IMG/VR virus record: IMGVR_UViG_3300022543_000001 | Coordinates: 26,204-90,203 of that record | DNA: 64,000 bases | Source of the DNA: a virus | Lineage: Duplodnaviria; Caudoviricetes | Direction: 5' to 3' (one strand) | Part shown: piece by piece, positions 1-64,000 of the stretch | Layout of the letters: each line of letters opens with the position of its first letter | Position numbering within the stretch: position 1 is the stretch's first letter | The notes under the pieces: model-generated | What the model was told of the DNA's origin: nothing | The model's input: the letters and a program-made list of their open reading frames with translations, nothing else | The model's database searches: none | Position numbers and translations under genes: made by a program

Positions 1-3000
1 CTTTACATTTGCCCCTAATTCAGAAAACCTCTGACCATAAGCACCTTTTTGCATTGCTTGGTATATATCTCCTTTTTTAAGAGCATATCTAGGCAGGTCA
101 AGATATAACTTACTATAACTGCTTTGACCCTTTTGATTATCTAAATGATATTCTTTAATTGCTTCAAGTAACTTAAACTCATTACTATTAGCAGCTTGCA
201 TTTGGAAATACTTCTCATTCATGAATCTGCTGTCAACAGCACTGTATTTTGAAGACGGATCAAAAAGTCTTGGAAGCCATTGATTTTTATTGTCAATGTA
301 TTTACCTACGTAATCTGATTTTGCTTCACCAAACGGAATTGTTCTGAATTGATCTTTAACCTGATATCTAGAATGTCTTGCATTTGGAACACCCATAAGA
401 ACAACCTCTTCTCCGTTTCTATCTAAGATTCTAGTAAACTTAATGTTACTCTCATCTTTAGGTACAGAAACAGTATTAGCTTTTGTTCTTTTATATCTAG
501 CAATATAACTTCTAGTTGGTTTATCATACTGTTGCACAACATAGTGATTAGTATTAAACCAACTTTTAAATGCATCATCAGCTTCTAAAATTTCTTCAAA
601 CTCTTCAGAATTGATAAAGTCATCAATCTCATCAATCTCCAGCTCTTTAATATTTTGCTTAGACAAATTATAATTTAATGTCTCTACATAATATGTAGTG
701 GGCATGTTTACAGATAAGTCAGATAACTCAGAGAAGATATCTTGAATTCTAGCTGCATCTTCAGGACTGATTCCTTGGTCGTTTAATAAGTCTAATAGAT
801 ACATGTATCTTTTAGATTCTGCAGACCCGGCTTGTAGTAATCCTTTTCTAGCTTTTTCTGATAGTTCTCTCAACTCTTCGGAGTCTTCTTTAGAGAGGCC
901 TGTGGAGGAATCAAATCTAAATTTGAAATCTGCAATAGACTGTTCTAAATCTCTGATTCTTTCAAGTCTTGTTTTACCCATAGCATTGCTATCAGGTTCT
1001 CCTTGCTCATCTCTGTAACTATAGATTAGATCATTAATAGTTTGGAATGCTTCAGCTACATCAAATTTAGATTTAGCAGCTTCATTCATCCTAGCTTGTA
1101 GTTCTCTAAGTTCTGTTACTAATGCATTTCTGCTCTCCCAGTAACTAGGATCATACTCCATTCTTAGGTTCTGTCTTCTCCATTTCTCTAACTCAGCTTT
1201 AAAGTCTGCTGAACCAGGATAGATTCCTTTAGCTTCTAATAAATCTGAGAATTCATTGTATGCACTTTGTAGCAATCCTTCAATAGGTCTCCACTCATAG
1301 AATCCTTTTGTAGCTGCTCTGTGCTCTTGTAAAACTTCAGCAATACTTAAGTCATAAACTCCGTTCTCTGGATCATCTACTTTAGAAGTACCATCTTCAT
1401 ACGTAAGAGAATACAATTGTTGGAACTCTCTGAAAGCAGCTTGAATACTAGAGTATTTTTCAAATCTCTCGTACTCATTCTCCATACTGTTTAATAAGTT
1501 ATTATAAGCTTGTAGCTTTTGTTTTCTTACAAAGTATGCTAATTTACCTACCTCAGACTTTTTAAAGATATCATCTTTCTCATAGAACTCTGGTACATAT
1601 TCTTGCCACATGAAGTCTCTTTTGAATTGTTCAAACTCCATGATTGCATCAGCAATTTTTGTTTGGTCTTCTGACTTCTTAGCTTCTTCTATATTCCACT
1701 CTAATAAATCATAGTGATATCTATAATCCTTATATTTATCCAAGTAAGAGTAAACTTCTTTTTCAATAGGCTTACCAGTTTCTTTATCAAAGTATAGTAT
1801 TTTATCTTTGAATGCAAGCTTTTCTCTTAACTGAATAGAGTTTAGTTTGCTAAATCCTACTTTAGGTAAAAGCTCTTCTAGTTTCTTTCTGAATTTCATT
1901 GATTGTTCCCAAACAACATTTTGTACCTGGGTTCTTTCATTCTGAATAAACATTGCTAATGGTCCTACTATAACATCATTACTTGAACTATAGCTCTCTA
2001 ACCATCTGTTAAACCAAGTAACATCTTGAGCTCCTCCTGTAAGAGCTGCTCTAATCTTATCTTCATCAACAACTAGATCCTTGTATTCCTTGAGGAACCC
2101 TTTTAATACATCCGCGGGAACACCTCGTTGCACTAATGCATCTACATCAGCATCAGTAAGAGTTTGTTGAACAACTTTATTATATAAGTCATCTACTGTT
2201 TTCTCTAATTGATCTGCAGGGAATGTTTGTTTTAATGCAATACCAAGGTTACCTTTAAGTCTATCTTGAATATACTTAGACATGTATCCAGTAATTTCTA
2301 CATAGAACTGCACATTGTTATTCTTAAGAATGTTTGCAATGTTTGTATTGATTCGTGTAATGTTTAATACAATCTCATTTAATGTTTGATAGAAAGGATT
2401 ATTACTCTCAATTAACTTACCCTCTGGTGAAAGTGACTCATCAATTGCTTGAATCATTTTTAACCAAGCTTTAGAGTTTTGTTTATAAAGCATCAATAAA
2501 GCAATAGTACTTCTATTGTTTATATTGGTAGTGCTGATTCTTGAAACATCAAGTAACATGTTTTGGGTCATGCTGTTGATAGTATCTAATGTATTTACCA
2601 ATGCTACTGCTCTTTGAAGATCTACATCTAGGGCCCCTTTAGCAGCATCTAATGCATTTTGAATCATCTCATCTTCTGTGAAACTTTCAGTGTCTACATT
2701 AAGATTGTCTTTTAGTGTGCTAACTACCTCACGTAAGTATCTGTTGGTTCCTTTTTCAAATAATGAATCCTTTAAGAATTTTTTTGATGCTTTGTCTCCT
2801 TTAAAGTTTTCAGCCTCAGTAAGAACTCTTCTATTGGTTTCATATATTTCCCGGACCACTTTGAGTTGTGACTCAGCATTGGAAAACTTGTTAAGTTCTT
2901 TTGCTCGGTCAACAACATTCCGTGAAAACATAACCAAATCCTCCTCTGTAATGTTGTCAGTTTTAAACTCAAAGTCTTTATCTAAGAGCATATCTGACAA

Positions 3001-3960
3001 CTCCTCTAATGTAGTATCAACATCTAGTTTTGCCACGTTCACTTTTGATCCAAACAAGCCTCTCAACAACTGTTTGATAGCAGCCATTAACTTGTTCATG
3101 AAACTTTGGTAACCTTCTGTCTCTAGTTCATTATTGATTCTATTCAATGCTCTTAACTGCATAGCATAGGCAAGAACTTCTTCTTTAAATAAATCAGAGT
3201 TCTCTTCTAGTTCAGGATAGTTATTTAGTACATAGTACTTAATACCTTGACCTTCTTCTGTAGCTAATGCTTGATCATATAGTTTCTGAAATAGGATGTT
3301 GTTTGTTTTTCTCAGTCCCTGTAACACTGGGTGAGAAAATTCATGAAGTACAGTTCTTACATTTACATTATCACCTACTATATAAACAGTACCAGCATAA
3401 TAAAATGCGGGTTCTCCATTGTATTTAACGGCTCTATTCTTTAAAATGTTTGCTGCTTCTTCTTGTGTAATAGTTTCAAATTGTGCACCAATACCTTTAG
3501 ATAATCTTTGTGCAAGTACTTCAGCAATTTCTCTTGATCTTTCGTTTTGTAACTCATCAAGTTTTACATCCATAAATAATACACCATTAATCTCTTGTAA
3601 AGATTGATCTACTTTAGGATTATCTAAAGCTGGCATATCTTTAATCATCATTGCATCATCTGGTCTTGCATTATACAATTCCTGCAATCTTTCAAAAAGT
3701 TTTACATTAGGTTCAGCTCTAAGTACTCTATACTTTGCATCTCTCCAGTATGTAGATCTTTGTGGATCTACATGCTCAGACATATTAGTACTAAATAACT
3801 TAGTACCATCAGTTTTTAGACCATACTTTGTTTCAGCCAATGCTGTTATCTGATCATTTAACTTATTAAAAAGATCTTCATTGATGATTCTTCTTACATC
3901 ATTTGTAGCTCCTTTATCTTGTAAAAACTTTATTGAATTTAATTGTACTTGACAAACCAT
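1..3960 (-). CDS. Giant virion/ejected protein with N-terminal zincin-like (HExxH) domain; 3'-truncated by window edge (>=1320 aa)
   Basis: Absent from the ORF track because there is no stop inside the window. ATG at 3960-3958, 1 nt after the RNAP stop. Manual translation MVCQVQLNSIKFLQDKG...AFYYAGTVYIVGDNVNVRTVLHEFSHPVLQGL...FKEEVLAYAM... appears open to position 1; HEFSH at 3331-3345 with a downstream EE. Confidence 0.85.
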   Translation of the reverse strand, partial: MVCQVQLNSIKFLQDKGATNDVRRIINEDLFNKLNDQITALAETKYGLKTDGTKLFSTNMSEHVDPQRSTYWRDAKYRVLRAEPNVKLFERLQELYNARPDDAMMIKDMPALDNPKVDQSLQEINGVLFMDVKLDELQNERSREIAEVLAQRLSKGIGAQFETITQEEAANILKNRAVKYNGEPAFYYAGTVYIVGDNVNVRTVLHEFSHPVLQGLRKTNNILFQKLYDQALATEEGQGIKYYVLNNYPELEENSDLFKEEVLAYAMQLRALNRINNELETEGYQSFMNKLMAAIKQLLRGLFGSKVNVAKLDVDTTLEELSDMLLDKDFEFKTDNITEEDLVMFSRNVVDRAKELNKFSNAESQLKVVREIYETNRRVLTEAENFKGDKASKKFLKDSLFEKGTNRYLREVVSTLKDNLNVDTESFTEDEMIQNALDAAKGALDVDLQRAVALVNTLDTINSMTQNMLLDVSRISTTNINNRSTIALLMLYKQNSKAWLKMIQAIDESLSPEGKLIESNNPFYQTLNEIVLNITRINTNIANILKNNNVQFYVEITGYMSKYIQDRLKGNLGIALKQTFPADQLEKTVDDLYNKVVQQTLTDADVDALVQRGVPADVLKGFLKEYKDLVVDEDKIRAALTGGAQDVTWFNRWLESYSSSNDVIVGPLAMFIQNERTQVQNVVWEQSMKFRKKLEELLPKVGFSKLNSIQLREKLAFKDKILYFDKETGKPIEKEVYSYLDKYKDYRYHYDLLEWNIEEAKKSEDQTKIADAIMEFEQFKRDFMWQEYVPEFYEKDDIFKKSEVGKLAYFVRKQKLQAYNNLLNSMENEYERFEKYSSIQAAFREFQQLYSLTYEDGTSKVDDPENGVYDLSIAEVLQEHRAATKGFYEWRPIEGLLQSAYNEFSDLLEAKGIYPGSADFKAELEKWRRQNLRMEYDPSYWESRNALVTELRELQARMNEAAKSKFDVAEAFQTINDLIYSYRDEQGEPDSNAMGKTRLERIRDLEQSIADFKFRFDSSTGLSKEDSEELRELSEKARKGLLQAGSAESKRYMYLLDLLNDQGISPEDAARIQDIFSELSDLSVNMPTTYYVETLNYNLSKQNIKELEIDEIDDFINSEEFEEILEADDAFKSWFNTNHYVVQQYDKPTRSYIARYKRTKANTVSVPKDESNIKFTRILDRNGEEVVLMGVPNARHSRYQVKDQFRTIPFGEAKSDYVGKYIDNKNQWLPRLFDPSSKYSAVDSRFMNEKYFQMQAANSNEFKLLEAIKEYHLDNQKGQSSYSKLYLDLPRYALKKGDIYQAMQKGAYGQRFSELGANVK

Positions 3961-3961
3961 A

Positions 3962-6900
3962 TTATGAACATTTAAACGGATCTTCTTCTAATTCCAATTG
4001 TGTTAATATTTCAGCATCTGAAATTCCTTGACTTGCACTCACTAAGTCTCTCATTTGGTCATACATAGTAGAACCTGGATTAACATATTGAAACTCTTCA
4101 AATAACCTCTTACTTAAATATACAAATAATTCTTGAGGCATGGTATTAGGATCACCAAATCCATACTCTGGAAATGCAATTTTACCATCTTTTTCTTGAA
4201 TTTGTTTGATTATATTTATTCTTTTTTCCCAAATGTTTTTTAGTGTTTGGTATTGGTCAGGACTAAGGTCAACCTGTTTACCATTTACAACACTTGCAAA
4301 TAAATTAGTTGGAAAATTAATAGACATGCTAGGTACTTCTGACATAAAGTTAGATGCACCACCTAGATTAGTACCTTTTGCAATTTGCTCAGGTTTAATC
4401 TCATAGACACTTGTGTTGTGTACAAAGACTACGTCCGGATTATTTTTACCTATGTTAGTGTAATAGTATATGTTTTTAGCATTGCTATCATTATACATAA
4501 ATACTCCTTCCTTATCTGTAGATCGTAAACCAAGTCTTTTTACTTCAGCTGTAGTATCTAGATTTGTAGAATCTTCTTCAGCTACTTGCTGACCTCTTTG
4601 TGGTGTAGGTGCAACTGTAGGACTTATTCTTTCAGGATTAGCATAATCCATACCTGATAGATAGTCTTTGAATCTATTTTTATTTAGATTAGTAACTGAG
4701 TTTTGTCTAATAAACTGATCATAGAAATTGTCCAATACAGTAAATCCTTTTTTGTCTAAAGCATCTGTAAATTTACCAACTTCATCTTCTACAATATTTA
4801 AGAAGTCTGTATAGTCAACAACATTTGTAAAGCTTAATTTAGTTTTGTTGAGACCTGTTTGTAAGAAAGCAAATGTGCTTAAGTATTTAAACATGTCACT
4901 AATTCTAGCATTCTCTTGTGGATCACTAACTTTTTGTACAGTTGGATCAGCCAATCTTTTTAGATCATTGCTATAAAGATTTGACTTATCACTATCAAAA
5001 CTCTTCTCAGCTAATAAGATGTTGAATGCCGTTTCAGTTTTATCTGAATCAAGTTTCAGTCTACCCAATACTGGATAGTCTTTTGCAAGCTCAGGATTGT
5101 TTTGCAACAACTTAGACATTCTTACAGCAAAAGCATTGTCACTGTCTTGGAATAAGTGGAAGAAGTTATATGAATTATCTAGAGCTTTGATAGCTAATAG
5201 TTTTTCATACGTATATCTTACAGCTTTTTCATTAGATAAGTCAGGGAAGAGTTCTTTTGTAGTTTTTAGTTCCTCTTGGAATTCTACTGATGTAGAGTAG
5301 TCCGTTGTAAGAGGGTAGACTGATCTTAAGTACTCTCGTTCTGAAACAAATTTTTGATACTCACTAAAGTTTGTTTCTTCATTATTCATAAATGTTGATG
5401 GATGTAGTGGGTATAAGCCTCTATCTTCATAACTATTTTCTGCATCTGATCCTTCAATCCAAGCCTGTGATTTAAATTCTTTTTGTAACTGTTTAACATC
5501 TACATATAAAGTACCACCTTTGACAAATGCACCTCTCTTAAGTTCTTTTACAAGTGCAGTAGGAATTTTAGTCTCCATGTTTAAAGACATAAATCCTTCT
5601 TCAGCTTTATATTTTCTAAGAGCATTCTGTAAAATAAAACTTACAATATCATTTCTGAAGACATTGCTAAACATTTCAATGTTCTTACCAGGGAAAGTTG
5701 TTTCAAGATCATTTCTGATTTGATTCTTTCTTGCAATTAAGTAATCACTAATTTGCTTGTGATATCTTAATTTAAATAATGGTCTACTTACAGCTAAGGC
5801 CATAGGTCCGTTAAAGAAAGAACTGATGATAGAGTCATTCATCATACTATTCAAAATTTCTCTTGGAATTCTTGAATCAAACTCTAACTCCTCAATGTTA
5901 GCTTCACTTTGCTCTACATCAGAAAGAGTAGACTTAGTAGCCGTATCTGGATTAGAACTCATTTTAAGTGCTGTGTATCCAGAAATTTGTTGTTCTAACT
6001 CAAGATAATGTAAGAACATAGCTTTTGCAATATCACTGTCTTTATCATTGCTGTTGATAAGATCTTCCATTTCCGTTAAAGTAAATGTTTTCTCTTTTCT
6101 ATCTTTAAAGTGATCATTTAATAGCTCTTGTCCTTTCAAGTATCTAGCATCATTACTAGAATTTTTAGCTAACTCAGCCTTATCAAAATGGTTTTTAATA
6201 ACCTCAGATGCAGCTTTGTATTTTGCTAACCCTGGACTATCTGGTTTCTTATTAAGTACATCAGCAAATGTAGACTTAGCAAGACGTTGTTCATCTACAT
6301 ACTCTCTTACCAATGGATTGGATACAAAATAGATTGCTTCTTGAACAGGTACACCTGCTTTAACTAAATAAAGCAATGTTGGAGCTACCTCATAGTTTCC
6401 TTGGATAAAGAAGATCCAAGCATCTTTTTCAACATCCACCCATCCATTCATCATTTGAGAAATAACATCCCCTACTTTATTGATACCATCAACATCATAT
6501 AAATCTGACATAGAGATAACTTCTTTGCCGTCAGCAGTCATCTTGTTATGTCTCAATCTCATGTTGCTCTTTCTCAACTCTCTTTTTAAAGTATATTCAT
6601 CTGGCATATAAGCACCAAGTGAATTCATAATAACATTGAAAGTGTTTTCAATAGCACCAAGACCTAGAGTTTTCTTACCTACAATATTAGATTCGTGTTT
6701 GTATATATTATACATTGCTTCTAATACTCTTGTAGGACTGATTTCTCCAGTATTTTCTGTCATTTTATTATTCTTAGGATTGTACTCTGAAACTTTATCT
6801 GATAATTTATCAGCAATATCCTTAAGAATAAATGTACCATTTGGCATGATAAGAGATGCATAGTTATCAGGAAGTTCAAGAATGTTTTTGATATCTTCTA

Positions 6901-9900
6901 TAAGTTCATTTTCTAATGCAGCTTTTTGTTCTTTAACAGCTTTGGCAAAATTGTCAGTACCTCTAAGATTTTTTATTGTTTGATTGTCTTTATAACTACG
7001 TTTAATCACATTACCATCCTCATCAAGTGTGTTCATGAAAATTGTAAGTTTATCAATATCAAAGTCACCCCCTGACTTAGCAACAATCTCTGCTGGTGGA
7101 ATAATGATATTACCAGCTTGTGGTGGTAAGAATTCAAATACTTCAGCAAACTCCATAGAGTTAAGACCTTGTACAGGAATACGTACACCAACAAGAGTGA
7201 TTGCTTTTCTAACAGCTCCTTCATTTGCATCTAACCAAGAGTCATCTTTAATTTTTTCATTCAGTCTTGCCAATGATTTGTCCATATCAAGTGTACCATC
7301 TTCTAGGTAAACTCCTACAGTTTCATCATTAGCATATTCTAAGTTGAATAAATTATAATATGATCCTTGCATTGCTATCATAACTTTTGCAGCAGCAGTA
7401 TAACCATTTGCTTTTTTATGATATGTAGGTAACAAGTAAGTTGTAGAGGCCCATTTTTTGATCTCATCTTTACTTGCTTTTCTTAAATCAGGCTCTGTAA
7501 ATTGATTTGCATACAAACCAACAGATACTTGAATCAATGGTTCTCCTGTAACCTTTTGCTTGATTACTCTCTTGTTAATCATAGAAAGTAATAACTTCTC
7601 TATTTTAGCAGCTTCAGGATGGAAAGAAAGATCATGAACTAAATCACCATTGTTGTCAAATACATCTATAAACTCAATAAGATCATCACTCAGAACTTCT
7701 TCTCTTTCAAGATTAGTTCTGATCATGTTTACTAGTTTTGCAATGCTTGACTTATCTTTAGCTTTGTATTCACCAGGAGTAGTTTCTTCATAACCCATTT
7801 CTTCAAGAAGCTCTATCTTTAATAGGTTAGTGTATTCTTCTACGTGGTCAATGTATTTCTTAACTCTTTCTTCTGTAATGTCTTGATATTTTGTAGACTT
7901 GATTTTACCTTGTTGGTAAAGACCTTCAAGGATCAACTTTCTCAACTGTGTAGAGAAGATTGATTTACCTTTATAAGTTGCATTTACCTCTGTCTGATTT
8001 TTCAAAAACTCAGCATAAATAGTATTAATTGTAAATTTTGAGTTTTTATCAAACGTACCATCAGGATTTAATACAACATCACCTTTTCCAATATGACTTA
8101 CTTTAGAACCAGATTCAAATAGAACATAGTCTATTTGATCTTTCATCATCTTTTCATGTAAGTCATACATCGGTGTACCCTCTTTCCCTACTCCAGGAAT
8201 AATAGGAGCAAGTGAGAACTTATGGAAAGAGTTTACAGGAAGACCTGTTGATTCTATATTTCCAAAATACTGTAACTTGTAAGGAGGGAAAAACTCTACT
8301 ACATCTTCTGCAGTAATGTTTTGACCCATAGATACTTTTCTATACAACAACTCTTGTTGATCACTCCAGTTACCTTCTAGATGTTTTAATCTTCTATAAG
8401 TCTCAAATCCTACAATACCTTGACCATCAGCAATTTTCATCTGTGGTTTATCAGTAGAAAAATACTCAGATGCTGCTTTATCAGCATTTTCTTTTGCTAA
8501 TTTTCTATTTTTAGTTCTTGCATAGATTGCTTCTTCAATTTCATCTCTGTACTCTTTGTACATGACAGAATTAAATTGCATTTCTTTTATGATTGCTGTT
8601 TGTAAAGTACCATCATAATTTCTTACAGCATAGCCTCTTCTATCAGCATAGTAGTTCTTCAAAGAACTAACATAAATCTGTGCTCTTTTGTCTGCTCTAA
8701 ATCCTTTACCACCAGATGCAAGACCAGCATTACGTTTATGGAATTCTTCTTTAGCATGATTGTATTGTACTAAATCTCCATATGCAATAATAACAGTCTC
8801 CATTTTGTGAATGAAGGAGTTATAGGTATAAGCTTTTACTAATGCAGTTTCTATGTCTTTTTCAGTAAGATCTTCATTTGTAACTTTGATTCTTTCTATT
8901 AATCCTTTATCTACATACTTAGCTTTTTGAAGTCTAGTATAGTTAGCAGCTGTATCAATATCAAAGTATTTTTCAACATCTTTTCTAATTAAGTCTCTTA
9001 AAGTTGGATTGTTATCCAACTCAGTCATTAGATCAAAATCAGATAGTTTATTATCTGAAGCTGCATCAATTATAGAATACAATTCTTTTTGTGTAGTTGG
9101 TGAAAGGATATCATCAAATGCAGTAAATGCTTGTCCAGCCATAACTGCAGTTTTCTTACCATCTTTTCTTTTCACTTTTCTATTGTATCCAGCATAATTT
9201 TCAAACTTATCAATATCCTGTTGGAATCTGAAAATTCTATTAGCTTCACCAGCTAGATAACCTTCAATAATATCATATGACTTGATTGTACCATCAGCAT
9301 AAGGTAAGAAAGACTCCATATCAACATAAAGTTTAGAAGCTTTTTTACCATTATATGTTTTGATATCACCATCAATAGTCATACCCATAGCAGTGTTTTT
9401 AGAAGCATGTCTCATAAATTCCTCAACACCACTTAATAACATCGTATGGAACTCTTGTAGATATTTACTAGTAGCATCCATTGATGCTGTAGAAGTACCT
9501 CCTTCATTTCTACGGCTTACCATCTGAGTACCGGCTACATTTTGTAATGTAATTTTTGCATCAGAAATCTTTTGACCATACGTTGGAGACATAGGATCTA
9601 AATCAAATATAGAATTTAAAAGTTTTGAGAATGGGCTAAGTGTATTATTAGATTCATTCAACCATCTCATGTGTTTAAATCTTCCATTTGGATCAGCCTC
9701 AGCTGTTGTAAGTTGTTGCCAGTTGTCTGCGTAATTGATAGCTGTAACTATTCTTGTAATAGTATTATCAACCATGTGCTCCCATACTCTGTTTCCTTCA
9801 GGAGTTTGCACACTAAAGTTTGAATAACTGTCAGAGAATGCATTTTGTAGTCCTGCTAAAGCTCTGATTCTACCTCTTACTTCATCACTTTGTGATTGAC

Positions 9901-12900
9901 TATCTCTAAGTGATTCTGGAAGACCATTAAGTAAATATGTAAGTGGATCCTTTTTAAATAAGAATGCATCTGCTGATGAACTTTTATTTACTTTTTTGAT
10001 CACCTCGTACATTCTATCAATACCAAATGTTGTACTGAATGGAGTAGTTCTGTTGTTAACAATCTCTTTGATAGCAGAACTAGACTGATCTAATACAATA
10101 CCAATTGCTTGTAAAAACTCATTAGCTTTTCTGTAGTTAAATCTACCATCTGTACCAAACTCTTTTACAATTTTGCTTGTGTTTAGTATGTTATTACCAT
10201 ACTTATCTTTTGATACATATGGATTAATTGTACTATCTGCAGTAACAAAGTTAGATTTCCAATCTTGGATTACTTGGTATACATCAAAGTTAGCTTTTGC
10301 AACACGGGCTTCAAAAGATTTATTTATACCTTCCTCACTTCTAGCTTCTTCCTTGTTTAAGTTAAGCTGTACATAAGGGATTCTTGGTTTCTTAAAGTCT
10401 TGCCAGAAATTAGTTTCAGAAGAGAACTCCATTGGAGTATACTGACCTAGGGCAGTTTTCTCATTAAAGAAAGGATTTGGTAATAACTTTTGTAATTGTT
10501 CAAGCTCAGGATAATTTTCAGAATTCTCAAAGATTCTTGAATACATATCCATTTCATCAAATGAACCTTCTAGTATTTTAGCAAGTCTATTCCATGTAAT
10601 GTCAACATCTTGTAATACAGGGAGGCCAAAAAGACCATCTCTATTAGTTACAATCTCACCATTTTCTTTAGATACTTTAAAGATACTAGCTAATAACATC
10701 ATAGTGTCTTCACTAGCAAGTTCTTTAGAAGAAATAGTGTTACCATCATTTAACTTAAACAAGTTACTCTTCTCAATATTACTTGGATCTTCAATCTCAA
10801 TATACTGATCTCTCAATACACGGTATCTAGACTTCTCAAGATGATATGCTATAACATTGTTTTTCTCTCTACCGTCTAAACTGTCTGTTAGATTACCAAA
10901 ATTAGATGTAATTTTATCTAACAGCTCTAACTCTTCAAGAAATTTAGGATCAGTAAGTAACTCATCATCTGCCTCTAAATCAGCAACATAAGCAATTCTT
11001 AATCTTTCAAATCTATCATAGATATCTCTGTAAAGATCTTTCTTATTCTCAGGATCCTTAAGAAGTTTTAATGCTGCAGCTGTAGTATTAAAGTCTCTAT
11101 TATGAGCTTGGAATATAACAGACATCATACTGTCCATTGCATCAGCAATTTTCTTAGACTCTTCTAATGTAAAATTATCATTGATGATTTTGCTTCTGTT
11201 CAGTTTCCCAAACATAACATTATCCATAGAAGGTTTTAAACTTGATAGAATGCTAGGATTTTCTGAGGCTCTGTACAATTTGTCAAATAATTCTTTAACA
11301 GACTCTACATCTTGCAAGCTTGTAGCAGCTTGTTGTTTAGTAACTTTACCAAAAAGCTTTTGGATAAACTGATAAATCTTATCAAATAACTTACCTAAGA
11401 TTCCTCTGACTTCTTTTTTACCTTTTGATTTAGCATATGCTCTAAACTCTTCAGCCAAAGACTCTTCTATATCAAAGAAACTTTTTCCTTTGTACTTAGC
11501 TAATGTTTGTACTTCTTCATAAAGTTTGATCTTCTCATCCTTAGTTAAAAGTAATTGAGAGAAACCGTGCCATGCTTCATGATAAACATCAACCATAGTA
11601 CCACCATCAGCTTCGTATAAAGTAATACCATAACCAGACCAGGTAGCAAATGCATCTGAGTTTACAATCTCCGTAACTCTTTCAAGACTAATGAACTTAC
11701 TCAAAGGAGAGTTATTCCACCATGATTCAGCTTTTTGTCTGTCAGACTTAGATGTAAATACTTTGTCTAGGAATCTATCACGTAGCTTAGATCTATCTAA
11801 CCCTTTCTTTTTATATAAAGCACTGTTAGATGAACCGTTAATGATATCATCTAGTAAGCTTACTCTTGTTGATGGATTGTTTCTAATGTTTGTTTCTTTA
11901 GCTTCAGCTTCTGTTTTAGAAGGTGTCTGTGCTGCAGTTACTGGTTTAGTACGTGTTTGTTTTTTAGGAGCAGGCTTTGGTGCTTCTTTATCAACCTTTG
12001 CTTTAGGAGCAGGTTTTGATTGAGTAGGTTTTGGTCTACCAACAGGAATAATCCCATCAAACTCAACAGTACCATCAGGTATTGCATAAGTAAGATAAGC
12101 ATTCATACCATTCTCATAAGCATTAGTCTCAGTTGTATAAGTAACTTTGACATATGGTTTAATAGCTTCAAAATAATCTTTAGAAGATTCAGTTATCTTA
12201 TCACCTTCAATAGAGTATTCTGTAAAAGTTTTACCCTTGTATTTATTATTGTATTGTACGTTAGCTGGCCAAAATTCATCTTTAACTTTGTCTTTTGGTC
12301 TAGCACTCAATAAATGATCTACAATAAGTTTTTTACCAGTTTCTGTATAAAGAACATCTTGAGGTATCTCTTTACCATTTAGTTCTACAAAGAATGTTTT
12401 CTCATTATTTACAATAAGAACTTTTGCTCTAATTCTATCTCTGTTATATGGAAGATTTGTTTTGTATCCTGTTTTAGGATCCTTCATTAAAGCATTATTG
12501 ATAAAGATTTCAAAGTATGCTTTTCTTTCATCTGGTGTTAACTCTCTACCTTTTAACTTTGCTGTAGTAGTTAATACTGTTGCAAGTTGTTCAGCTAAAG
12601 ACTGATCAATGTCTGATCTTTGTAAAAATACTTCTTGGTCAACATTTAATCCTCCAGCTTTAGTTTTCTGAATGATAACATATTGTTTACCAGTATCTTT
12701 ACCAGTTGTTATACCAGTATAGTTTTTAATATCTTCTTCAGTAAGACCTGCTTCTTCCAAAGTCATAGTCTTAACTGCAGTTCTTGGTATACCAAATGTT
12801 CCTCCTAGTATTGGAAGAATGATTTGTAAATCACCATTTGACTCTTCAATTAATTTTCTTAACTGATAAAGCTCATTCATTTCTCTGTCTTGACGATCTT

Positions 12901-13909
12901 TGATAGTCTTAACTAATTTTTTAAAGTCAGTTTCAGTTACTTTTACTTTACCATTGCTTTCTTCTTCAATGATGTCTGCTTGTCTTCTAGCAATAACTTC
13001 TGGTTGTACAAGATTATAATGACGATTGCTTCTGTTAGACAATAATAATTTACCGTCAACAAGGTTTACTTTTCTAAGGTACTGATAAACAATCCTACCT
13101 TCTGCAGGGTTGTCTGTAATTGTACCATCCGGTTTAAAGTATACAAGACCTCCTTTTGAATCTGTAACAACAGCAGCTATACCATTATCATTTGGATTCT
13201 TCTCTAGGAATGCTCTATCATCAGCAGTTAATAGTTCAGGAGAAATATTTCTTGTTAACTGTGTAGTCAAAGCAAGTATTACTCCATTATATTCAATCTC
13301 TTCTGTACCCGTTCTTTGTTTAGCTATCTCTACTATAGCTTTAACTACTTCAGAAAATAGTTTCTTTTCAGGATCTATGTTGTTTCTTTCTTCCTCAGAT
13401 AAAGTTTCTGGATTTCCAGCATATGCAATTTGAATAGATGTAGCCCAAGGGGTTGATACCTTAGCACCATTGTCTTCATTAAATGACCAGAACTCCTTCT
13501 CGTCTACTTCAGGAACAAAGTCTTTTTTACCTTTGTTTGTATTTTTAATCTCAGAATCAATCTGCTGCTTGCTCTTTTTTTTAGTTGCAATATCCTTTCC
13601 TACCTCAGTAAGATCAGCATATCTTTTTCTCATTTGTGCAAGAGCAGTAAAATCAAAACCATTATCAACTAGATAATCATTAGCTTCATTGTCTTGAGTA
13701 ACTAAATGGAATACATCAGGAATAGCTTGTGCATATAACATAGCTTTAACTTGATCTCCTGTAGCTTCTTTTACAACATTGTATGTGTCTTGAACAATTT
13801 TATTCAAGTCAATTGCAGGTAATTCAGAATTACCTAATCTATCAGTTACTTCACCATAAAGTACTTCATATAAATCTAATACCTGCTCTCTATTTAAACT
13901 ACATGCCAT
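3962..13909 (-). CDS. Virion-packaged single-chain multidomain DNA-dependent RNA polymerase (crAss-like; phi14:2 gp66-type), 3315 aa
   Basis: RIPVQG...IVAKSGGDFDIDKLTIF catalytic DxDxD-type motif (DFDID about 7052-7066), STQLRKLI motif and zincin HEAWH (11567-11581). Size and position after the ejection proteins match crAss-like RNAPs. Confidence 0.93.
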   Translation of the reverse strand: MACSLNREQVLDLYEVLYGEVTDRLGNSELPAIDLNKIVQDTYNVVKEATGDQVKAMLYAQAIPDVFHLVTQDNEANDYLVDNGFDFTALAQMRKRYADLTEVGKDIATKKKSKQQIDSEIKNTNKGKKDFVPEVDEKEFWSFNEDNGAKVSTPWATSIQIAYAGNPETLSEEERNNIDPEKKLFSEVVKAIVEIAKQRTGTEEIEYNGVILALTTQLTRNISPELLTADDRAFLEKNPNDNGIAAVVTDSKGGLVYFKPDGTITDNPAEGRIVYQYLRKVNLVDGKLLLSNRSNRHYNLVQPEVIARRQADIIEEESNGKVKVTETDFKKLVKTIKDRQDREMNELYQLRKLIEESNGDLQIILPILGGTFGIPRTAVKTMTLEEAGLTEEDIKNYTGITTGKDTGKQYVIIQKTKAGGLNVDQEVFLQRSDIDQSLAEQLATVLTTTAKLKGRELTPDERKAYFEIFINNALMKDPKTGYKTNLPYNRDRIRAKVLIVNNEKTFFVELNGKEIPQDVLYTETGKKLIVDHLLSARPKDKVKDEFWPANVQYNNKYKGKTFTEYSIEGDKITESSKDYFEAIKPYVKVTYTTETNAYENGMNAYLTYAIPDGTVEFDGIIPVGRPKPTQSKPAPKAKVDKEAPKPAPKKQTRTKPVTAAQTPSKTEAEAKETNIRNNPSTRVSLLDDIINGSSNSALYKKKGLDRSKLRDRFLDKVFTSKSDRQKAESWWNNSPLSKFISLERVTEIVNSDAFATWSGYGITLYEADGGTMVDVYHEAWHGFSQLLLTKDEKIKLYEEVQTLAKYKGKSFFDIEESLAEEFRAYAKSKGKKEVRGILGKLFDKIYQFIQKLFGKVTKQQAATSLQDVESVKELFDKLYRASENPSILSSLKPSMDNVMFGKLNRSKIINDNFTLEESKKIADAMDSMMSVIFQAHNRDFNTTAAALKLLKDPENKKDLYRDIYDRFERLRIAYVADLEADDELLTDPKFLEELELLDKITSNFGNLTDSLDGREKNNVIAYHLEKSRYRVLRDQYIEIEDPSNIEKSNLFKLNDGNTISSKELASEDTMMLLASIFKVSKENGEIVTNRDGLFGLPVLQDVDITWNRLAKILEGSFDEMDMYSRIFENSENYPELEQLQKLLPNPFFNEKTALGQYTPMEFSSETNFWQDFKKPRIPYVQLNLNKEEARSEEGINKSFEARVAKANFDVYQVIQDWKSNFVTADSTINPYVSKDKYGNNILNTSKIVKEFGTDGRFNYRKANEFLQAIGIVLDQSSSAIKEIVNNRTTPFSTTFGIDRMYEVIKKVNKSSSADAFLFKKDPLTYLLNGLPESLRDSQSQSDEVRGRIRALAGLQNAFSDSYSNFSVQTPEGNRVWEHMVDNTITRIVTAINYADNWQQLTTAEADPNGRFKHMRWLNESNNTLSPFSKLLNSIFDLDPMSPTYGQKISDAKITLQNVAGTQMVSRRNEGGTSTASMDATSKYLQEFHTMLLSGVEEFMRHASKNTAMGMTIDGDIKTYNGKKASKLYVDMESFLPYADGTIKSYDIIEGYLAGEANRIFRFQQDIDKFENYAGYNRKVKRKDGKKTAVMAGQAFTAFDDILSPTTQKELYSIIDAASDNKLSDFDLMTELDNNPTLRDLIRKDVEKYFDIDTAANYTRLQKAKYVDKGLIERIKVTNEDLTEKDIETALVKAYTYNSFIHKMETVIIAYGDLVQYNHAKEEFHKRNAGLASGGKGFRADKRAQIYVSSLKNYYADRRGYAVRNYDGTLQTAIIKEMQFNSVMYKEYRDEIEEAIYARTKNRKLAKENADKAASEYFSTDKPQMKIADGQGIVGFETYRRLKHLEGNWSDQQELLYRKVSMGQNITAEDVVEFFPPYKLQYFGNIESTGLPVNSFHKFSLAPIIPGVGKEGTPMYDLHEKMMKDQIDYVLFESGSKVSHIGKGDVVLNPDGTFDKNSKFTINTIYAEFLKNQTEVNATYKGKSIFSTQLRKLILEGLYQQGKIKSTKYQDITEERVKKYIDHVEEYTNLLKIELLEEMGYEETTPGEYKAKDKSSIAKLVNMIRTNLEREEVLSDDLIEFIDVFDNNGDLVHDLSFHPEAAKIEKLLLSMINKRVIKQKVTGEPLIQVSVGLYANQFTEPDLRKASKDEIKKWASTTYLLPTYHKKANGYTAAAKVMIAMQGSYYNLFNLEYANDETVGVYLEDGTLDMDKSLARLNEKIKDDSWLDANEGAVRKAITLVGVRIPVQGLNSMEFAEVFEFLPPQAGNIIIPPAEIVAKSGGDFDIDKLTIFMNTLDEDGNVIKRSYKDNQTIKNLRGTDNFAKAVKEQKAALENELIEDIKNILELPDNYASLIMPNGTFILKDIADKLSDKVSEYNPKNNKMTENTGEISPTRVLEAMYNIYKHESNIVGKKTLGLGAIENTFNVIMNSLGAYMPDEYTLKRELRKSNMRLRHNKMTADGKEVISMSDLYDVDGINKVGDVISQMMNGWVDVEKDAWIFFIQGNYEVAPTLLYLVKAGVPVQEAIYFVSNPLVREYVDEQRLAKSTFADVLNKKPDSPGLAKYKAASEVIKNHFDKAELAKNSSNDARYLKGQELLNDHFKDRKEKTFTLTEMEDLINSNDKDSDIAKAMFLHYLELEQQISGYTALKMSSNPDTATKSTLSDVEQSEANIEELEFDSRIPREILNSMMNDSIISSFFNGPMALAVSRPLFKLRYHKQISDYLIARKNQIRNDLETTFPGKNIEMFSNVFRNDIVSFILQNALRKYKAEEGFMSLNMETKIPTALVKELKRGAFVKGGTLYVDVKQLQKEFKSQAWIEGSDAENSYEDRGLYPLHPSTFMNNEETNFSEYQKFVSEREYLRSVYPLTTDYSTSVEFQEELKTTKELFPDLSNEKAVRYTYEKLLAIKALDNSYNFFHLFQDSDNAFAVRMSKLLQNNPELAKDYPVLGRLKLDSDKTETAFNILLAEKSFDSDKSNLYSNDLKRLADPTVQKVSDPQENARISDMFKYLSTFAFLQTGLNKTKLSFTNVVDYTDFLNIVEDEVGKFTDALDKKGFTVLDNFYDQFIRQNSVTNLNKNRFKDYLSGMDYANPERISPTVAPTPQRGQQVAEEDSTNLDTTAEVKRLGLRSTDKEGVFMYNDSNAKNIYYYTNIGKNNPDVVFVHNTSVYEIKPEQIAKGTNLGGASNFMSEVPSMSINFPTNLFASVVNGKQVDLSPDQYQTLKNIWEKRINIIKQIQEKDGKIAFPEYGFGDPNTMPQELFVYLSKRLFEEFQYVNPGSTMYDQMRDLVSASQGISDAEILTQLELEEDPFKCS

Positions 13910-13910
13910 T

Positions 13911-16900
13911 TTAACAAGTTTTTGAATTTTCAGCTAATTTATCTAATCTTGATTTTTTATCAGATGCTTTTGATTTTTCTTTTGCTTCAGCAAGTGCTGC
14001 TGCATCATTTTGAATATCCTTGATAGTATCTTTTGATTCATTAGAATCTTCGATATCTACAGGAGTTATTTCTACATTTGCTTCAGGTTGTGTTGCTTCC
14101 ATAGTTGTTTTTTCAAAATTTTCTATAAGTTCTGCTTCAGTAAAATCTCTTGATTCTTCAGTCTTAATATTTTTCAATTTAACCGAATCTTTATTCTTTT
14201 TTACCACGATAACTTCCTCACCAGAGAAGTCTGTAAAGATAGGATTTTTACTTATAAGATACTCATCCACAGCAATATTTTGAATAGAAACAATTGTTTT
14301 TAATTCCTGTAATCTATTGGTATAAGCATCTCTTATAGCAGTTGTATCTTGATCATTTTTTACAGCATCCAGAAATGCTTCTTCATAAACTTGCTCAATA
14401 GTATCTAACGTAGCATTGTTTATTTTTTCAACAGAATCTAACACCTCTTCAAACTCTACAGGTTCTTCAAATGTTTCACCTAAACTTTCTTCTCTTGCTT
14501 GTTTGACAAGGTCTTCAAGTTCCGTTCTTGTAGCTGGTCTAGAAACTGTTTCTGCTGGTTTTCTGCTAGACCTTTCATTCTGAGGTACACTAGACCCTTT
14601 CTGTACTTCTGCTGATCCTGGCCCAAAGACTTGGTCGGCTGCTTCTTGTTTTTTGCTGATTCTTCCATTCTTAGTTAAATTAATTAATTGCATGTCATTA
14701 AGTAAATCATTCAATGCATTAATTTGATTAGTAATATCATCTACTATATCTCCACGATTAATTACAGTGTAACCTAATGACTCTAATTTTTGAATAGTGT
14801 CTTTAGCCCATTTTGTAATAGTGTTTAGATCTGACTTCTTTAAAGCTTGCACTCCACTCTCTATCAAAGTATCTAATGCATCTGGATATTCAGCACTCAG
14901 TATTTCTGTTATTGCTGTACCAATATTACGTGATAAAGATAAGTTATCTATTGCTTTTAAGTCTTGTGTTTCATTTGCTTTTGTAGTATTTCTAGTTAAT
15001 CTCTGAAAACTATTTGGCAATCTATTCAAAGCAAAAATGTAATCATCTGCATTCTCTCCATAGACAAACATTTTTTTGTTTGATTCAGCAAGAGAAACTC
15101 TTTTATTATTAAGTTGTTTAATTTGATCTTGTAGTTTGGCAATCCTGGTAATCAAAGCATCTCTTTTATCAGAGTCTATATCTTCTGTAGAGACAATATT
15201 ACGGAGGTCTCCAATTTTTTGAGATAACCCACCGATCTGTTTATCAATTTTACTTATTGCTTCATCATTAGACATATAACTTAAGACAGTTATAGTTCCA
15301 GTTTTGTCTCTTAATACATCATACCTTACACCATTTATTGTTGCAATAGTATCATCATTATTAGAGAATGCTGCATTAACTACTTTACCGTTTACAGTTG
15401 AAACTTGACCAATAGATTCAGTTGGTACAACCATACCTAGTCCAGCAGCACTTAATTTTAATAAACCATTAGATACATTTTTACCATCAATCTTTATTGG
15501 AAAAACTTCAATAACTCCTTCAGTTGATTTAATAGCTTCAGAAATCTTTTTAATATTACTTTCAAGTTCAGCAATATAATCTGGATTACCAAACTCACCT
15601 TTTTCTACAGCTAAGTTTGCTTCTAATGCATCTAGTGTAAGTTGTAATGTAGATATGTCATCATTAATAACAATCTCAACTCCAAATTCTGCATTTGGCA
15701 TTAGTACTAATTTACCAACTCGACCATTATAAATAACAGCTTTATTTACATTTTCTCCAATTCCATTTTTAGTAGGGTCAGATTCTTCAATACCCACAGT
15801 TACAGAAGATGGTTTTGCTTCTTCTCTCTTAATAGGTGCTTTAATATCTGGCGTTGTTTTAGTGATACCGTAGTTTTCAATTTCCGGTAAGTATTCTAAA
15901 TCAATTGTGTCCTTTCCATCCTCTACAATAGAAGCAAGTTCGATGTCATTAATGTAACCATCAATAGTTACATCAATTTCAAACGGCATTAACTTCAAGT
16001 CAGGTGTAATAGCAGTATTATTGTGGAACATGTAACCATATATAGACTGTTGAGCACGGAAATATGTAGACTTATCTTTAAGTTTACCTGTTCCAAATGC
16101 TGTCCATTTATCTTTACCTGCAGTTTTAATATCCACAATAGCAACTGAACCATCTTCTCTTACTAAAAGTAAGTCAAGCTCTCCTGTTACACCATTACCG
16201 TCTCGTAAATTTTTATCAAATAGTTTTACGTTCTCTGATAAGATAGTGTATGTACCATCTACTATACCAAGTCTAAACTTAGTGACAATACCTCCAGGGT
16301 TACTTGGTGTAACTGGTGCAAATAGTTTATCAAAAACTTTTCTTGCCATTACATCAGATATCTTAACCGGTCTACCTTTTATCTCTACTTCAGAATCATA
16401 ATCAAATTCTGAGAAATTAGATTTAGTTCCTGCATTAGGGGTAAGGAATACTCTGATTAGGTTATCCACCACGTCTCCAGCATCTGCAAACTCTCTGAAT
16501 GCTGTTTTTGAAACAACATTTTTTAAATTTTCATATGTAGGTCTATTACCTAATGCATTCTCAATTGTTTTTAATTTCTTTTCTGATCTAAATACTTTCC
16601 ATCCACCTTGTGATTGATAAACTTTTCTTTTAAAAGCTTCCATAAATAATCGTACTCTATCTTCAAGTACAATATCTGGATCATTAAAGAATTGATTAAA
16701 CAAATTCTCAAGTGGAGCAGCAGTAGGATTACCATCTGCATCAACACCCGGTTTCAATGGATTGTAAATAAAAGGATCTTTACCTAACATCTCAGTCTCA
16801 ACTTCTTCAGCAACTTGAGTAGATCTAGCTGGCATAGGATCATTAGGACCTCTATCTCTAAAAGTTCTACCTATGACATTACCATCTTCATCAGTTACAT

Positions 16901-19900
16901 CAACAAGTTCATCTTGTTTGTTAATAACATACTCTTGTATGATATTAATAGTTTGTTCTGCAATGTTTCTAGGTTCTGATGCAGTTACTCTTGCATTAAG
17001 ATATCCAGTTAAACCTTCTATATCATCTTTAATGTTTGAAATATCTTCTGGAGTCAACTGTATATATTCACCCTTCTTTTTAGGATTAGGATACTGACCA
17101 TCTTCTAAAAACTTTTGGAATCTTTTTACTATACTTGATATAGTATATGTAGTTGTTTGAGCATTGATTTTTGTATCAATAAACTTTAGAGCAGGAGGTT
17201 GAGCCAATCTTTGAGCTTTATCTAATGCATTTTGTTTAGACTGCTCATTAAATGATTCAATTAAAGAACCTTGTGTTTCTAACCAGTTACTTCTAAGTCT
17301 ATCATACTCAATTGGATTATTTACTTTAATCTCTAATGGTTCCATTAGAACATTGACTAAATAATCATCAAATGCTTTTGTTATTTCATCTTGAAATTCT
17401 AAATCAAAATCCTCAAACTCAGTTTTAGTTGTGTAAGTATCAGGAGTATTTTCATCAACACCTTTCTTTTTGAAATCATTTTTTACTTCAGCAATAAGGT
17501 TATCATACTTATCATTAATAGCATCTATTGCTTCTTGATAAGCTAAAAATTCTCTTGTGTTTTTTACATCAATAGTTGGAGCTGCTGGTTTTTTACTTAA
17601 CTCAGTTTCAATTTCAGAAAGTCTTGCTGCAGCATATTCACCATATATAACAGATTTAAGAGCAGCATCAATTCTTGTATTAAATGCTTCTTGTTGATCA
17701 TCTATATCAGAAGTGTCATACTTTTGAGATACATCAAAAATGTTTTTATTTTTTTGTCTATCATTCTTTTGTATTTCTTCTTGCTCACTAAAAAATTCTT
17801 GAGCATTAAGACCTTGTTTTTCTAAAACTTCTGTAGCAAGAACTTCAGCAGCTGCTTGAACATCTACATAATTATCAGAAGCTAATTTATCAATAGCTTT
17901 TGTAACTAATTCTTTTTCTTTCTCAAGTGCTTTTCTTTCTTCGTCTGTAAGTTCTTCACTAGCAATACGTTCTGATTCTTGTTGTAAGTATTCTTCTTCA
18001 GTTAAACCGTATTTTTCTTTGAACCTATTCTCATATTTAGATCGTTCAGCATCTAATAAATCAGCTCTTTCATCCTCAAGTGTTTGAATTCTTTTATCAA
18101 GTACTTGTTTTTGTGTAAGAGGATCACCAGCTGGTTTTTTCTCAGAAAGTTCAGCAGCTTTTATAAATAATTCAATGTAGTCTTCATAAACAATAGAACC
18201 TTTGTTAATCATTCTATTATTTGTGACGTCAATAAAATACTCAGGTAAATACCTTGGATCTTCTGACCATTTAGAAAACTCTTCTAAGTCAACAAATATT
18301 CCTTGATCAGCCAATGTATTTAACAAAGTGTTTTTTTCAATAGCTGATATCTCTTGATTTACAATGTTTTTAATAACTTCTTCTCTATTATTATAAAGAT
18401 CCTTCATAAACTTGAAGTTTCTCATAATGTGCTCATAGAACTCTCTTGGATTAGATAATAAATTTACATGTTCAGCAAGTCTTGCTGATTCATTTCTTAA
18501 TACATGTGTATCAAGTAAACTATCAAATAAATCATCAATACCACCTAACTCTTGCAATTCTTGTTCTAACTGCATTCTTTTATCAAAACCACCAGCTAAA
18601 CCATTTAATAAATTAGCAAATGATTCTTTATAATCTAAGAACTCATTACTTTCTCCATTGTCATACTGTTTTACAATTTCATCAATACTTGCTAAAGAAG
18701 CATCTTGATCTGACATGTCTGGATTTTCTCTTAATATTTCATTTTTAATATTATCAAGCAATGTCTTATTGACAAATAAATCTACAAGACTTTCTTGTCT
18801 TTCTTGGAAATTAGAATATAATTCAAGAAGTTCTCTTTTTCTTGATGCTTCAGCAATTGATTCTGAAGTGTTAAAAGATTCTAAGTTCTCTATCTCAGTC
18901 TTCAACATCTCAACTTCTCTTTGTAATTTATTAGGATCCGTCAATGTTGTAAAGTCAGAGAAGTTAGATTCTCTAATTGCTGATAGAGAAGATAAAGTTT
19001 CGTATAACTTCTTTTCTCTTTTTACATTGTTATCAAATGACTCGTGTAAGAAAACATAATTATATAATGCTTGATTATATGCTTTATTGTAAATCTGAGC
19101 CATTCTATATTCTTCAGTATCTTTTTCATAGTCATCTAAGTTGGCCATGAATTTCATTTTAGATTTAGCAGTGTCCCATCTAGTAGCAATCTTTTTAGCA
19201 TTCTCTAGTGACTGATCAAATCTTTCTAATGCCTTAGTACCTTGACCAGGAGCTAGACCCCATGCCTCTTCTAAGTCAGTTGCTGAAGCTTGTTTGTAAT
19301 TTTCATAATGGTTTAAGAATGAATTAAAGGTTCCATTTTGTAATGAACCTAATACTGCAGATTGAAAAGCAGCAAACTCAGTATCTCTAATTTCTTTTGT
19401 AGTTTGATTTTCTGGATCATCTATTATTTTTCCTAACAGAGATTGATTAACATAGTTGTTGATTCTGTCATCAAAGAAATACTGTGGATTTTTATACATA
19501 GTATTTAATTGATCTACTACAGTATCAGCTAGTTCTTCTCTACCATCTAAGTACTCTTTATAAGCAGCATCTTTTTTAAGATAATCATTGTATCCAACAG
19601 TTGCATATTTTTTAATATGACCAGGAGCTTGTAAGATAGAACCCATTAAGAATCCAGACAAGAATGTTTCAAGTCCTTGAGAACTGAATTGTTTTTTTAC
19701 TGAGTCACCTAATAAAGCAGCACCGTATCTAAAACTTCTTGCATCAGGATTATTATATGTTTCTACATAATAGTTTTGTGTAGCTTCCTGTAATACATCT
19801 TGAGCTATTTCTTGACCACCTTCTACAACATTTGCTTTAAAATAATTTAAACCAACTTTACCGTATGTACCAGGTTTAGCCAAAGACTTAATAGCATTGA

Positions 19901-21305
19901 CTAAGTTTACTCTTTGTTTAACAAACGTACCTTCTAGTGCAGTCTTACCTGGTTGGAAAAGGATTTGGAAATCTTTCCCTACATTAGTAACCACTTTACC
20001 AAAACTAAACTTTGGTGCTCCTTTTAAGAAACTAGCATTAGTAATTGAAGGAAACACAAGTTTGTTAGAAAGAAATATAAGAGCAGTATTAGAAGCTGTA
20101 TTTAAAAATGCACCTTCAGATGATTGTCTCATCATACTCTCTTGTTCTTCTAGAGTAGGTCCTTTACCATTATGGTCTTGTACAAATTTATTGTACAATC
20201 TATCATATGTCTGAGCTCTTGTGAATCCTCCCTCAAGTTTACCTTCAGAAAGAGCCATGTTCAAGTTCATCATGTCATGCCACAATGCACCTGCAGTTGT
20301 TGCACTCCTTGCTAAGTTTGTAAGGTTGTCAGTATTCTTTAACTGATTGTATGCTTGTAATGTATTCCCTAAAGGGTTAATGAAGTTACCAAAGTTTTTA
20401 GCTGAAGCACCAAACAACTCTTTTGCTTTACTTAAGTTAGAATAGTTCTTTACACTTGCTAATAATTCTTTTGTACCTTTAGCAGCTTCAACTAATGATT
20501 TAGGAAGGCTTCCTAGTTTGTTTAGGAAAGTAGATCCTCCCTCAACAACTCCAGTAGCAGCATTTCCACCACTAAATAAACCACCTATCAGAGCTCCTTC
20601 TACAGCACCTTCCATTAGGATACCCATAGAATAAGCTGCTGAGTTAAATAAGTTTACTGTAAACCCACCAACACCACCTTTTGATGATGCTCCAATAGCA
20701 TTAAAGTATTCATAGTCTCTTGCACTTTCAGCACTAGCTTCAAATAAACCATTACCGTCCATGATACTTTTGTAAGAATCAATAGGATCCATGAATCCTT
20801 TAGTCAACATTGGCCATGCAGCATGTGTGGCCCATCTTGTTATATCATCTCCAAATGTTGTATTCTGATTGAATAGAGCTTCATTATCAATAAGTGGATG
20901 GAATCCAATCTTATTGTATGTATCCTGACCATAAGCTTTATACCTTGCTCTAAATGTTCCTTTAGGAGATGCATCAAAAGCATAAGGTTCAGCATAGTTA
21001 CCTACGTCTGTCTTACTGTTTATTTCAGACATACCTCTATCAAGCATAGCACCAAAACCACCTTGACTAACACCGTTTATTCTATCTGCTTTTACAGAAG
21101 AAGGGTAATAGTCTGAAGATATACCTGCTGTATTATCTTTAATATAATTTGTAGGATTAGCAAAATTGTCTTTCCAATTGATCTTTGGAGCAAGAGGTTG
21201 ATCTACAGATGCTGGGTTTAAGAAATCACTTTTAGCCATCAACTCATTAAAAGCAGATGGTTGATTGTCTAAATTCTCTACAGTATTTAAGGTTTCTTCA
21301 GCCAT
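13911..21305 (-). CDS. Giant ejection-type virion protein (2464 aa): hydrophobic N-terminal helices, coiled coil, PD-(D/E)xK nuclease-like domain
   Basis: Gly/Ala-rich hydrophobic segments (AAYSMGILMEGAVEGALIGGLFSGG; LETFLSGFLMGSIL); GDVVDNLIRVF...GELDLLLVREDGSVAIVDIKT...YFRAQQSIY nuclease signature; adjacent to the RNAP gene. Confidence 0.75.
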   Translation of the reverse strand: MAEETLNTVENLDNQPSAFNELMAKSDFLNPASVDQPLAPKINWKDNFANPTNYIKDNTAGISSDYYPSSVKADRINGVSQGGFGAMLDRGMSEINSKTDVGNYAEPYAFDASPKGTFRARYKAYGQDTYNKIGFHPLIDNEALFNQNTTFGDDITRWATHAAWPMLTKGFMDPIDSYKSIMDGNGLFEASAESARDYEYFNAIGASSKGGVGGFTVNLFNSAAYSMGILMEGAVEGALIGGLFSGGNAATGVVEGGSTFLNKLGSLPKSLVEAAKGTKELLASVKNYSNLSKAKELFGASAKNFGNFINPLGNTLQAYNQLKNTDNLTNLARSATTAGALWHDMMNLNMALSEGKLEGGFTRAQTYDRLYNKFVQDHNGKGPTLEEQESMMRQSSEGAFLNTASNTALIFLSNKLVFPSITNASFLKGAPKFSFGKVVTNVGKDFQILFQPGKTALEGTFVKQRVNLVNAIKSLAKPGTYGKVGLNYFKANVVEGGQEIAQDVLQEATQNYYVETYNNPDARSFRYGAALLGDSVKKQFSSQGLETFLSGFLMGSILQAPGHIKKYATVGYNDYLKKDAAYKEYLDGREELADTVVDQLNTMYKNPQYFFDDRINNYVNQSLLGKIIDDPENQTTKEIRDTEFAAFQSAVLGSLQNGTFNSFLNHYENYKQASATDLEEAWGLAPGQGTKALERFDQSLENAKKIATRWDTAKSKMKFMANLDDYEKDTEEYRMAQIYNKAYNQALYNYVFLHESFDNNVKREKKLYETLSSLSAIRESNFSDFTTLTDPNKLQREVEMLKTEIENLESFNTSESIAEASRKRELLELYSNFQERQESLVDLFVNKTLLDNIKNEILRENPDMSDQDASLASIDEIVKQYDNGESNEFLDYKESFANLLNGLAGGFDKRMQLEQELQELGGIDDLFDSLLDTHVLRNESARLAEHVNLLSNPREFYEHIMRNFKFMKDLYNNREEVIKNIVNQEISAIEKNTLLNTLADQGIFVDLEEFSKWSEDPRYLPEYFIDVTNNRMINKGSIVYEDYIELFIKAAELSEKKPAGDPLTQKQVLDKRIQTLEDERADLLDAERSKYENRFKEKYGLTEEEYLQQESERIASEELTDEERKALEKEKELVTKAIDKLASDNYVDVQAAAEVLATEVLEKQGLNAQEFFSEQEEIQKNDRQKNKNIFDVSQKYDTSDIDDQQEAFNTRIDAALKSVIYGEYAAARLSEIETELSKKPAAPTIDVKNTREFLAYQEAIDAINDKYDNLIAEVKNDFKKKGVDENTPDTYTTKTEFEDFDLEFQDEITKAFDDYLVNVLMEPLEIKVNNPIEYDRLRSNWLETQGSLIESFNEQSKQNALDKAQRLAQPPALKFIDTKINAQTTTYTISSIVKRFQKFLEDGQYPNPKKKGEYIQLTPEDISNIKDDIEGLTGYLNARVTASEPRNIAEQTINIIQEYVINKQDELVDVTDEDGNVIGRTFRDRGPNDPMPARSTQVAEEVETEMLGKDPFIYNPLKPGVDADGNPTAAPLENLFNQFFNDPDIVLEDRVRLFMEAFKRKVYQSQGGWKVFRSEKKLKTIENALGNRPTYENLKNVVSKTAFREFADAGDVVDNLIRVFLTPNAGTKSNFSEFDYDSEVEIKGRPVKISDVMARKVFDKLFAPVTPSNPGGIVTKFRLGIVDGTYTILSENVKLFDKNLRDGNGVTGELDLLLVREDGSVAIVDIKTAGKDKWTAFGTGKLKDKSTYFRAQQSIYGYMFHNNTAITPDLKLMPFEIDVTIDGYINDIELASIVEDGKDTIDLEYLPEIENYGITKTTPDIKAPIKREEAKPSSVTVGIEESDPTKNGIGENVNKAVIYNGRVGKLVLMPNAEFGVEIVINDDISTLQLTLDALEANLAVEKGEFGNPDYIAELESNIKKISEAIKSTEGVIEVFPIKIDGKNVSNGLLKLSAAGLGMVVPTESIGQVSTVNGKVVNAAFSNNDDTIATINGVRYDVLRDKTGTITVLSYMSNDEAISKIDKQIGGLSQKIGDLRNIVSTEDIDSDKRDALITRIAKLQDQIKQLNNKRVSLAESNKKMFVYGENADDYIFALNRLPNSFQRLTRNTTKANETQDLKAIDNLSLSRNIGTAITEILSAEYPDALDTLIESGVQALKKSDLNTITKWAKDTIQKLESLGYTVINRGDIVDDITNQINALNDLLNDMQLINLTKNGRISKKQEAADQVFGPGSAEVQKGSSVPQNERSSRKPAETVSRPATRTELEDLVKQAREESLGETFEEPVEFEEVLDSVEKINNATLDTIEQVYEEAFLDAVKNDQDTTAIRDAYTNRLQELKTIVSIQNIAVDEYLISKNPIFTDFSGEEVIVVKKNKDSVKLKNIKTEESRDFTEAELIENFEKTTMEATQPEANVEITPVDIEDSNESKDTIKDIQNDAAALAEAKEKSKASDKKSRLDKLAENSKTC

Positions 21306-21310
21306 TTTAA

Positions 21311-24300
21311 TTATTTGTTATATTGCCAAAAAGGACTAGTAGTTATACCACTGAAATTTTGTTGAGCATTTTGAATAGCTTTTTGATCTCCTGTTTGATG
21401 GATTCTTCTAAACATATCAAAATTCATAGCAGCTGCTTGATTTAAAATTGAATTCATATTTTGTTCTTTTCCTTCAATTTCTCTACCACTTCTAACATCT
21501 ACTCCAAAATATTTATAATGTGTTTTTTTAGAACCATCAGGCATCATCTCATAGAATTCTCCTACACCTGAGTAATCTCCAACTCCTGGTGTTTTCTCAA
21601 TAGTATATCTACCATTACCAGCAGGATCAGTATACTTAATTGGCCCCTGTCTTAGGAGGACTTCTGTTGGAGTTGGGAACTGTTTTGAAAATAATGGATT
21701 GCTGTCCCAAATATTTTTAGGTGCAACGAATGTAATACCATTTTGGTAAATAGCATCAATCTTATTTTTAAGAGCTTTTTCATCTCCACCATCTGCCATA
21801 CCTTTAATAACCTTTTCAATTACATCTCTCGGAGCTGTAAGTTTCATAGATCCAAGCTTAGTACTTTCCATTGACATAGTTGTAGCATGAACCATAAAAG
21901 GTTTTAATTCAGGATCTGAATTTAATCTTGATTGAAGTTCTCTTACAATAGCCGTTGCTTCATTTTGTGTAACACCTGTATTTTCCCAATCCTCATCTGA
22001 ACCAGGTAGTTTATTTCCATTAATAGAAATTCTAAACTTGTTTTTATCTTGATTCCAGTTTGTACTTAAAATAGTATTAAACATTTGAGAAGCTGACTGA
22101 TTTCCTGGATCCCAAGCAATACCTGGAGCAACCATCATAGTACCGGTTTCTGCAGCTAAAGCTACTTTATTACCAGATCTTTGAGTTCCACTAATAGGAT
22201 ATGTTTGTAAACCTGTTTCAGGATTCATATCTTTTGCAAGTTCTTCAAATGATTGATCAAATACATCAGCTACCCAAGAAGCTTTATCTTTTACAGTTTC
22301 TCTACCATCACCTAACATTCTTGGAAGTGCTGTTAATGGAACAACATAGTTATACCATTTTGAATCAGCTTTTTGATTTGTAGATTTTCCAACACTAAAA
22401 CCTAGAATAGATGATATTTGTGCATCTACTTCAGGAGCCATTGCTTTAAATTCATCTGTATTACCATGACTATCTAAAGCATATTTAGACATCATCAAGT
22501 TTACAGCTTGTTGAATTTTAGCATCATTAATATTTCTGTATGCTTCTGGATCTTTAGTTTTTACATTACTTACAATGTACTTTAAATCCTCTGTAAATTT
22601 ATTTCTGATTTTATCATAATTGTTATTTCTAACAACATTCAAAGCATCATCAGTTCTAGCAAGTTGATCTAACTTAATCATAGACTGATCTTTAAAATAC
22701 TCTTGTGCCAATCCACTTCCAGAGTGTTGAGCAGTCCAACTTTGCATCAAATTATTTACATTGTATATCTGACCTGAGTTAACAGTTCTAGTTGTAAATC
22801 CATTAGGATCAGCTTTATAGCCACTCCAAATTTGATTCCATACTTTAACAATGTCTGGTTTGTAATTTTTACTTCCTTCTTTTAAAATTCTTTTTGCAGT
22901 TGGTTCACTTGGATTTAATTTTAATACAAATTGAGCTAACTGAGCAGCAGTAAATGAATCACTAGTCACACCATTATTGATAAACTTCATCAAGTTGTTT
23001 ACCGGTTCAGTAGCATTTTGACTAATCATTTGATCTCTCATGTATTTATTTGCTGCATCAAGAGACATTTCTTCAGCTGTTGTTCCATCTGGTGTAACCA
23101 TGTTAATATTAAAACCTTGACTTTGAGGGTTTGTGTTTAATTGACCATCTTTAGTAAAGCCCCAATATCCTTTTTTAACATTGTAGTCTACAGCTTTTTG
23201 ATACATTTTTGCTTGATTTGCCCTATCTATTTCAGACTCTCTATCAAGGTGAGCTTGTTGTTGTCTAGCTCTAGCATGTTTGTCTCTTAAAAACTCTAAA
23301 CCTACAGGATTAGCTTTGTATTCAATTTCTTGATTAAGTGTTGCATAATTACCAGATGCTCTCATTATATCTTGTTCTGCAAAAACAGAAGCAAAACCAG
23401 CATCTACTTTTAATCTAGCTAATTCTATGTCACTTAAAATATCTTCATCATAACCTTGTGCTGCACTTGTAGATTGTTTATCATTAATCTGATCATTTAA
23501 CTTTTGTGTATTATCAGCTACAGCAGTGTTAACAGCAAACAAATCTTCTAATGATCTACCATAGTTACTTTGTTGTGGATTTACATTACCATTATTCACA
23601 TCTTTTTCAAGATTACCTTGCAAACTTTTGGTAGTATTTAAGTCATCTTGAGCCTTAACATTTTTATCAGAAGCATAATTTTTTAACCAATCATATTTTT
23701 CTTTAATGTATTGTTTCTCTGCTTCTGATTTATTACCTCCAAACTTAGATGCATTTTGATTAGCATAGTTCATTCTTTCTACAAATGCTCTTTCTCTATA
23801 CATATCTTGTATATCTGGTCTATTTGCATACTCAGCCATGAACATATTCTGAAGTGTTGGTAATATTAACTCTCCATTTTTCTTTCTTACTAAATATAAA
23901 CCAGATTGATCTGGAAGTTGTGATACAGCTCCTACATTAAACTTTTTAGCTAAGTCCATGTATTCTTGAACAGCATTTACAAAAGGTGTATACTGAGCAT
24001 TAGTCATATTTAAAGTACCTTCTAAATCAGCATCTTTAAACATTTGTCTTCTTAACTCTAAACCTTGAATACCAGTTCCCCACCATTGTTTTCTTTGCTT
24101 TTCATCTTGAGAATTTTTTAATGCATTAGCTGAATTGTAAGTATTCTTCCAATTTTTAGTCCAAGCCATATCTTTCATAAGATACTTATCTTCATAAAAA
24201 GGTTTGAATACTTGCATAGCTTGATTTACATTCTGCTCTAGAGAAAGGTCAAGTCCGGATACTCTTTTTAAATTAAAGTCAATTTGTTTTAAAAGCTCAT

Positions 24301-24493
24301 CTTTTTTCTTGATGTTTAAATCATGTGTTAAGTCAGCACCATAAAGTTGACCATATAGATTATTCAGTGATTGCCAGTTTGAATCATACTGAGTTTGTTT
24401 AGTCTGCATCAAGCTTCCGTAGAAGTTTAAGTCAGGCTGAAACGGCTGATAATCTGGTATATAATCTGTAACCCCTTGTAAATACGTTGCCAT
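21311..24493 (-). CDS. Putative ejection/internal virion protein (1060 aa)
   Basis: Long, helical, Gln/Asn-rich ORF between the cargo genes and the giant ejection/RNAP genes; synteny with crAss-like ejection proteins. Confidence 0.6.
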   Translation of the reverse strand: MATYLQGVTDYIPDYQPFQPDLNFYGSLMQTKQTQYDSNWQSLNNLYGQLYGADLTHDLNIKKKDELLKQIDFNLKRVSGLDLSLEQNVNQAMQVFKPFYEDKYLMKDMAWTKNWKNTYNSANALKNSQDEKQRKQWWGTGIQGLELRRQMFKDADLEGTLNMTNAQYTPFVNAVQEYMDLAKKFNVGAVSQLPDQSGLYLVRKKNGELILPTLQNMFMAEYANRPDIQDMYRERAFVERMNYANQNASKFGGNKSEAEKQYIKEKYDWLKNYASDKNVKAQDDLNTTKSLQGNLEKDVNNGNVNPQQSNYGRSLEDLFAVNTAVADNTQKLNDQINDKQSTSAAQGYDEDILSDIELARLKVDAGFASVFAEQDIMRASGNYATLNQEIEYKANPVGLEFLRDKHARARQQQAHLDRESEIDRANQAKMYQKAVDYNVKKGYWGFTKDGQLNTNPQSQGFNINMVTPDGTTAEEMSLDAANKYMRDQMISQNATEPVNNLMKFINNGVTSDSFTAAQLAQFVLKLNPSEPTAKRILKEGSKNYKPDIVKVWNQIWSGYKADPNGFTTRTVNSGQIYNVNNLMQSWTAQHSGSGLAQEYFKDQSMIKLDQLARTDDALNVVRNNNYDKIRNKFTEDLKYIVSNVKTKDPEAYRNINDAKIQQAVNLMMSKYALDSHGNTDEFKAMAPEVDAQISSILGFSVGKSTNQKADSKWYNYVVPLTALPRMLGDGRETVKDKASWVADVFDQSFEELAKDMNPETGLQTYPISGTQRSGNKVALAAETGTMMVAPGIAWDPGNQSASQMFNTILSTNWNQDKNKFRISINGNKLPGSDEDWENTGVTQNEATAIVRELQSRLNSDPELKPFMVHATTMSMESTKLGSMKLTAPRDVIEKVIKGMADGGDEKALKNKIDAIYQNGITFVAPKNIWDSNPLFSKQFPTPTEVLLRQGPIKYTDPAGNGRYTIEKTPGVGDYSGVGEFYEMMPDGSKKTHYKYFGVDVRSGREIEGKEQNMNSILNQAAAMNFDMFRRIHQTGDQKAIQNAQQNFSGITTSPFWQYNK

Positions 24494-24549
24494 AATTTAT
24501 CTTTGTGTAAATCTATTAAAATTTTTTAAGTTTACTAAACCTTTAAAGT

Positions 24550-27500
24550 TTATAGTAAAAATGGAAGCCATGAACTGATGTCAATATAACCACTATTGTT
24601 ACCTATTGAACCACCTCTTTTTGCTTCTTGTTGTGTTCCATACATAGTGTTTGCCATATTTGGATCTGGTGCAGTACTTGTTTTACCTGACTTACCTTGT
24701 GAATTCATAACTCTTGACATACATGCTGAATGATCTGTTGCATTAGGATTGTTTTGTTTACACCAATCCATTGCTTCTTGCATTGTCATTGCACTACTAG
24801 CACCTTGTCCATTAACTGTTTTAGGAGTTGGATTAAAAGCCATTCTTCCACCTACAGTAGGATCAACTTTATAGTTAGGATACATCTGATTTAATGCATC
24901 TGTTTTCCACTTATTAGTAATACCTTGAGTATAATAGTTTCTAACATTGTTTCTCATTGCTAATTTAGCATTGTCAAACTGTTGATTAGCAACTGTATTT
25001 TGATCATATAATCTTTGATTAGTTGCTTGATTCAACATACTACTTTGATTCCTAATGTCATTTGCTTTTAACTCAAATTGATTAGCAATATTAACATTAG
25101 CATTATTATACTTAGACAATATATCAGCAGCATTTTTAGCAGCAGCACCCTGAACACTTGATGATCTAGCAGACAAAGCTTGAGGTCCAGCAAACTGTGC
25201 CATAGCATTTGTTTGAATAGCTGCTTGTTCAGCATTAGCACCAAGTTCTCTTGTAGGATCTTGAAATACTGGTCTTGGTACACCCAATGCTACTGGAGGT
25301 GCAGCTGGCATTCTTTTCTTAAGACCCATTAGATCTCCAAATGCTCCTGTAGTTTTGATAGTATCTTGTAACCACATTCCAGGAGGTTGTCCTGGTACAG
25401 GGATAGTTGAATCTTCTTGACAAGGAGGACAATTACCATTTGCATCAGCAGTCATCTCTATTACAGTACCATCAGCTTTTTGACATGGACATGGTTTACC
25501 TTTTGGTGGTTCACATGTACAGTTACCTTGAGCATCTTTTGGTTTATAATTAGGTTTATTTGGATCATCACATTGACATGGTTCTTCTCCAGGTACATCC
25601 TCAAATTTTAAATCATGTACAGCTTGAATTTCTCCTTGTGTTGTGTTTGTATAGTATGCATCAATAGGAGAAATGTTTGTTACATTCATTCCTTTCTCAT
25701 CACTGAAACCAACTTGTTTACCATAAGGATTAAATCCGGAGAAACTTGTAATACCTAATAATGCTGTTTGTGTATCTTCATCATAGTTACCTGGATTTGC
25801 ATCAAGGTCTTTCATTAATTTATCAGCTGCAATAAACCCAGCCTGTTGTATATAGGCTTCTTCAGCATAAGCATCATCAGCTGAACCTGATAAGTATTTA
25901 TTACCAGCTTTATCAGTTTTTACTTTTCTTTCCATAGGTAAACCCATGTCTTTTGAAAGCTTATCTAATGAAGTAAAACCAGATGACTCAACTTTTTTAT
26001 ACATCTCTGTGATCTCTTGATCAGTTGCATTTGGATTTGTTTGTTTTATAATACTCTTAAATCCTAATTCATCTCCATCAATTTTACCATTTTTATTTTT
26101 ATCTGGTTGATCTTCCATTGGTCTTAATTCACCATTTCCATCTTTGTACAAATGAGGACCAAAACCTTTTACTCCAAGTTTATCACCGTAAGTTGTAGTT
26201 TTCAAGTTACGTTCTTGCATTCTAAGATACTTAGATACAATCTCGTCATCAGTTAAGTCGTTAGGATCTTTTTTAAATTTCTTTTGATAAGTTTCAGAAT
26301 ATGAATCTCTTTTTCCTTTGTATGCTTCTTGATCAGCTAATGTTCCTCTTACTTGTTTTGCAAATGCAGCTTTAGCTTTAGGATCATTAAATGTTTGTTG
26401 CATTGCTTGAAATGTAGCAGCAGCAACTTGGTTACCATTCCATTTATCTAAATCAGTTCCTGTATATTTATCAAAACCTGTAGCAGAAACTTTTTGCTCT
26501 ACTCTTCTACCATCAGGTTGTATAACATAAATTTTTTCTTTACCTCTACCTCCTTGAACATAAGCTCTTCTTAATGCTTGTTTAAACTCTTCATCTGTTT
26601 TATAATCAGCACGTTTAACTTCAACACCATCTCTAGCTTTAACCATACGTGTTATAGGACCAGATCCAGGAATTCTTTTTGGTCTACCTTGATAGTTTTG
26701 AGACATACCTGCACCCATTGACATACCATACTCTGCTTCTGGTATATCATAGAAAGGCATATCATAACCACCCATAGACATTCCATAGGCAGCCATTGGT
26801 GGTGCCATTTGTTCTTCTTCCATAGGAGGTTGTTGACCCATTCCTTGTTCTTGTCCACCTTGACCTTGAGACATAACTTCTTGAATAAGACCTACAGCCT
26901 CTTCTTGAGCTACACCCATTTGAGTAAATATTTGCACTATAGCTTCAGGTGGAAGACCATTCTGTAATAAACTCATAACAACTTCAGCAGGTTCAGCACC
27001 TCTTTGTAGAGCACCTTGAACTTCTTGCATAATCTGCATCATCTCATCTTGACCACCACCTTGTTGTTGACCTTGAGCTTGTTGTTCCATCATTGCCATT
27101 TCTTCAGGAGATGGTTGTTGCATACCTTCTGCAGCTCTTCTTAATCTTCTCATACCACCACCATACATCATCATCATCTCTTGTTGAGACATAGGTTGTT
27201 CTTGAGCTTGTGCAACTGGTTGACCTTGATTCATTTCTTGAGCTTGCATCATTTGATTTTGCTCATTCTCTGATTCCATTGTCTGATCTGAATTCTCCTG
27301 TTGTTTCATTTGTTTCTTCAACTGGTCATTCAATACACTAATCTCTTTAGATGGTAAGATCTGTTCTTCTGTAAGACCTCTAGCTTCCATACAAGGTTTA
27401 GCAACAGCAGGAATTCCTTGAGGAAAACCTTTCATTGATTCTTGTGCCAAAGCTAAACATCCTAACTTAATGACATATTTTTTCATCATTAATTCAGCAG

Positions 27501-27975
27501 ACTTTCTTTCTATAGCATCAGTATCAGGATCTTCTAAGATTTTTCTGTACTTCTGGATATCATATTGTTTAGCAAGTTCTGCAGGAGTAAAAGATTTACC
27601 TTTACCTGTTTTACCAAACATAGAAAGTACATTAGGATCTTTTATCAGCATACCTCTAGTATCACTGAAAATAAAAGTATCTTCTGGTAAGTTTAATGGA
27701 ACACCGCCTGCACTATGTCTTGGACCTTTAATGATTTGTTGTTCCGGCATTCCATCACCATTGATGTCTCCGTATACAGTTTCACCACCCTCTGCTTCCA
27801 AGTTAGCCTCATCTCTAGGTACTGCAGTAATGTATTTACTTGCAATAAGTTTTGGTTTTCCTATATAAGCATTATAATCTGCTCCACCCATTGCTGGAAC
27901 ATCATTTACTAAAGCACCTTGGACTTGGTATCCAGTTTTTGCTTGAGGTACTTTTTTAATTCTAACTTTTATCAT
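24550..27975 (-). CDS. Internal virion cargo protein (1141 aa) with EAEGGE/GPRHSAGG domain, Gln/Met-rich linker, EF-hand-like loop and Cys-rich modules
   Basis: ORF track; low-complexity, modular composition; C-terminal region (DPTRELGANAEQ...NANVNIANQFE) resembles crAss-like cargo proteins by recollection. Confidence 0.6.
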   Translation of the reverse strand: MIKVRIKKVPQAKTGYQVQGALVNDVPAMGGADYNAYIGKPKLIASKYITAVPRDEANLEAEGGETVYGDINGDGMPEQQIIKGPRHSAGGVPLNLPEDTFIFSDTRGMLIKDPNVLSMFGKTGKGKSFTPAELAKQYDIQKYRKILEDPDTDAIERKSAELMMKKYVIKLGCLALAQESMKGFPQGIPAVAKPCMEARGLTEEQILPSKEISVLNDQLKKQMKQQENSDQTMESENEQNQMMQAQEMNQGQPVAQAQEQPMSQQEMMMMYGGGMRRLRRAAEGMQQPSPEEMAMMEQQAQGQQQGGGQDEMMQIMQEVQGALQRGAEPAEVVMSLLQNGLPPEAIVQIFTQMGVAQEEAVGLIQEVMSQGQGGQEQGMGQQPPMEEEQMAPPMAAYGMSMGGYDMPFYDIPEAEYGMSMGAGMSQNYQGRPKRIPGSGPITRMVKARDGVEVKRADYKTDEEFKQALRRAYVQGGRGKEKIYVIQPDGRRVEQKVSATGFDKYTGTDLDKWNGNQVAAATFQAMQQTFNDPKAKAAFAKQVRGTLADQEAYKGKRDSYSETYQKKFKKDPNDLTDDEIVSKYLRMQERNLKTTTYGDKLGVKGFGPHLYKDGNGELRPMEDQPDKNKNGKIDGDELGFKSIIKQTNPNATDQEITEMYKKVESSGFTSLDKLSKDMGLPMERKVKTDKAGNKYLSGSADDAYAEEAYIQQAGFIAADKLMKDLDANPGNYDEDTQTALLGITSFSGFNPYGKQVGFSDEKGMNVTNISPIDAYYTNTTQGEIQAVHDLKFEDVPGEEPCQCDDPNKPNYKPKDAQGNCTCEPPKGKPCPCQKADGTVIEMTADANGNCPPCQEDSTIPVPGQPPGMWLQDTIKTTGAFGDLMGLKKRMPAAPPVALGVPRPVFQDPTRELGANAEQAAIQTNAMAQFAGPQALSARSSSVQGAAAKNAADILSKYNNANVNIANQFELKANDIRNQSSMLNQATNQRLYDQNTVANQQFDNAKLAMRNNVRNYYTQGITNKWKTDALNQMYPNYKVDPTVGGRMAFNPTPKTVNGQGASSAMTMQEAMDWCKQNNPNATDHSACMSRVMNSQGKSGKTSTAPDPNMANTMYGTQQEAKRGGSIGNNSGYIDISSWLPFLL

Positions 27976-27983
27976 CGGGTTCT

Positions 27984-30900
27984 TTATAAATATTCAACTT
28001 GTCCTCCTGCTGCTAAGAATTGTTCTAATTCTTCTGGAGTCATATATACTTCTTCGTCATCCATGTAGCCACCATTTTGCATGTAACCACCATATTGAGC
28101 AGCATTACTATTTGCATAATTACCAAATGTTGCTCTACTGTTTCTGTCGGATCCCATTTCATCATATCTAAACATACCTGTTTTAGAACCAATATCTCCC
28201 CAGTCACCTTTATCAGTTTGAGTAGATGCCATTACATTAGCCATTGGATCAAACTTGTCTAACAACATGTTATTTTCAATAGGTGCATTCTGTGCTCTTT
28301 CATACATACCTAATCCAAAATTAGCTGCACTATTAAAAGCATTAACTCCTGCTTCACCATCAAAGTTTCTAGCTGTTTTACGTTGTCTTTCTACACCAAC
28401 ATATTGATTTTGATTAGGTGCAGGTGTGGGTTCAGGTGCTTGTGGAATAATTTGTTGACCTTGACTACCTACTGTATTACCAGTATTTGCAGTTTCAGCA
28501 TAAGAACCTGTTCCAGTCTGAGTTATAAAACTAAATGGGTTTTGTTGTTGAGGCATTTTATTTGGTGCAGGAGCTCCAAACAAATCATTTTCAAATTGAG
28601 ATTGTTGAGAATATGGATTATAGCCTGATTGATTTTGACCAGCACCCATACCAAAGCCAGTACCAACTTCAAAAGCACCACCCATTCTTTTAAAAGAAGG
28701 ATTTTTAACTCTATCCACTAAACTTTTTAATGTACCATATGCATTCTTTACATTATCAACTGCATCTCTAGCACCATAATAAGCTTGATCAGTCTTGTAT
28801 CTAGCACCACGTCCTTGTTCATATCTCTCTGCTTGTCTTAGATTTCTTTGACCACGTCTAGTTTGTTCATCCCATTCTTGATCACTAAATTGAAATCTTT
28901 CTTTTGCTGCATCTTCTAAACGATCTCTTCTACTTGTCTTTTCAGGTTTCTCATTATCCTTGTAATTAACCATAGACCAACCATCTTGAAGTGCATCTTT
29001 TACCATTCTTTTAGTAATACGACCAGGATTAGATTTGTTTCCTGAACCTCTACGGTTATCTAACATACCTTCAAGTTGTGCTAAATCACCCATAGGAACT
29101 CCAGTACCATCACCATCAACTTGATAGATATCAATCCATTTTTTTCTACCACCTAGCAAACCTTTCTTGGTTGTATAACTAGCAACAGGTTTATCTGGAA
29201 TAAGACCATTGTAAGATCTACCATCATTTAAATAATATGGAGTACCCTTTTGTTTAACCCAAGATCCAGCTGATCCAACTATTGGATTCCATGGTAATAA
29301 GTTACGTCCGTAACTACCTGGATTTGGAACTTGTGTAAAGTTATAATTCATTTTTGCTATAGGAATACACATTTTATATTTATCATTCCAAACAGTACCA
29401 GGACCACACTGAGTCTTTTTTGGTTGCAAGCTTGCACTTGAGTTTAATACACAAGCACTTCCATTCCAGGTATATCCTGCTGGACACTTCTCAGTACTTC
29501 CTTCTTCTTCTTCCTCTTGACCTTCTCCACTGTAAGCAGCATAATCATTCAAAGTCTTATTATAGAAGTCAAGATAGTTATCATAATCTTCTTTTCTAGA
29601 AGGGTCACTTTTCCATGATTCAAAATCTCCTTCTGGATTTGCAGCTTGCCAATCTTCTTTTTCTCCTTCTGCCCACTGATCAAATGGTAATTCATCAGCC
29701 ACTGTTCTATGTTCTCCAGCTTGATTTAAAATATTTATACCATCTCTAGCTTGTTCTAGATCATATGGTTCATAGTATTCACTCTCATCACCACCATATA
29801 TAAATCTAACAAGTGGTTCTTTAGCATCCATATCCACAAATCCTCCAAATGCTGCAGTAAAATCTGTATTCATTTGTTCTTCTTCAGCAAGATTTTCTTT
29901 ATAACCATCTTGCATCAGCATGTTTAAAATCTTTGGATTGTTCTGAGCATTCTTGTAAATATCTTTTGATATAGCTTTATTAGAATTATTTTTTAATGTA
30001 CTAATAAAAGAAGATTTCATGTTAGCAACATCATTTGTCAAAGTATCTTTTCTATTACCTTGACCTAAAGTTGCATCTCCACCTTCAGCATACATAGAAA
30101 CCATTCTATCAATAAATCTATTTTTAGAAACACCACCTTTTGCAAAGTCATTTGGCAAAGCTACATTTTGTGTATTTGGATTTACAATATTTGAATCTTG
30201 ATATCTATAGTAATTATAATCACTTGGAGTTTGTCCTTTTAAGAACTTCATACTATCAGGTGTCTGTAATGTATTTGGATCAACAGTAACTCCTTCTCTA
30301 ATAGGAGTAGGATCTAAAACTCTACTTGGTCCTACATCAGTACCACATGTACATTTACCAAGAGCATTTTTAGGTTGGAAGTTTGGTGCATTAGGATCCT
30401 CACATTGACAAGGATGTGCTAATGCATCATAAGTATTATAACCAACATAACCTAAACCACCACCAATAAGTGTAGTCTTTAAACCTAATCTATACTTATA
30501 GTTAATAGCATTCTTAATATCAGATGCTGTTTGTGAATAAGGAATAGCAGCAGGATCTTGAATGTTTGGTCCAAGAGCCATGTTTGCATAACCATATACA
30601 GGTTGATCAATATTTTCAATTCCTTTTGCACCAGTTCTGAATAATTGGTTTAATCCAGTTGTTCCATATGTTTCTAAACCTCTACCAATTTTTCCTCTAT
30701 TACTTAAATCATTCCATGTAGTTGGAGGTAAACCTGTTATATCAGTTCTTCTTACACCATTTATATCATCAAAATAATTAGGAAATGGAGTACGATTCAT
30801 ATCTTTTAAAGTTATATCACCCAACATTCCTGTTAATGAAGAACCAATTGGTCTTGTAACTTTTGATTTTGTTTGAACACCTGTTGTTAATGGATTACCT

Positions 30901-32318
30901 AATGGATCAAATACATTTAAACCACCAGTTTCAGGATTTTGATTATAATAGAATCTGTTTTTAAATGTAACCTCTTTAGCTTTTGGAGGAGTTGTACCAA
31001 AAGGTAAACTTTGATTAGGACCAAAAGTATATTTTAATTCAAAAAATTTATTTCCTGACTCATCTTCCCCACCAATAACTTTTGTTTGTGGAGGATATAC
31101 ACCACTAACTAAGCCCTCATGTCTAGACATAATGCTGTTAAGCTCTTCTAATGTAAAAGGTTCATTATTACCGTACTGTAATTTACTAATTAAATCTTTA
31201 ACATCTGCTTGATCTAATACTAACCTATCAGCTTGTAAGCTACCATCAGTTCCACCAGCATATGTTCCGTTCTGACTAAACACTCCTGTTTTTGGAGTAG
31301 CTCCATTAATAACATTCCAAAGTTCAGTTCTATTCTGTGTAAATGGAGTAGCTAATTTTGGAGCAAACTTTCCTCCTACATAAGGTAACCTAGTCATTGC
31401 ATCACCAATACCAGTAAATACAGGTAAAGCTTTACGTACTGTAGATATATTAGATAAAGGATTAGCTTTGTTAGCATATCCAACAGTTGGTATGTACTCA
31501 GCTAATTTTTGAAGTGCTGATTTAACAGGAGGTGTTTCTAATCCTAATCGTGCTTGTGGTAAATATTCTTGTGGTTGATAAGAATCAGATGAACTTCTGT
31601 AGTCACCCAGATAAGATGCTAGATCTGGAAATGCTTGCATCTCTTGTGTACCTGGTGTCATAGCAATTAAATCTTCCATAGAGAAAGGTTTTTCTTCAGG
31701 TGTTCTTCCTGGAGTACCATACTGACTCATTACAGCTTGTTCTTTACTTGGTTCTTGATTAGGATTCATATCTTCAAATTCAGGATACTCTCCACCATCA
31801 TCAAAGTAACCACCATATTTAAAAGCTTCTTCCTCTTCATCCTGTGTCATTTCCAAAGCAGAATTCTGATTCATCTGTGCATCTTCTTCATCATATAGAC
31901 CACCATCAGATATTGCTAATTCTTCTTGTTCTGCATCTGAAGCTGCTCTTTCATTTTCTTCATCTGCTTGTTGTTGTGGATCAACACCTGGTTCTGGTTG
32001 AGCTTTATCTTTAACTACTTCAGGATCTACATAACCTTCTTCAGCAAGTTTAGACATAGCAGATTTAATAAGCATCACAGATGTATTCTCATCTAATGCA
32101 TACTCATTAATAAGTTGATTATATAAAATATCAGGTGTAGCATCATTTTTTAATGATATATAAACCTGATCATATATTTGATTTAGTTTAGCTGGATCCA
32201 TACTTGGAGCTGCTACTTCCATACCCATTGCTGCTTTTTTTAAAAACTCAGCAGTTTTGTTATAGTACCCTGGAGTTTCACCTGGAAGTGCTTTTCTAAT
32301 CCTTACTTGTTTCTTCAT
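27984..32318 (-). CDS. Internal virion cargo protein (1444 aa), modular and low-complexity, many xxxGG motifs
   Basis: ORF track; acidic/Gln-rich linkers, Cys mini-domains, shared terminal motifs with neighbouring genes. Confidence 0.6.
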   Translation of the reverse strand: MKKQVRIRKALPGETPGYYNKTAEFLKKAAMGMEVAAPSMDPAKLNQIYDQVYISLKNDATPDILYNQLINEYALDENTSVMLIKSAMSKLAEEGYVDPEVVKDKAQPEPGVDPQQQADEENERAASDAEQEELAISDGGLYDEEDAQMNQNSALEMTQDEEEEAFKYGGYFDDGGEYPEFEDMNPNQEPSKEQAVMSQYGTPGRTPEEKPFSMEDLIAMTPGTQEMQAFPDLASYLGDYRSSSDSYQPQEYLPQARLGLETPPVKSALQKLAEYIPTVGYANKANPLSNISTVRKALPVFTGIGDAMTRLPYVGGKFAPKLATPFTQNRTELWNVINGATPKTGVFSQNGTYAGGTDGSLQADRLVLDQADVKDLISKLQYGNNEPFTLEELNSIMSRHEGLVSGVYPPQTKVIGGEDESGNKFFELKYTFGPNQSLPFGTTPPKAKEVTFKNRFYYNQNPETGGLNVFDPLGNPLTTGVQTKSKVTRPIGSSLTGMLGDITLKDMNRTPFPNYFDDINGVRRTDITGLPPTTWNDLSNRGKIGRGLETYGTTGLNQLFRTGAKGIENIDQPVYGYANMALGPNIQDPAAIPYSQTASDIKNAINYKYRLGLKTTLIGGGLGYVGYNTYDALAHPCQCEDPNAPNFQPKNALGKCTCGTDVGPSRVLDPTPIREGVTVDPNTLQTPDSMKFLKGQTPSDYNYYRYQDSNIVNPNTQNVALPNDFAKGGVSKNRFIDRMVSMYAEGGDATLGQGNRKDTLTNDVANMKSSFISTLKNNSNKAISKDIYKNAQNNPKILNMLMQDGYKENLAEEEQMNTDFTAAFGGFVDMDAKEPLVRFIYGGDESEYYEPYDLEQARDGINILNQAGEHRTVADELPFDQWAEGEKEDWQAANPEGDFESWKSDPSRKEDYDNYLDFYNKTLNDYAAYSGEGQEEEEEGSTEKCPAGYTWNGSACVLNSSASLQPKKTQCGPGTVWNDKYKMCIPIAKMNYNFTQVPNPGSYGRNLLPWNPIVGSAGSWVKQKGTPYYLNDGRSYNGLIPDKPVASYTTKKGLLGGRKKWIDIYQVDGDGTGVPMGDLAQLEGMLDNRRGSGNKSNPGRITKRMVKDALQDGWSMVNYKDNEKPEKTSRRDRLEDAAKERFQFSDQEWDEQTRRGQRNLRQAERYEQGRGARYKTDQAYYGARDAVDNVKNAYGTLKSLVDRVKNPSFKRMGGAFEVGTGFGMGAGQNQSGYNPYSQQSQFENDLFGAPAPNKMPQQQNPFSFITQTGTGSYAETANTGNTVGSQGQQIIPQAPEPTPAPNQNQYVGVERQRKTARNFDGEAGVNAFNSAANFGLGMYERAQNAPIENNMLLDKFDPMANVMASTQTDKGDWGDIGSKTGMFRYDEMGSDRNSRATFGNYANSNAAQYGGYMQNGGYMDDEEVYMTPEELEQFLAAGGQVEYL

Positions 32319-32335
32319 AACATGTTATATATATA

Positions 32336-32346
32336 AATATACTAAA
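32336..32346 (-). promoter_or_regulatory. Recurrent intergenic motif TTTAGTATATT (putative late promoter)
   Basis: One of five near-identical copies located in intergenic gaps upstream of genes. Confidence 0.5.
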
Positions 32347-32375
32347 TTTTAATTTAATCAATACACTTTAAAAGT

Positions 32376-35300
32376 TTACACATCTTCAATAATGTAACCA
32401 TCTTCAATGTACTTATCTATTTCTTTTTTAGATAAATTAGTTACCACACCACCTTTTTTATAATCTCCTCTAAACCCTGTATTCCATCTGTTCATTAAAG
32501 ACTTTTTATATGCTTCCATATCTAAATAATCTTCAGCAGACATATTCTTCAAATCATTAAATTTAAAAGTGGGATCAATAATTCCAATTTGATTACCTTT
32601 ACCACCAGCCCATATACGCATATCTAATCCAGAACCTTCAATACCCTTTCTACCTGGATCAGCAAAATAAACCTTATTAGGATCTAAATTATGACGTACT
32701 CTTCCATCTTGATTATATATACGGTTTTTACCAAGTATATACTGCTCAAATAAATCTTGCCAGTTTCCTGAATCAAGATCCATATCTTGTTTTACTTTAA
32801 ACTGATAACGACCATATTGTTGTGGATTAGGAGTACCTGCAAAATATAAACCATCCATTCTAGACATATCTGGTAAACCTGCTCTATAACCATATTGATC
32901 CATAGGAACACTTGTAGCTTGATAAGCAGCTAAAGAAAGAGGATCTTCCATATTAACACCTTTAGCAATCATGTTTTCATATTCACTTAAAGGATTACCA
33001 CTTGCTATTTCATACATATTATATTGACCATGGTTTCCATAATTATCTAATCTATTCCCTATAGGATGAAATTGTCCAGATACTTGTCTAAAACCTGTTC
33101 TATCATAGTCAATTGCACTTTGCATAAATTTCTTCAAACTCTCATCTGACTTAGCAGCTTTTAACATATCTGCTCCCATAGTCTGAGGTCCTGCATAACC
33201 TAATTCTTTTAAACCCTGAATAATATTTCTTCTTTCTGTAAAACCAGGTAAAGTATTTATAATAGGAGTGACTATTTTTGTTGAAGGTTTGATAGTACCA
33301 CTTAAACTTTCTGCAATAACTGGTAAACCAGTTCTAGCTTTAACTAAACCACCATTATCATAACCAAGTAATGGATAACTACCTGTTCCAAGATAACCTT
33401 TGGGATTTTGTTCTAGTATAGAAAACTCTCCTAAACCTAATCTTTTACCTACTTTATTTATAGGATTGGTTATAGATTCATAAATTGGTTTTGCTCCAGT
33501 AATATTTGGATTACCTAGAACAAGACCAGAACCAGGTGTGGCTGCATTGTATACACCTGTAAATCTAGAAGGTATATTACCAACTGCTACAGTACCAGGA
33601 GTACGTAATGAGTTTAATGTTTGTAATGTACCTACAGCAGGTTTTATACCTTTTATAATAGGAGCTGCACCCAATGCTCCTTCAAATGCATTTAAAGCAG
33701 CAGTTCCGTAATTACCTTGTTGAAAATTATCATAGGCATTAGAAATATTTTCTGGAGTTTTTGCTACAAACCCTGCAGTAAACAAAGGACTATTAAATGC
33801 TTGTAATCCTTGTTTCAATCCTTGCTTTAATCCTGGTGCTGAACCTAATGCATTAAAGCCTTTCATGATACCTCTTTTTGTACCTATATCAAATAACTCA
33901 TCTCCTACAGCACTTAAAAATTCTCCTTTGTCATAACCTTTTCTTAAATTGGTTCCAATCTTAAAAGGATTTAAAGCTTGAAGCAAAGTATAATCTCTAA
34001 TTATAGCAAGAGGATTATCATTAGGCATAAGTCCTGCATTCTCATCACCAAATTTTTTTGCAATATCTTTTCTTGTTTCATAACTTTGTGCATTATTTCC
34101 CCACATTTCTTCACGAGGATTCATTGCAAAATATGCAGCATCAAATGGATTAGCTAATACATCTCTTATTTTAGAAGCTGTAGTGTTTTCATTAATACCA
34201 GTTCCTTGTTTTATTGTGTCAGGATTTAGTTCACGCATAAGCATAGCATCCACACTACTGTTTAATATATCATTGTAGGTTTCCTTTTTATTACCAGTTT
34301 TTTGTGTTAGTAATTTTTGCATTGCTTCATCAGGGTTCTCTTGAAATGATTTTAATATTTCAAGTTTACCTTGTTGTGTAGAACCTACTTTATCTAATGC
34401 TTGTTTAAGAACTTGTTTAGTAGCATCTGATCCAAAATTACCAATGTATGCTGCATAAGCATCATTAAAGTCTTTAGCTTTAGCTGTGTTTGCAGCTGCT
34501 AGTGCATTCTTTTGATTTAAAGTTTGGTTTAATGATGCATTGTTTTGTCTAACATTAGCCATAGCATCATCTTTTGCAAAAGTAAGTCCATCATACTGAC
34601 CTGCTTTTCCATACTTATCCATCCAATCTGAATAAGCTTTTTCACCTCTTTCAGTTTTTTGAGATTGATAATTAATAAAGTCTCCTAAGTTATTTGTACC
34701 ACTATGATATCTTTTCTCCCATGCAGCCATTGGATCATCAGATTCTAAAAATATTTTACGATCCTGATCAACCTTAGCTCTATCAGTTCCAGGTAGAGAA
34801 TCCATACTTGAAACAAGACTTGCATATGCATCATCTATTATTTTATTTGTAGGTTTTTCAAATGTAGACTTAAGTCCAGATTGTGTTCCTATTTTAGGAG
34901 AGAGTTCTTTTATAACTTTGTCTACGGGTTTACCTTGCTCAATAGCTTTTGTTAGTATACTTTTAGTTACTTCAGCTTCATAGTTAGCTTTAGCTGCTCC
35001 CATTAAATCTCCAAGTTGTTCTTTAACTTGTTTAGGATCTAAACCCCAGTAGTTTTTAAATTGATCTGCTTGAAAACCATTTGTAATAATTCTATCTTTA
35101 ACTATGTTTAAAGGATATAATTCAACAAAGCCATCTTTCTTATGGACTAGAAAATTTTTCTTAAGTTCCTCTAATGTTTCTGGTGAATACTTAGATTCAG
35201 ATTCCCTTACATAAGGTTCTATTTTATCTTGTTTCTTAGATTTAGCAAATGTATCTAGATATCTAGCACTGTCATCTGCAACCCATCTATTATGTTCTTC

Positions 35301-35615
35301 ATTTGTTTTACTACGTATATCATTTATGTCTTTAACTAAACTTATTTTTCTTGCTAAAGATTTAGCTTCAAAGTCTTCTTGTTCTTTTTTCATCTCTGCT
35401 TTAGAAGCAGCAATATATTCTGATTCAGGTAAACATTGTCCATTAAACTCATACATACCTGGAGGACATCCTTCACCTCTCATATAACCTGGCAATGATT
35501 CATTCCAATATGATGGTTGCTGTACTCCTTGTACTTCTACCATAGGGGTATTATCTGATTTGACAATCTTACCTTTTTTAGCTTGTGGAATACTTGTTAT
35601 TCTGTACTTTGCCAT
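32376..35615 (-). CDS. Internal virion cargo protein (1079 aa), possible C-terminal ART-like module
   Basis: ORF track; shared N- and C-terminal motifs; Gly/Ala-rich hydrophobic middle segment; GLYFAG...QYGRY motif near the C-terminus. Confidence 0.55.
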   Translation of the reverse strand: MAKYRITSIPQAKKGKIVKSDNTPMVEVQGVQQPSYWNESLPGYMRGEGCPPGMYEFNGQCLPESEYIAASKAEMKKEQEDFEAKSLARKISLVKDINDIRSKTNEEHNRWVADDSARYLDTFAKSKKQDKIEPYVRESESKYSPETLEELKKNFLVHKKDGFVELYPLNIVKDRIITNGFQADQFKNYWGLDPKQVKEQLGDLMGAAKANYEAEVTKSILTKAIEQGKPVDKVIKELSPKIGTQSGLKSTFEKPTNKIIDDAYASLVSSMDSLPGTDRAKVDQDRKIFLESDDPMAAWEKRYHSGTNNLGDFINYQSQKTERGEKAYSDWMDKYGKAGQYDGLTFAKDDAMANVRQNNASLNQTLNQKNALAAANTAKAKDFNDAYAAYIGNFGSDATKQVLKQALDKVGSTQQGKLEILKSFQENPDEAMQKLLTQKTGNKKETYNDILNSSVDAMLMRELNPDTIKQGTGINENTTASKIRDVLANPFDAAYFAMNPREEMWGNNAQSYETRKDIAKKFGDENAGLMPNDNPLAIIRDYTLLQALNPFKIGTNLRKGYDKGEFLSAVGDELFDIGTKRGIMKGFNALGSAPGLKQGLKQGLQAFNSPLFTAGFVAKTPENISNAYDNFQQGNYGTAALNAFEGALGAAPIIKGIKPAVGTLQTLNSLRTPGTVAVGNIPSRFTGVYNAATPGSGLVLGNPNITGAKPIYESITNPINKVGKRLGLGEFSILEQNPKGYLGTGSYPLLGYDNGGLVKARTGLPVIAESLSGTIKPSTKIVTPIINTLPGFTERRNIIQGLKELGYAGPQTMGADMLKAAKSDESLKKFMQSAIDYDRTGFRQVSGQFHPIGNRLDNYGNHGQYNMYEIASGNPLSEYENMIAKGVNMEDPLSLAAYQATSVPMDQYGYRAGLPDMSRMDGLYFAGTPNPQQYGRYQFKVKQDMDLDSGNWQDLFEQYILGKNRIYNQDGRVRHNLDPNKVYFADPGRKGIEGSGLDMRIWAGGKGNQIGIIDPTFKFNDLKNMSAEDYLDMEAYKKSLMNRWNTGFRGDYKKGGVVTNLSKKEIDKYIEDGYIIEDV

Positions 35616-35617
35616 TA

Positions 35618-38600
35618 CTATATTTTTTCAAACGTATAACCTAATTTTTGTAACTTCTTCATAGTAGCTTCATCTATCTCATCTCCAAGTTCATAATCAA
35701 TAGAACCTCCTTGTTGAGCATATTGCATATCTTCTTGAGAATCATTTTTTGCAATATAGTTAAATAGATCTTTTAATCCTTGATCATCTTTTACAACTTT
35801 AAAAAGATTGTATAATGCATTATCATAGTTAGGATTATTTCTATCTAAAGCACCACTCTTCTCTGCCTCAGATCTCCAAGCCTTAATATCTTCATCTGTA
35901 ATAACCTGTGTTGGTTGAAGACCTTTGCTTTGTCTTACTTCAAATATTAAAGACTGTATGTTATCTTGACTAGGATCTGTAAGATAATCGTAATCCTCAC
36001 GAGCTTGTCTTTTTTCATCACCTTTTAAATGACCCCAACCTTCTTCAAAAGATTTTAAATTAGGTTGAATAATAATTTGTTCAGCAGGTAATATTTTATC
36101 ACCATATTTATCCCAAAGTCTAGTTCTTTCCTCATGTGCAATAGTTGCATTTAATTCTTTTGGATCGGACTTTAAACTTTCTTTTAGTAATATTTTTGAA
36201 GCTTCACCATCATCATTATAAACCAATTCTCCCATTACACTTGGATCATCAGCAATTATATCTGTGTATTCATATGGTACAGATTGATTTAACTCTTCCA
36301 ATAGTGGAGATTCAGGATTATATGCAGGTAAAAATTGTTTTAATGTACGTTCATATGATTTATTACCTATTTGATCAAAAGGTAATTGTCTATTGCTATA
36401 CCAGTTGCTAAAATAAGAATTTGCATTTATAGGTACTATATTAGGAATATCCTCTACCATAGGTGAATCAGACTCAATTGGTGCAGGTCCTCCATTTCTT
36501 GCTTGGTTTAAAGCACCTCCATATTTTCTTTCAGCATCTATTAACTTTTGTTTATTACCAGTAGTTAAATATTCTTCAAATGATTTTACTATTTTCTTTT
36601 CAGCTTCGTTTTGTTGTTCTTGATTTTTTGAAGCAGCTTTCAAATATGACATTATCAAAGCATCATCAAGATCTTTATATAACTCATGCTGTTTTATTTT
36701 ATTTACATCACTCTCATCAAAAACTGTTATCTCTCTTGGATCAAAAGCACCTGTAAAACCTTTATCTCTTAATGCATCAGCAGCTTGCATTTGACTTGTT
36801 CTAATCAAATCTTCATTACCTGTTGGATTAAAACTAGTTCTTAAAGCTTGTTCATATTCATATGCATTTTGATAATTTCTTGGATCTACACGATTTATTA
36901 AACCTACTTTTTTTATAAAATCATTTGTCAATGGTGCATTATAATTTATAAAGTTTTCAGGATTATTAAATAAAGCTTCTGAAACATATGGTGTAAATGT
37001 CTTAGTTTGAGGCACTAAACCATAACCACCTAAACTACTCACTCTAGCGGCAGATGTAGCAAAGTCAGGATGTGGTGTTAAATACACACCACCTTCTTGA
37101 TTACCCAAACCACTACCTCTAAAAGATCTATCAAAATTTTTAAATGATGTTTTATGTCCAGTTAAACCACCAGTTATTATTGGTTGATTACCATCAAACC
37201 TGATTGGATTGTATCCACTATACTGAGTTAAGAAATCACTCTCTAACATAGGAACTGTTTCCAATAGTTTTTTTGTTTGCTGTAAATCTAACTTAGGCAA
37301 TTCAAACTGAGCACCTGGTATAGCAGCTGGTAGATTAATCTGATTTGATAAACCTTTTAAATAATTATCAGCTACATAGTTTAAAGCAGGTAGATTTTTA
37401 CTTACAGATCCTAAACTTCTAAGTGATTTTATTAAATTAGAATTTACTGCTACACCTAATTCAGGCCCAACTACTTTAGCAACACCACCTAAATTATATC
37501 TTCTAGTAAGTTTATAATTTGGAATTCTTATTTCACCTGTATTACTTCCTGGAATAAGTTCTAAATAAGCTTTATCTGTTAAACCTCTACCTTGTAAATC
37601 TGCATTCAGTCTACTAATCATTTCTTCAGCAGCCTTTGGATTCCATTGTCTTACTGAACGAAATCCTTGTGGTACTCCTTCAATACCATCAAATAATTTA
37701 CTGTGTTCAGCTGTAAAATTTAAAGGGATATGATTTTCAAATTTCATGTCCCAATCTTTTTTATTTGCCATATTTAGTAAAAGATTGTATGAATCTAAAC
37801 TTAAACTATATGGTTCTAATATAGAAGGGTTAGGTAGAGGAAAAGCATCATTAGCTAATTTCATTGCCCTACCTGCTTCTAAAGGACTAGTCATCTTAGT
37901 TGCAAAATGAAAAACATTATCCTCTGTTTTATTATTAGGATAAACAGATAAATAACCACTATCACTAGTTATTGTAAAAGGAAGTTTTAATTGTTTTACA
38001 TCAAAATCAATAGGTAATTTTTTTAAATCTACTATACCACGTTCTATAGGTAATATAGTCATAGCTCCACTAGGAGGTGTTATAAGAGTTCTTGATGCAG
38101 GTCTTGCTCCTGCTTTAACAATTTTACCTAAGTTAGCTTTAGTAAGTTTTGGTACAGATATATCTTCTACTATAAAACCACCTTTAGCATACTCTTGTAT
38201 TTCTTCAGGAGTAAGTTCTGTTTCTATGAATGCTGGTGAAACATTTTTATAATTCTCTGCAAAATACATTGCATCTTCAGGATTATCAAATCTCATTGCT
38301 TCTGCAGATTCAGGACTATAATCTCCTAACATAAGTTGACCATTAACATCTTGAATCTGTGGTACAGCATAGTTATCCATACTAGCCATGTAATGAGTAC
38401 CTGTATTACCGTCTTCAAATTGATATGGTTGATCTGGTGCAACTATCATCCTTTGAGCTGCAGGATTACCATGCATATTAGCATAAGCTAATCTAGCTTT
38501 CATCATAGTATTATTAGCAGCATCAATATCTTCTTGAGATATAATACCACCTTCTTGTGCATGTACTGTTCCTTGACCACCACACTTATGACATGTAGTA

Positions 38601-39154
38601 ACATCATCACCACCATCAGCTGCATCCCATTTCCAACCACACTTCTTACAAGTTACCTTCTTAGTAAGTAAAGCACCACCTTCTTTTTTTTTATTTTGGA
38701 AATTATCTGGAGTTTCTAAAGTAGGGTCGTTGTCTTCGTAATAGTTACCTGCTATTTCTTCTCCTGGTTGAATGTTCTTAAGAGCTCTTAAATATCTTTT
38801 GTTACCTTGAATTATAGAACCAGCATTGAATGCATCATCAGAATGATTGTAATATGTCCCTATGATAGGAGTCTCTTTACTTTTTAGGTATGTTTCACCA
38901 TTCTTTTGGAAAGATGATTTAATATGTGAAAGACCAATTATCTCTCCAGCTCTAATTGGTTCATCAGCAAATAAACCTTTACCTTGTATGTTAGATTTTT
39001 GTACACTAACTTTCTTGTAAGGTTTCTCATTTAAACCACCGTTACTCATCAAAGGGTTTCCACTTGGATCTACCAACATGTCTCTTCTTTTAACAGGTGC
39101 TTTAGCACTACCAAGATTTTTGAGTGAATCAATAAGAACTTTTTTATTATACAT
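35618..39154 (-). CDS. Polyvalent cargo protein (1178 aa): SET domain, CxxC Zn finger, two unknown domains, ART-PolyVal-like domain, degenerate zincin
   Basis: GKGLFADEPIRAGEII...YYNHSDD...RALKNIQPGEEIAGNYY (SET); CKKC...CHKC; GHKTSFKNFD...GSGLG...GGVYLT...LRDKGFTG...EITVFD (ART-like); IAHEERT. Confidence 0.75.
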   Translation of the reverse strand: MYNKKVLIDSLKNLGSAKAPVKRRDMLVDPSGNPLMSNGGLNEKPYKKVSVQKSNIQGKGLFADEPIRAGEIIGLSHIKSSFQKNGETYLKSKETPIIGTYYNHSDDAFNAGSIIQGNKRYLRALKNIQPGEEIAGNYYEDNDPTLETPDNFQNKKKEGGALLTKKVTCKKCGWKWDAADGGDDVTTCHKCGGQGTVHAQEGGIISQEDIDAANNTMMKARLAYANMHGNPAAQRMIVAPDQPYQFEDGNTGTHYMASMDNYAVPQIQDVNGQLMLGDYSPESAEAMRFDNPEDAMYFAENYKNVSPAFIETELTPEEIQEYAKGGFIVEDISVPKLTKANLGKIVKAGARPASRTLITPPSGAMTILPIERGIVDLKKLPIDFDVKQLKLPFTITSDSGYLSVYPNNKTEDNVFHFATKMTSPLEAGRAMKLANDAFPLPNPSILEPYSLSLDSYNLLLNMANKKDWDMKFENHIPLNFTAEHSKLFDGIEGVPQGFRSVRQWNPKAAEEMISRLNADLQGRGLTDKAYLELIPGSNTGEIRIPNYKLTRRYNLGGVAKVVGPELGVAVNSNLIKSLRSLGSVSKNLPALNYVADNYLKGLSNQINLPAAIPGAQFELPKLDLQQTKKLLETVPMLESDFLTQYSGYNPIRFDGNQPIITGGLTGHKTSFKNFDRSFRGSGLGNQEGGVYLTPHPDFATSAARVSSLGGYGLVPQTKTFTPYVSEALFNNPENFINYNAPLTNDFIKKVGLINRVDPRNYQNAYEYEQALRTSFNPTGNEDLIRTSQMQAADALRDKGFTGAFDPREITVFDESDVNKIKQHELYKDLDDALIMSYLKAASKNQEQQNEAEKKIVKSFEEYLTTGNKQKLIDAERKYGGALNQARNGGPAPIESDSPMVEDIPNIVPINANSYFSNWYSNRQLPFDQIGNKSYERTLKQFLPAYNPESPLLEELNQSVPYEYTDIIADDPSVMGELVYNDDGEASKILLKESLKSDPKELNATIAHEERTRLWDKYGDKILPAEQIIIQPNLKSFEEGWGHLKGDEKRQAREDYDYLTDPSQDNIQSLIFEVRQSKGLQPTQVITDEDIKAWRSEAEKSGALDRNNPNYDNALYNLFKVVKDDQGLKDLFNYIAKNDSQEDMQYAQQGGSIDYELGDEIDEATMKKLQKLGYTFEKI

Positions 39155-42100
39155 TACCTAGGAGAAAATTGATTTTTACTATTAGACATTTTAAAAATTA
39201 TATTGACATCATCACCTTGATGTTTTTTCAAATTGATAAAATTCAAATAATGTCTAAACTTCTTTCTTTGCATTTGTGGTTTACTATAATCCAAGTTATT
39301 TGGGTTTAATATTCTAGTAAATCCATCTGGCCCAGTTATCCATGTATTCTCTGAAGAATAAGATCCTTGAAGAACTGTTGTTCCTGGAACTACCGGTCCT
39401 GTTGGTGGATAGTTTGATCCTATAGGAAACTCTGCTCTTTGTTTTGTCACATCCCAGAATTGGTTAAACCTATACTTGTTCTCTTCTTTAGAGAAAAGTA
39501 TATCATACGATGATAGGTTTGCATTTAGTTTTGGATACTGTAATGATTCATTAACATTGTTTTTAGGATAGATGTTAAGGTTAAGGTATCCGGAAACTTG
39601 CTCTGTATTATATACTACAGCTCTATCAAAGTTATAATCTAGTACATGATGTTGATCAACACAACTATCACCACGTCTTCTGTATGCCTCTAGTATATAT
39701 TCAATAGACCTAGTTGTCATTACAGATTGACCAGTTACAACAGGGAATTCAATTTCATAACCATACTGTGTACCATAATAATTACAATAGCCATCACATA
39801 TGTAATTATGTTTCCATAGAGTATTCTTTTTACTACTGATAAAAATATCTTTTGTAGGAATCATTAAATCTGGATGCCATTCATGGAATGATATAAAGAA
39901 TTGATTCTTAGGGTCATAGCTTATTGTCCATGATGCATCATCAAATAAATAAGGATCACCTAAATTAAATCTTAAATTTTGTTGACCGTCTACTATAAAA
40001 TCATCACCTGTACCATCTGGATTAAGATCTCTATACTCTACTCTTCCTTTGAATTGAGGTTTTAGCTGATAATCTTTTTTAGTAAAATATAAGATAGTAC
40101 TTGAACTATCATAAGTAGATTGACAACCAATACCAGCAACAGGATTATCTTGCCATGGATAGTCAGGAAAATCATCTGTTAATTTATAAGGCATATACAA
40201 TACAAACCACCATTTCATTCCAGATTGAGAAATTTCCTGCAGTCCTTGACCATAAGAAAAAATTCTGCCCTGATTCTGAGACATGTAGAATAACCCTACA
40301 GGAGTAGAAATTACTGATAGTCTATTCTGAGAAGAACCATATTCATATGCATTATCTGCATTAGTTACAGATTGCTGTGGTTGACTAAATAAAAGTCCAT
40401 CACCAATAGTAAGCTTAGTACCTAAATCAGTTTCTAATGTATCAGTACCTTGGAACATCAATGGGCTTTCATTTTTGAATGTAATGAATATACCACTTTT
40501 GTTTACTGATTTAACACCTGATATCTGACCTGTAAATTCTTTATAGTTATTTACTAAGTAAACAAACCAACTATCTTTAATTGCTTCCATTTGTTGAGGC
40601 AATGAGTAGATGATTCTATCTGGATAATATGTATAACATAACTTAGCTACATTAGGATCATAGTATCTACTTTGCACACTTCCAGCAGAAAAATATTGGT
40701 TATAAAGTTTTGATACACTTAATGAGTAATCATAGATATACTCACTAAGCATTCCCATAACATTAGGATTCATATTAAACATTGCTCTGTAATCAGTATA
40801 TCTATACGGATCATAGTGTTTACCTCCTTCTATTGGACTTTGTTTTCTAAAGTCAACAATAACTTCAGACTCTACAAAAAAGTCTCTAATACCTGAATTA
40901 GCTAAATAAAAATATGCTTCCTTTACAGACCATAATCCTCTATATCTATCACCTAATAATCCACTTGGTTCTGATACGTCAGTTGCATAATTATATCTTC
41001 TAGTAGCATTTACATAATAATCAAGATTGTAAAAAGAACCTGGATATGCACCAGTACCTGGTGTAGCTGGTGAAGAAAAGTTAAATACTTCTGATAAAAA
41101 ACCAACATCATATCTGATACTATTTACTTTAAACCTTGTTAAAGGAATCATACTGTGTAAATAGTAGTTATACTCAAAACCATCTGGTTGACCATATAAC
41201 CAATCATAGAAAAACATCATATTATTTTTCTCAGTGTACCTGTTTATATAAGTATCACCACCAAATAATATAGGTGTTCTACTAATAACTTTAAAGTTAT
41301 AGAAAACATTATCAATTGGACATGTCCAACTTGGTTGAGCTATAGTATAATTTTTTAATTTTTGCTCACATGGTGTAATTGTAATTTCATTTTCACTACC
41401 AATTTGACCATACTGATTTCTAACTCTACCTTTTAATCCTCCATAATGACTAGCAATTGGTAAACTAAAAGGTTTTGTTTTTGAATCCTCCTCAAAATTA
41501 GGAAGGTTATTATTTATAAATGCAGAGTTAGTACTGTTTTGAACAATAGTTCCTAATGTAACTAATGACTTATCTGTTATACCTGATGTAATTAAATTTG
41601 GACCAATAGTTACACCGTTAGGATATACTCCGTTAAAGTAAGGACCTGATTTAGTTCTTACTACAACAGCATCAGATCTTTTTAAGTTGTTTATATTGTA
41701 ACTAATAAATGTCCCTGTGTTAGTTTGATACTTAGGAACCTCTTGTACATTGTCTCTAATATAAAAACTATCTTCTATTCTAAATCTACTTAATGCTGTA
41801 GTAGGTAAACTTGTCATGTTACCATAAAAACCATGACTTACTTGTTGTAATGCATATTGTTCGTATTGAACAAAAGCATAAAATGTTCTTAATACTAAGT
41901 CAGCACCCTCTGCAAAATAAAATGATATAGCATTTAATGCACCTAAAATTCTTGAAGCAGGATCTAAATAAGCAAACTTAGGTAATTCAAGACTACCAGA
42001 AACAGCCATTGGTGATACACCAGCATTATTAGCTGCACCATTAACTGTTGACACAAAAAGACTTTCTGCATTAGCAGCAGCAGTATTATCATAACCAGCA

Positions 42101-44694
42101 GCTATACCTATAAATACATCTGCCAATGCTAAACCTGAACTATAGTAATTATTTACAAAACTATTATAAGTACTCACAGCACCACTTATAGTACCTAAAG
42201 CTAGATCTTGTGCAGCAGAGTCTGCAATCCTACCTCCAGCACCAGGTGTACTTGTACCTGAAAGAAATGTTCCTATACCTGATACATCTGCTGCCATATT
42301 AATTGAACCAACTCCACCTGTTCCTCTATACTGTTCTGTATATGATAAGATTGTCGGACTATTCATAGTTCTCTTACCAAGCAAAGCAATAACAGTCTCA
42401 ATAACTCCCCCTACAATCATAGCAGCTACAACAGCATTAGATAGTAGTTTCCATTTTGGATGACCAATAGGTTCTTGGAAAGCCATGTTAGCATAACCAT
42501 TTAATGTCCCATATACTTTAAATTCTGTAGTAGAGAGGTATGGTGTTCTAAACATTGTATCCGGAGAATGGAATGTAAATATGTCTGTAGGTATGTTTTG
42601 ATTAACTACATTTCCATTTACAGGTTCATTCTTAATGTATGGATCATTATAAAGATAATTATGATTTGAGGAATTATTTGTACTACCTATTGGTATAATA
42701 GTATTATAAGGATAGTTAGCATACAATCCTGTTGTGTTTTGTGCTAATGCTCCTCTTGGTTTAAAAGTACGGAAGTTATTCACCATTCCTTTTGCAATGA
42801 TAGTTTTGTTTCCTTCTCTAGAACCTCTTAATATTTCATAACCAGCAATACCAGGAATATCAACCCCGTCTTGATCTTTAGGTAAAGTTATATTCTCAAA
42901 TACAACACCCATTAATCTTATATTATAATTTTGACCAGACGTTGCAATATTTGTATTTGGTCTAAAATGTAATGCATCAGTTGTTGTACTGTTGTTTATA
43001 AAATTTTCAGGAAACTTATGATGTCTAATATGTTGACCACACAAATCAAATGGACCTGATGGTTTATTTGGAGGAACTTGTGCCGATGGACCAGTCCAAC
43101 AGTATTCACTAGAGTTCCATATGTCAGGTCTATTATCAGGATATATCTCTGAAGATTCCCAATAACCCATTTCCCCTATAGCAAGTAATACACCCCCATC
43201 ATCCATTACCCATTGACCAGATGAGTTTAAAGTTGCATTTGGTAATGTTGCAGGATAAGGTAATTGAGTAGCCGTGTTATATACTTCAAATACTTTGTCA
43301 TCCGTTGCTAAAGAATTTGCTACATCAAGATCATCCGTTTCAAATTTAGTTCCTACACCAGGTACATTAAAGTTTCTTGGTGCTCTACCTGGAATATGAT
43401 ATGATGCAGATTTATCACCTGTAGTGTAAACCCATCTGATATAGAAAGTATAAACTTCGTCTCTTAAATAGTTTGTTTTATTACCACCCTTCATGTAGTA
43501 ATCAGCCGGGTATTCAACACTAGCCCATCTTGCACTAATCATATTAGCAAGTGGTTGATAGTTAAAATCAAATTTAGATCTTGGACCTACTTTCAATAAG
43601 TAATTTTGAACATCTGTAATTTGATCTGATGTTTCAAATACAGGTGTTTGAATAGGTAATTGCTCTAATGGAATTTTTATTAAACTAGGATTAATTTGAT
43701 CAATTGCAATTCTACTAGTATTAGTAGAATATATTCCCATCCTACTTGCAACAGTTTGTTGATTGGTAGCTTCTACAATTACTAATTCAAACTCATCAAA
43801 ATTTTCTGAATCTGCACTTACCTCAAGAGTTAATGAACCCTCTAAATCATTTACAGAATATACAAACTGAAAATTACTTTGAGAAAAATAATCCGTTACC
43901 TTTTGTCCTTTAATAGTATAAGCAATCAAGGCAAAGTATGTACCATTGGCCATAGTTCCTCCTTGCTGACCTAATGTTAAATTAAGACAAGGTGTCTCCA
44001 TTAGTCTAGCTAATCTAGTATGAGGACAATCTAAAGTGTTAATAAAAGTTACATAGTCACAATTATTAACTACAGTTACTGTTTCATTCCAAGCTACACC
44101 TGGCCATAAAAAATTTGTATTAACACCATTTGAGTAGTAGTTCATAGATGATGCACCACCACCTAACCAAACATAATCTGATGTAGGCCACGTTTGTGGA
44201 TCACCTACATTAAGAAATCTATCTGGATTAAAACCATCTGCCCAATATACTTGCCATGAACAGTCTTCTCTTTGTCTAGAGGATCCAGATATAAGATATC
44301 TTTTATCAAAATTTAAACAAGAATCCTGTACAATTTCTCTGTACTTACATACATCTTCTTCAAATAACCCTATTTCAGACATTAATCTTTTTCCATTGTT
44401 TCCGTGACCAGCTGTAAAAACTATCCACTTATCTGAATAAAGATATATTGCACCAATTATATATTTATCTGTAACTGTAGCAGGCATTGTTCTACCTGTA
44501 GTACCACAAAGGATATTTGATATTTCATTTGATAATGTACCTATGTCACCTTCAATACTATTATTAACCATGTTAATGGCATGAGTCCACATACCTTCAG
44601 TAACAAATGAAGGGTCAGAATCTTTATTTAACCCTTTTATAAAAGAGTTAGTGGTGATCTTACTAGTATCCTGTAAACCTTGATTTTTTGCCAT
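39154..44694 (-). CDS. Muzzle / tail stabilization protein (crAss-like), 1846 aa
   Basis: Size, position after the ring genes, beta-propeller-like N-terminus, and KGLNKDSD, YLRDEVYTFYIRW, WTISYDPK and C-terminal KKFRH motifs typical of crAss-like/P22 gp10-like tail stabilization proteins. Confidence 0.8.
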   Translation of the reverse strand: MAKNQGLQDTSKITTNSFIKGLNKDSDPSFVTEGMWTHAINMVNNSIEGDIGTLSNEISNILCGTTGRTMPATVTDKYIIGAIYLYSDKWIVFTAGHGNNGKRLMSEIGLFEEDVCKYREIVQDSCLNFDKRYLISGSSRQREDCSWQVYWADGFNPDRFLNVGDPQTWPTSDYVWLGGGASSMNYYSNGVNTNFLWPGVAWNETVTVVNNCDYVTFINTLDCPHTRLARLMETPCLNLTLGQQGGTMANGTYFALIAYTIKGQKVTDYFSQSNFQFVYSVNDLEGSLTLEVSADSENFDEFELVIVEATNQQTVASRMGIYSTNTSRIAIDQINPSLIKIPLEQLPIQTPVFETSDQITDVQNYLLKVGPRSKFDFNYQPLANMISARWASVEYPADYYMKGGNKTNYLRDEVYTFYIRWVYTTGDKSASYHIPGRAPRNFNVPGVGTKFETDDLDVANSLATDDKVFEVYNTATQLPYPATLPNATLNSSGQWVMDDGGVLLAIGEMGYWESSEIYPDNRPDIWNSSEYCWTGPSAQVPPNKPSGPFDLCGQHIRHHKFPENFINNSTTTDALHFRPNTNIATSGQNYNIRLMGVVFENITLPKDQDGVDIPGIAGYEILRGSREGNKTIIAKGMVNNFRTFKPRGALAQNTTGLYANYPYNTIIPIGSTNNSSNHNYLYNDPYIKNEPVNGNVVNQNIPTDIFTFHSPDTMFRTPYLSTTEFKVYGTLNGYANMAFQEPIGHPKWKLLSNAVVAAMIVGGVIETVIALLGKRTMNSPTILSYTEQYRGTGGVGSINMAADVSGIGTFLSGTSTPGAGGRIADSAAQDLALGTISGAVSTYNSFVNNYYSSGLALADVFIGIAAGYDNTAAANAESLFVSTVNGAANNAGVSPMAVSGSLELPKFAYLDPASRILGALNAISFYFAEGADLVLRTFYAFVQYEQYALQQVSHGFYGNMTSLPTTALSRFRIEDSFYIRDNVQEVPKYQTNTGTFISYNINNLKRSDAVVVRTKSGPYFNGVYPNGVTIGPNLITSGITDKSLVTLGTIVQNSTNSAFINNNLPNFEEDSKTKPFSLPIASHYGGLKGRVRNQYGQIGSENEITITPCEQKLKNYTIAQPSWTCPIDNVFYNFKVISRTPILFGGDTYINRYTEKNNMMFFYDWLYGQPDGFEYNYYLHSMIPLTRFKVNSIRYDVGFLSEVFNFSSPATPGTGAYPGSFYNLDYYVNATRRYNYATDVSEPSGLLGDRYRGLWSVKEAYFYLANSGIRDFFVESEVIVDFRKQSPIEGGKHYDPYRYTDYRAMFNMNPNVMGMLSEYIYDYSLSVSKLYNQYFSAGSVQSRYYDPNVAKLCYTYYPDRIIYSLPQQMEAIKDSWFVYLVNNYKEFTGQISGVKSVNKSGIFITFKNESPLMFQGTDTLETDLGTKLTIGDGLLFSQPQQSVTNADNAYEYGSSQNRLSVISTPVGLFYMSQNQGRIFSYGQGLQEISQSGMKWWFVLYMPYKLTDDFPDYPWQDNPVAGIGCQSTYDSSSTILYFTKKDYQLKPQFKGRVEYRDLNPDGTGDDFIVDGQQNLRFNLGDPYLFDDASWTISYDPKNQFFISFHEWHPDLMIPTKDIFISSKKNTLWKHNYICDGYCNYYGTQYGYEIEFPVVTGQSVMTTRSIEYILEAYRRRGDSCVDQHHVLDYNFDRAVVYNTEQVSGYLNLNIYPKNNVNESLQYPKLNANLSSYDILFSKEENKYRFNQFWDVTKQRAEFPIGSNYPPTGPVVPGTTVLQGSYSSENTWITGPDGFTRILNPNNLDYSKPQMQRKKFRHYLNFINLKKHQGDDVNIIFKMSNSKNQFSPR

Positions 44695-44696
44695 AA

Positions 44697-45734
44697 CTAA
44701 AGAACTCTATTATTCACATTTCTATATGGACCATTTGGTGAATGACTCATAAACATATAGTAATACTTACCATACATTGCTTTTCTATTAGTCCACCACA
44801 TTTGTTCCATCTCTTTAAAGTTTGGAGTGTTAACAAGACTAAGTGCATTATTTCTTGCAGGTTTTAATCTTGATTCAACAAGTTGTAATCTTTGAGATAC
44901 ATCTTCTCCATTTAAAAATAAATTCTCAAGTATTCTAGACTTTAATGCATACTCATAGTATTCATTAAGTAAGTCATGATCAGGAACCATTAAGTTACCA
45001 TTGTCATCAGTAAGATCTCCTTGATAATTTAAATATACTTTACCTGATTCAAAAGTTGTATTTAAAAATCCATATTTAATCCAGCCTTCGTTGGGTGTGT
45101 TGAAATACAAATTAGGACAATCACAGTGAATCTCCTGACTTGTTTTCATTCTCAATGGTGTTAAAGCTGTGTACTGTCTTGTTGTACTTGCATTAACAAC
45201 TTGGATAAGTTCCCATTGCTCTCCCTTACAATTCATAAATACTCTTGGAGCAACACATGTATTACCGTAAGGATTTAATGGATCATACTCTGTAGGTATT
45301 GGATCTACTATAGGGTGGTTGAGGTCACATGCAGCTGTGTGATTACATGGGTTTGAATTACATGTTCTACAGTTTACAGTTTCAGGAGCACATACATCTA
45401 CATGTCCAGGTACTTCTTGATAACGTACTTCTTGCATGTTAGTACCACCGGCCATACCATCATACCCAACAACCTCCTTAAAGTTTCCACATATCATAGC
45501 AAAGTTAAAAGTGTAAAAATCATCAGGCAGTTTTACCTTATGATGACATACATCTAGAATAACTTCTTTAGTCTGATTAATTCTAAGACCTAAATCATAA
45601 TTAAGTTTTTTAGCTAACTTAATAAGTTGCTGTGGCTCAATCATATTCTCAAGAGCAAATGTATTTAAGTCAATAGTAACATCTTCCAGTAACTGGTCAA
45701 ATGTTCTATATTTGAGTGTGTAGTTAAAGTCCAT
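44697..45734 (-). CDS. Tail ring / tubular (adaptor) protein with Cys-rich insertion
   Basis: Immediately upstream of the muzzle gene; GKVYLNYQG...LMVPD...YYEYALK signature of crAss-like ring proteins. Confidence 0.65.
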   Translation of the reverse strand: MDFNYTLKYRTFDQLLEDVTIDLNTFALENMIEPQQLIKLAKKLNYDLGLRINQTKEVILDVCHHKVKLPDDFYTFNFAMICGNFKEVVGYDGMAGGTNMQEVRYQEVPGHVDVCAPETVNCRTCNSNPCNHTAACDLNHPIVDPIPTEYDPLNPYGNTCVAPRVFMNCKGEQWELIQVVNASTTRQYTALTPLRMKTSQEIHCDCPNLYFNTPNEGWIKYGFLNTTFESGKVYLNYQGDLTDDNGNLMVPDHDLLNEYYEYALKSRILENLFLNGEDVSQRLQLVESRLKPARNNALSLVNTPNFKEMEQMWWTNRKAMYGKYYYMFMSHSPNGPYRNVNNRVL

Positions 45735-46396
45735 TATCTTAATGCGTTTTGACTATCATCCGGACCATCTGTTGGAACTTGTATAGCCATAGTTAATTCT
45801 TTTACAACAAATTGCTCTATCTCAGAAAATAAGTATTCAGGAAAAGGTAATGGATTGTCTTGTCTGATTAAACAAGCATCACTTTCACATGTATCAACAG
45901 CTCCTTCAAAAATAGCTTCCATTCTAATAGCATCCCAATCTACATTAGGACAATAGATATAGCCATTAAGATACCAGAAGTATTGTTTTCTATTATACTT
46001 AAATGTTGTTGATTTTGTAATTGATACCCATGTACCAGGATCTGTACGGAACATCTCTATAGACCCATCTATAGAAGATACTGTACGTATAATAGGACCC
46101 ATTGCACCATCAAAAATTGTAGGAAGCTTATCTTTAGATCTTTTAAAGTAACACTCAGAATATACACCAATACATCCTGCTTCTACTTTATCTACATCAA
46201 TTAACTCAATATAGGGAAGTACATTAAAGATAGAACTAATTTTCATTAATCTAAATTGATTATCCTCTCTCTTCAAAAGAGTTTGTCCATATTTTATAAT
46301 GGAATAATAAATTGTTCTATCAGTAAGAAATGCATCTTCCTTTACGGCTTTCAATGTATTTCTTACTCTTGATATAGCTTCTCCAATTGTTGTCAT
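45734..46396 (-). CDS. Tail ring protein
   Basis: Helical N-terminus, beta-rich core (KYNRKQYFWYLNGYIY), position between the IHF-like gene and ring/muzzle genes. Confidence 0.6.
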   Translation of the reverse strand: MTTIGEAISRVRNTLKAVKEDAFLTDRTIYYSIIKYGQTLLKREDNQFRLMKISSIFNVLPYIELIDVDKVEAGCIGVYSECYFKRSKDKLPTIFDGAMGPIIRTVSSIDGSIEMFRTDPGTWVSITKSTTFKYNRKQYFWYLNGYIYCPNVDWDAIRMEAIFEGAVDTCESDACLIRQDNPLPFPEYLFSEIEQFVVKELTMAIQVPTDGPDDSQNALR

Positions 46397-46974
46397 ATCT
46401 CAAATTCATTATAATTTTCTAAAGCTTTTTTATTTACTTTATTTAAATGATCTCTATAAATTACACTATTATAAACTTTATCTATTTTTGCTTTAGGTAA
46501 AACTTGTAAATACATATTCCAGTTTTCAGGATATGCTTTAGCTACAGCTCTTTTGAATTCTCTACATGCAGTAAAACTCCAAAATTCTCTATTCTTCATT
46601 TTGTGTTTAGGTGCATAGTTTGTAAAAAAGATTTTAGCTAGTTTACCATCTGTGTCCCAGTTTTTATTACTTACTTGTACTCCATATTTATTTGATTTAG
46701 CAAAATCAATATTATCTTTTTTACTTCTCTGACAAGTACCAATAAATAACCAACCTATCTGTTCAGGTAATTGGACACCATCCCTTGTATCAATCACTGT
46801 TTGATATAATACTTGGTTAAATCTTTTGATGATTTTTCTAAGTATTTTATTATCCAGATCCTTATATTTAGGAAATGTTTTTTTAAAGTTATCAAAGAAC
46901 TCTTTGTTCAAAATAGTGTATACTTCAGGTCTATACCTAGAAGCATTTAAGTCAGGCTTGTTAAATTCCCTCAT
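46393..46974 (-). CDS. IHF/HU-like DNA-binding protein
   Basis: Basic helical N-terminus followed by DGVQLPEQIGWLFIG, resembling the HU/IHF beta-arm signature; IHF-like genes are conserved in crAss-like tail modules. Confidence 0.6.
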   Translation of the reverse strand: MREFNKPDLNASRYRPEVYTILNKEFFDNFKKTFPKYKDLDNKILRKIIKRFNQVLYQTVIDTRDGVQLPEQIGWLFIGTCQRSKKDNIDFAKSNKYGVQVSNKNWDTDGKLAKIFFTNYAPKHKMKNREFWSFTACREFKRAVAKAYPENWNMYLQVLPKAKIDKVYNSVIYRDHLNKVNKKALENYNEFEI

Positions 46975-46977
46975 AAT

Positions 46978-46988
46978 AATATACTAAA
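46978..46988 (-). promoter_or_regulatory. Recurrent intergenic motif TTTAGTATATT
   Basis: Directly upstream of the IHF-like gene, after a terminator. Confidence 0.45.
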
Positions 46989-47014
46989 AATAATTGACAT
47001 TAGCAAATGTAACT

Positions 47015-47047
47015 AAAAAACAAAGCCCCTGCAAGTGCAAGGGCTCT
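47015..47047 (-). terminator. Rho-independent terminator
   Basis: Minus strand AGCCCTTGCACTTGCAGGGGCT hairpin followed by TTGTTTTTT, downstream of the 290-aa gene. Confidence 0.75.
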
Positions 47048-47097
47048 GCCGTTGTTGTCACAGAAACCAACAAACTGTAACTTCTTATAAAACTTTA

Positions 47098-47946
47098 TTA
47101 ACCTACTCTTCTGATAGCCCAATCAATATTATCACCAGCTTCACTTACATAGTTTATACCAGTCATGTTTTGATGTCTTAATACTATCTCTGTACCTGCA
47201 GTTAATGTTATACCTTGAATTCCACCTGTTAAATAAATACGTGTAGCGTATACACCTTTTATTACAAAAAAAGTATCAGCACAATATACAGTGCCACCTG
47301 ATACTCCTGGATTAGTAACAGCAATTGAATATGCTGCTCCTGTAGTTGTAGGAGTGTTGCCCCAACCAAATCCAGTTTGATCTGGACAAGTTAAGTATAC
47401 ATTATAGTTAATGTCATACTTACCAGTTTGAGGACAAGTCCAAATACCAGTAGTAGTATTATATTGTGATGTTGTTACACCATCAACAATTTGATAGTTT
47501 ATATCACCAACAGGCATTATAATAACAACTCCATTTGCTATATTACTATTAGCAAGACTTGCTGTAACTGTATTTACATTTATTGTAGGATTAAGAGCTC
47601 CTCTAAAACCTGTATCAAATAATCCTTGATTAGCTTGAAGAGTTGTAATATTTCCTTCAATAGTAGTTATGTCTCCTTCAATAGCAGTTATACTATCATT
47701 AATATTTGCAACCTCACCACAGAAATAATCTACAACATTTGTAATTGCAGCCTCCATGTTTGTATCTGTAGGAACCACTAAATCATCCCCACATAAAATA
47801 TCACCTCCGGTATACATGATACATTGAGCATACTGAATCTCAGCACACTCTTCAAAAGGACATCCTATTGCTGTAGGACATGGAGGAGGGGTAGTTAAGT
47901 AACTATCCTCACATCCACACTTTGCACATTTATTTTGTAAACTCAT
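47098..47946 (-). CDS. Tail fibre/spike with Cys-rich N-terminus, short coiled coil and C1q-like C-terminal head
   Basis: Likely start MSLQNKC at 47946 (track start 47970 overlaps the previous gene). Heptads ITAIEGDITTIEGNITTLQ; TTGIWTCPQTGKYDINYNV resembles the C1q G-x-F-T-C-P-x-x-G-x-Y motif. Confidence 0.6.
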   Translation of the reverse strand: MSLQNKCAKCGCEDSYLTTPPPCPTAIGCPFEECAEIQYAQCIMYTGGDILCGDDLVVPTDTNMEAAITNVVDYFCGEVANINDSITAIEGDITTIEGNITTLQANQGLFDTGFRGALNPTINVNTVTASLANSNIANGVVIIMPVGDINYQIVDGVTTSQYNTTTGIWTCPQTGKYDINYNVYLTCPDQTGFGWGNTPTTTGAAYSIAVTNPGVSGGTVYCADTFFVIKGVYATRIYLTGGIQGITLTAGTEIVLRHQNMTGINYVSEAGDNIDWAIRRVG

Positions 47947-47956
47947 CTTTATAATT

Positions 47957-49654
47957 TTATGTAGTTGCACAGCCTGTGCACGGTGACGTTGGTGTAGGAA
48001 TTAAAGTTCCACATGGAGAAATAAATGCTGTTAAACCATCAAGGGCTGTTCTAAAACCTCCAATTTCATCTTCATCATTTGCATCACAACTGAATGGATA
48101 CACCCGTGTATCAAAATCAATGTCAACACTTTGAACACCAGAACTAGGATCACTATATACTGTTGTACCAGCTGCAGCAAATTGAGGAACTTTTTCATTA
48201 GCAACAACATGTGAAACCAAATAGTTTAAATGAGAAGAACTAAAAGCATCTCCAGTTTCAGAAACAGATGCTTCTTCAGCATCTTTTACTAAACTACATC
48301 TTAAAATACCTGCTGAATCAATAGTAATTGCAAATAATGTAGATAATATTGAACTTGCATTTCCAATATCAATTGGTCTTGTTGCTATCTTTAATCCTGA
48401 AGGATGTATGTAAGAACCATCAAGTGCATAACCTGTTGGAATTACACTTGCTGGTAAAACAGATAAATTTGTATTTGAACTAGCATTCCAGTTAAATGCA
48501 ATACTTCCTGCAGGATTTACTTTAACACCACCTGTACCTTGAAAAGGTACAACAGTATTTACTCCATAATAACTATTTGAACCAGGGCTTTGAGTCCACG
48601 CTAATGGACCACCACCTCCTGCAACTAAAGGAACCATGATATCACCTTTAAAGAAAAGCTGATTACCTATTCTTCTTACTTGTGGGTATATATAACTATT
48701 ACCTGTACCCATAAATGTATCAAATCCTTCTAAACATTTCCAACCTGTATCTTGTACAGCAGCAGATAATACACCTGATGTATAAGTAAGATTTACAGTA
48801 GTAGTATCTTCTACTGTTAATGTACTATTTGATAAATAGTCATACATGTCACATATTACTATCCAAAGATTAGTAATAGCATCGGCTACTGTTGTAGGAG
48901 TAGATACCCATGTACCTGAATATTCAGTTCCAAATGGAGTCGGTGCATTACTTAAAGTAGGTGACGAAGAAGTTATACATTGAGATGATACTGCAGAAAA
49001 TAAATCTGCTCCTATTCCTGTTGCATCTATTAATGAACAATATCCATTTGTAGGATCATTTATCAATGCATTTAATACTGTGTCAATTGGATATGCTGAA
49101 CCACCAAGAACAGTCGGTGACAATGTACAGTTTACAATAATGCTTGGTAATGTAAATACAGCCGTTGGAGTATTCTCTAATACAGTAACTCTAGCATCAA
49201 TATTATTGATTTGTAATTGTAAACCTGTAATATCAGTAATTAACTCACAAACTCTTTCTCCAATCATTTGAACATAGTCAGTTAATTGCATAGTAGTTTG
49301 TGAACCAATAACAAAACATGGTGCAATAGATACTACACAATCCGGACATGTTGATGTGCTTGGATTTGTATTAGGAGTAACTCCTTCTAATGCACAAATG
49401 TGATTAATCAAGAATTGAATCAATGCTTGAAAATCTACTGGAGGACATGCACTTGAATTAAAACATGTTAGATCATAATTATTTACATTAAGTTGATCTA
49501 AGATAGTACATAATTCTGCAGCCAATTTAGCAACAACATCAGATACTGTATCTCCCTTACATAATTTAATACAAGCCAAGTCTGGTCCTTGCCAAATAAC
49601 ACAATTACTTGACGTTGGACTACATGGTGAGTTATCTAAATTTAACGGCTTCAT
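47957..49654 (-). CDS. Cys-rich fibre-like structural protein
   Basis: Likely start MKPLNLDNSPC at 49654, just downstream of an intergenic motif (track start 49762 lies inside the upstream gene). CSPTSSNCVIWQGPDLAC motif, coiled coil, beta-rich C-terminus. Confidence 0.6.
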   Translation of the reverse strand: MKPLNLDNSPCSPTSSNCVIWQGPDLACIKLCKGDTVSDVVAKLAAELCTILDQLNVNNYDLTCFNSSACPPVDFQALIQFLINHICALEGVTPNTNPSTSTCPDCVVSIAPCFVIGSQTTMQLTDYVQMIGERVCELITDITGLQLQINNIDARVTVLENTPTAVFTLPSIIVNCTLSPTVLGGSAYPIDTVLNALINDPTNGYCSLIDATGIGADLFSAVSSQCITSSSPTLSNAPTPFGTEYSGTWVSTPTTVADAITNLWIVICDMYDYLSNSTLTVEDTTTVNLTYTSGVLSAAVQDTGWKCLEGFDTFMGTGNSYIYPQVRRIGNQLFFKGDIMVPLVAGGGGPLAWTQSPGSNSYYGVNTVVPFQGTGGVKVNPAGSIAFNWNASSNTNLSVLPASVIPTGYALDGSYIHPSGLKIATRPIDIGNASSILSTLFAITIDSAGILRCSLVKDAEEASVSETGDAFSSSHLNYLVSHVVANEKVPQFAAAGTTVYSDPSSGVQSVDIDFDTRVYPFSCDANDEDEIGGFRTALDGLTAFISPCGTLIPTPTSPCTGCATT

Positions 49655-49672
49655 ACTTTTTTCTATTAATAT

Positions 49673-49682
49673 AATATACAAA
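49673..49682 (-). promoter_or_regulatory. Recurrent intergenic motif TTTGTATATT
   Basis: About 19 nt upstream of the proposed ATG at 49654. Confidence 0.5.
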
Positions 49683-49688
49683 TTATAA

Positions 49689-52637
49689 TTAAGAATTGCA
49701 ACTATTGCATCCACAATTATTAGGTTGTCCACATCCACAACTGTTTGCAGGGGCACATACATAATCTGGATTATACAGAGCTGCTAAATCTATTAATTCT
49801 TTTTTAACCAACCAATACTCATCTTGTTCAGGACAACAGTTACTAATACCATATCTTAATTCAAGAACTTGTCTGTACAAGATTTGCGATGATTTACATG
49901 AAATCTCTTCATACTTTTCAGCACTACAAGCCGGTGTGTTATAACCAGGTTTAATTCCTCTTTTAGGATATATTGGTGCAGGGCATACTCCATTATTACA
50001 TTCTCCAAAGACTTGGTAAAAACTTTGACAAGAAACTGTTGTTATTGTAGTAGGAGTTTGTTGTGGAATACTTGAGAAAGGTTTCCAAGTTCCTGAAGGA
50101 CAATCAGATTTTGATGGTGGTAAATAATACTGTGGATTCTCTGAAGAATTATTCATAATCCATTGAGTACCATTATAATAAATATATAATGATCCACTTG
50201 GTTCCCAAGAATTTTTAAAATTAATTAAAGTTCCTGATGCATTTAACACAGTATTAGTTACACTAGATCCAGTTGTTACTGTTCTAATTAAACAATCACA
50301 TCCTTCTGGTTCTAACCATTTGATTAAACAAATCTTAGGACTTGTTTCTCCTGGCTGTACAGTTACTGATTGAGTGTCTCCATAACAGTCAATGTAATCA
50401 TACGTGTATGCAACAGCATTATCATTTCTTACATTAGAGCAAATACATGGTGCTGTTGTTGCACAAGTAATACAATCTGTGTAAGAGTTAGTTACAGTAA
50501 CAATACTTGGGTTCTCAGGAATTACAATTAAGTCTACAGTATAACAACCATCACAGTTAGCAAGATTTACAACTTGATCTAGATATTGACTTAAGTCACT
50601 GAAAGTATCTATTGTTTCATCTGTATTACATTCAGTCAATCTATAGTAAGGTCTTTCACACGAAACACAATCAATAAAAGATGTAATAATTGTTATTGAT
50701 TGTATGGATGGTGGTGCATAGTTAATTAACTCTACTATAAAGCAACCACAGTCTGTTAACAATGTTTCACCTACATATTGTGATAAATCATCATAAGTAT
50801 ATTGAGTATTATATAATCCATTACAACTTGTTAGTTTATAAGCAATTATTTCCTGACACTCTTCACAAGTTCTAGAATTAAATACTACACTTACATCAAT
50901 TGCACAATCACAATCTTCGTCAGTAATTTCTACTAACCAGCATTCAGTATAACCAGCAATTTTTATTACATCATTATTTAAAGCATGCGGTAATAAAACA
51001 AATGAAGTACTGTAAAGAATGTTTTGATCATCTTCACAATCTATAAGCTTATAACATTTTTGTGGGCAGTCATTGTCAATACAATCTCCTAATGCAGTTA
51101 TTGTATAATTAGCAGTAGTATTTCCAACAATAGGTAATACTTTAGAACATAGTGTTAACCATGGTTGTGTAGCCGTTGGTGCAATCTGTAATAACTGATC
51201 TGTTTCATCTACATATTGAACGTAACTAATTCCTTCAGCTCCTTCAATATAGTAACAGATTGTATCACAGTCACATATAACATCAGCGTCAATATTTACA
51301 TCTACAGCATATTCACAATTAGAATCCTCTAACTCAGTTACATAAACACAACCAGTAAAATCACCATAACTAACAGATACAAATTCATTAATATAAATAT
51401 CTAAACCAGCTGTGTTACTTATAAATGGAGCAGTTACACCATCACATGGAATCAAAAAATAACATGGACATGTTAGTAAAAATTTATCTTCTATTGTACA
51501 TACAGGAACACCTAAACATTCATCTAAGGTATATCCATCTGGACATTCCCAAATACCAGGATCATTTGGATCTGGTACATATTGATTGATCATATTTTCA
51601 GTTGAAAATATAATATAGGGTTGTAAATTTGCAATTGTATTACCACAGTTTCCAGCACCTATTGCGGGAAATGTAAGAGAAGCTTGGAAAGTTGCAAGAT
51701 CAATATCATATATTTCACCTGCAAAAGCACCACTTGTGTTACCTACATTTATACCACCTAATCTTATAGTATGAGTACCTGCTGTTAATGTAACAGGGAA
51801 TACATGCCACCAATTAAATGGTGCAGTACCACCACTACCTCCTGTATTTAAATATACATTTAATACACCATCAACATAAAGCTTAACTTTATTATCTCCA
51901 GCTATACCAATTAAATACTGTTTTGTAGAAGCAACTTCAATACAATACTCAAAAGCTAATTCTGGACCATCTCCTGTAGTTACATTATAAGCAGTATTCC
52001 ATAAACCTGCAATATTTAATCTTCCTCCATAATTACTTGAACCACCAGCAAATGTTGAACAAGCTGTAGGTGTTTCACATCCCCATAAAGTTGATTGTAC
52101 TCCTGCTATAAGAGGAGTAATAGTAGCTCCGGCACCATTATTAGCTTTTACTAAATATGGAGTTCCACTACCAAGGAGTGGTTTAGTACTAGATGTAATA
52201 TCTGGATACAGTCTTAAACCAAATTTGTTATATGATTGCTCATTAGCTCCAGCATTTAGTTTTACTGTAGAACCTGTATAGGTAGCTTCTATGATAATTG
52301 TTTCAATACATTCACCATCTACTTCTACATAGCCTTCTGGACATTCACATGTTGTTGTTGTACATGGTGCACATTTTACATCATTACATCCAGTTGCAGA
52401 ATTTAATGCAGCATTTGATGGTGCAATAGGATATGAAACTGATGTTTGACTAGTAAGTGATTCTATAAAATAACAGTAGTCAGGTTCTAATGATCCACCA
52501 CTCCCTACAAAAGGAGTAACACCTTGATAAACATATACATCACCAGATGTAATAGAAAGGCTGCCTGTAAAATAAATTACACTGCCATCACAACATTTTG
52601 TAAATTTAAAATAAGGGAATAATGTGGATACACTCAT
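49689..52637 (-). CDS. Very Cys-rich surface/fibre protein with PA14-like jelly-roll and tandem Y-x-L-x-x-C repeats (982 aa)
   Basis: GDNKVKLYVDG...VTLTAGTHTIRL (PA14-like); YKLIDC / YKLTSC / YRLTEC repeats; CPEGY and CPDGY EGF-like turns. Confidence 0.55.
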   Translation of the reverse strand: MSVSTLFPYFKFTKCCDGSVIYFTGSLSITSGDVYVYQGVTPFVGSGGSLEPDYCYFIESLTSQTSVSYPIAPSNAALNSATGCNDVKCAPCTTTTCECPEGYVEVDGECIETIIIEATYTGSTVKLNAGANEQSYNKFGLRLYPDITSSTKPLLGSGTPYLVKANNGAGATITPLIAGVQSTLWGCETPTACSTFAGGSSNYGGRLNIAGLWNTAYNVTTGDGPELAFEYCIEVASTKQYLIGIAGDNKVKLYVDGVLNVYLNTGGSGGTAPFNWWHVFPVTLTAGTHTIRLGGINVGNTSGAFAGEIYDIDLATFQASLTFPAIGAGNCGNTIANLQPYIIFSTENMINQYVPDPNDPGIWECPDGYTLDECLGVPVCTIEDKFLLTCPCYFLIPCDGVTAPFISNTAGLDIYINEFVSVSYGDFTGCVYVTELEDSNCEYAVDVNIDADVICDCDTICYYIEGAEGISYVQYVDETDQLLQIAPTATQPWLTLCSKVLPIVGNTTANYTITALGDCIDNDCPQKCYKLIDCEDDQNILYSTSFVLLPHALNNDVIKIAGYTECWLVEITDEDCDCAIDVSVVFNSRTCEECQEIIAYKLTSCNGLYNTQYTYDDLSQYVGETLLTDCGCFIVELINYAPPSIQSITIITSFIDCVSCERPYYRLTECNTDETIDTFSDLSQYLDQVVNLANCDGCYTVDLIVIPENPSIVTVTNSYTDCITCATTAPCICSNVRNDNAVAYTYDYIDCYGDTQSVTVQPGETSPKICLIKWLEPEGCDCLIRTVTTGSSVTNTVLNASGTLINFKNSWEPSGSLYIYYNGTQWIMNNSSENPQYYLPPSKSDCPSGTWKPFSSIPQQTPTTITTVSCQSFYQVFGECNNGVCPAPIYPKRGIKPGYNTPACSAEKYEEISCKSSQILYRQVLELRYGISNCCPEQDEYWLVKKELIDLAALYNPDYVCAPANSCGCGQPNNCGCNSCNS

Positions 52638-52639
52638 GA

Positions 52640-52825
52640 TTACTTTTTATTATATCTATTTGGACCCCATGGTTTTGGTTCTGCACTTTTAATTGTGTCT
52701 GATAATACCTTAATGGAATTCTCATAACTTTGTATACAGTTTTTACAAACAAATACTCCGTTAGATGCTTTCTTCTTCTGACATCCGCAAGTTAACTTTG
52801 CTTTACAATTTGGACATGCACTCAT
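52640..52825 (-). CDS. Small Cys-rich (CxxC...CGC...CxxC) protein, possible Zn binder
   Basis: MSACPNCKAKLTCGCQ...VCKNC; A-rich initiation region; abuts both neighbours. Confidence 0.6.
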   Translation of the reverse strand: MSACPNCKAKLTCGCQKKKASNGVFVCKNCIQSYENSIKVLSDTIKSAEPKPWGPNRYNKK

Positions 52826-52846
52826 TTCTGTTGGTTTTTAAATTAT

Positions 52847-53389
52847 TTAACAATTTACACAACTCATTTTTTTCAAGAGTTTCATTGCATAGTTGTACAA
52901 GCTCATTCCTTTCTGAGGCTCGTGACATGTTTCTACTTTTGATATTGCAGCTTGAAGATACATAAAAATTAATCTTAATGCTTCTAACTTCTCTTTAATA
53001 ACAAAAGGAGGATCACATGCATTTACATCTACTTGACATAAAACTTTGTTGTATAGGTTTAATGCTTTTGATATTCTTAAATGATTGTACTCTACGTACA
53101 CTTGATCATTTGGTGATACACTATATTTAATTATATAAATTCCATCTGGAATATCTACATAACTTGAACCACAGTCTGCTGTTTGTAAACCTAAATCACA
53201 AGCAGTTATGTTTTTAATAAATCCTGAACTAACAGGTAATTCAACTGAATAATTAAAACCTGGTACAGTAATAGCCAATGTCTCACACACAACTGGAATT
53301 AGATCTGTGTAAACACTAGTATCCATAACAGTTAATATACATGTATTTAAAACTGTAGGTACTTCTAAACTTAAGACGTGATTTGCCAT
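52847..53389 (-). CDS. Tail-hub-like structural protein
   Basis: IPDGIYIIKYSVSP motif plus a helical C-terminus resemble crAss-like tail hub proteins by recollection; synteny. Confidence 0.5.
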   Translation of the reverse strand: MANHVLSLEVPTVLNTCILTVMDTSVYTDLIPVVCETLAITVPGFNYSVELPVSSGFIKNITACDLGLQTADCGSSYVDIPDGIYIIKYSVSPNDQVYVEYNHLRISKALNLYNKVLCQVDVNACDPPFVIKEKLEALRLIFMYLQAAISKVETCHEPQKGMSLYNYAMKLLKKMSCVNC

Positions 53390-53397
53390 AGTGTATA

Positions 53398-53440
53398 ATA
53401 AAAAAAGGGGATAGGAGTTTAGAACTCTTCTCCCCTTTAT
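53398..53440 (-). terminator. Rho-independent terminator
   Basis: Minus strand AAGGGGAGAAGAGTTCTAAACTCCTATCCCCTT hairpin followed by a T run, after the 560-aa gene. Confidence 0.8.
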
Positions 53441-53464
53441 TGTTTTTAAAATTGAGTTGCTTGA

Positions 53465-55147
53465 TTAGTTACAAGCAATTGTGTTGTAAGGATTGTAAAC
53501 TGGAATTGCAGGGAAGTTAACTGGAACATCACATTCAGTTACACATGCAAATGCATCATCAATTTCACAAACTCCACACCCTTCTAACCAAGTTGTTACA
53601 TCAGTGTTGAATTGAGTTAATGGATCAATTGAGTAAACTTCCAATAAGTATTGGTCATTGTCAAATGTTCCAGATGGATTGTTGAAACGTGGTACACTAT
53701 GCAAGATAGCATATCTGTAATACAATTCATTTCTGTCAATTGCACTAACAATTTGATTTCCTTGAGTAATCTCACGGATACGTAAGTCAGTTGCCATGAA
53801 GTTTTGTCTGTAAGATTCAGATAATTTCAAGTCTCTTAAAATTGTTTCTCCTAAACCTTGAGCTTGTAAACCTTGACATTCAGTAACAACACATGTACCA
53901 TCAAATACACATGGATCACCTGTTAAGTCAACCTCAGATGCATACAATCTAACTGGCTCAACTTCATAGAAGTCAGTTACTTGGAATGTACAATCACCAA
54001 ATTTAGTATCAACATATGCTCCGTTTAAGATCAAACCTGCACAAGCTCCGTCTGTATGACCACCAGATACATAGTTATTCCAAGTATCAGCATCATTAGC
54101 AGCTAAGAATGTAGCAGATGTTCCTGGTGCATACCAAAGAACTCCGTCCTCATCTTGTACAACAACTTGTACAAATGGAGATACAATTGGGCTGTTAGTA
54201 ATAGCATCTGCCCATTTGATCATTACCTCAGTAGAGTCAACTGCAACTGGTGCAATAGCTCCTTCTGGACAACAACCTGTGTAAGCATCAGCAGTATAGT
54301 AAGCATTGTGATCTAAGAATCTCATTGCAGGAGAACCTTTGATGTCCAAACGTAAACTATATGTTTCACCACACAAGAACTCTTTGCAACAGTTGTAATC
54401 TACACCACAACCTGTTTGTGCATGAGCAGCAGTTACAGTAGCAATTGTAACAATAGCATTTCCAGCTGTACCATCAGCATAAGGAATAGTAACTGTATTA
54501 CCTGCAGCATATCCTTTTCCTGGGTTAATAATAACAACTGAGTTAGCAGCTACTTTACCACCAGCAGTAGTGTTGTAAGAAATTACTAAACCTGTTCCTG
54601 TTCCTGTAGTAGTTACTGGAGCAGCAATAACACCTGTTGCAGATGTAGCATATAATGTGTTAGTACCACCAATAGTACCGTTTACTGTCAAGATACCACC
54701 ACCTGCAGTCCAGTAAGTAGAACCTACGTGAATTACATTGTTTTGTGGAGCACATGGAGCAACAGTATAGTATTTAGATACATACTTAGGGTTGATCATT
54801 TTAGACTTGTTAGTCTCTAAGTAACCACCTGCTAAAGGACCAATTTTGTCATTTGCAAAAATTGCTGAACCAGCAAGATATACATTACAACAATTTTCTG
54901 GTGTAATAGTCAAGTTAGTTTTTGGATCAAAGATACCAATGTATCCTGTTTCTGTAGAAGAATTAGTTAAAGCTGCATTAGCTTTTAACTGATTCAATCC
55001 GTAAGTTGGTACACCTTCTGTAGTTACATAACCACCAGCAGTAGTTGTAGCAATTGTACTTCCATCAGGGAAAGTAACAGCATAGCCAGTTTGAGTAACC
55101 CCAGAGGCTAAGAATGCTTTTTGAAAAGCATGATTAAAATAAGCCAT
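53465..55147 (-). CDS. Auxiliary capsid-like / abundant structural protein with inserted Gly/Thr-rich beta module
   Basis: Flanked by its own upstream motif and terminator, as expected for an abundant structural gene; position matches the crAss-like auxiliary capsid gene. Confidence 0.5.
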   Translation of the reverse strand: MAYFNHAFQKAFLASGVTQTGYAVTFPDGSTIATTTAGGYVTTEGVPTYGLNQLKANAALTNSSTETGYIGIFDPKTNLTITPENCCNVYLAGSAIFANDKIGPLAGGYLETNKSKMINPKYVSKYYTVAPCAPQNNVIHVGSTYWTAGGGILTVNGTIGGTNTLYATSATGVIAAPVTTTGTGTGLVISYNTTAGGKVAANSVVIINPGKGYAAGNTVTIPYADGTAGNAIVTIATVTAAHAQTGCGVDYNCCKEFLCGETYSLRLDIKGSPAMRFLDHNAYYTADAYTGCCPEGAIAPVAVDSTEVMIKWADAITNSPIVSPFVQVVVQDEDGVLWYAPGTSATFLAANDADTWNNYVSGGHTDGACAGLILNGAYVDTKFGDCTFQVTDFYEVEPVRLYASEVDLTGDPCVFDGTCVVTECQGLQAQGLGETILRDLKLSESYRQNFMATDLRIREITQGNQIVSAIDRNELYYRYAILHSVPRFNNPSGTFDNDQYLLEVYSIDPLTQFNTDVTTWLEGCGVCEIDDAFACVTECDVPVNFPAIPVYNPYNTIACN

Positions 55148-55181
55148 TTGTTCTAAGTTTTAATTTATAAATATATACTAT

Positions 55182-55191
55182 AATATACAAA
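55182..55191 (-). promoter_or_regulatory. Recurrent intergenic motif TTTGTATATT
   Basis: Upstream of the 560-aa structural gene. Confidence 0.5.
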
Positions 55192-55211
55192 AAGTTTTTG
55201 AAATAACAAAA

Positions 55212-55730
55212 TTATTTCAAGAAAAGCAGTTTGTATTTCGTTGAATTAATTGCATCTTTAACTAAATCTAAGTTATTTACAATCTCAGAGTACGGCATCA
55301 TACCCTGAAGTTTGTTAATTGTGTTATACATATCTCTAAGATATCCTACAGCATCTGCTACAGTATCTAAAGTTCTGATAGGCATATCAGTATAAGTTAA
55401 AAGTTTTTCTGCAACACCTTGGTACCCTTCAATCAATGTATCAGCATGTCCATGCAAACCATCATAAAAATCATTAAGAGCTTTGTGTGCTGCATAAGAA
55501 CCCTCTCCCTTAACTTTTAAGTGAAGTCTATGAAAACTTATTGCAGCATTCATCATCTCTGTTGCACAAGCTGCAGTCATTGTATCTAATGAACTACCTC
55601 CTACTCCAGTATCAGGTGTAGGTTGTGGTTTACCCGGTTCACTCTTAGGTTGTGTTACAGTAACTTCTGGTCTACCTAAAATTTTTGTAGGTTCAGTAGT
55701 TCTTTTTAACATTCTAGGTTTTGCTTCCAT
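55212..55730 (-). CDS. Ferritin/Dps-like four-helix protein (DUF5856-like by recollection)
   Basis: FHRLHLKVKGEGSYAAHKALNDFYDGLHGHADTLIEGYQG matches the Dps-like H...H..SYA.H.AL..FY..L..D...E pattern. Confidence 0.7.
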   Translation of the reverse strand: MEAKPRMLKRTTEPTKILGRPEVTVTQPKSEPGKPQPTPDTGVGGSSLDTMTAACATEMMNAAISFHRLHLKVKGEGSYAAHKALNDFYDGLHGHADTLIEGYQGVAEKLLTYTDMPIRTLDTVADAVGYLRDMYNTINKLQGMMPYSEIVNNLDLVKDAINSTKYKLLFLK

Positions 55731-55737
55731 AATTTAT

Positions 55738-56436
55738 TTAGTTATTGCGTTCTGCAGATTCTTGACTTCTTGAAAATTGATTTCCTGATTCAATATCTCC
55801 AGCAATTATACTTACTGCTTCGTCTATTATTACTTCTATAATATCATCTTTAAATTCAGATTGTACATCTACTGTAGAGATAAGTCCGGTGTAGGGATCA
55901 GAACAATCTTTAATTTGGATTTTTCTTGGTTGTCTGTAGTATGTAAGATATGCTTCTTCAACCTCAAACTCATTGTTAGTGTAAATATTGATATCATTGT
56001 TTATCAATGTAGCAAATGTTTCACCCCACTCAAAGTTTGGTTGTTTAGATTTATCTCTTAACAGTTGACTTAAGTTTCCTTCTTCTGCTAAATAAACAGT
56101 CATCCTTCTACTATCACAACAATCTTTTTTAGCAAAAGCATCTACTCTTTTCCACTGTAAATAGTTATCAGGAAGATCTGCAAAATAATAGTCTGTCTTT
56201 TTTGTAGTGACAATTGGTTCTTTAATCAAAAGTTTTTGTAAATCATCCTTTCTCCTATTAGATTGCTCATCACCTTCCTTAACCACATTAATACCATGAA
56301 GCTGTCTTCTTACCCATTCTACCTGAGCTTTATTAAAAGACTCAACTACTTGCCAGCAGGTTATGTTGTCATAATCCTGACTGTCCAGCTTGTTAAGCCT
56401 TTGCTTCATCTTTATGGTTATAGTACTGTTTAACAT
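55738..56436 (-). CDS. Tail ring / head-tail connector protein
   Basis: KQRLNKLDSQDY...FNKAQVEWV N-terminal helices and YLTYYRQP core resemble crAss-like ring proteins. Confidence 0.6.
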   Translation of the reverse strand: MLNSTITIKMKQRLNKLDSQDYDNITCWQVVESFNKAQVEWVRRQLHGINVVKEGDEQSNRRKDDLQKLLIKEPIVTTKKTDYYFADLPDNYLQWKRVDAFAKKDCCDSRRMTVYLAEEGNLSQLLRDKSKQPNFEWGETFATLINNDINIYTNNEFEVEEAYLTYYRQPRKIQIKDCSDPYTGLISTVDVQSEFKDDIIEVIIDEAVSIIAGDIESGNQFSRSQESAERNN

Positions 56437-56443
56437 AATCTAG

Positions 56444-56872
56444 TTATTTTTTTCTTTTTACAGCACCACCTTGTTTCTGTTTGTACATGCTATCCATCAT
56501 AGGTGTATAAGACTTTTGTTTATTAGTCAAAGAATCCATCATTGTTTTTGACATAGCTGGTTTTTTTGGACTACCATATTTATCTCTATTTTGTTGTGAA
56601 ATAGCTTGTCTTTGTAAATAATCCTCCTGAGAACTAGAAGCAGAAGATCTATATTTAGTCTTATCATAATCAAGAATTGATTGATTTACACTATCCACAT
56701 TAGATATAGGATTTGGTGCCATAGATGCATACTTTGGATCCATAGATTCATACATTGCATTTACCTCAATTCCATTTCTAGCTTTAGCTAAAGAATTTTT
56801 TACAACTTTTTGTCTAGACTCATTTGCTTTTCTAAAAAAAGTTAATGGGTTTTCTTTATTAGTCTTTTTCAT
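56444..56872 (-). CDS. Basic low-complexity protein ending in QKQGGAVKRKK
   Basis: ORF track; contains KARNG and KQGG motifs shared with the cargo proteins. Confidence 0.6.
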   Translation of the reverse strand: MKKTNKENPLTFFRKANESRQKVVKNSLAKARNGIEVNAMYESMDPKYASMAPNPISNVDSVNQSILDYDKTKYRSSASSSQEDYLQRQAISQQNRDKYGSPKKPAMSKTMMDSLTNKQKSYTPMMDSMYKQKQGGAVKRKK

Positions 56873-56873
56873 T

Positions 56874-57029
56874 TTATTTGTTTTTTGCCATTGCTTTAAA
56901 AGTTCTTGCCAAAGCTTTTCTCTTTGGGGTACATGTAGGTTTTGACATAGGGGTACAATAACCTTTATGTTTAGGATTAACTGCTTTTTGAATCCACTTC
57001 TTATCAGTTTTTTTCTTTGCAGTAGCCAT
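56874..57029 (-). CDS. Small Lys-rich protein (51 aa), not in ORF track
   Basis: Manual translation MATAKKKTDKKWIQKAVNPKHKGYCTPMSKPTCTPKRKALARTFKAMAKNK*; fills the gap with 1-2 nt spacing to both neighbours. Confidence 0.75.
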   Translation of the reverse strand: MATAKKKTDKKWIQKAVNPKHKGYCTPMSKPTCTPKRKALARTFKAMAKNK

Positions 57030-57031
57030 GA

Positions 57032-57274
57032 TTACTTTTTCTTAGCTTTTCTTTTTGCACCAGTAATGATATCTGCTCTTGTAATTTTATTTTTTGGAGC
57101 AGCTAATGCAGCTAACTTAGCACGTTTTGAAACAGTACCACCTTTTTTCATCATTCCATTTTTACCATCTGTTTGACCAGCACCAGCAGCATAAGGAATA
57201 CCAGCAGCAATAGAACCACCTTTTGCCATTTTCTTTTTGTTCATTGCACCTCCGCAACTCATACAATTACCCAT
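57032..57274 (-). CDS. Small Lys/Gly-rich protein (80 aa)
   Basis: ORF track; MAKGG and MKKGG motifs; KITRADII motif; poly-Lys tail. Confidence 0.7.
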   Translation of the reverse strand: MGNCMSCGGAMNKKKMAKGGSIAAGIPYAAGAGQTDGKNGMMKKGGTVSKRAKLAALAAPKNKITRADIITGAKRKAKKK

Positions 57275-57292
57275 GATATTTTATTTTAAAAA

Positions 57293-57565
57293 TTAACAAT
57301 TCCATTTTCTTAAAGCAAGAGCTTTTCTAGTTGGTTTTCCTTTCTCATCCTTCATAGGACCTTTTACCCCAGACATTCTAGCACAAAAAGATTTTCTTCT
57401 ATTTGCATCTTTACTACCTGGTTTAAGTTTTGATGGTTTAGTTGTTACAGCCATCTTAAGTTTACTTCCAGGATTTTCTCTTCTGTAGGAAGCCACACCT
57501 TTAGCATTTAATCCTCCAGAAGGGTTCTTACCTTCTTTTCTTGTCCAAGCTGCTGTCTTTGCCAT
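57293..57565 (-). CDS. Small basic protein (DUF6321-like by recollection)
   Basis: AWTRKEGKNPSGGLNAKG...RRKSFCARM...LRKWNC, a family widespread in aquatic phages. Confidence 0.7.
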   Translation of the reverse strand: MAKTAAWTRKEGKNPSGGLNAKGVASYRRENPGSKLKMAVTTKPSKLKPGSKDANRRKSFCARMSGVKGPMKDEKGKPTRKALALRKWNC

Positions 57566-57720
57566 TACCCTTTCTTTTTAGTAGCCGCCTTGATTTTCTT
57601 CTCTTGTTTTAACATTTCCTTAGTAGGTTTCTTTCCAGAACCTTTAGCAGCACGGATGTTATCCCAGAGACCTCTCTGGGACACACTACCGTCTTTTCTT
57701 TTTAGCATTTGCTTTGGCAT
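57565..57720 (-). CDS. Small Lys-rich protein (51 aa), not in ORF track
   Basis: MPKQMLKRKDGSVSQRGLWDNIRAAKGSGKKPTKEMLKQERKIKAATKKKG*; TAATG overlap with the next gene. Confidence 0.75.
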   Translation of the reverse strand: MPKQMLKRKDGSVSQRGLWDNIRAAKGSGKKPTKEMLKQEKKIKAATKKKG

Positions 57721-57722
57721 GA

Positions 57723-57893
57723 CTATTTAGTTGGAACAGCTTTTTTAGGAGCTTTAGAAATACCACCAACTTTACCTTTAGGAGAAGTTTGTTTCTGTAC
57801 ATTTTTGTTTGTACCTCCAACTTTTCCACCAGGAGTTTTATCTGCAGACATTAATTTTTTAGATTTAGTCTTAGTAACATTTGCATTTTTCAT
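57723..57893 (-). CDS. Small Lys/Gly-rich protein (56 aa) with internal repeat, not in ORF track
   Basis: MKNANVTKTKSKKLMSADKTPGGKVGGTNKNVQKQTSPKGKVGGISKAPKKAVPTK*; PxGKVGG occurs twice. Confidence 0.7.
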   Translation of the reverse strand: MKNANVTKTKSKKLMSADKTPGGKVGGTNKNVQKQTSPKGKVGGISKAPKKAVPTK

Positions 57894-57905
57894 TTTATCT
57901 TTATT

Positions 57906-58922
57906 TTAAGAGTTCCAATACTTTTCACATGAAGCAATCATGTCTTTTAAAATATCCTCATTTAAAGGATTTTTTAAATGCTCAAGTACATCTGACACAT
58001 TTCTTCCAAGTAAACTATTTGTTTTAGCATGATAAATATAACCATCAGGCTTACTTATAATATACTTAAAAAATGTGGAATCACGTACAATTGATTTAAT
58101 TTTTAATGTTTCCATATCTAAATTAACTGCATCATTAAATGTTTTTGCAGCTCTTTCTTTGTTAGATTCAGCACCATCACCAGAAATATATCTATCCATA
58201 TTTTCATAGATAACATCCAATGGTGTTGACTTTCTATACTGAGAACTATTAGCATCAACTACTTTAGCAATGTAGAATAACTTAGTACTATTCTTGTCAA
58301 ATAATTTCTGAAGTTCAGACAATGCTCTGTTACGCAATTTCTTATATTCAGTTCTTACCATAACAGTTTCTTCTTCCTTATCTAGGTAGAATTTTGGTGG
58401 TGTTGGTTTTGATCTTGCATCATCATAACTTTTTGCAATCATTGCAAACCCACCTGCTTCAATTGCATGAAGTTTAATTCTGTCAAAAGGTTTTATTGGA
58501 TCTAAGTACACTGGTTCATTCCCACAAGCCATACTTATTTTATTCCAAAATTCTTTGTTATCTGGTTTAAGTAATTTTACTTTATTCCAGAAATCTTTAT
58601 CATCAACGTCAAGAATATTAGCAGCAAGTTCTCTCTCTAATTCAGCAACAGAGAATCTTATTTCTTTGATTCTTGCATCTCTATCTTCAATACTAAGTAA
58701 TTTAATTTCAGGTGCAAATTCATTCAATCCTGTAATATATCTAATTACTCCGTTGTTTTCTAAACATGCTAATTGTTCATTATGAGTTACTCCGTCATAA
58801 AGACTCATCCCATAATCTTCAAGCCCCATGTTTCCAGCTTGTTTGTCAAAATAAGGTCTAACTGCAATAGATGTTTTTTTAATACTGCCGACACCTACTT
58901 CGACCATTGTGAAATTTTCCAT
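57906..58922 (-). CDS. Conserved capsid-module protein of unknown function (338 aa)
   Basis: ORF track; directly downstream of the major capsid gene, as in crAss-like gene order. Confidence 0.6.
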   Translation of the reverse strand: MENFTMVEVGVGSIKKTSIAVRPYFDKQAGNMGLEDYGMSLYDGVTHNEQLACLENNGVIRYITGLNEFAPEIKLLSIEDRDARIKEIRFSVAELERELAANILDVDDKDFWNKVKLLKPDNKEFWNKISMACGNEPVYLDPIKPFDRIKLHAIEAGGFAMIAKSYDDARSKPTPPKFYLDKEEETVMVRTEYKKLRNRALSELQKLFDKNSTKLFYIAKVVDANSSQYRKSTPLDVIYENMDRYISGDGAESNKERAAKTFNDAVNLDMETLKIKSIVRDSTFFKYIISKPDGYIYHAKTNSLLGRNVSDVLEHLKNPLNEDILKDMIASCEKYWNS

Positions 58923-58964
58923 TTTGTTGTTGGTTTTTAATTAATAAGTTTTGTATTCTAAAAG

Positions 58965-59002
58965 TAAAAAAGGGGTAGGCTATTAAACCTACCCCGTTTT
59001 TT
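58965..59002. terminator. Rho-independent terminator after major capsid gene (possibly bidirectional)
   Basis: GGGGTAGG-ctattaaa-CCTACCCC stem with T/A runs on both sides. Confidence 0.85.
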
Positions 59003-59013
59003 ATAGTGTCTGG

Positions 59014-60630
59014 TTAGAATGATCCACCAGTGATAGGGTTTCTCATAACAATTTTCAAGACTTTAGTTGGATCTTTAACCCAAATAGCCGGCATTGTTTG
59101 AGACATCATTACACGGTAACCATTGAATTGTCCAGAAGACTGGAATCCTTGTGTTCTACCCATGTAGTCCATTGTACCATTTTGATACCACCATTTCAAT
59201 TGATTATCCCAAGACAATTTCAATAAGTAGATATTGTCATTAGTGTTATCAGTGATATCAAAGATAATGAACGAGTAAGAAGATAATGGGAAACCATCAA
59301 TGATTGGGTTCTCAATATCATTTGTATGTACGTTGTCAAATGCTGGGTTCAATACAAACTTAACATTTGCCAAGAATGGAATCACATAAGAAGTGTATGC
59401 AAATCCAAAGTTCAAGTCCATACCTTTACCAGTGATTGCACCAATATCAGCAGCCTGAATCAATAAACCAGATGCAACAGCTTCTTTTTTAATTGCTTCA
59501 TTTACCATTCTCATTCCACCCATACCAGTTTGTACAACTAAGCTACGTTTTGGATCTGGACCTTGGAACTCAACTTTACCATTGAAGAAGTTGTAGATTT
59601 CTCCACGGAACAAATCAAGAGTAAAGTTATTTTTGTTGTAGATTCTTTTGAAAGAGTTATCCAACTGTCTCCAAAGACCGACAGACAATCTGATATCATC
59701 TGGACCATCTTGACGAACACGTCCACCTTGTCCCCACATCAAGTAAGTTTCAATATCGGTAGCAACTTTTGTCAAGTGTGCAGATTCCATTTGAGTTAAG
59801 AATGTTCTAGATAAGTCACCGTTATCAAATGCACGTTTAACTTTATCTTTACCCATTACTTTAACCATGTCATCCAAAGATGAAATAGATGGATCAATGT
59901 TTTTGTCAAATGTTCTCCAGATCTCAGTTACAGGAACTGTACCATCTGCATTCATTCCACCTTTGATCATCAAGTCAGCACGAGATGAAATAGAATAGTG
60001 AACGTGAGCTTCAGCACCACCAACAAAGTTGTAGAATTCACGGAATCCAGTTCTTGTTGTGATGTCAGAGAATCTCTCACCATACTCACCACGTGCAGAA
60101 CCTTTACGGAATACTTTAGTACCGTTAGCCAAGTACTTGTTGTCAATGTATTTGTAGTTGTCATTGTTCACCAACTGTACAGTATAGATAAATCCATCAC
60201 CTAATGGTAAGATATCTTCGTCTGTAATGTACATCTCAACACCGTTGTATTTGTCATAAGTAATGATATCACCATGTCCAAACTCACGTCTGTTTAATTT
60301 GATACGGAATGTTGTACCATCTACACCTTTGAAATCATTGTTTGGTTCAATGTCTTCAATGATATAAGGAAGATCCACAGTTACTGGAGTCTGCCATCTA
60401 TACTCTCCACGAGCATTATCTACCATGATTACATTTTTACCACCAAATGAAGACATTTGATAAAGTGGCATTTCAACTTTTTGAGCCATAGCCCAAAGGT
60501 CAACTGGACCCAAATCCATGGGTTCAGCATCTTTCAGCATGTTTACCAAGTGGTAAGAATCCACATGGGAACTTGCATTGTAAGCGGTATCTCTGAGGAA
60601 TATACCATTGTTCATTACTGGAGTTGCCAT
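59014..60630 (-). CDS. Major capsid protein (crAss-like, HK97 fold)
   Basis: Follows portal and scaffold genes and has a strong terminator; crAss-like MCP features (RKGSARGE, LMWGQGG, C-terminal IWVKDPTKVLKIVMRNPITGG); codon use suggests high expression (CGT, AAC, TTC). Confidence 0.88.
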   Translation of the reverse strand: MATPVMNNGIFLRDTAYNASSHVDSYHLVNMLKDAEPMDLGPVDLWAMAQKVEMPLYQMSSFGGKNVIMVDNARGEYRWQTPVTVDLPYIIEDIEPNNDFKGVDGTTFRIKLNRREFGHGDIITYDKYNGVEMYITDEDILPLGDGFIYTVQLVNNDNYKYIDNKYLANGTKVFRKGSARGEYGERFSDITTRTGFREFYNFVGGAEAHVHYSISSRADLMIKGGMNADGTVPVTEIWRTFDKNIDPSISSLDDMVKVMGKDKVKRAFDNGDLSRTFLTQMESAHLTKVATDIETYLMWGQGGRVRQDGPDDIRLSVGLWRQLDNSFKRIYNKNNFTLDLFRGEIYNFFNGKVEFQGPDPKRSLVVQTGMGGMRMVNEAIKKEAVASGLLIQAADIGAITGKGMDLNFGFAYTSYVIPFLANVKFVLNPAFDNVHTNDIENPIIDGFPLSSYSFIIFDITDNTNDNIYLLKLSWDNQLKWWYQNGTMDYMGRTQGFQSSGQFNGYRVMMSQTMPAIWVKDPTKVLKIVMRNPITGGSF

Positions 60631-60657
60631 TATTTATTTGTTTTTGTTTGTTACTAA

Positions 60658-61914
60658 TTAAAATCTTCTGAACATACTTCCCTTAGAAAGTTTTCTAGGT
60701 TCAGATTTAGATGCTGGCCTTCTAGGTTCATCATCATATTGTGTGTTGATAGAAGAAGTTATTTTTCTTGATTCTTCTGTCTTCAATTGTCTTACTACTT
60801 TTTCTGTAGCTTGTTTACTTCCTTGATCCCTTACTTTAGTTTTATAACCATTTGGATCTGCAAGTAACCAAAGTGCTTCAGCAATCAGGTCATGTCTTGG
60901 TTCTACAAACTGATACTTCTCTAACAAGTGACCAAGTAAGTTGGTTGGTTTCCCTGATATAGAAGGGTAGTTTGGTTGAACTAGTCCGGAGAATAATAAC
61001 CCTTGAACTTTTTTGTCAAGCTTTAAACCACCAATTGTTCCAGCAGCTAATGTACTATAAACATTTTCTTGATATGCTTTTGCTTGTTCTGCTTGCATAG
61101 CCTTCTTATGTTCTTGTTCAGCTAACTGTCTTGCAATAATTTCTTCTTGCATCATATCCAACTTAGGTTTAAATTGATTAGCTTTTTGTTCTAATCTATT
61201 TAAATCTTTCCAGTCTTGGATTTCAGCTTCAATTTCTTCTGCTGTTCCAAATCCTGTAGTATGAAGATATGCTCTTGCAATTTCTGCTTGATCATACTCA
61301 TCTGTTGGATCAAGTTGTCTCATTTCTTCTACATGTGCTAATGTTCTGAAAAGACCTTTTAAATCTTGTCCACCATCAGCTACATATTTTGCTGCTACTT
61401 GAAGTTCTTCAGGAAGTGCATTAAAGAATTCTCTTGGAGTATTTTCTCTAATTGCATTTTCTCTTTCTTGGAAGTTAGCTTCAAAAAGTTCTCTAAAATC
61501 TTTTGTTGTATATTCTTCTAATGGTTTGTCATCATCAAATCCAATTAAAGAACCTTCCTCAATCATTTTAGCAGCTAATTCAGCAAGACCAGATTTATCA
61601 ACCTTTGGTCTTCCTTTGTTACCTGCTTCTTCTTCTTGAGCTATAAGATTGTCAAGTTCATTGATTGTTTCATCAACCTCAATCTTTTTTTCTGCAGCTT
61701 CTCTTTTCTCTTCTATAGTAGTAGAAGGATTGTCAAAGAACGTAGTGTCTGTTGTTTCTTTATGAAACATTGATTTAGGTTTTTCATTTTCTGCATCTGG
61801 TAGCATTACACTATCAGCTCCAGGCATTCCAAACAACTCATCAATATTTACATCTACTTGATCTACCGTTGTAGAATCAACAACCTCATTGAGGTCTTTT
61901 GTTTCATCTGTCAT
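60658..61914 (-). CDS. Acidic scaffold-like protein (crAss conserved gene upstream of MCP)
   Basis: Acidic N-terminus, coiled coil, basic C-terminal tail; likely start MTDE at 61914 behind an AAAACCAACA element (track start 61941). Confidence 0.6.
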   Translation of the reverse strand: MTDETKDLNEVVDSTTVDQVDVNIDELFGMPGADSVMLPDAENEKPKSMFHKETTDTTFFDNPSTTIEEKREAAEKKIEVDETINELDNLIAQEEEAGNKGRPKVDKSGLAELAAKMIEEGSLIGFDDDKPLEEYTTKDFRELFEANFQERENAIRENTPREFFNALPEELQVAAKYVADGGQDLKGLFRTLAHVEEMRQLDPTDEYDQAEIARAYLHTTGFGTAEEIEAEIQDWKDLNRLEQKANQFKPKLDMMQEEIIARQLAEQEHKKAMQAEQAKAYQENVYSTLAAGTIGGLKLDKKVQGLLFSGLVQPNYPSISGKPTNLLGHLLEKYQFVEPRHDLIAEALWLLADPNGYKTKVRDQGSKQATEKVVRQLKTEESRKITSSINTQYDDEPRRPASKSEPRKLSKGSMFRRF

Positions 61915-61939
61915 TCTTGTTGGTTTTATGTTATACTTC

Positions 61940-61949
61940 AATATACAAA
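61940..61949 (-). promoter_or_regulatory. Recurrent intergenic motif TTTGTATATT
   Basis: Upstream of the scaffold-MCP transcription unit. Confidence 0.5.
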
Positions 61950-62005
61950 ATAAACTTGAAAAATTTATAAGTTCGTGAAAAAAAATTGTAGTATATAGCT
62001 AAATA

Positions 62006-64000
62006 CTATTTTTGTTTTCCAGGTTTTACATCAAATTTATTTTTATTTTCTTGTGCTATTTGCAATTGTTTATCAGCAATCTCTTTTTGAGCTTGAATTT
62101 TCTGTCTCTCTACTTGATTTTTCTGATTCTCAATTGTCATTCTGTTTACTTCTTTTTCTCTTTGTAAACCTGCTTGCTCTTGATATTGTTCTGTATCTCT
62201 AATATCTTTCATAGCATCTTGATAATCTGACATCATATTTTGATCAACATCTGAAGCAGAACCATAACCAGCAGCTCTAATTTCAGCAACAAGGATATCA
62301 CGTTGTCTATCTTTTTCTTTTTCAGCCATTTCAGAATCAATCTTCATTTTCTCAATATCTTGTTGAGATTTGATTTGTTGTTCTTGCATTTGCTGTTGTT
62401 GTTGCATTTCTTGTTGTTTCTGTTGTTCTTGTTTTTGTTCAGATTCTTTTAATGCTGCATTAAGTTGAGCAATTGAATCTGACTGAACAACTTTACCAAG
62501 ATCATAGATAGAAGCACCAGTAGTATTATTCTGAAGAGCCATTTGTTTTAATTGCTCAAGAATAGATCTGTGATTAGCATTAGTACTTACTGCAATATTT
62601 AAATCTCTCAGTAATAAATCAGTACCATTAATCTCAAAGTTAACTTTCTCATCTGCTGTAGTAACATAAGTTAATCTAGCTGATGGTTTTGTTGAGTGAT
62701 AGAATTGTGCTAAGTCAGTTCTCATCTGATGCACTCTTGGCATTAAATAATCACAGTGTTGGATAAAGAACATTTCTGTTTGTGCATATGATGCAGCCAT
62801 TGCTTGTTCTACTCCAGTAGCTGTAGTCTGTGATAACTGTTGACCCATTCTTTGTGGATTAACACCAATTACTTCATATGCTTGTTGTTTAAAGTAGTTA
62901 GCAAGTTGAATTCTTGACATCAATCTATTTGTTTGCTCTAAGTCTAATTTTTGGAAATGTTGAAAGTTAGTAGCATTTTCAGTATTTGTGATTGATGTAT
63001 CCAAAGGAAGAATCTGAAAGTTCTTCATTGCAACATAAGCTTTTGCATAATTACCTTTACCCCAATCTTCTCCTAATGAGTGACGAGGTAATGCATTTTG
63101 ATCAAGCATGATTACAGTACCAAGTTCATCTACTAAGATATCTGCAATCTGATTGTTAACAATGTTGTATCCAATCTGGTATGGTTTCATTAAGTCAAGC
63201 AATGCAGTAGACTTAGTATTTCTATCTGAAAATACAGATCCTTCTACAGGAAGTTTACATCCGTACAAAGAATTGTCTCCTTTAAATTGAAACTTAAGTG
63301 GTCCAATATGATTTCTATTAACACCAATGTAGATTGGAGAAAATCCACCTGGATTATTCATACCCCAGAATGAAGGAATGTTTGGTCCAATCTTAACACC
63401 TCCCCATACTTCATTAATCCAAATCCAATCAATATGTTCTCCAAATAATAAATTATCTTTTGTTTTATTTTTAAAGACTCTTGTATCATAAATAGGTTTG
63501 TCTGTGATTATATAATCTTCAGATACTATGTCATTCGACACCTCCCCTTCTTCAGTAATCTTAACCAAGTGTCCAATTTTCTTTTGAGACTTCCAGTATC
63601 CAGTAGTTACTCTTAATAAATAAGCAGTACCTTGATCATAATAGTCTTCTCCTTCAGCTAAGATTTGTGTAATAACATCAGAACCATCTGTTATATTACC
63701 AGCCATAAATGATGTATACTGTCTGTATGCTAATGAAGGCATATTAACATTCCAGTCATGTGATTTAGTTCCATCATAGAATGAACCATCATTCTGAAGA
63801 CCAGCAATATTATAACCAGCTGATCTAATTGGATATACATTCTCTAATGCTTCATGTTGTTCTTGTGTAAGAACGTGACCAAACTTATCAATAACATCTG
63901 ATACAGTAAACATATCTGTTTTACCTACCCAGTTTGATTGAGAAATATATCTGATATCTGGAGACTTGTGATAGAAGGTAAGTACTGGATTCCATAACTC
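62006..64000 (-). CDS. Portal protein (5'-truncated by window edge)
   Basis: The frame stays open from 64000 (ELWNPVLTFYHKSPD...) into the track ORF; WINEVWGGVKIG and LMKPYQIGYNIVNNQI crAss-like portal motifs; C-terminal Gln-rich coiled-coil barrel. Confidence 0.85.
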   Translation of the reverse strand, partial: ELWNPVLTFYHKSPDIRYISQSNWVGKTDMFTVSDVIDKFGHVLTQEQHEALENVYPIRSAGYNIAGLQNDGSFYDGTKSHDWNVNMPSLAYRQYTSFMAGNITDGSDVITQILAEGEDYYDQGTAYLLRVTTGYWKSQKKIGHLVKITEEGEVSNDIVSEDYIITDKPIYDTRVFKNKTKDNLLFGEHIDWIWINEVWGGVKIGPNIPSFWGMNNPGGFSPIYIGVNRNHIGPLKFQFKGDNSLYGCKLPVEGSVFSDRNTKSTALLDLMKPYQIGYNIVNNQIADILVDELGTVIMLDQNALPRHSLGEDWGKGNYAKAYVAMKNFQILPLDTSITNTENATNFQHFQKLDLEQTNRLMSRIQLANYFKQQAYEVIGVNPQRMGQQLSQTTATGVEQAMAASYAQTEMFFIQHCDYLMPRVHQMRTDLAQFYHSTKPSARLTYVTTADEKVNFEINGTDLLLRDLNIAVSTNANHRSILEQLKQMALQNNTTGASIYDLGKVVQSDSIAQLNAALKESEQKQEQQKQQEMQQQQQMQEQQIKSQQDIEKMKIDSEMAEKEKDRQRDILVAEIRAAGYGSASDVDQNMMSDYQDAMKDIRDTEQYQEQAGLQREKEVNRMTIENQKNQVERQKIQAQKEIADKQLQIAQENKNKFDVKPGKQK

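Follow-up and report, generated by a model that had tools for sequence, protein, structure and literature searches.

The DNA analyzed here (the window, 64,000 nucleotides) belongs to a crAss-like phage, as judged from its muzzle, ring and capsid families, and the genome record is 75% complete. Between the muzzle gene and a block encoding giant proteins lie four open reading frames (24550-39154), which encode the cargo proteins A, A2, B and C (Table 1). Judging by the position of their genes, the four proteins are probably carried in the virion. A homologue search of cultured phages revealed no detectable relative of any of the four. For cargo A, mosaic relatives were found and the domains were mapped by AF2. 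An earlier note on this DNA had proposed SET, zinc finger, ART-like and zincin-like modules in this protein. The SET domain was recovered by Pfam (E 5.7e-06) and by Foldseek (matches to vSET/SETD8), and a Zn ribbon is visible in the sequence, but Pfam searches did not support the ART-like and zincin-like modules, not even with E values up to 1. Family searches with A2 yielded no assignment; its orthologues in four relatives (L027, L029, L001, L013) retain the motif sites described below. H-E-x-x-H motifs were found in two neighbouring giant proteins and are absent from all four cargo proteins. The 1060-aa protein encoded next to cargo C starts with M-A-T-Y-L-Q-G-V-T-D-Y-I-P, a sequence conserved at almost all of 50 loci.

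Table 1. Genes, tags, joints and motif sites (positions in the window; residues of cargo proteins A, A2, B and C)
Feature	Position	Strand	Remarks
Muzzle protein gene	39154..44694	-	PF25731 crAss_MUZ, E 1.5e-27; marks cargo row start
Cargo A, 1178 aa	35618..39154	-	mosaic (polyvalent): SET, Zn ribbon, at least 3 more modules
G-G stop before SET domain, A 36-40	39035..39049	-	pLDDT 32 to 72 at residue 41; HSP starts cluster at 42-48
Two G-G stops flanking Zn-ribbon cassette, A 156-160 and 199-203	38546..38689	-	64 and 57 breakpoints within 12 residues; G202 at least 90% conserved
Internal joint, A 309-343	38126..38230	-	helix-Gly-strand module, then P-x-L-T-K-A-x-x-G; profile i-E 9.5e-10
G-G stop ending domain 373-553, A 553-557	37484..37498	-	pLDDT 89 to 42; G556 at least 90% conserved
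G-G stop and Q-A-R-x-G-G before domain 907-1136, A 876-889	36488..36529	-	many relatives' HSPs start at 882-888; G888 at least 90% conserved
C-terminal tag, A 1145-1178	35621..35722	-	17 (near-)invariant columns in alignment A1; class-1 tag
Cargo A2, 1079 aa	32376..35615	-	optional gene among relatives
Basic N-terminal tag, A2 1-15	35571..35615	-	ends in Q-A-K-x-G; conserved in L027, L029, L001, L013
G-G stop then K-A-R-x-G, A2 752-763	33327..33362	-	kept in L027, partly in L029
C-terminal module, A2 1049-1079	32379..32471	-	profile i-E 4.3e-14, up to last residue
Cargo B, 1444 aa	27984..32318	-	96 homologues
Basic N-terminal tag, B 1-33	32220..32318	-	nearly identical in 90+ homologues
Paired G-G stops, B 166-176	31791..31823	-	G-G 1.0 vs flanks 0.55-0.60
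L-P-Q-A-R-x-G site, B 255-259	31542..31556	-	L 1.0, P 0.96, A 0.96, G 0.92; neighbours variable
Four G-G stops and one Q-A-R-x-G, B 725-860	29739..30146	-	G-G 0.98-1.0; A and G of last site 1.0
G-G stop, B 1210-1214	28677..28691	-	1.0 vs flank 0.45
C-terminal tag, B 1405-1444	27987..28106	-	three conserved G-G; conservation 0.98-1.0
Cargo C, 1141 aa	24550..27975	-	relatives encoded on 339 viral contigs
Basic N-terminal tag, C 1-31	27883..27975	-	V4, R5, I6, P10, G15, G20, N24, G30 invariant in alignment A4; in 46+ of 50 distinct loci
C-terminal tag (hydrophobic type), C 1117-1141	24553..24627	-	G1121, G1122, P1138 invariant in A4
1060-aa protein	21311..24493	-	conserved N-terminus follows C-terminal tag of cargo C
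80-aa basic protein, head-gene block	57032..57274	-	two M-x-K-G-G sites; counterparts in L033, L034, L035 keep 3-7 sites
142-aa protein	56444..56872	-	K-A-R-x-G near N-terminus, G-G seven residues before C-terminus; L037 counterpart keeps both

All 32 pentapeptides listed in the earlier note were found, once each, in the proteins to which they had been assigned. The claim that xxxGG punctuates the cargo proteins had to be narrowed, because the bare G-G occurs at chance (46 seen versus 39.7 ± 5.6 expected) and only sharper patterns are enriched. In the four cargo proteins, [F/Y/W/M]-x-x-G-G was seen 15 times versus 4.6 expected, and [K/Q]-A-[K/R/Q]-x-G seven times versus 0.8 expected; neither count was reached in any of the 200 composition-preserving shuffles that gave the expected values, and, as the sharper patterns were chosen after looking at the sequences, these figures overstate the significance. 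Around the motif G-G, position -3 prefers F, Y or M (37%), position -2 prefers Q, K or A, and position -6 prefers L. The giant proteins and the replication arm have the motif at chance frequency. The motif was also found, as claimed, in the small basic proteins of the head-gene block, which are dense in it (up to seven sites in 222 aa), and in their counterparts in relatives.

The conservation data are free of the weakness of a pattern chosen after the fact. In the cargo B family (24 homologues, mean identity 0.58), the motif G-G was conserved at 0.995, versus 0.77 for other G-G and 0.72 for all glycines. In cargo A, the residues G202, Y322, G325, G326, G556 and G888 were at least 90% conserved among 31 mosaic relatives.

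The proposed location at domain boundaries was verified. All nine motif sites of cargo A lie in 10-residue blocks with a pLDDT below 52 in the AF2 model, and they adjoin the confident domains 41-148, 373-553 and 907-1136. Internal BLAST breakpoints were located within 12 residues of a motif site in 61.5% of 413 cases, versus 17.8% for random site sets. One cluster, at residues 306-351, surrounds the internal joint of cargo A, and the nucleotide identity to one relative (L025) is lost at residue 153 and returns at residue 218, i.e., around the Zn-ribbon cassette. Relatives join VanY, lysozyme, SLT, Amidase_2 and YkuD domains (peptidoglycan hydrolases) and SET in one chain. Only weak DNA repeats (33-35 nt, 76-77%) occur at the motif sites within the genome, indicating selection on the protein and not on a recombination sequence.

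The motifs of the earlier note form the best-conserved residues within a joint-and-tag system that has three elements. The first is a G-G "stop", [F/Y/M]-[Q/K/A]-x-G-G, in a disordered linker just ahead of a folded module. The second is a module of about 30 residues that ends almost every cargo protein and is also found between modules; its consensus, L-[T/S]-x-x-E-I-x-x-Y-x-x-G-[G/Y]-hydrophobic(3)-E-E-hydrophobic, corresponds to a short helix that leads through a Gly turn into an acidic strand. The third is the continuation L-P-x-A-[Q/K/R]-x-G after internal modules, which, together with a preceding basic strand, M-x-K-V-R-I-K-K, starts the next protein. At internal joints the acidic strand is directly followed by L-P-x-A-x-x-G, and the basic strand was found at true N-termini only, with no internal copy in 359 proteins. 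The first protein of the cargo row has no N-terminal tag.

The module matched 922 cluster representatives at E<=1e-3, and 345 of them at E<=1e-10. Among the 143 best-scoring matches there were two to four copies per protein, and a copy lay within eight residues of the C-terminus in 118 of them (83%). On the basis of these profile matches the module is a genuine protein family, and no Pfam model was found for it or for the tags. The joint-and-tag system is larger than the motif, had no prior annotation and is common to the cargo proteins of a large uncultured crAss-like clade. In C-terminal copies, D, N or Q frequently replaces the first G of the second G-G; the next six residues are strongly conserved. 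The AF2 model of the joint contained only a short helix, with a pLDDT of about 30, and the model of cargo C was too poor to be of use (mean pLDDT 45.8). In the alignments, the termini are the most conserved portions of the cargo proteins: in the cargo B family the first ~33 and the last ~24 residues are nearly identical in 90+ homologues, which range from 1055 to 1969 aa and from 29 to 92% identity. In the basic N-terminal tag of this family, third codon positions were less often identical (0.67-0.83) than first and second positions (0.88-0.98), showing that selection acts at the protein level.

The terminal tags of neighbouring genes follow a junction rule. Across 128 distinct adjacent gene pairs, the presence of the C-terminal tag and that of the N-terminal tag go together (15/4/3/106, Fisher p 2e-13); the pairs are phylogenetically non-independent, as the gene order is conserved in the clade; the seven calls of a single tag are mostly pattern misses, with at least one protein (in L009) truly without the C-terminal tag. 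In 50 further distinct loci, both tags were present at 43 B-to-C junctions (at least 46 by eye) and at 39 A-to-B junctions. The mean net charge was -2.8 for the last eight residues and +5.2 for the first ten residues of the next protein (n=71). Judged from the sequences, the class of the C-terminal tag goes with the identity of the next protein and not with its carrier. The tag of cargo A is of class 1 if a protein starting with M-A-K-Y-R-I-T comes next and of class 2 if cargo B comes directly next, and a class-1 tag was always followed by a start of the M-A-K-Y-R-I-T type. Likewise, the gene after the C-terminal tag of cargo C always starts with M-A-T-Y-L-Q-G.

The tags can also be missing together. 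In one clade (L090/L102), cargo B without the acidic tag is combined with cargo C without the V-R-I strand. At A-to-B junctions, the N-terminal tag was also missing in 5 of 11 cases without the acidic tag and, by eye, in 0 of 41 cases with it, two junctions scored as negative by pattern having a start of the K-V-I-V-Y-K type; the cases of joint loss may go back to one or two events in evolution. An N-terminal tag without an upstream acidic tag was seen at six A-to-B junctions, and several of these upstream proteins end in a second, basic class of C-terminal tag. As an alternative to pairing, the families could keep their own termini for separate reasons.

The reading that we prefer starts from what is established here, i.e., the enrichment, the conservation, the position at domain and breakpoint edges, the junction rule and the wide distribution of the module. 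In this reading, a protein's acidic C-terminal strand would pair with the basic N-terminal strand of the protein after it. The cargo proteins would thereby be strung like beads, head-to-tail and in gene order, and would enter the particle and later pass through the tail in this sequence. Within one polypeptide, the same joint would serve as a covalent link between modules. Because every module bears standard connectors, modules could be exchanged between phages and the chain would stay intact. We propose this chaining of cargo for ordered loading and ejection tentatively, as a possibility that falls somewhat short of probable; the physical pairing of the tags and their role in ordered packaging and ejection are suggested by the sequences. 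The earlier note had suggested a head-targeting or binding tag, and this idea survives in a changed form: the conserved termini and the co-occurring end and start tags across 50+ distinct loci are in line with a tag, but end-to-end docking seems to fit better than a T4-type capsid-targeting peptide, because the first protein of the row has no N-terminal tag and the C-terminal tag class follows the next protein. Docking accounts for the terminal tags, but not for the invariance of about 20 isolated internal G-G stops or of the G-G stops in the small basic proteins.

This invariance of the two glycines, together with the preferred residues at -3, -2 and -6, resembles a protease site, as does the position of the sites in low-pLDDT linkers that abut the first residue of folded modules. 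A virion protease might cut behind G-G and possibly also behind the G of A-x-x-G; it would free the enzyme modules, trim the terminal tags after loading and chop the small, motif-dense basic proteins into internal peptides, by the logic of T4 gp21 and the giant-phage prohead proteases. Cleavage would also make sense of single chains that mix peptidoglycan hydrolases with SET, i.e., enzymes of different compartments. The two adjoining giant proteins with H-E-x-x-H are of interest in this respect, as zincin peptidases have been proposed to process polyvalent proteins (PMC5512222), and multi-site processing of ejection proteins is established for giant phages (PMC5694885, PMC10052503). Nevertheless, we consider maturation cleavage somewhat less likely than the chaining of cargo. 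The search for a cysteine or serine protease that the earlier note had suggested was negative: no C5, C48, C39 or S78 peptidase was found in the 75%-complete record, no C39, C48 or S78 peptidase in two relatives that are 99-100% complete, and no peptidase family among 35 module-bearing proteins. The crAss001 structure paper (PMC10172136) mentions neither a protease nor cleavage. In addition, the hydrophobic residue is at P5 and not at P4, the second G-G of C-terminal copies is variable and followed by conserved residues, and gene fissions lie after the acidic strand and not at G-G.

Two further explanations were considered. The motifs might be reiterated loading peptides that do not link cargo proteins to one another but bind a repeated site of the procapsid, such as the capsid protein, the scaffold or the portal; their many copies would give avidity, as with encapsulin peptides or the T4 capsid-targeting sequence. 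Every protein that is expected inside the particle, i.e., each of the four cargo proteins and the small basic head-block proteins, indeed has the motif, which is at chance in the replication arm and the giant proteins; most module proteins carry a C-terminal copy, and the sites are disordered, as is usual for short linear binding motifs. This explanation appears improbable, as it does not account for the C-terminal tag class that follows the next gene, the first protein without an N-terminal tag and the opposite charges of adjacent termini; moreover, its receptor is only hypothetical, and the giant proteins lack the motif although they also need loading. Alternatively, the sites could be passive linkers, i.e., flexible hinges that are kept so that long chains can unfold and thread through the tail, with breakpoints there only since linkers tolerate recombination joints. 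The clustering of breakpoints and the predicted disorder agree with this, but hinges need neither an invariant double glycine with a preferred aromatic residue three positions upstream nor 30-residue modules conserved across 922 clusters, and the weak DNA repeats point to selection on the protein, so that we give passive linkers little credence.

The closest known counterparts are C1 and C2 of crAss001 (gp45, gp46), whose genes also follow directly after the muzzle gene and precede the RNA-polymerase block. There, as here, the proteins are expected to lie in head and tail and to be ejected partly unfolded, and the order of ejection was proposed to depend on packing and mutual interactions (Bayfield et al. 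2023, PMC10172136); the passages on cargo in that paper mention no motif, module or end-to-end tag. Differences are that crAss001 has two cargo genes, compared with three or four here, and that no sequence match to any cultured phage was found. Polyvalent proteins of phages and conjugative elements (Iyer et al. 2017, PMC5512222) are likewise very long mosaics of effector domains, are believed to accompany the DNA into the host and were proposed to be processed into separate domains; zincin peptidases are named there as likely processors, and the words "linker", "glycine" and "crAss" are absent from the text.

T4, with its capsid-targeting sequences and gp21, and giant phages whose ejection proteins are processed by a prohead protease (SPN3US gp245, phiKZ type) also have a short conserved N-terminal peptide common to several internal proteins and a short motif that recurs in many head-internal proteins. 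Their proteases cut after Glu, and the protease gene is present, whereas here the motif consists of G-G, the protease searches were negative, the tags form complementary C-terminal and N-terminal pairs, and cleavage is only hypothetical. Adenain, ASFV pS273R, the ubiquitin-like-specific proteases and the C39 bacteriocin-leader peptidases recognize an invariant double glycine after a hydrophobic residue, but with this residue at P4; neither a clan CE nor a C39 peptidase was detected here, and residues after G-G are also strongly conserved in part of the sites. The comparison with adenovirus, ASFV and vaccinia in the earlier note is, thus, only an analogy, because the protease searches were negative, P5 and not P4 holds the hydrophobic residue, and the second G-G of C-terminal copies is variable. 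Encapsulin cargo-loading peptides are also short, contain Gly, are usually C-terminal and sometimes repeated, and load an HK97-fold shell; they have no sequence similarity to the tags, which match the terminus encoded by the neighbouring gene and for which capsid binding is hypothetical. Finally, the delimiters of polymorphic toxins (VENN in CdiA, the Rhs core end motif) are also short peptides at the seam of exchanged modules. These toxins are secreted bacterial proteins with immunity genes and a single seam, whereas the cargo proteins, probably parts of a phage particle, have many seams and paired terminal tags.

The analyses firmly establish a conserved protein-level connector system in the four cargo proteins (1178, 1079, 1444 and 1141 aa). 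It sets the limits of modules that can be exchanged, and it labels the start and the end of cargo proteins that follow one another. An earlier note had claimed that short Gly-Gly motifs punctuate these proteins at domain boundaries. All 32 listed pentapeptides were found, each one time. Sharper forms of the motif were enriched, i.e., [F/Y/W/M]-x-x-G-G was found 15 times in the four proteins versus 4.6 expected, and [K/Q]-A-[K/R/Q]-x-G was found 7 times versus 0.8 expected, but the bare G-G pair is at chance (46 versus 39.7 expected from composition). In the giant proteins and the replication arm, both sharper forms occur at chance level. They were picked after inspection, and, thus, conservation is the stronger evidence.

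The motif positions were indeed conserved across homologues. For the 1444-aa protein, 24 full-length homologues with a mean identity of 0.58 were compared, and the conservation of the motif G-G pairs was 0.995, compared with 0.77 for other G-G pairs, 0.72 for all glycines and 0.45-0.83 for the flanks. For the 1178-aa protein, an alignment of 31 mosaic relatives had a mean column identity of 16%, and its few near-invariant columns were the motif glycines and the C-terminal 25 residues. The sharper pattern occurred 720 times, versus 125 expected, in a set of 143 representative proteins with the module. The logo of 1043 non-redundant G-G contexts revealed L at position -6, F/Y/M at -3 and Q/K/A at -2, together with the two glycines.

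Inspection of the relatives revealed that the motifs are pieces of a larger repeated unit of about 30 residues. It consists of a short acidic strand, the sequence L-[T/S]-x-x-E-I-x-x-Y-x-x-G-[G/Y], and a second strand with three hydrophobic residues, E-E, and one further hydrophobic residue. A 43-position profile was compared with 1.84 billion proteins and yielded 922 cluster representatives at E<=1e-3, while 345 remained at the stricter threshold of E<=1e-10. Among the best 143 hits, which range in length from a few hundred to 2700 aa, each protein has 2-4 copies of the module, and in 118 of these best-scoring proteins one copy ended at the C-terminus. Internal copies continued into P-x-[A/M]-[Q/K/R]-x-G, the second motif of the earlier note, in 94 of 225 cases, and into another [F/Y/M]-x-x-G-G in 85 of 225 cases. 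In the window, C-terminal copies close the 1178-, 1079- and 1444-aa proteins. Searches of the module against Pfam, PHROGs and the PDB gave nothing above threshold, and when the four proteins, their sub-domains and the module pieces were compared with Pfam and PHROGs, SET alone matched. DUF3945 (E 0.19) was not a match. Membership in DUF7210 was also rejected: the C-terminal module of a single relative reached 23.2 bits at a curated cut-off of 27 bits, and this genome gave no match to that family at E up to 10. The top match of the PDB profile search (E 0.12) was the helix-Gly-strand start of PhyH enzymes, which suggests a similarity of local shape only.

Next to the motifs, the domains of the 1178-aa protein were analyzed. 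AF2 predicted three confident domains (residues 41-148, 373-553 and 907-1136), while the pLDDT of the remainder was below 50. The domain 41-148 is a SET domain with Foldseek matches to vSET and SETD8; Foldseek with the 1178-aa model gave SET only. All nine motif sites of the protein are in low-confidence blocks, most of them at the edge of a confident domain, in agreement with the proposed location at domain boundaries. The labels "ART-like" and "zincin-like", which had been given to two of the modules, found no support in Pfam. Besides SET and a Zn ribbon, the protein comprises three or more other modules, and relatives carry VanY, lysozyme, SLT, YkuD and Amidase_2. The family is a mosaic: the 315 relatives have lengths of 647-2062 aa, and the common part makes up 8-100% of the length with 33-97% identity. 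The ends of the aligned pieces fall at residues 153-162 and 203, and their starts at residues 309-310, 882-888 and 1132-1147. A fraction of 61.5% of the 413 internal breakpoints was at most 12 residues away from a listed site, whereas random site sets averaged 17.8% over 2000 trials and reached 47.5% at most. Three of the five unlisted G-G pairs of the protein are without any breakpoint; the other two are in the Zn ribbon, only 10-21 residues from a listed site, so that their breakpoint counts are inseparable from those of that site. In comparison with the closest relative (locus L025), the DNA is 94% identical as far as residue 153; the identity is lost over the Zn-ribbon cassette and is back at residue 218 (85%). 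The DNA-level repeats at the motif sites are weak, and, therefore, a reading of the motifs as recombination signals was rejected. Polyvalent phage proteins, as described by Iyer 2017 (PMC5512222), contain two to fifteen unrelated effector domains per polypeptide in shuffled architectures, and a multi-domain, shuffled architecture is likewise present in the 1178-aa protein and its relatives.

The viral contig of the record has a length of 90 kb and an estimated completeness of 75%, with the replication arm on the plus strand at the left side, and all large ORFs of the window are on the minus strand. The muzzle gene is followed on the same strand by the ORFs of 1178, 1079, 1444 and 1141 aa, then by the genes of a 1060-aa protein and of three giant proteins. 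By this gene position, between the muzzle gene and the giant-protein block, the four are probably crassvirus cargo (ejection) proteins, and the crAss001 cargo proteins occupy the same position (PMC10172136). The gene position also points to a location in the virion. Pfam searches revealed ring proteins 1 and 2 (PF24228/PF25702) and the crassvirus major capsid protein (PF23898), and the P22-type portal model gave a weak match below the cut-off (E 6e-4). No Pfam family was found in the giant-protein block, the expected place of the virion RNA polymerase. When three of the four cargo proteins were compared with 50,697 phage records by tblastn, no match was obtained; homology to gp45/gp46 of crAss001 was not observed, cultured phages have no detectable homologue of the cargo proteins, and the clade itself is uncultured.

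Features of the cargo region and of further proteins discussed in the text (positions in the window, if not stated otherwise)
Feature	Position	Strand	Basis or remark
Crassvirus muzzle protein	39154-44694	-	Pfam PF25731
Full internal joint	residues 309-343 of the 1178-aa protein		profile of the unit
H-E-x-x-H, giant protein 1	1-3960, residue 206 of the window-truncated frame		sequence motif
H-E-x-x-H, giant protein 2	3962-13909, residue 777		sequence motif
427-aa protein	60658-61941		between portal and capsid genes, without family
Small basic head-block protein	57032-57274		
1141-aa protein, residues 1-210	27346-27975		
1141-aa protein, residues 215-400	26770-27330		
Four-cysteine module, 1141- and 1444-aa proteins	25512-25588, 30344-30420		
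1141-aa protein, hydrophobic C-tag	24553-24627		
1060-aa protein, aromatic N-terminus	24452-24493		
DUF2201 protein	L031:13023-15523 (record with the left arm of the genome)		

The ends of the cargo proteins were surveyed at nine diverse loci of related phages and then at 50 more distinct loci. At the junctions an acidic strand is located at the C-terminus of one cargo protein, and the product of the next gene has, one to four residues after its initial M, a basic strand of the K-V-R-I-K-K type, after which an L-P-x-A-x-x-G or G-x-G motif follows. In the window, a basic N-terminal tag of the V-R-I type starts three of the four cargo proteins. The last eight residues had a mean net charge of -2.8, and the first ten residues of the next protein one of +5.2; as synteny is conserved, the junction counts are not independent events. 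The tags form cognate pair classes, and the class of the C-tag depends on the following protein, not on its carrier. When the acidic tag is absent, the basic strand is often absent as well (L090/L102 clade, five of 11 junctions between cargo proteins A and B). The basic strand was found inside a protein in zero cases in the sets examined, and no natural fusion of C-tag and N-tag was present among 359 proteins. The spacer between the 1079-aa and 1444-aa ORFs contains four in-frame stops and a hydrophobic stretch. The last cargo protein (1141 aa) has a conserved hydrophobic C-tag and the next gene encodes a conserved aromatic N-terminus; both are kept across about 50 loci, and, thus, the end-to-end pattern may extend past the four cargo genes.

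The reading we tentatively favor is that the terminal tags would dock cargo protein n to cargo protein n+1, that the docked cargo would form an ordered chain at loading and ejection, and that the internal joint would be the same connector in covalent form. The main rival is cleavage at G-G, which we regard as somewhat unlikely; docking and cleavage are not exclusive. Cleavage is the better account of the stops that stand alone and of the motifs in the small basic proteins, but it lacks an enzyme. No C5, C48, C39 or S78 peptidase was found in the 75%-complete record. The clan CE families PF00770 and PF02902 were absent from this record, although divergent enzymes could escape such searches, and PF02902 (C48) was also absent from two complete relatives with the same connector system. 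Neither C39 (PF03412) nor S78 (PF04586) was found in this record and five relatives, two of them complete. No peptidase families were present among 35 module-bearing proteins, which carry SET and cell-wall enzymes instead. H-E-x-x-H occurs only in two neighboring giant proteins and in two replication-arm proteins, one of the DUF2201 type. For polyvalent proteins a zincin-like metallopeptidase is the proposed processing enzyme; no Pfam peptidase model matches the two giant proteins. The first of these runs past the left edge of the window, is 1978 aa long in full and has a LysM domain. In the replication arm, the DUF2201 protein (metallopeptidase-like and VWA-like) adjoins an AAA ATPase with a weak match. 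The 427-aa protein is probably a scaffold, because its nearest named Atlas clusters are scaffolding proteins, albeit with chance-level scores (0.81-0.83); an Atlas lead to Prp protease (0.81) was also at chance level and was not relied on. To our knowledge, no maturation protease is known in the crassvirus order, and if the G-G sites are cut, a still-unknown one must exist there.

The adenain-type consensus is (M/I/L)-x-G-G with a hydrophobic residue at P4, whereas the 1043 contexts show an enrichment of F/Y/M at P5 and of Q/K/A at P4; that system uses a virus-encoded clan CE protease, while PF00770 and PF02902 were not found here. Double-glycine leaders of the C39 system have hydrophobic residues at -4, -7 and -12. 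The hydrophobic positions in the cargo proteins are shifted by one, and the C39 peptidase was not found. The T4-type capsid-targeting sequence is a short conserved N-terminal peptide common to several internal proteins, and three of the four cargo proteins likewise have such a peptide in common, the V-R-I-type tag; T4 has a prohead protease of the S77/S78 fold, whereas here PF04586, the family searched, was not found. Loading peptides that bind the shell are a lesser rival, which we consider improbable. That the connectors are passive hinges, another lesser rival, is highly improbable. For the joint, the AF2 model of the 1178-aa protein gave no fold. A wider version of the docking reading, speculative and unlikely as it stands, is that all particle-borne proteins of the clade are chained in gene order by acidic and basic tags and that the internal G-G stops are cutting or recognition points. 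The acidic strand of protein n would complement the basic strand of protein n+1, and the sequence in which the proteins are loaded and ejected would be laid down in the gene order. Delivered polyproteins would, by means of the G-G stops, separate into single enzymes in the host, and the modular connectors would account for the free insertion of new effector cassettes.

The loading and ordered ejection of megadaltons of protein is stated to be an open question in the structure papers on crAss001 (PMC10172136) and N4. The connector family and the paired end tags, present in hundreds of uncultured phage genomes, offer a sequence-defined handle on both processes. In addition, the exchange points of the modules are now placed, which helps to annotate very long "hypothetical" proteins, and the connectors are possibly of use in loading foreign proteins into phage particles.

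Several further features of the cargo row and the head block were observed. In the cargo row, conservation is highest in residues 1-210 of the 1141-aa protein, where nine phages at 30-71% identity have dozens of invariant residues in common; this stretch gave no family match. The AF2 pLDDT was below 35 for residues 1-100 and only 50-73 for residues 101-210, and the whole model was too poor for use. Residues 215-400 form a long Q/E/M-rich low-complexity stretch, the length of which is very variable among relatives. The 1141-aa and 1444-aa proteins have a four-cysteine module (C-x-C ... C-x-C) of about 23 residues in common, and its DNA is the strongest direct repeat of the region (77% identity over 77 nt). 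A small basic head-block protein and its relatives at loci L033, L034 and L035 have a conserved C-x-x-C-G-G a few residues past the initiator Met. A second, basic C-tag class replaces the acidic strand upstream of cargo protein B at the loci L052, L060, L075, L013 and L099; its sequence is G-G-D-x-x-K-L-x-K-F-x-x, followed by the stop. In the relatives, the first roughly 140 residues of most first cargo proteins are conserved, with the consensus G-Q-W-x-x-P-G ... K-K-G-G (alignment A3 of the relatives), and K-K-G-G is followed by a basic spacer with Q-x-G-G at its end. In the 1178-aa protein this region is shortened to about 40 residues.

Follow-up and report, generated by a model that had tools for sequence, protein, structure and literature searches.

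Four consecutive giant genes of an uncultured crAss-like phage encode cargo proteins that carry short conserved modules at their ends, and the placement of these modules follows gene order. An acidic strand-helix-strand unit (the C-module) closes the 1178-, 1079- and 1444-aa proteins, and a basic strand followed by P..A..G (the N-module) opens the 1079-, 1444- and 1141-aa proteins. We tentatively consider head-to-tail docking of consecutive cargo proteins to be the best single reading of this arrangement. The translations match exactly the termini quoted in an initial annotation of this DNA, which had assigned the two modules to these same proteins. The colinear pattern that it described, in which the first protein has only the C-module, the middle two have both and the last has only the N-module, also holds across a large clade of about 80 contigs. 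Its author knew of no account of such an arrangement in phages, and our literature search likewise found no description of such modules.

The Crassvirales virion order of portal, major capsid, ring 1, ring 2 and muzzle is present, as indicated by matches to the Pfam families PF25731, PF24228, PF25702 and PF23898 and by a weak P22_portal match. All genes here lie on the minus strand. The cargo series begins at the stop codon of the muzzle gene and spans 24550-39154, with the following genes (cargo genes from translation):

39154..44694, minus strand: muzzle protein gene, 1846 aa (Pfam PF25731 crAss_MUZ, E 1.5e-27; PHROG 37948, virion structural protein)
35618..39154, minus strand: g1178, first cargo protein, with a 'MYNKK'-type N-terminus and without an N-module
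32376..35615, minus strand: g1079, second cargo protein, with both modules
27984..32318, minus strand: g1444, third cargo protein, with both modules
24550..27975, minus strand: g1141, fourth cargo protein, with an N-module and without a canonical C-module

The interval 27930-38227, to which the series had initially been assigned, thus covers only part of it. The first cargo protein contains a SET domain at residues 58-138 (Pfam SET, E 5.7e-6) and a CxxC...CxxC ribbon at residues 169-191. The last one ends in a tail of its own, whose hydrophobic part is kept across the family:

24553..24618, minus strand: C-terminal tail of g1141, a helix-less GG...GY.. variant plus a hydrophobic end (translation and family alignment)

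The cargo family is clade-restricted, uncultured and large, with 904 clusters at 50% identity. With g1079 and g1141 as queries, tblastn returned no match in 50,697 phage records, and no cultured relative with proteomics was found.

The modules were scored with profile HMMs built from clade sequences. The type A C-module of g1178 was detected by pattern only, as the general C-module HMM misses this type. A search of the whole 90-kb virus record placed the modules exclusively within the four-gene series, at three junctions that we name A, B and C:

35621..35698, minus strand: C-module type A, last 26 residues of g1178, net charge -3 (pattern; conserved in relatives though the protein bodies diverge)
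35571..35615, minus strand: N-module type A, first 15 residues of g1079, net charge +4 (N-module HMM 14.2 bits; 2 nt past the g1178 stop)
32379..32456, minus strand: C-module type B, last 26 residues of g1079 (C-module HMM 27.1 bits)
32319..32375, no strand: AT-rich spacer of junction B, 57 nt, in frame with both genes and with three in-frame stops
32280..32318, minus strand: N-module type B, first 13 residues of g1444, net charge +5 (N-module HMM 15.7 bits)
27987..28067, minus strand: C-module type C, last 27 residues of g1444, net charge -8 (C-module HMM 34.1 bits; alignment)
27919..27975, minus strand: N-module type C, first 19 residues of g1141 (N-module HMM 19.4 bits; 8 nt past the g1444 stop)

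The charges of the two modules are opposite, ranging from -2 to -8 in C-modules and from +4 to +5 in N-modules. The N-module of g1141 (+5 over its first 15 residues) is nearly invariant in 120 homologues, and the conserved N-terminal stretch of g1444 extends to about residue 35. The spacer of junction B is conserved in both length and sequence throughout the clade. Reversed six-frame ORFs of the window (the whole stretch of 64,000 nucleotides that was analysed) gave no match of at least 8 bits to either HMM. Neither module had a known-family match in Pfam, in PHROGs, in PDB sequence searches or in an ESM Atlas look-up of the unit.

The C-module is not purely terminal, since g1178 also has an internal copy:

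38165..38233, minus strand: internal C-module of g1178, residues 308-330 (C-module HMM 36.5 bits)
38120..38164, minus strand: stretch after this copy, residues 331-345, of [IV]P.L..A..G type (sequence comparison)

Residues 331-345 resemble the second half of the N-module and lack its basic strand. Throughout the clade, first-cargo proteins keep the internal C-module unit, and they bear two to four C-module copies. Internal copies account for about 60 of the 196 C-module HMM matches (~30%). C-modules thus outnumber N-modules and have some role in cis. The initial annotation had described the C-module as a terminal element, which leaves out the internal copy of g1178. Its idea of a single domain split cleanly between two proteins was not borne out, because the C-module is a repeated mini-domain that is so often internal.

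To follow the modules through the clade, we took a census of 306 unique gene junctions from about 80 related contigs, in which six junctions mis-typed by regular expressions were corrected by eye. Every terminal C-module was followed by a downstream gene with an N-module (122 of 122 unique junctions). The types were paired without exception (A with A at 17 junctions, B with B at 49, C with C at 56, and no cross-type pair). Synteny alone can explain this perfect pairing of types, since only 2-60 nt separate the two modules and they are passed on together as a single piece of DNA. A covariation analysis of C-module against N-module variants gave a median p of 0.5-1 over phylogenetically independent pairs, which offered too few contrasts for the comparison to have power. 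The N-module is strictly bound to protein starts: 167 of 168 HMM matches were N-terminal and the remaining one was a tandem duplicate at residue 15, with no true internal copy found by HMM in 560,000 residues.

The termini are islands of conservation, with 62-85% identity, in proteins whose bodies drop as low as about 25% identity or have been replaced. Within the module coding sequence, third codon positions have roughly double the entropy of positions 1 and 2, and therefore selection acts on the peptide. This variation at third codon positions led us to reject conservation at the DNA level, as a recombination linker or RNA element, as the main cause.

A rather unlikely alternative holds that the two modules are independent terminal signals. 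The basic leader would be needed separately by each translated cargo polypeptide, targeting it to the procapsid, portal or tail channel, as the capsid-targeting sequence of T4 does, or engaging first in ejection, and would bind a common receptor or DNA instead of its neighbour. The acidic C-module would serve on its own account, as a mini-domain for interaction or spacing that is used both internally and terminally, as its frequent internal copies suggest. The N-module fits this role in being strictly N-terminal and common to three paralogous proteins. N-module B also follows proteins without a terminal C-module at eight unique junctions, where the C-terminus of four upstream proteins is another, basic tail ('K-L-x-K-F'). 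However, independent signals give no reason why a gene with an N-module should invariably come after a terminal C-module, and the first cargo protein and the downstream 1060-, 2464- and 3315-aa proteins of the block have no leader. N-module B is found with every upstream protein that has one or more C-modules, and it is absent in the two lineages whose upstream protein has none (L027/L037 and L031/L032). Two further contigs (L033/L039) were rejected as cases of N-module B without an upstream C-module, as the gene is frameshifted and the C-module lies in the next frame.

Relatives with fused genes bear on the same question. In several natural single chains (P0128-P0132, L016, L017 and L046), a g1444-like part is joined to a g1141-like part. 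The match to g1141 starts at residue 20, and seven residues replace the 27 + 19 (about 46) residues of the two modules, both of which are absent from these fused orthologues of junction C. The fused forms make up a single clade in a tree built with FastTree, and the fusion at junction C therefore counts as one event. The modules of junction A are likewise absent in three-gene architectures and in the 2104-aa protein of L016. Independent signals would explain the loss of the leader at a fusion point, since a fused form needs one leader only, but do not predict that the C-module is lost together with it.

Structure predictions with AlphaFold2, made with the same 21 genomes in both runs, gave different results for the leader alone and for the leader together with the C-module. 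Alone, the N-module was disordered, with residues 1-47 below pLDDT 50 and the first block at about 34, as would be expected of leaders and short linear motifs acting as independent signals. When the stop of the in-frame junction was read through, the model contained a strand (24-26), a helix (29-37), a strand (41-44) and the N-module strand (51-56) at pLDDT 74-82. The N-module strand itself reached 74-77 beside the strand-helix-strand C-module, and the 35 residues past it remained disordered. The leader is thus ordered in the read-through model only with the C-module present, which independent signals do not account for. This model has a modest overall confidence (mean pLDDT 67, pTM 0.51). It comes from a construct in which a 4-residue link tethers the two modules, and it was made with no unrelated-partner control and no contact map.

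A second alternative, which we consider improbable, is that the modules are linker or boundary units that bind nothing. The cargo would be a mosaic joined by recurring Y..GG, strand-helix-strand and P.A..G units, and the end-modules would be the linker remnants that flank a break, kept by selection for folding, processing or cassette exchange. These units would be favoured sites for gene boundaries, for domain swaps and possibly for cleavage during maturation. Several observations agree with this: inside proteins the C-module is contiguous with a directly following [IV]P.L..AQ.G, each of the four proteins has further internal P.A..G and Y..GG motifs, and bodies are swapped while ends stay constant. 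Junction A, moreover, was gained and lost in several clades within a replaced segment and not by a clean split. Yet the basic strand of the N-module is never internal, which means that the split form is more than a linker cut in two, and the freely varying third codon positions argue against recombination signals in the DNA. Pfam found no protease domain among the genes of the window, in a search that was not exhaustive, and the new splits of g1444 homologues (L010 and L022) fell outside such a unit. Their new junctions carry no modules, which also counts against docking.

It is very improbable that the modules are an expression artefact, arising from a codon or RNA constraint on start regions or from translational fusion through read-through or frameshifting. 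The stop-start gaps of 2-9 nt at junctions A and C, the in-frame 9-nt spacer at junction C in many relatives and the A-rich starts are what such a process might produce, but the A-run before the g1178 stop is not kept in relatives, and the conservation is at the amino-acid level and reaches over 15-35 residues. Translational fusion in the window was rejected: junctions A and C do not keep the reading frame, and read-through at junction B would meet four stops, three in the spacer plus that of g1079.

The last cargo protein provides a possible link to distant crass-like phages. Directly after its N-module, g1141 has a conserved domain:

27361..27918, minus strand: conserved N-terminal domain of g1141, residues 20-205 (~90% column identity in the family)

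This is possibly the compact domain of crassvirus cargo protein 1. Its Foldseek matches in BFVD included crass-like cargo proteins (E about 1e-3, probability 0.97-0.99), and it had an ESM Atlas score of 0.93 to a PF25725 cluster. Against the solved C1 domain (7qog chain M), VIA-align gave Z 4.5 and an rmsd of 4.6 over 92/126 residues at 20% identity, a result tied with unrelated rows. An hhalign comparison recovered a local motif only (E 0.11), the PF25725 HMM had no match at E up to 10 in the domain alignment nor any in the whole record, and Foldseek against the PDB returned nothing at E <=0.001.

In PhicrAss001, the cargo proteins (C1, which is gp45, and gp46-gp50; PMC10172136) are encoded directly after the muzzle gene, as here, and it is the C1 compact domain that the N-terminal domain of g1141 may resemble. 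In contrast, gp45-gp50 have neither module, and no docking element between cargo proteins has been described for them (PMC10172136). The ends of the post-muzzle genes of phi4:1, Fpv1 and crAss001 likewise had no such modules. Basic N-termini like the N-module do occur on the cargo-1-type proteins crAss001 gp45, Fpv1 gp31 and phi4:1 gp040, with no C-module found near them. As these distant proteins have the leader without the C-module, the leader may predate the C-module and be independent of it, which also suits independent signals.

Docking domains of polyketide synthases and non-ribosomal peptide synthetases (PKS/NRPS), to which the initial annotation had likened the modules, are a close parallel in arrangement. 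They too are short modules at an extreme C-terminus and the next N-terminus, colinear with gene order, of several types with one per junction, and dispensable in a single chain. The cargo series shows the same colinearity at 122 unique junctions and the same absence of modules from one-chain forms at junctions C and A. PKS/NRPS modules connect an enzyme line, whereas here they would connect virion cargo, through a proposed binding and with a C-module that is also internal and multi-copy. No homology to PKS/NRPS docking domains was found, the modules having no Pfam family and no PDB relative.

Donor-strand complementation or exchange in chaperone-usher and type V pili resembles the proposal in another respect, as an N-terminal strand joins the sheet of a neighbour to form a non-covalent head-to-tail chain. 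The AlphaFold2 secondary structure is a strand-helix-strand with an added strand, in a model that does not show the contacts between partners. In pili, the strand completes an Ig fold that has a gap and the chain is built from a single kind of subunit, whereas here the acceptor would be a non-Ig strand-helix-strand of ~25 residues in an ordered hetero-series of four giant proteins.

In phage T4, several packaged internal proteins carry an N-terminal capsid-targeting sequence of about 10 residues, which binds the scaffolding core and is then removed by the prohead protease. The N-module is similar in being an N-terminal peptide shared by several proteins. It differs in that no protease was found by Pfam, that the first protein of the series has no leader and that the leader co-occurs with an upstream C-module. 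Nor is the same leader borne whatever the gene order, as g1178 and the 1060-, 2464- and 3315-aa proteins downstream are without it. Split inteins, meanwhile, need Hint-fold halves with catalytic nucleophiles at the splice junctions. We rejected this possibility, as the modules have 27 + 19 residues vs about 100 or more in total for Hint halves, Cys, Ser and Thr are lacking both at the junction and directly after the N-module, and there was no Pfam Hint or intein match.

Under the docking reading, the four post-muzzle genes would encode functionally one long cargo chain that is cut into separate polypeptides. Each cut would leave an acidic strand-helix-strand C-module upstream and a short basic beta-strand with P..A..G downstream. 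The N-terminal strand would add to the edge of the C-module sheet by beta-strand augmentation, aided by opposite charge, so that consecutive gene products are clipped head-to-tail. The clipped chain would be loaded and later extruded through the portal and tail in gene order. Physical binding, cognate specificity and any role in packaging or ejection order are inferred. Colinearity, protein-level selection, fused forms without modules and the read-through model are the points that partly support the docking interpretation of the initial annotation. Its simple docking code, with a cleanly split domain, is weakened by the ~30% of C-modules that are internal, by N-module B without a terminal C-module upstream and by distant leaders without a C-module.

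A further and more doubtful step is that the cargo is packaged and ejected as a non-covalent 'train', in which each acidic module would grip the basic strand of the next product, and the order of the genes would match those of the chain and of ejection. The junctions would be compact enough to travel through portal and tail channel intact, and evolution could freely switch between fused and clipped forms. The split ahead of g1141 would then fall just before the cargo-1-like domain, whose crAss001 counterpart adjoins the portal.

For crAss001 cargo, extrusion from N- to C-terminus has been proposed (PMC10172136), and the structure paper could only suggest that ejection order is probably set by the packing of the cargo proteins and their mutual interactions (PMC10172136). 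Even without binding, the modules are good annotation markers for this cargo family. If binding is true, they would provide a natural heterodimerising tag pair of about 45 residues in three flavours. A genetically encoded clip would then be a concrete and testable mechanism for the ordered co-packaging and ejection of megadalton cargo through a narrow tail, and would explain the easy interchange of fused and split giant genes in these phages.

The virus record (90,203 nt, uncultured, from IMG/VR) is about 75% complete, has ~33% G+C, and carries all large genes of the window on the minus strand. Pfam searches delineated a crassvirus virion block, comprising a weak P22-like portal match, the major capsid, tail ring proteins 1 and 2, and the muzzle protein. 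The muzzle gene is followed by four consecutive cargo genes, named here by product length, whose place matches that of the PhicrAss001 cargo proteins gp45, gp46 onward (PMC10172136). None of the four proteins had a PHROG family match.

39154-44694, minus strand: muzzle protein gene, 1846 aa (Pfam)
35618-39154, minus strand: g1178, directly after the muzzle gene (translation)
32376-35615, minus strand: g1079 (translation)
27984-32318, minus strand: g1444 (translation)
24550-27975, minus strand: g1141 (translation)

The initial annotation had described two terminal modules recurring among the 1178-, 1079-, 1444- and 1141-aa proteins. The termini that it quoted were reproduced exactly by translation, and profile HMMs built from clade sequences indicated that both recurrences are real. 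The C-module, an acidic strand-helix-strand end-piece (net charge -2 to -8), scored 34.1 bits at the end of g1444 and 27.1 bits at the end of g1079, with an internal copy in g1178 (residues 308-330, 36.5 bits). The N-module, a basic strand plus P..A..G at the protein start (+4 to +5), scored 19.4 bits in g1141, 15.7 in g1444, and 14.2 in g1079. The C-module at the end of g1178 (type A) has diverged: it fits the simple pattern but escapes the general HMM. The C-module core reads [ET]-[ILM]-x-x-[LYF]-x-x-x-G-[YGF]-x-[FIV]-E-x-[ILV]-stop, usually with GG and a short strand ahead. Reversed ORFs of the window gave no match >=8 bits to either HMM, and an HMM scan found neither module in the rest of the virus record, nor in the next genes after g1141 (1060, 2464, and 3315 aa).

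About 80 related loci were taken from IMG/VR and other assemblies. Their usual architecture is the muzzle gene, three or four cargo genes, and a conserved gene whose product starts with 'MATYLQGV'. Among the 306 unique adjacent-gene junctions of these loci, a gene ending in a C-module is always followed by a gene starting with an N-module. The two modules of a pair are always of the same type, named A (g1178/g1079), B (g1079/g1444), and C (g1444/g1141), with 17, 49, and 56 unique junctions, respectively (the types of six, mis-assigned by regular expressions, were set by eye). The N-module was strictly N-terminal in 167 of 168 HMM matches, the last being a tandem duplicate at residue 15. Two lineages (L027/L037 and L031/L032) lack N-module B in the g1444 homologue, and these are also the lineages with no C-module at all in the upstream protein. 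Loci L033 and L039 were rejected as a counter-example, since their g1079 homologue is frameshifted and the C-module sits in the next frame. In these contigs, which come from different samples, it lies in a 115-aa ORF (L033 and L039, 4757-5104); the shift may be a sequencing error, a pseudogene, or programmed.

The module ends are conserved islands. The last 26-27 residues of g1079 homologues are 70-85% identical, with bodies about 25% identical or unalignable, and the first 19 residues of g1141 are almost invariant across homologues whose overall identity drops to 37-50% (the family numbers at least 1,996 proteins at E <=0.001). In both modules, variability at third codon positions is about double that at positions 1 and 2, which indicates that selection acts on the module peptides. 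A profile of the C-module unit found 904 clusters among 1.84 billion representatives; the best 150 all belong to first-cargo proteins of this clade, each carrying the unit 2-4 times. The modules are missing from PhicrAss001, Flavobacterium phage Fpv1, and Cellulophaga phage phi4:1.

Natural single-chain forms among the relatives favor docking. Proteins P0128-P0132 (2,002-2,171 aa), and also loci L016, L017, and L046, combine a short g1444-like part with a g1141-like part. The match to g1141 begins at residue 20, and only seven residues separate the g1141-like part from the ..YGG....GG stretch found ahead of the C-module in g1444; what is absent is precisely the 27-residue C-module plus the 19-residue N-module. 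Likewise, the type-A modules are absent from three-gene architectures and from the 2104-aa protein of L016, a chain colinear with g1178 as well as g1079. A tree built from the conserved downstream protein weakens this argument: the genomes fused at junction C make up one clade and count as one event, and junction A was gained and lost several times, but within a replaced segment. Under our best single explanation, which we hold tentatively, the modules would join consecutive cargo polypeptides head-to-tail through putative binding. It draws on the strictly N-terminal place of the N-module, the single-chain forms, the AlphaFold2 models described below, and the joint absence of N-module B and upstream C-modules. 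The acidic strand-helix-strand unit of the preceding protein would take up the basic N-terminal strand, and the clipped split genes would be the functional equivalent of the single chains seen in relatives. This logic is similar to that of PKS/NRPS docking domains and of donor-strand exchange in pili. A translational fusion or start-region constraint is a very improbable account of the same junctions, of which A and C are out of frame in the window and B has in-frame stops.

In the leading rival, which we judge rather unlikely, the basic head would serve as a loading or ejection leader that needs no partner, and the C-module would be a general interaction domain. AlphaFold2 was run on the same 21 genomes with the N-terminal 210 residues alone and with a read-through chain (junction C of locus L056, the natural in-frame stop read as Gly, a 4-residue link). 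Alone, residues 1-47 had pLDDT <50 and no secondary structure. The read-through model showed a strand (24-26), a helix (29-37), a strand (41-44), and the N-module strand (51-56) at pLDDT 74-82, with the 35 residues after the latter still disordered. In these models the N-module is predicted to become ordered only beside the C-module, in a linked single chain, which argues against a partner-independent leader.

Several observations stand against a simple docking code. The two modules of a junction lie 2-60 nt apart on the DNA, and this proximity alone could account for their joint inheritance and perfect type pairing. Of 196 C-module matches, about 60 are internal. The best conserved of these sits in the first cargo protein, where the chain continues with [IV]P.L..AQ.G, the second half of the N-module minus the basic strand. 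Such copies mark the C-module as a self-contained mini-domain used repeatedly, so a junction is not one domain cut cleanly in two. That the modules are linker or boundary units without any binding is improbable in our estimation. N-module B also follows a protein without a terminal C-module at 8 unique junctions: four of the upstream proteins end in a different, basic 'K-L-x-K-F' tail and four in neither, including L061, where a long C-terminal extension made the type-B C-module internal. Furthermore, the g1444 homologue is newly split in L010 (1341 + 238 aa) and L022 (1315 + 249 aa), with no modules at the new break. Covariation between C-module and N-module variants gave a median p of 0.5-1 on the few phylogenetically independent contrasts available.

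The basic tail (GG...K-L-x-K-F-x-x-stop) ends the protein ahead of the g1444 homologue in L027, L031, L037, L040, L045, L046, L058, and L077. It replaces the C-module except in L077, where it comes after it, and may be a second kind of end-module. The small split pieces (L010 9274-9990; L022 9241-9990) keep C-module C and begin with 'MYNKK'/'MYSKK', the kind of start seen in the first cargo protein, which suggests a fourth conserved head type. Other features of the cargo genes were as follows.

38741-38983, minus strand: SET (lysine methyltransferase-type) domain at the head of g1178, residues 58-138 (Pfam E 5.7e-6, above cut-off)
38582-38650, minus strand: CxxC...CxxC zinc-ribbon-like motif, g1178 residues 169-191 (sequence motif)
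32319-32375: AT-rich 57-nt spacer between g1079 and g1444
30345-30410: Cys-rich motif C.C.DPN...C.C, g1444 residues 637-658 (sequence motif)
27109-27165, minus strand: Q/M/E-rich segment YGG..RRL.RA..G.QQPS.EEM..., g1141 residues 271-289 (sequence)
25483-25578: Cys-rich motif C.C.DPN...C.C, g1141 residues 800-831 (sequence motif)
24494-24549: similar 56-nt spacer after g1141, starting with the same ACTTTAAAG-type motif

The SET domain, with faint matches also in L008 and L012, is possibly an injected methyltransferase. The same CxxC...CxxC ribbon lies directly behind an internal C-module in L046, L067, and L079. The C.C.DPN...C.C motif, common to g1444, g1141, and homologues of both, has the look of a metal- or disulfide-type mini-module that has moved between paralogous cargo proteins. 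The Q/M/E-rich segment, seen also in L010, L012, L014, and L015, recurs in g1141 homologues, is present in as many as three tandem copies in L015, and occurs in a g1444 homologue as well (L010), which points to low-complexity repeats common to cargo paralogues. The 57-nt spacer is kept in length and sequence in about 20 distinct relatives; it is possibly a phage promoter or terminator within the cargo operon. A GIY-YIG homing-endonuclease gene (about 213 aa) is inserted just before the 'MATYLQGV' gene in L014 (7203-7844), and also in L040-L047, L050, L053, L054, L070, L073, and L074. It shares its first six residues with the 'MATYLQGV' gene, as if the start of its target had been copied.

The modules have no Pfam family and no relative in the PDB, and we found no description of such modules in the published literature. 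The study of crAss001 goes no further than to say that the order of ejection is probably a matter of packing and mutual interactions (PMC10172136). One further conserved feature is the N-domain of g1141.

27361-27918, minus strand: conserved N-domain of g1141, residues 20-205 (structure/sequence comparison)

This domain looks like the compact domain of crassvirus cargo protein 1. BFVD gave matches to crass-like cargo proteins (E about 1e-3, probability 0.97-0.99), the ESM Atlas score was 0.93, and VIA-align against 7qog chain M gave Z 4.5 at 20% identity; the PF25725 HMM did not match it. Cargo-1-type proteins of distant phages likewise have basic stretches at their start but lack a C-module partner. 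This weakens docking: the leader may predate the C-module and serve a separate function. In crAss001, the cargo-1 domain lies on the capsid side of the portal, and the chain before it runs through the channel (PMC10172136). Should the cargo-1 assignment hold, junction C would lie just ahead of the counterpart of this portal-associated domain, at a place where continuity of the chain would matter.
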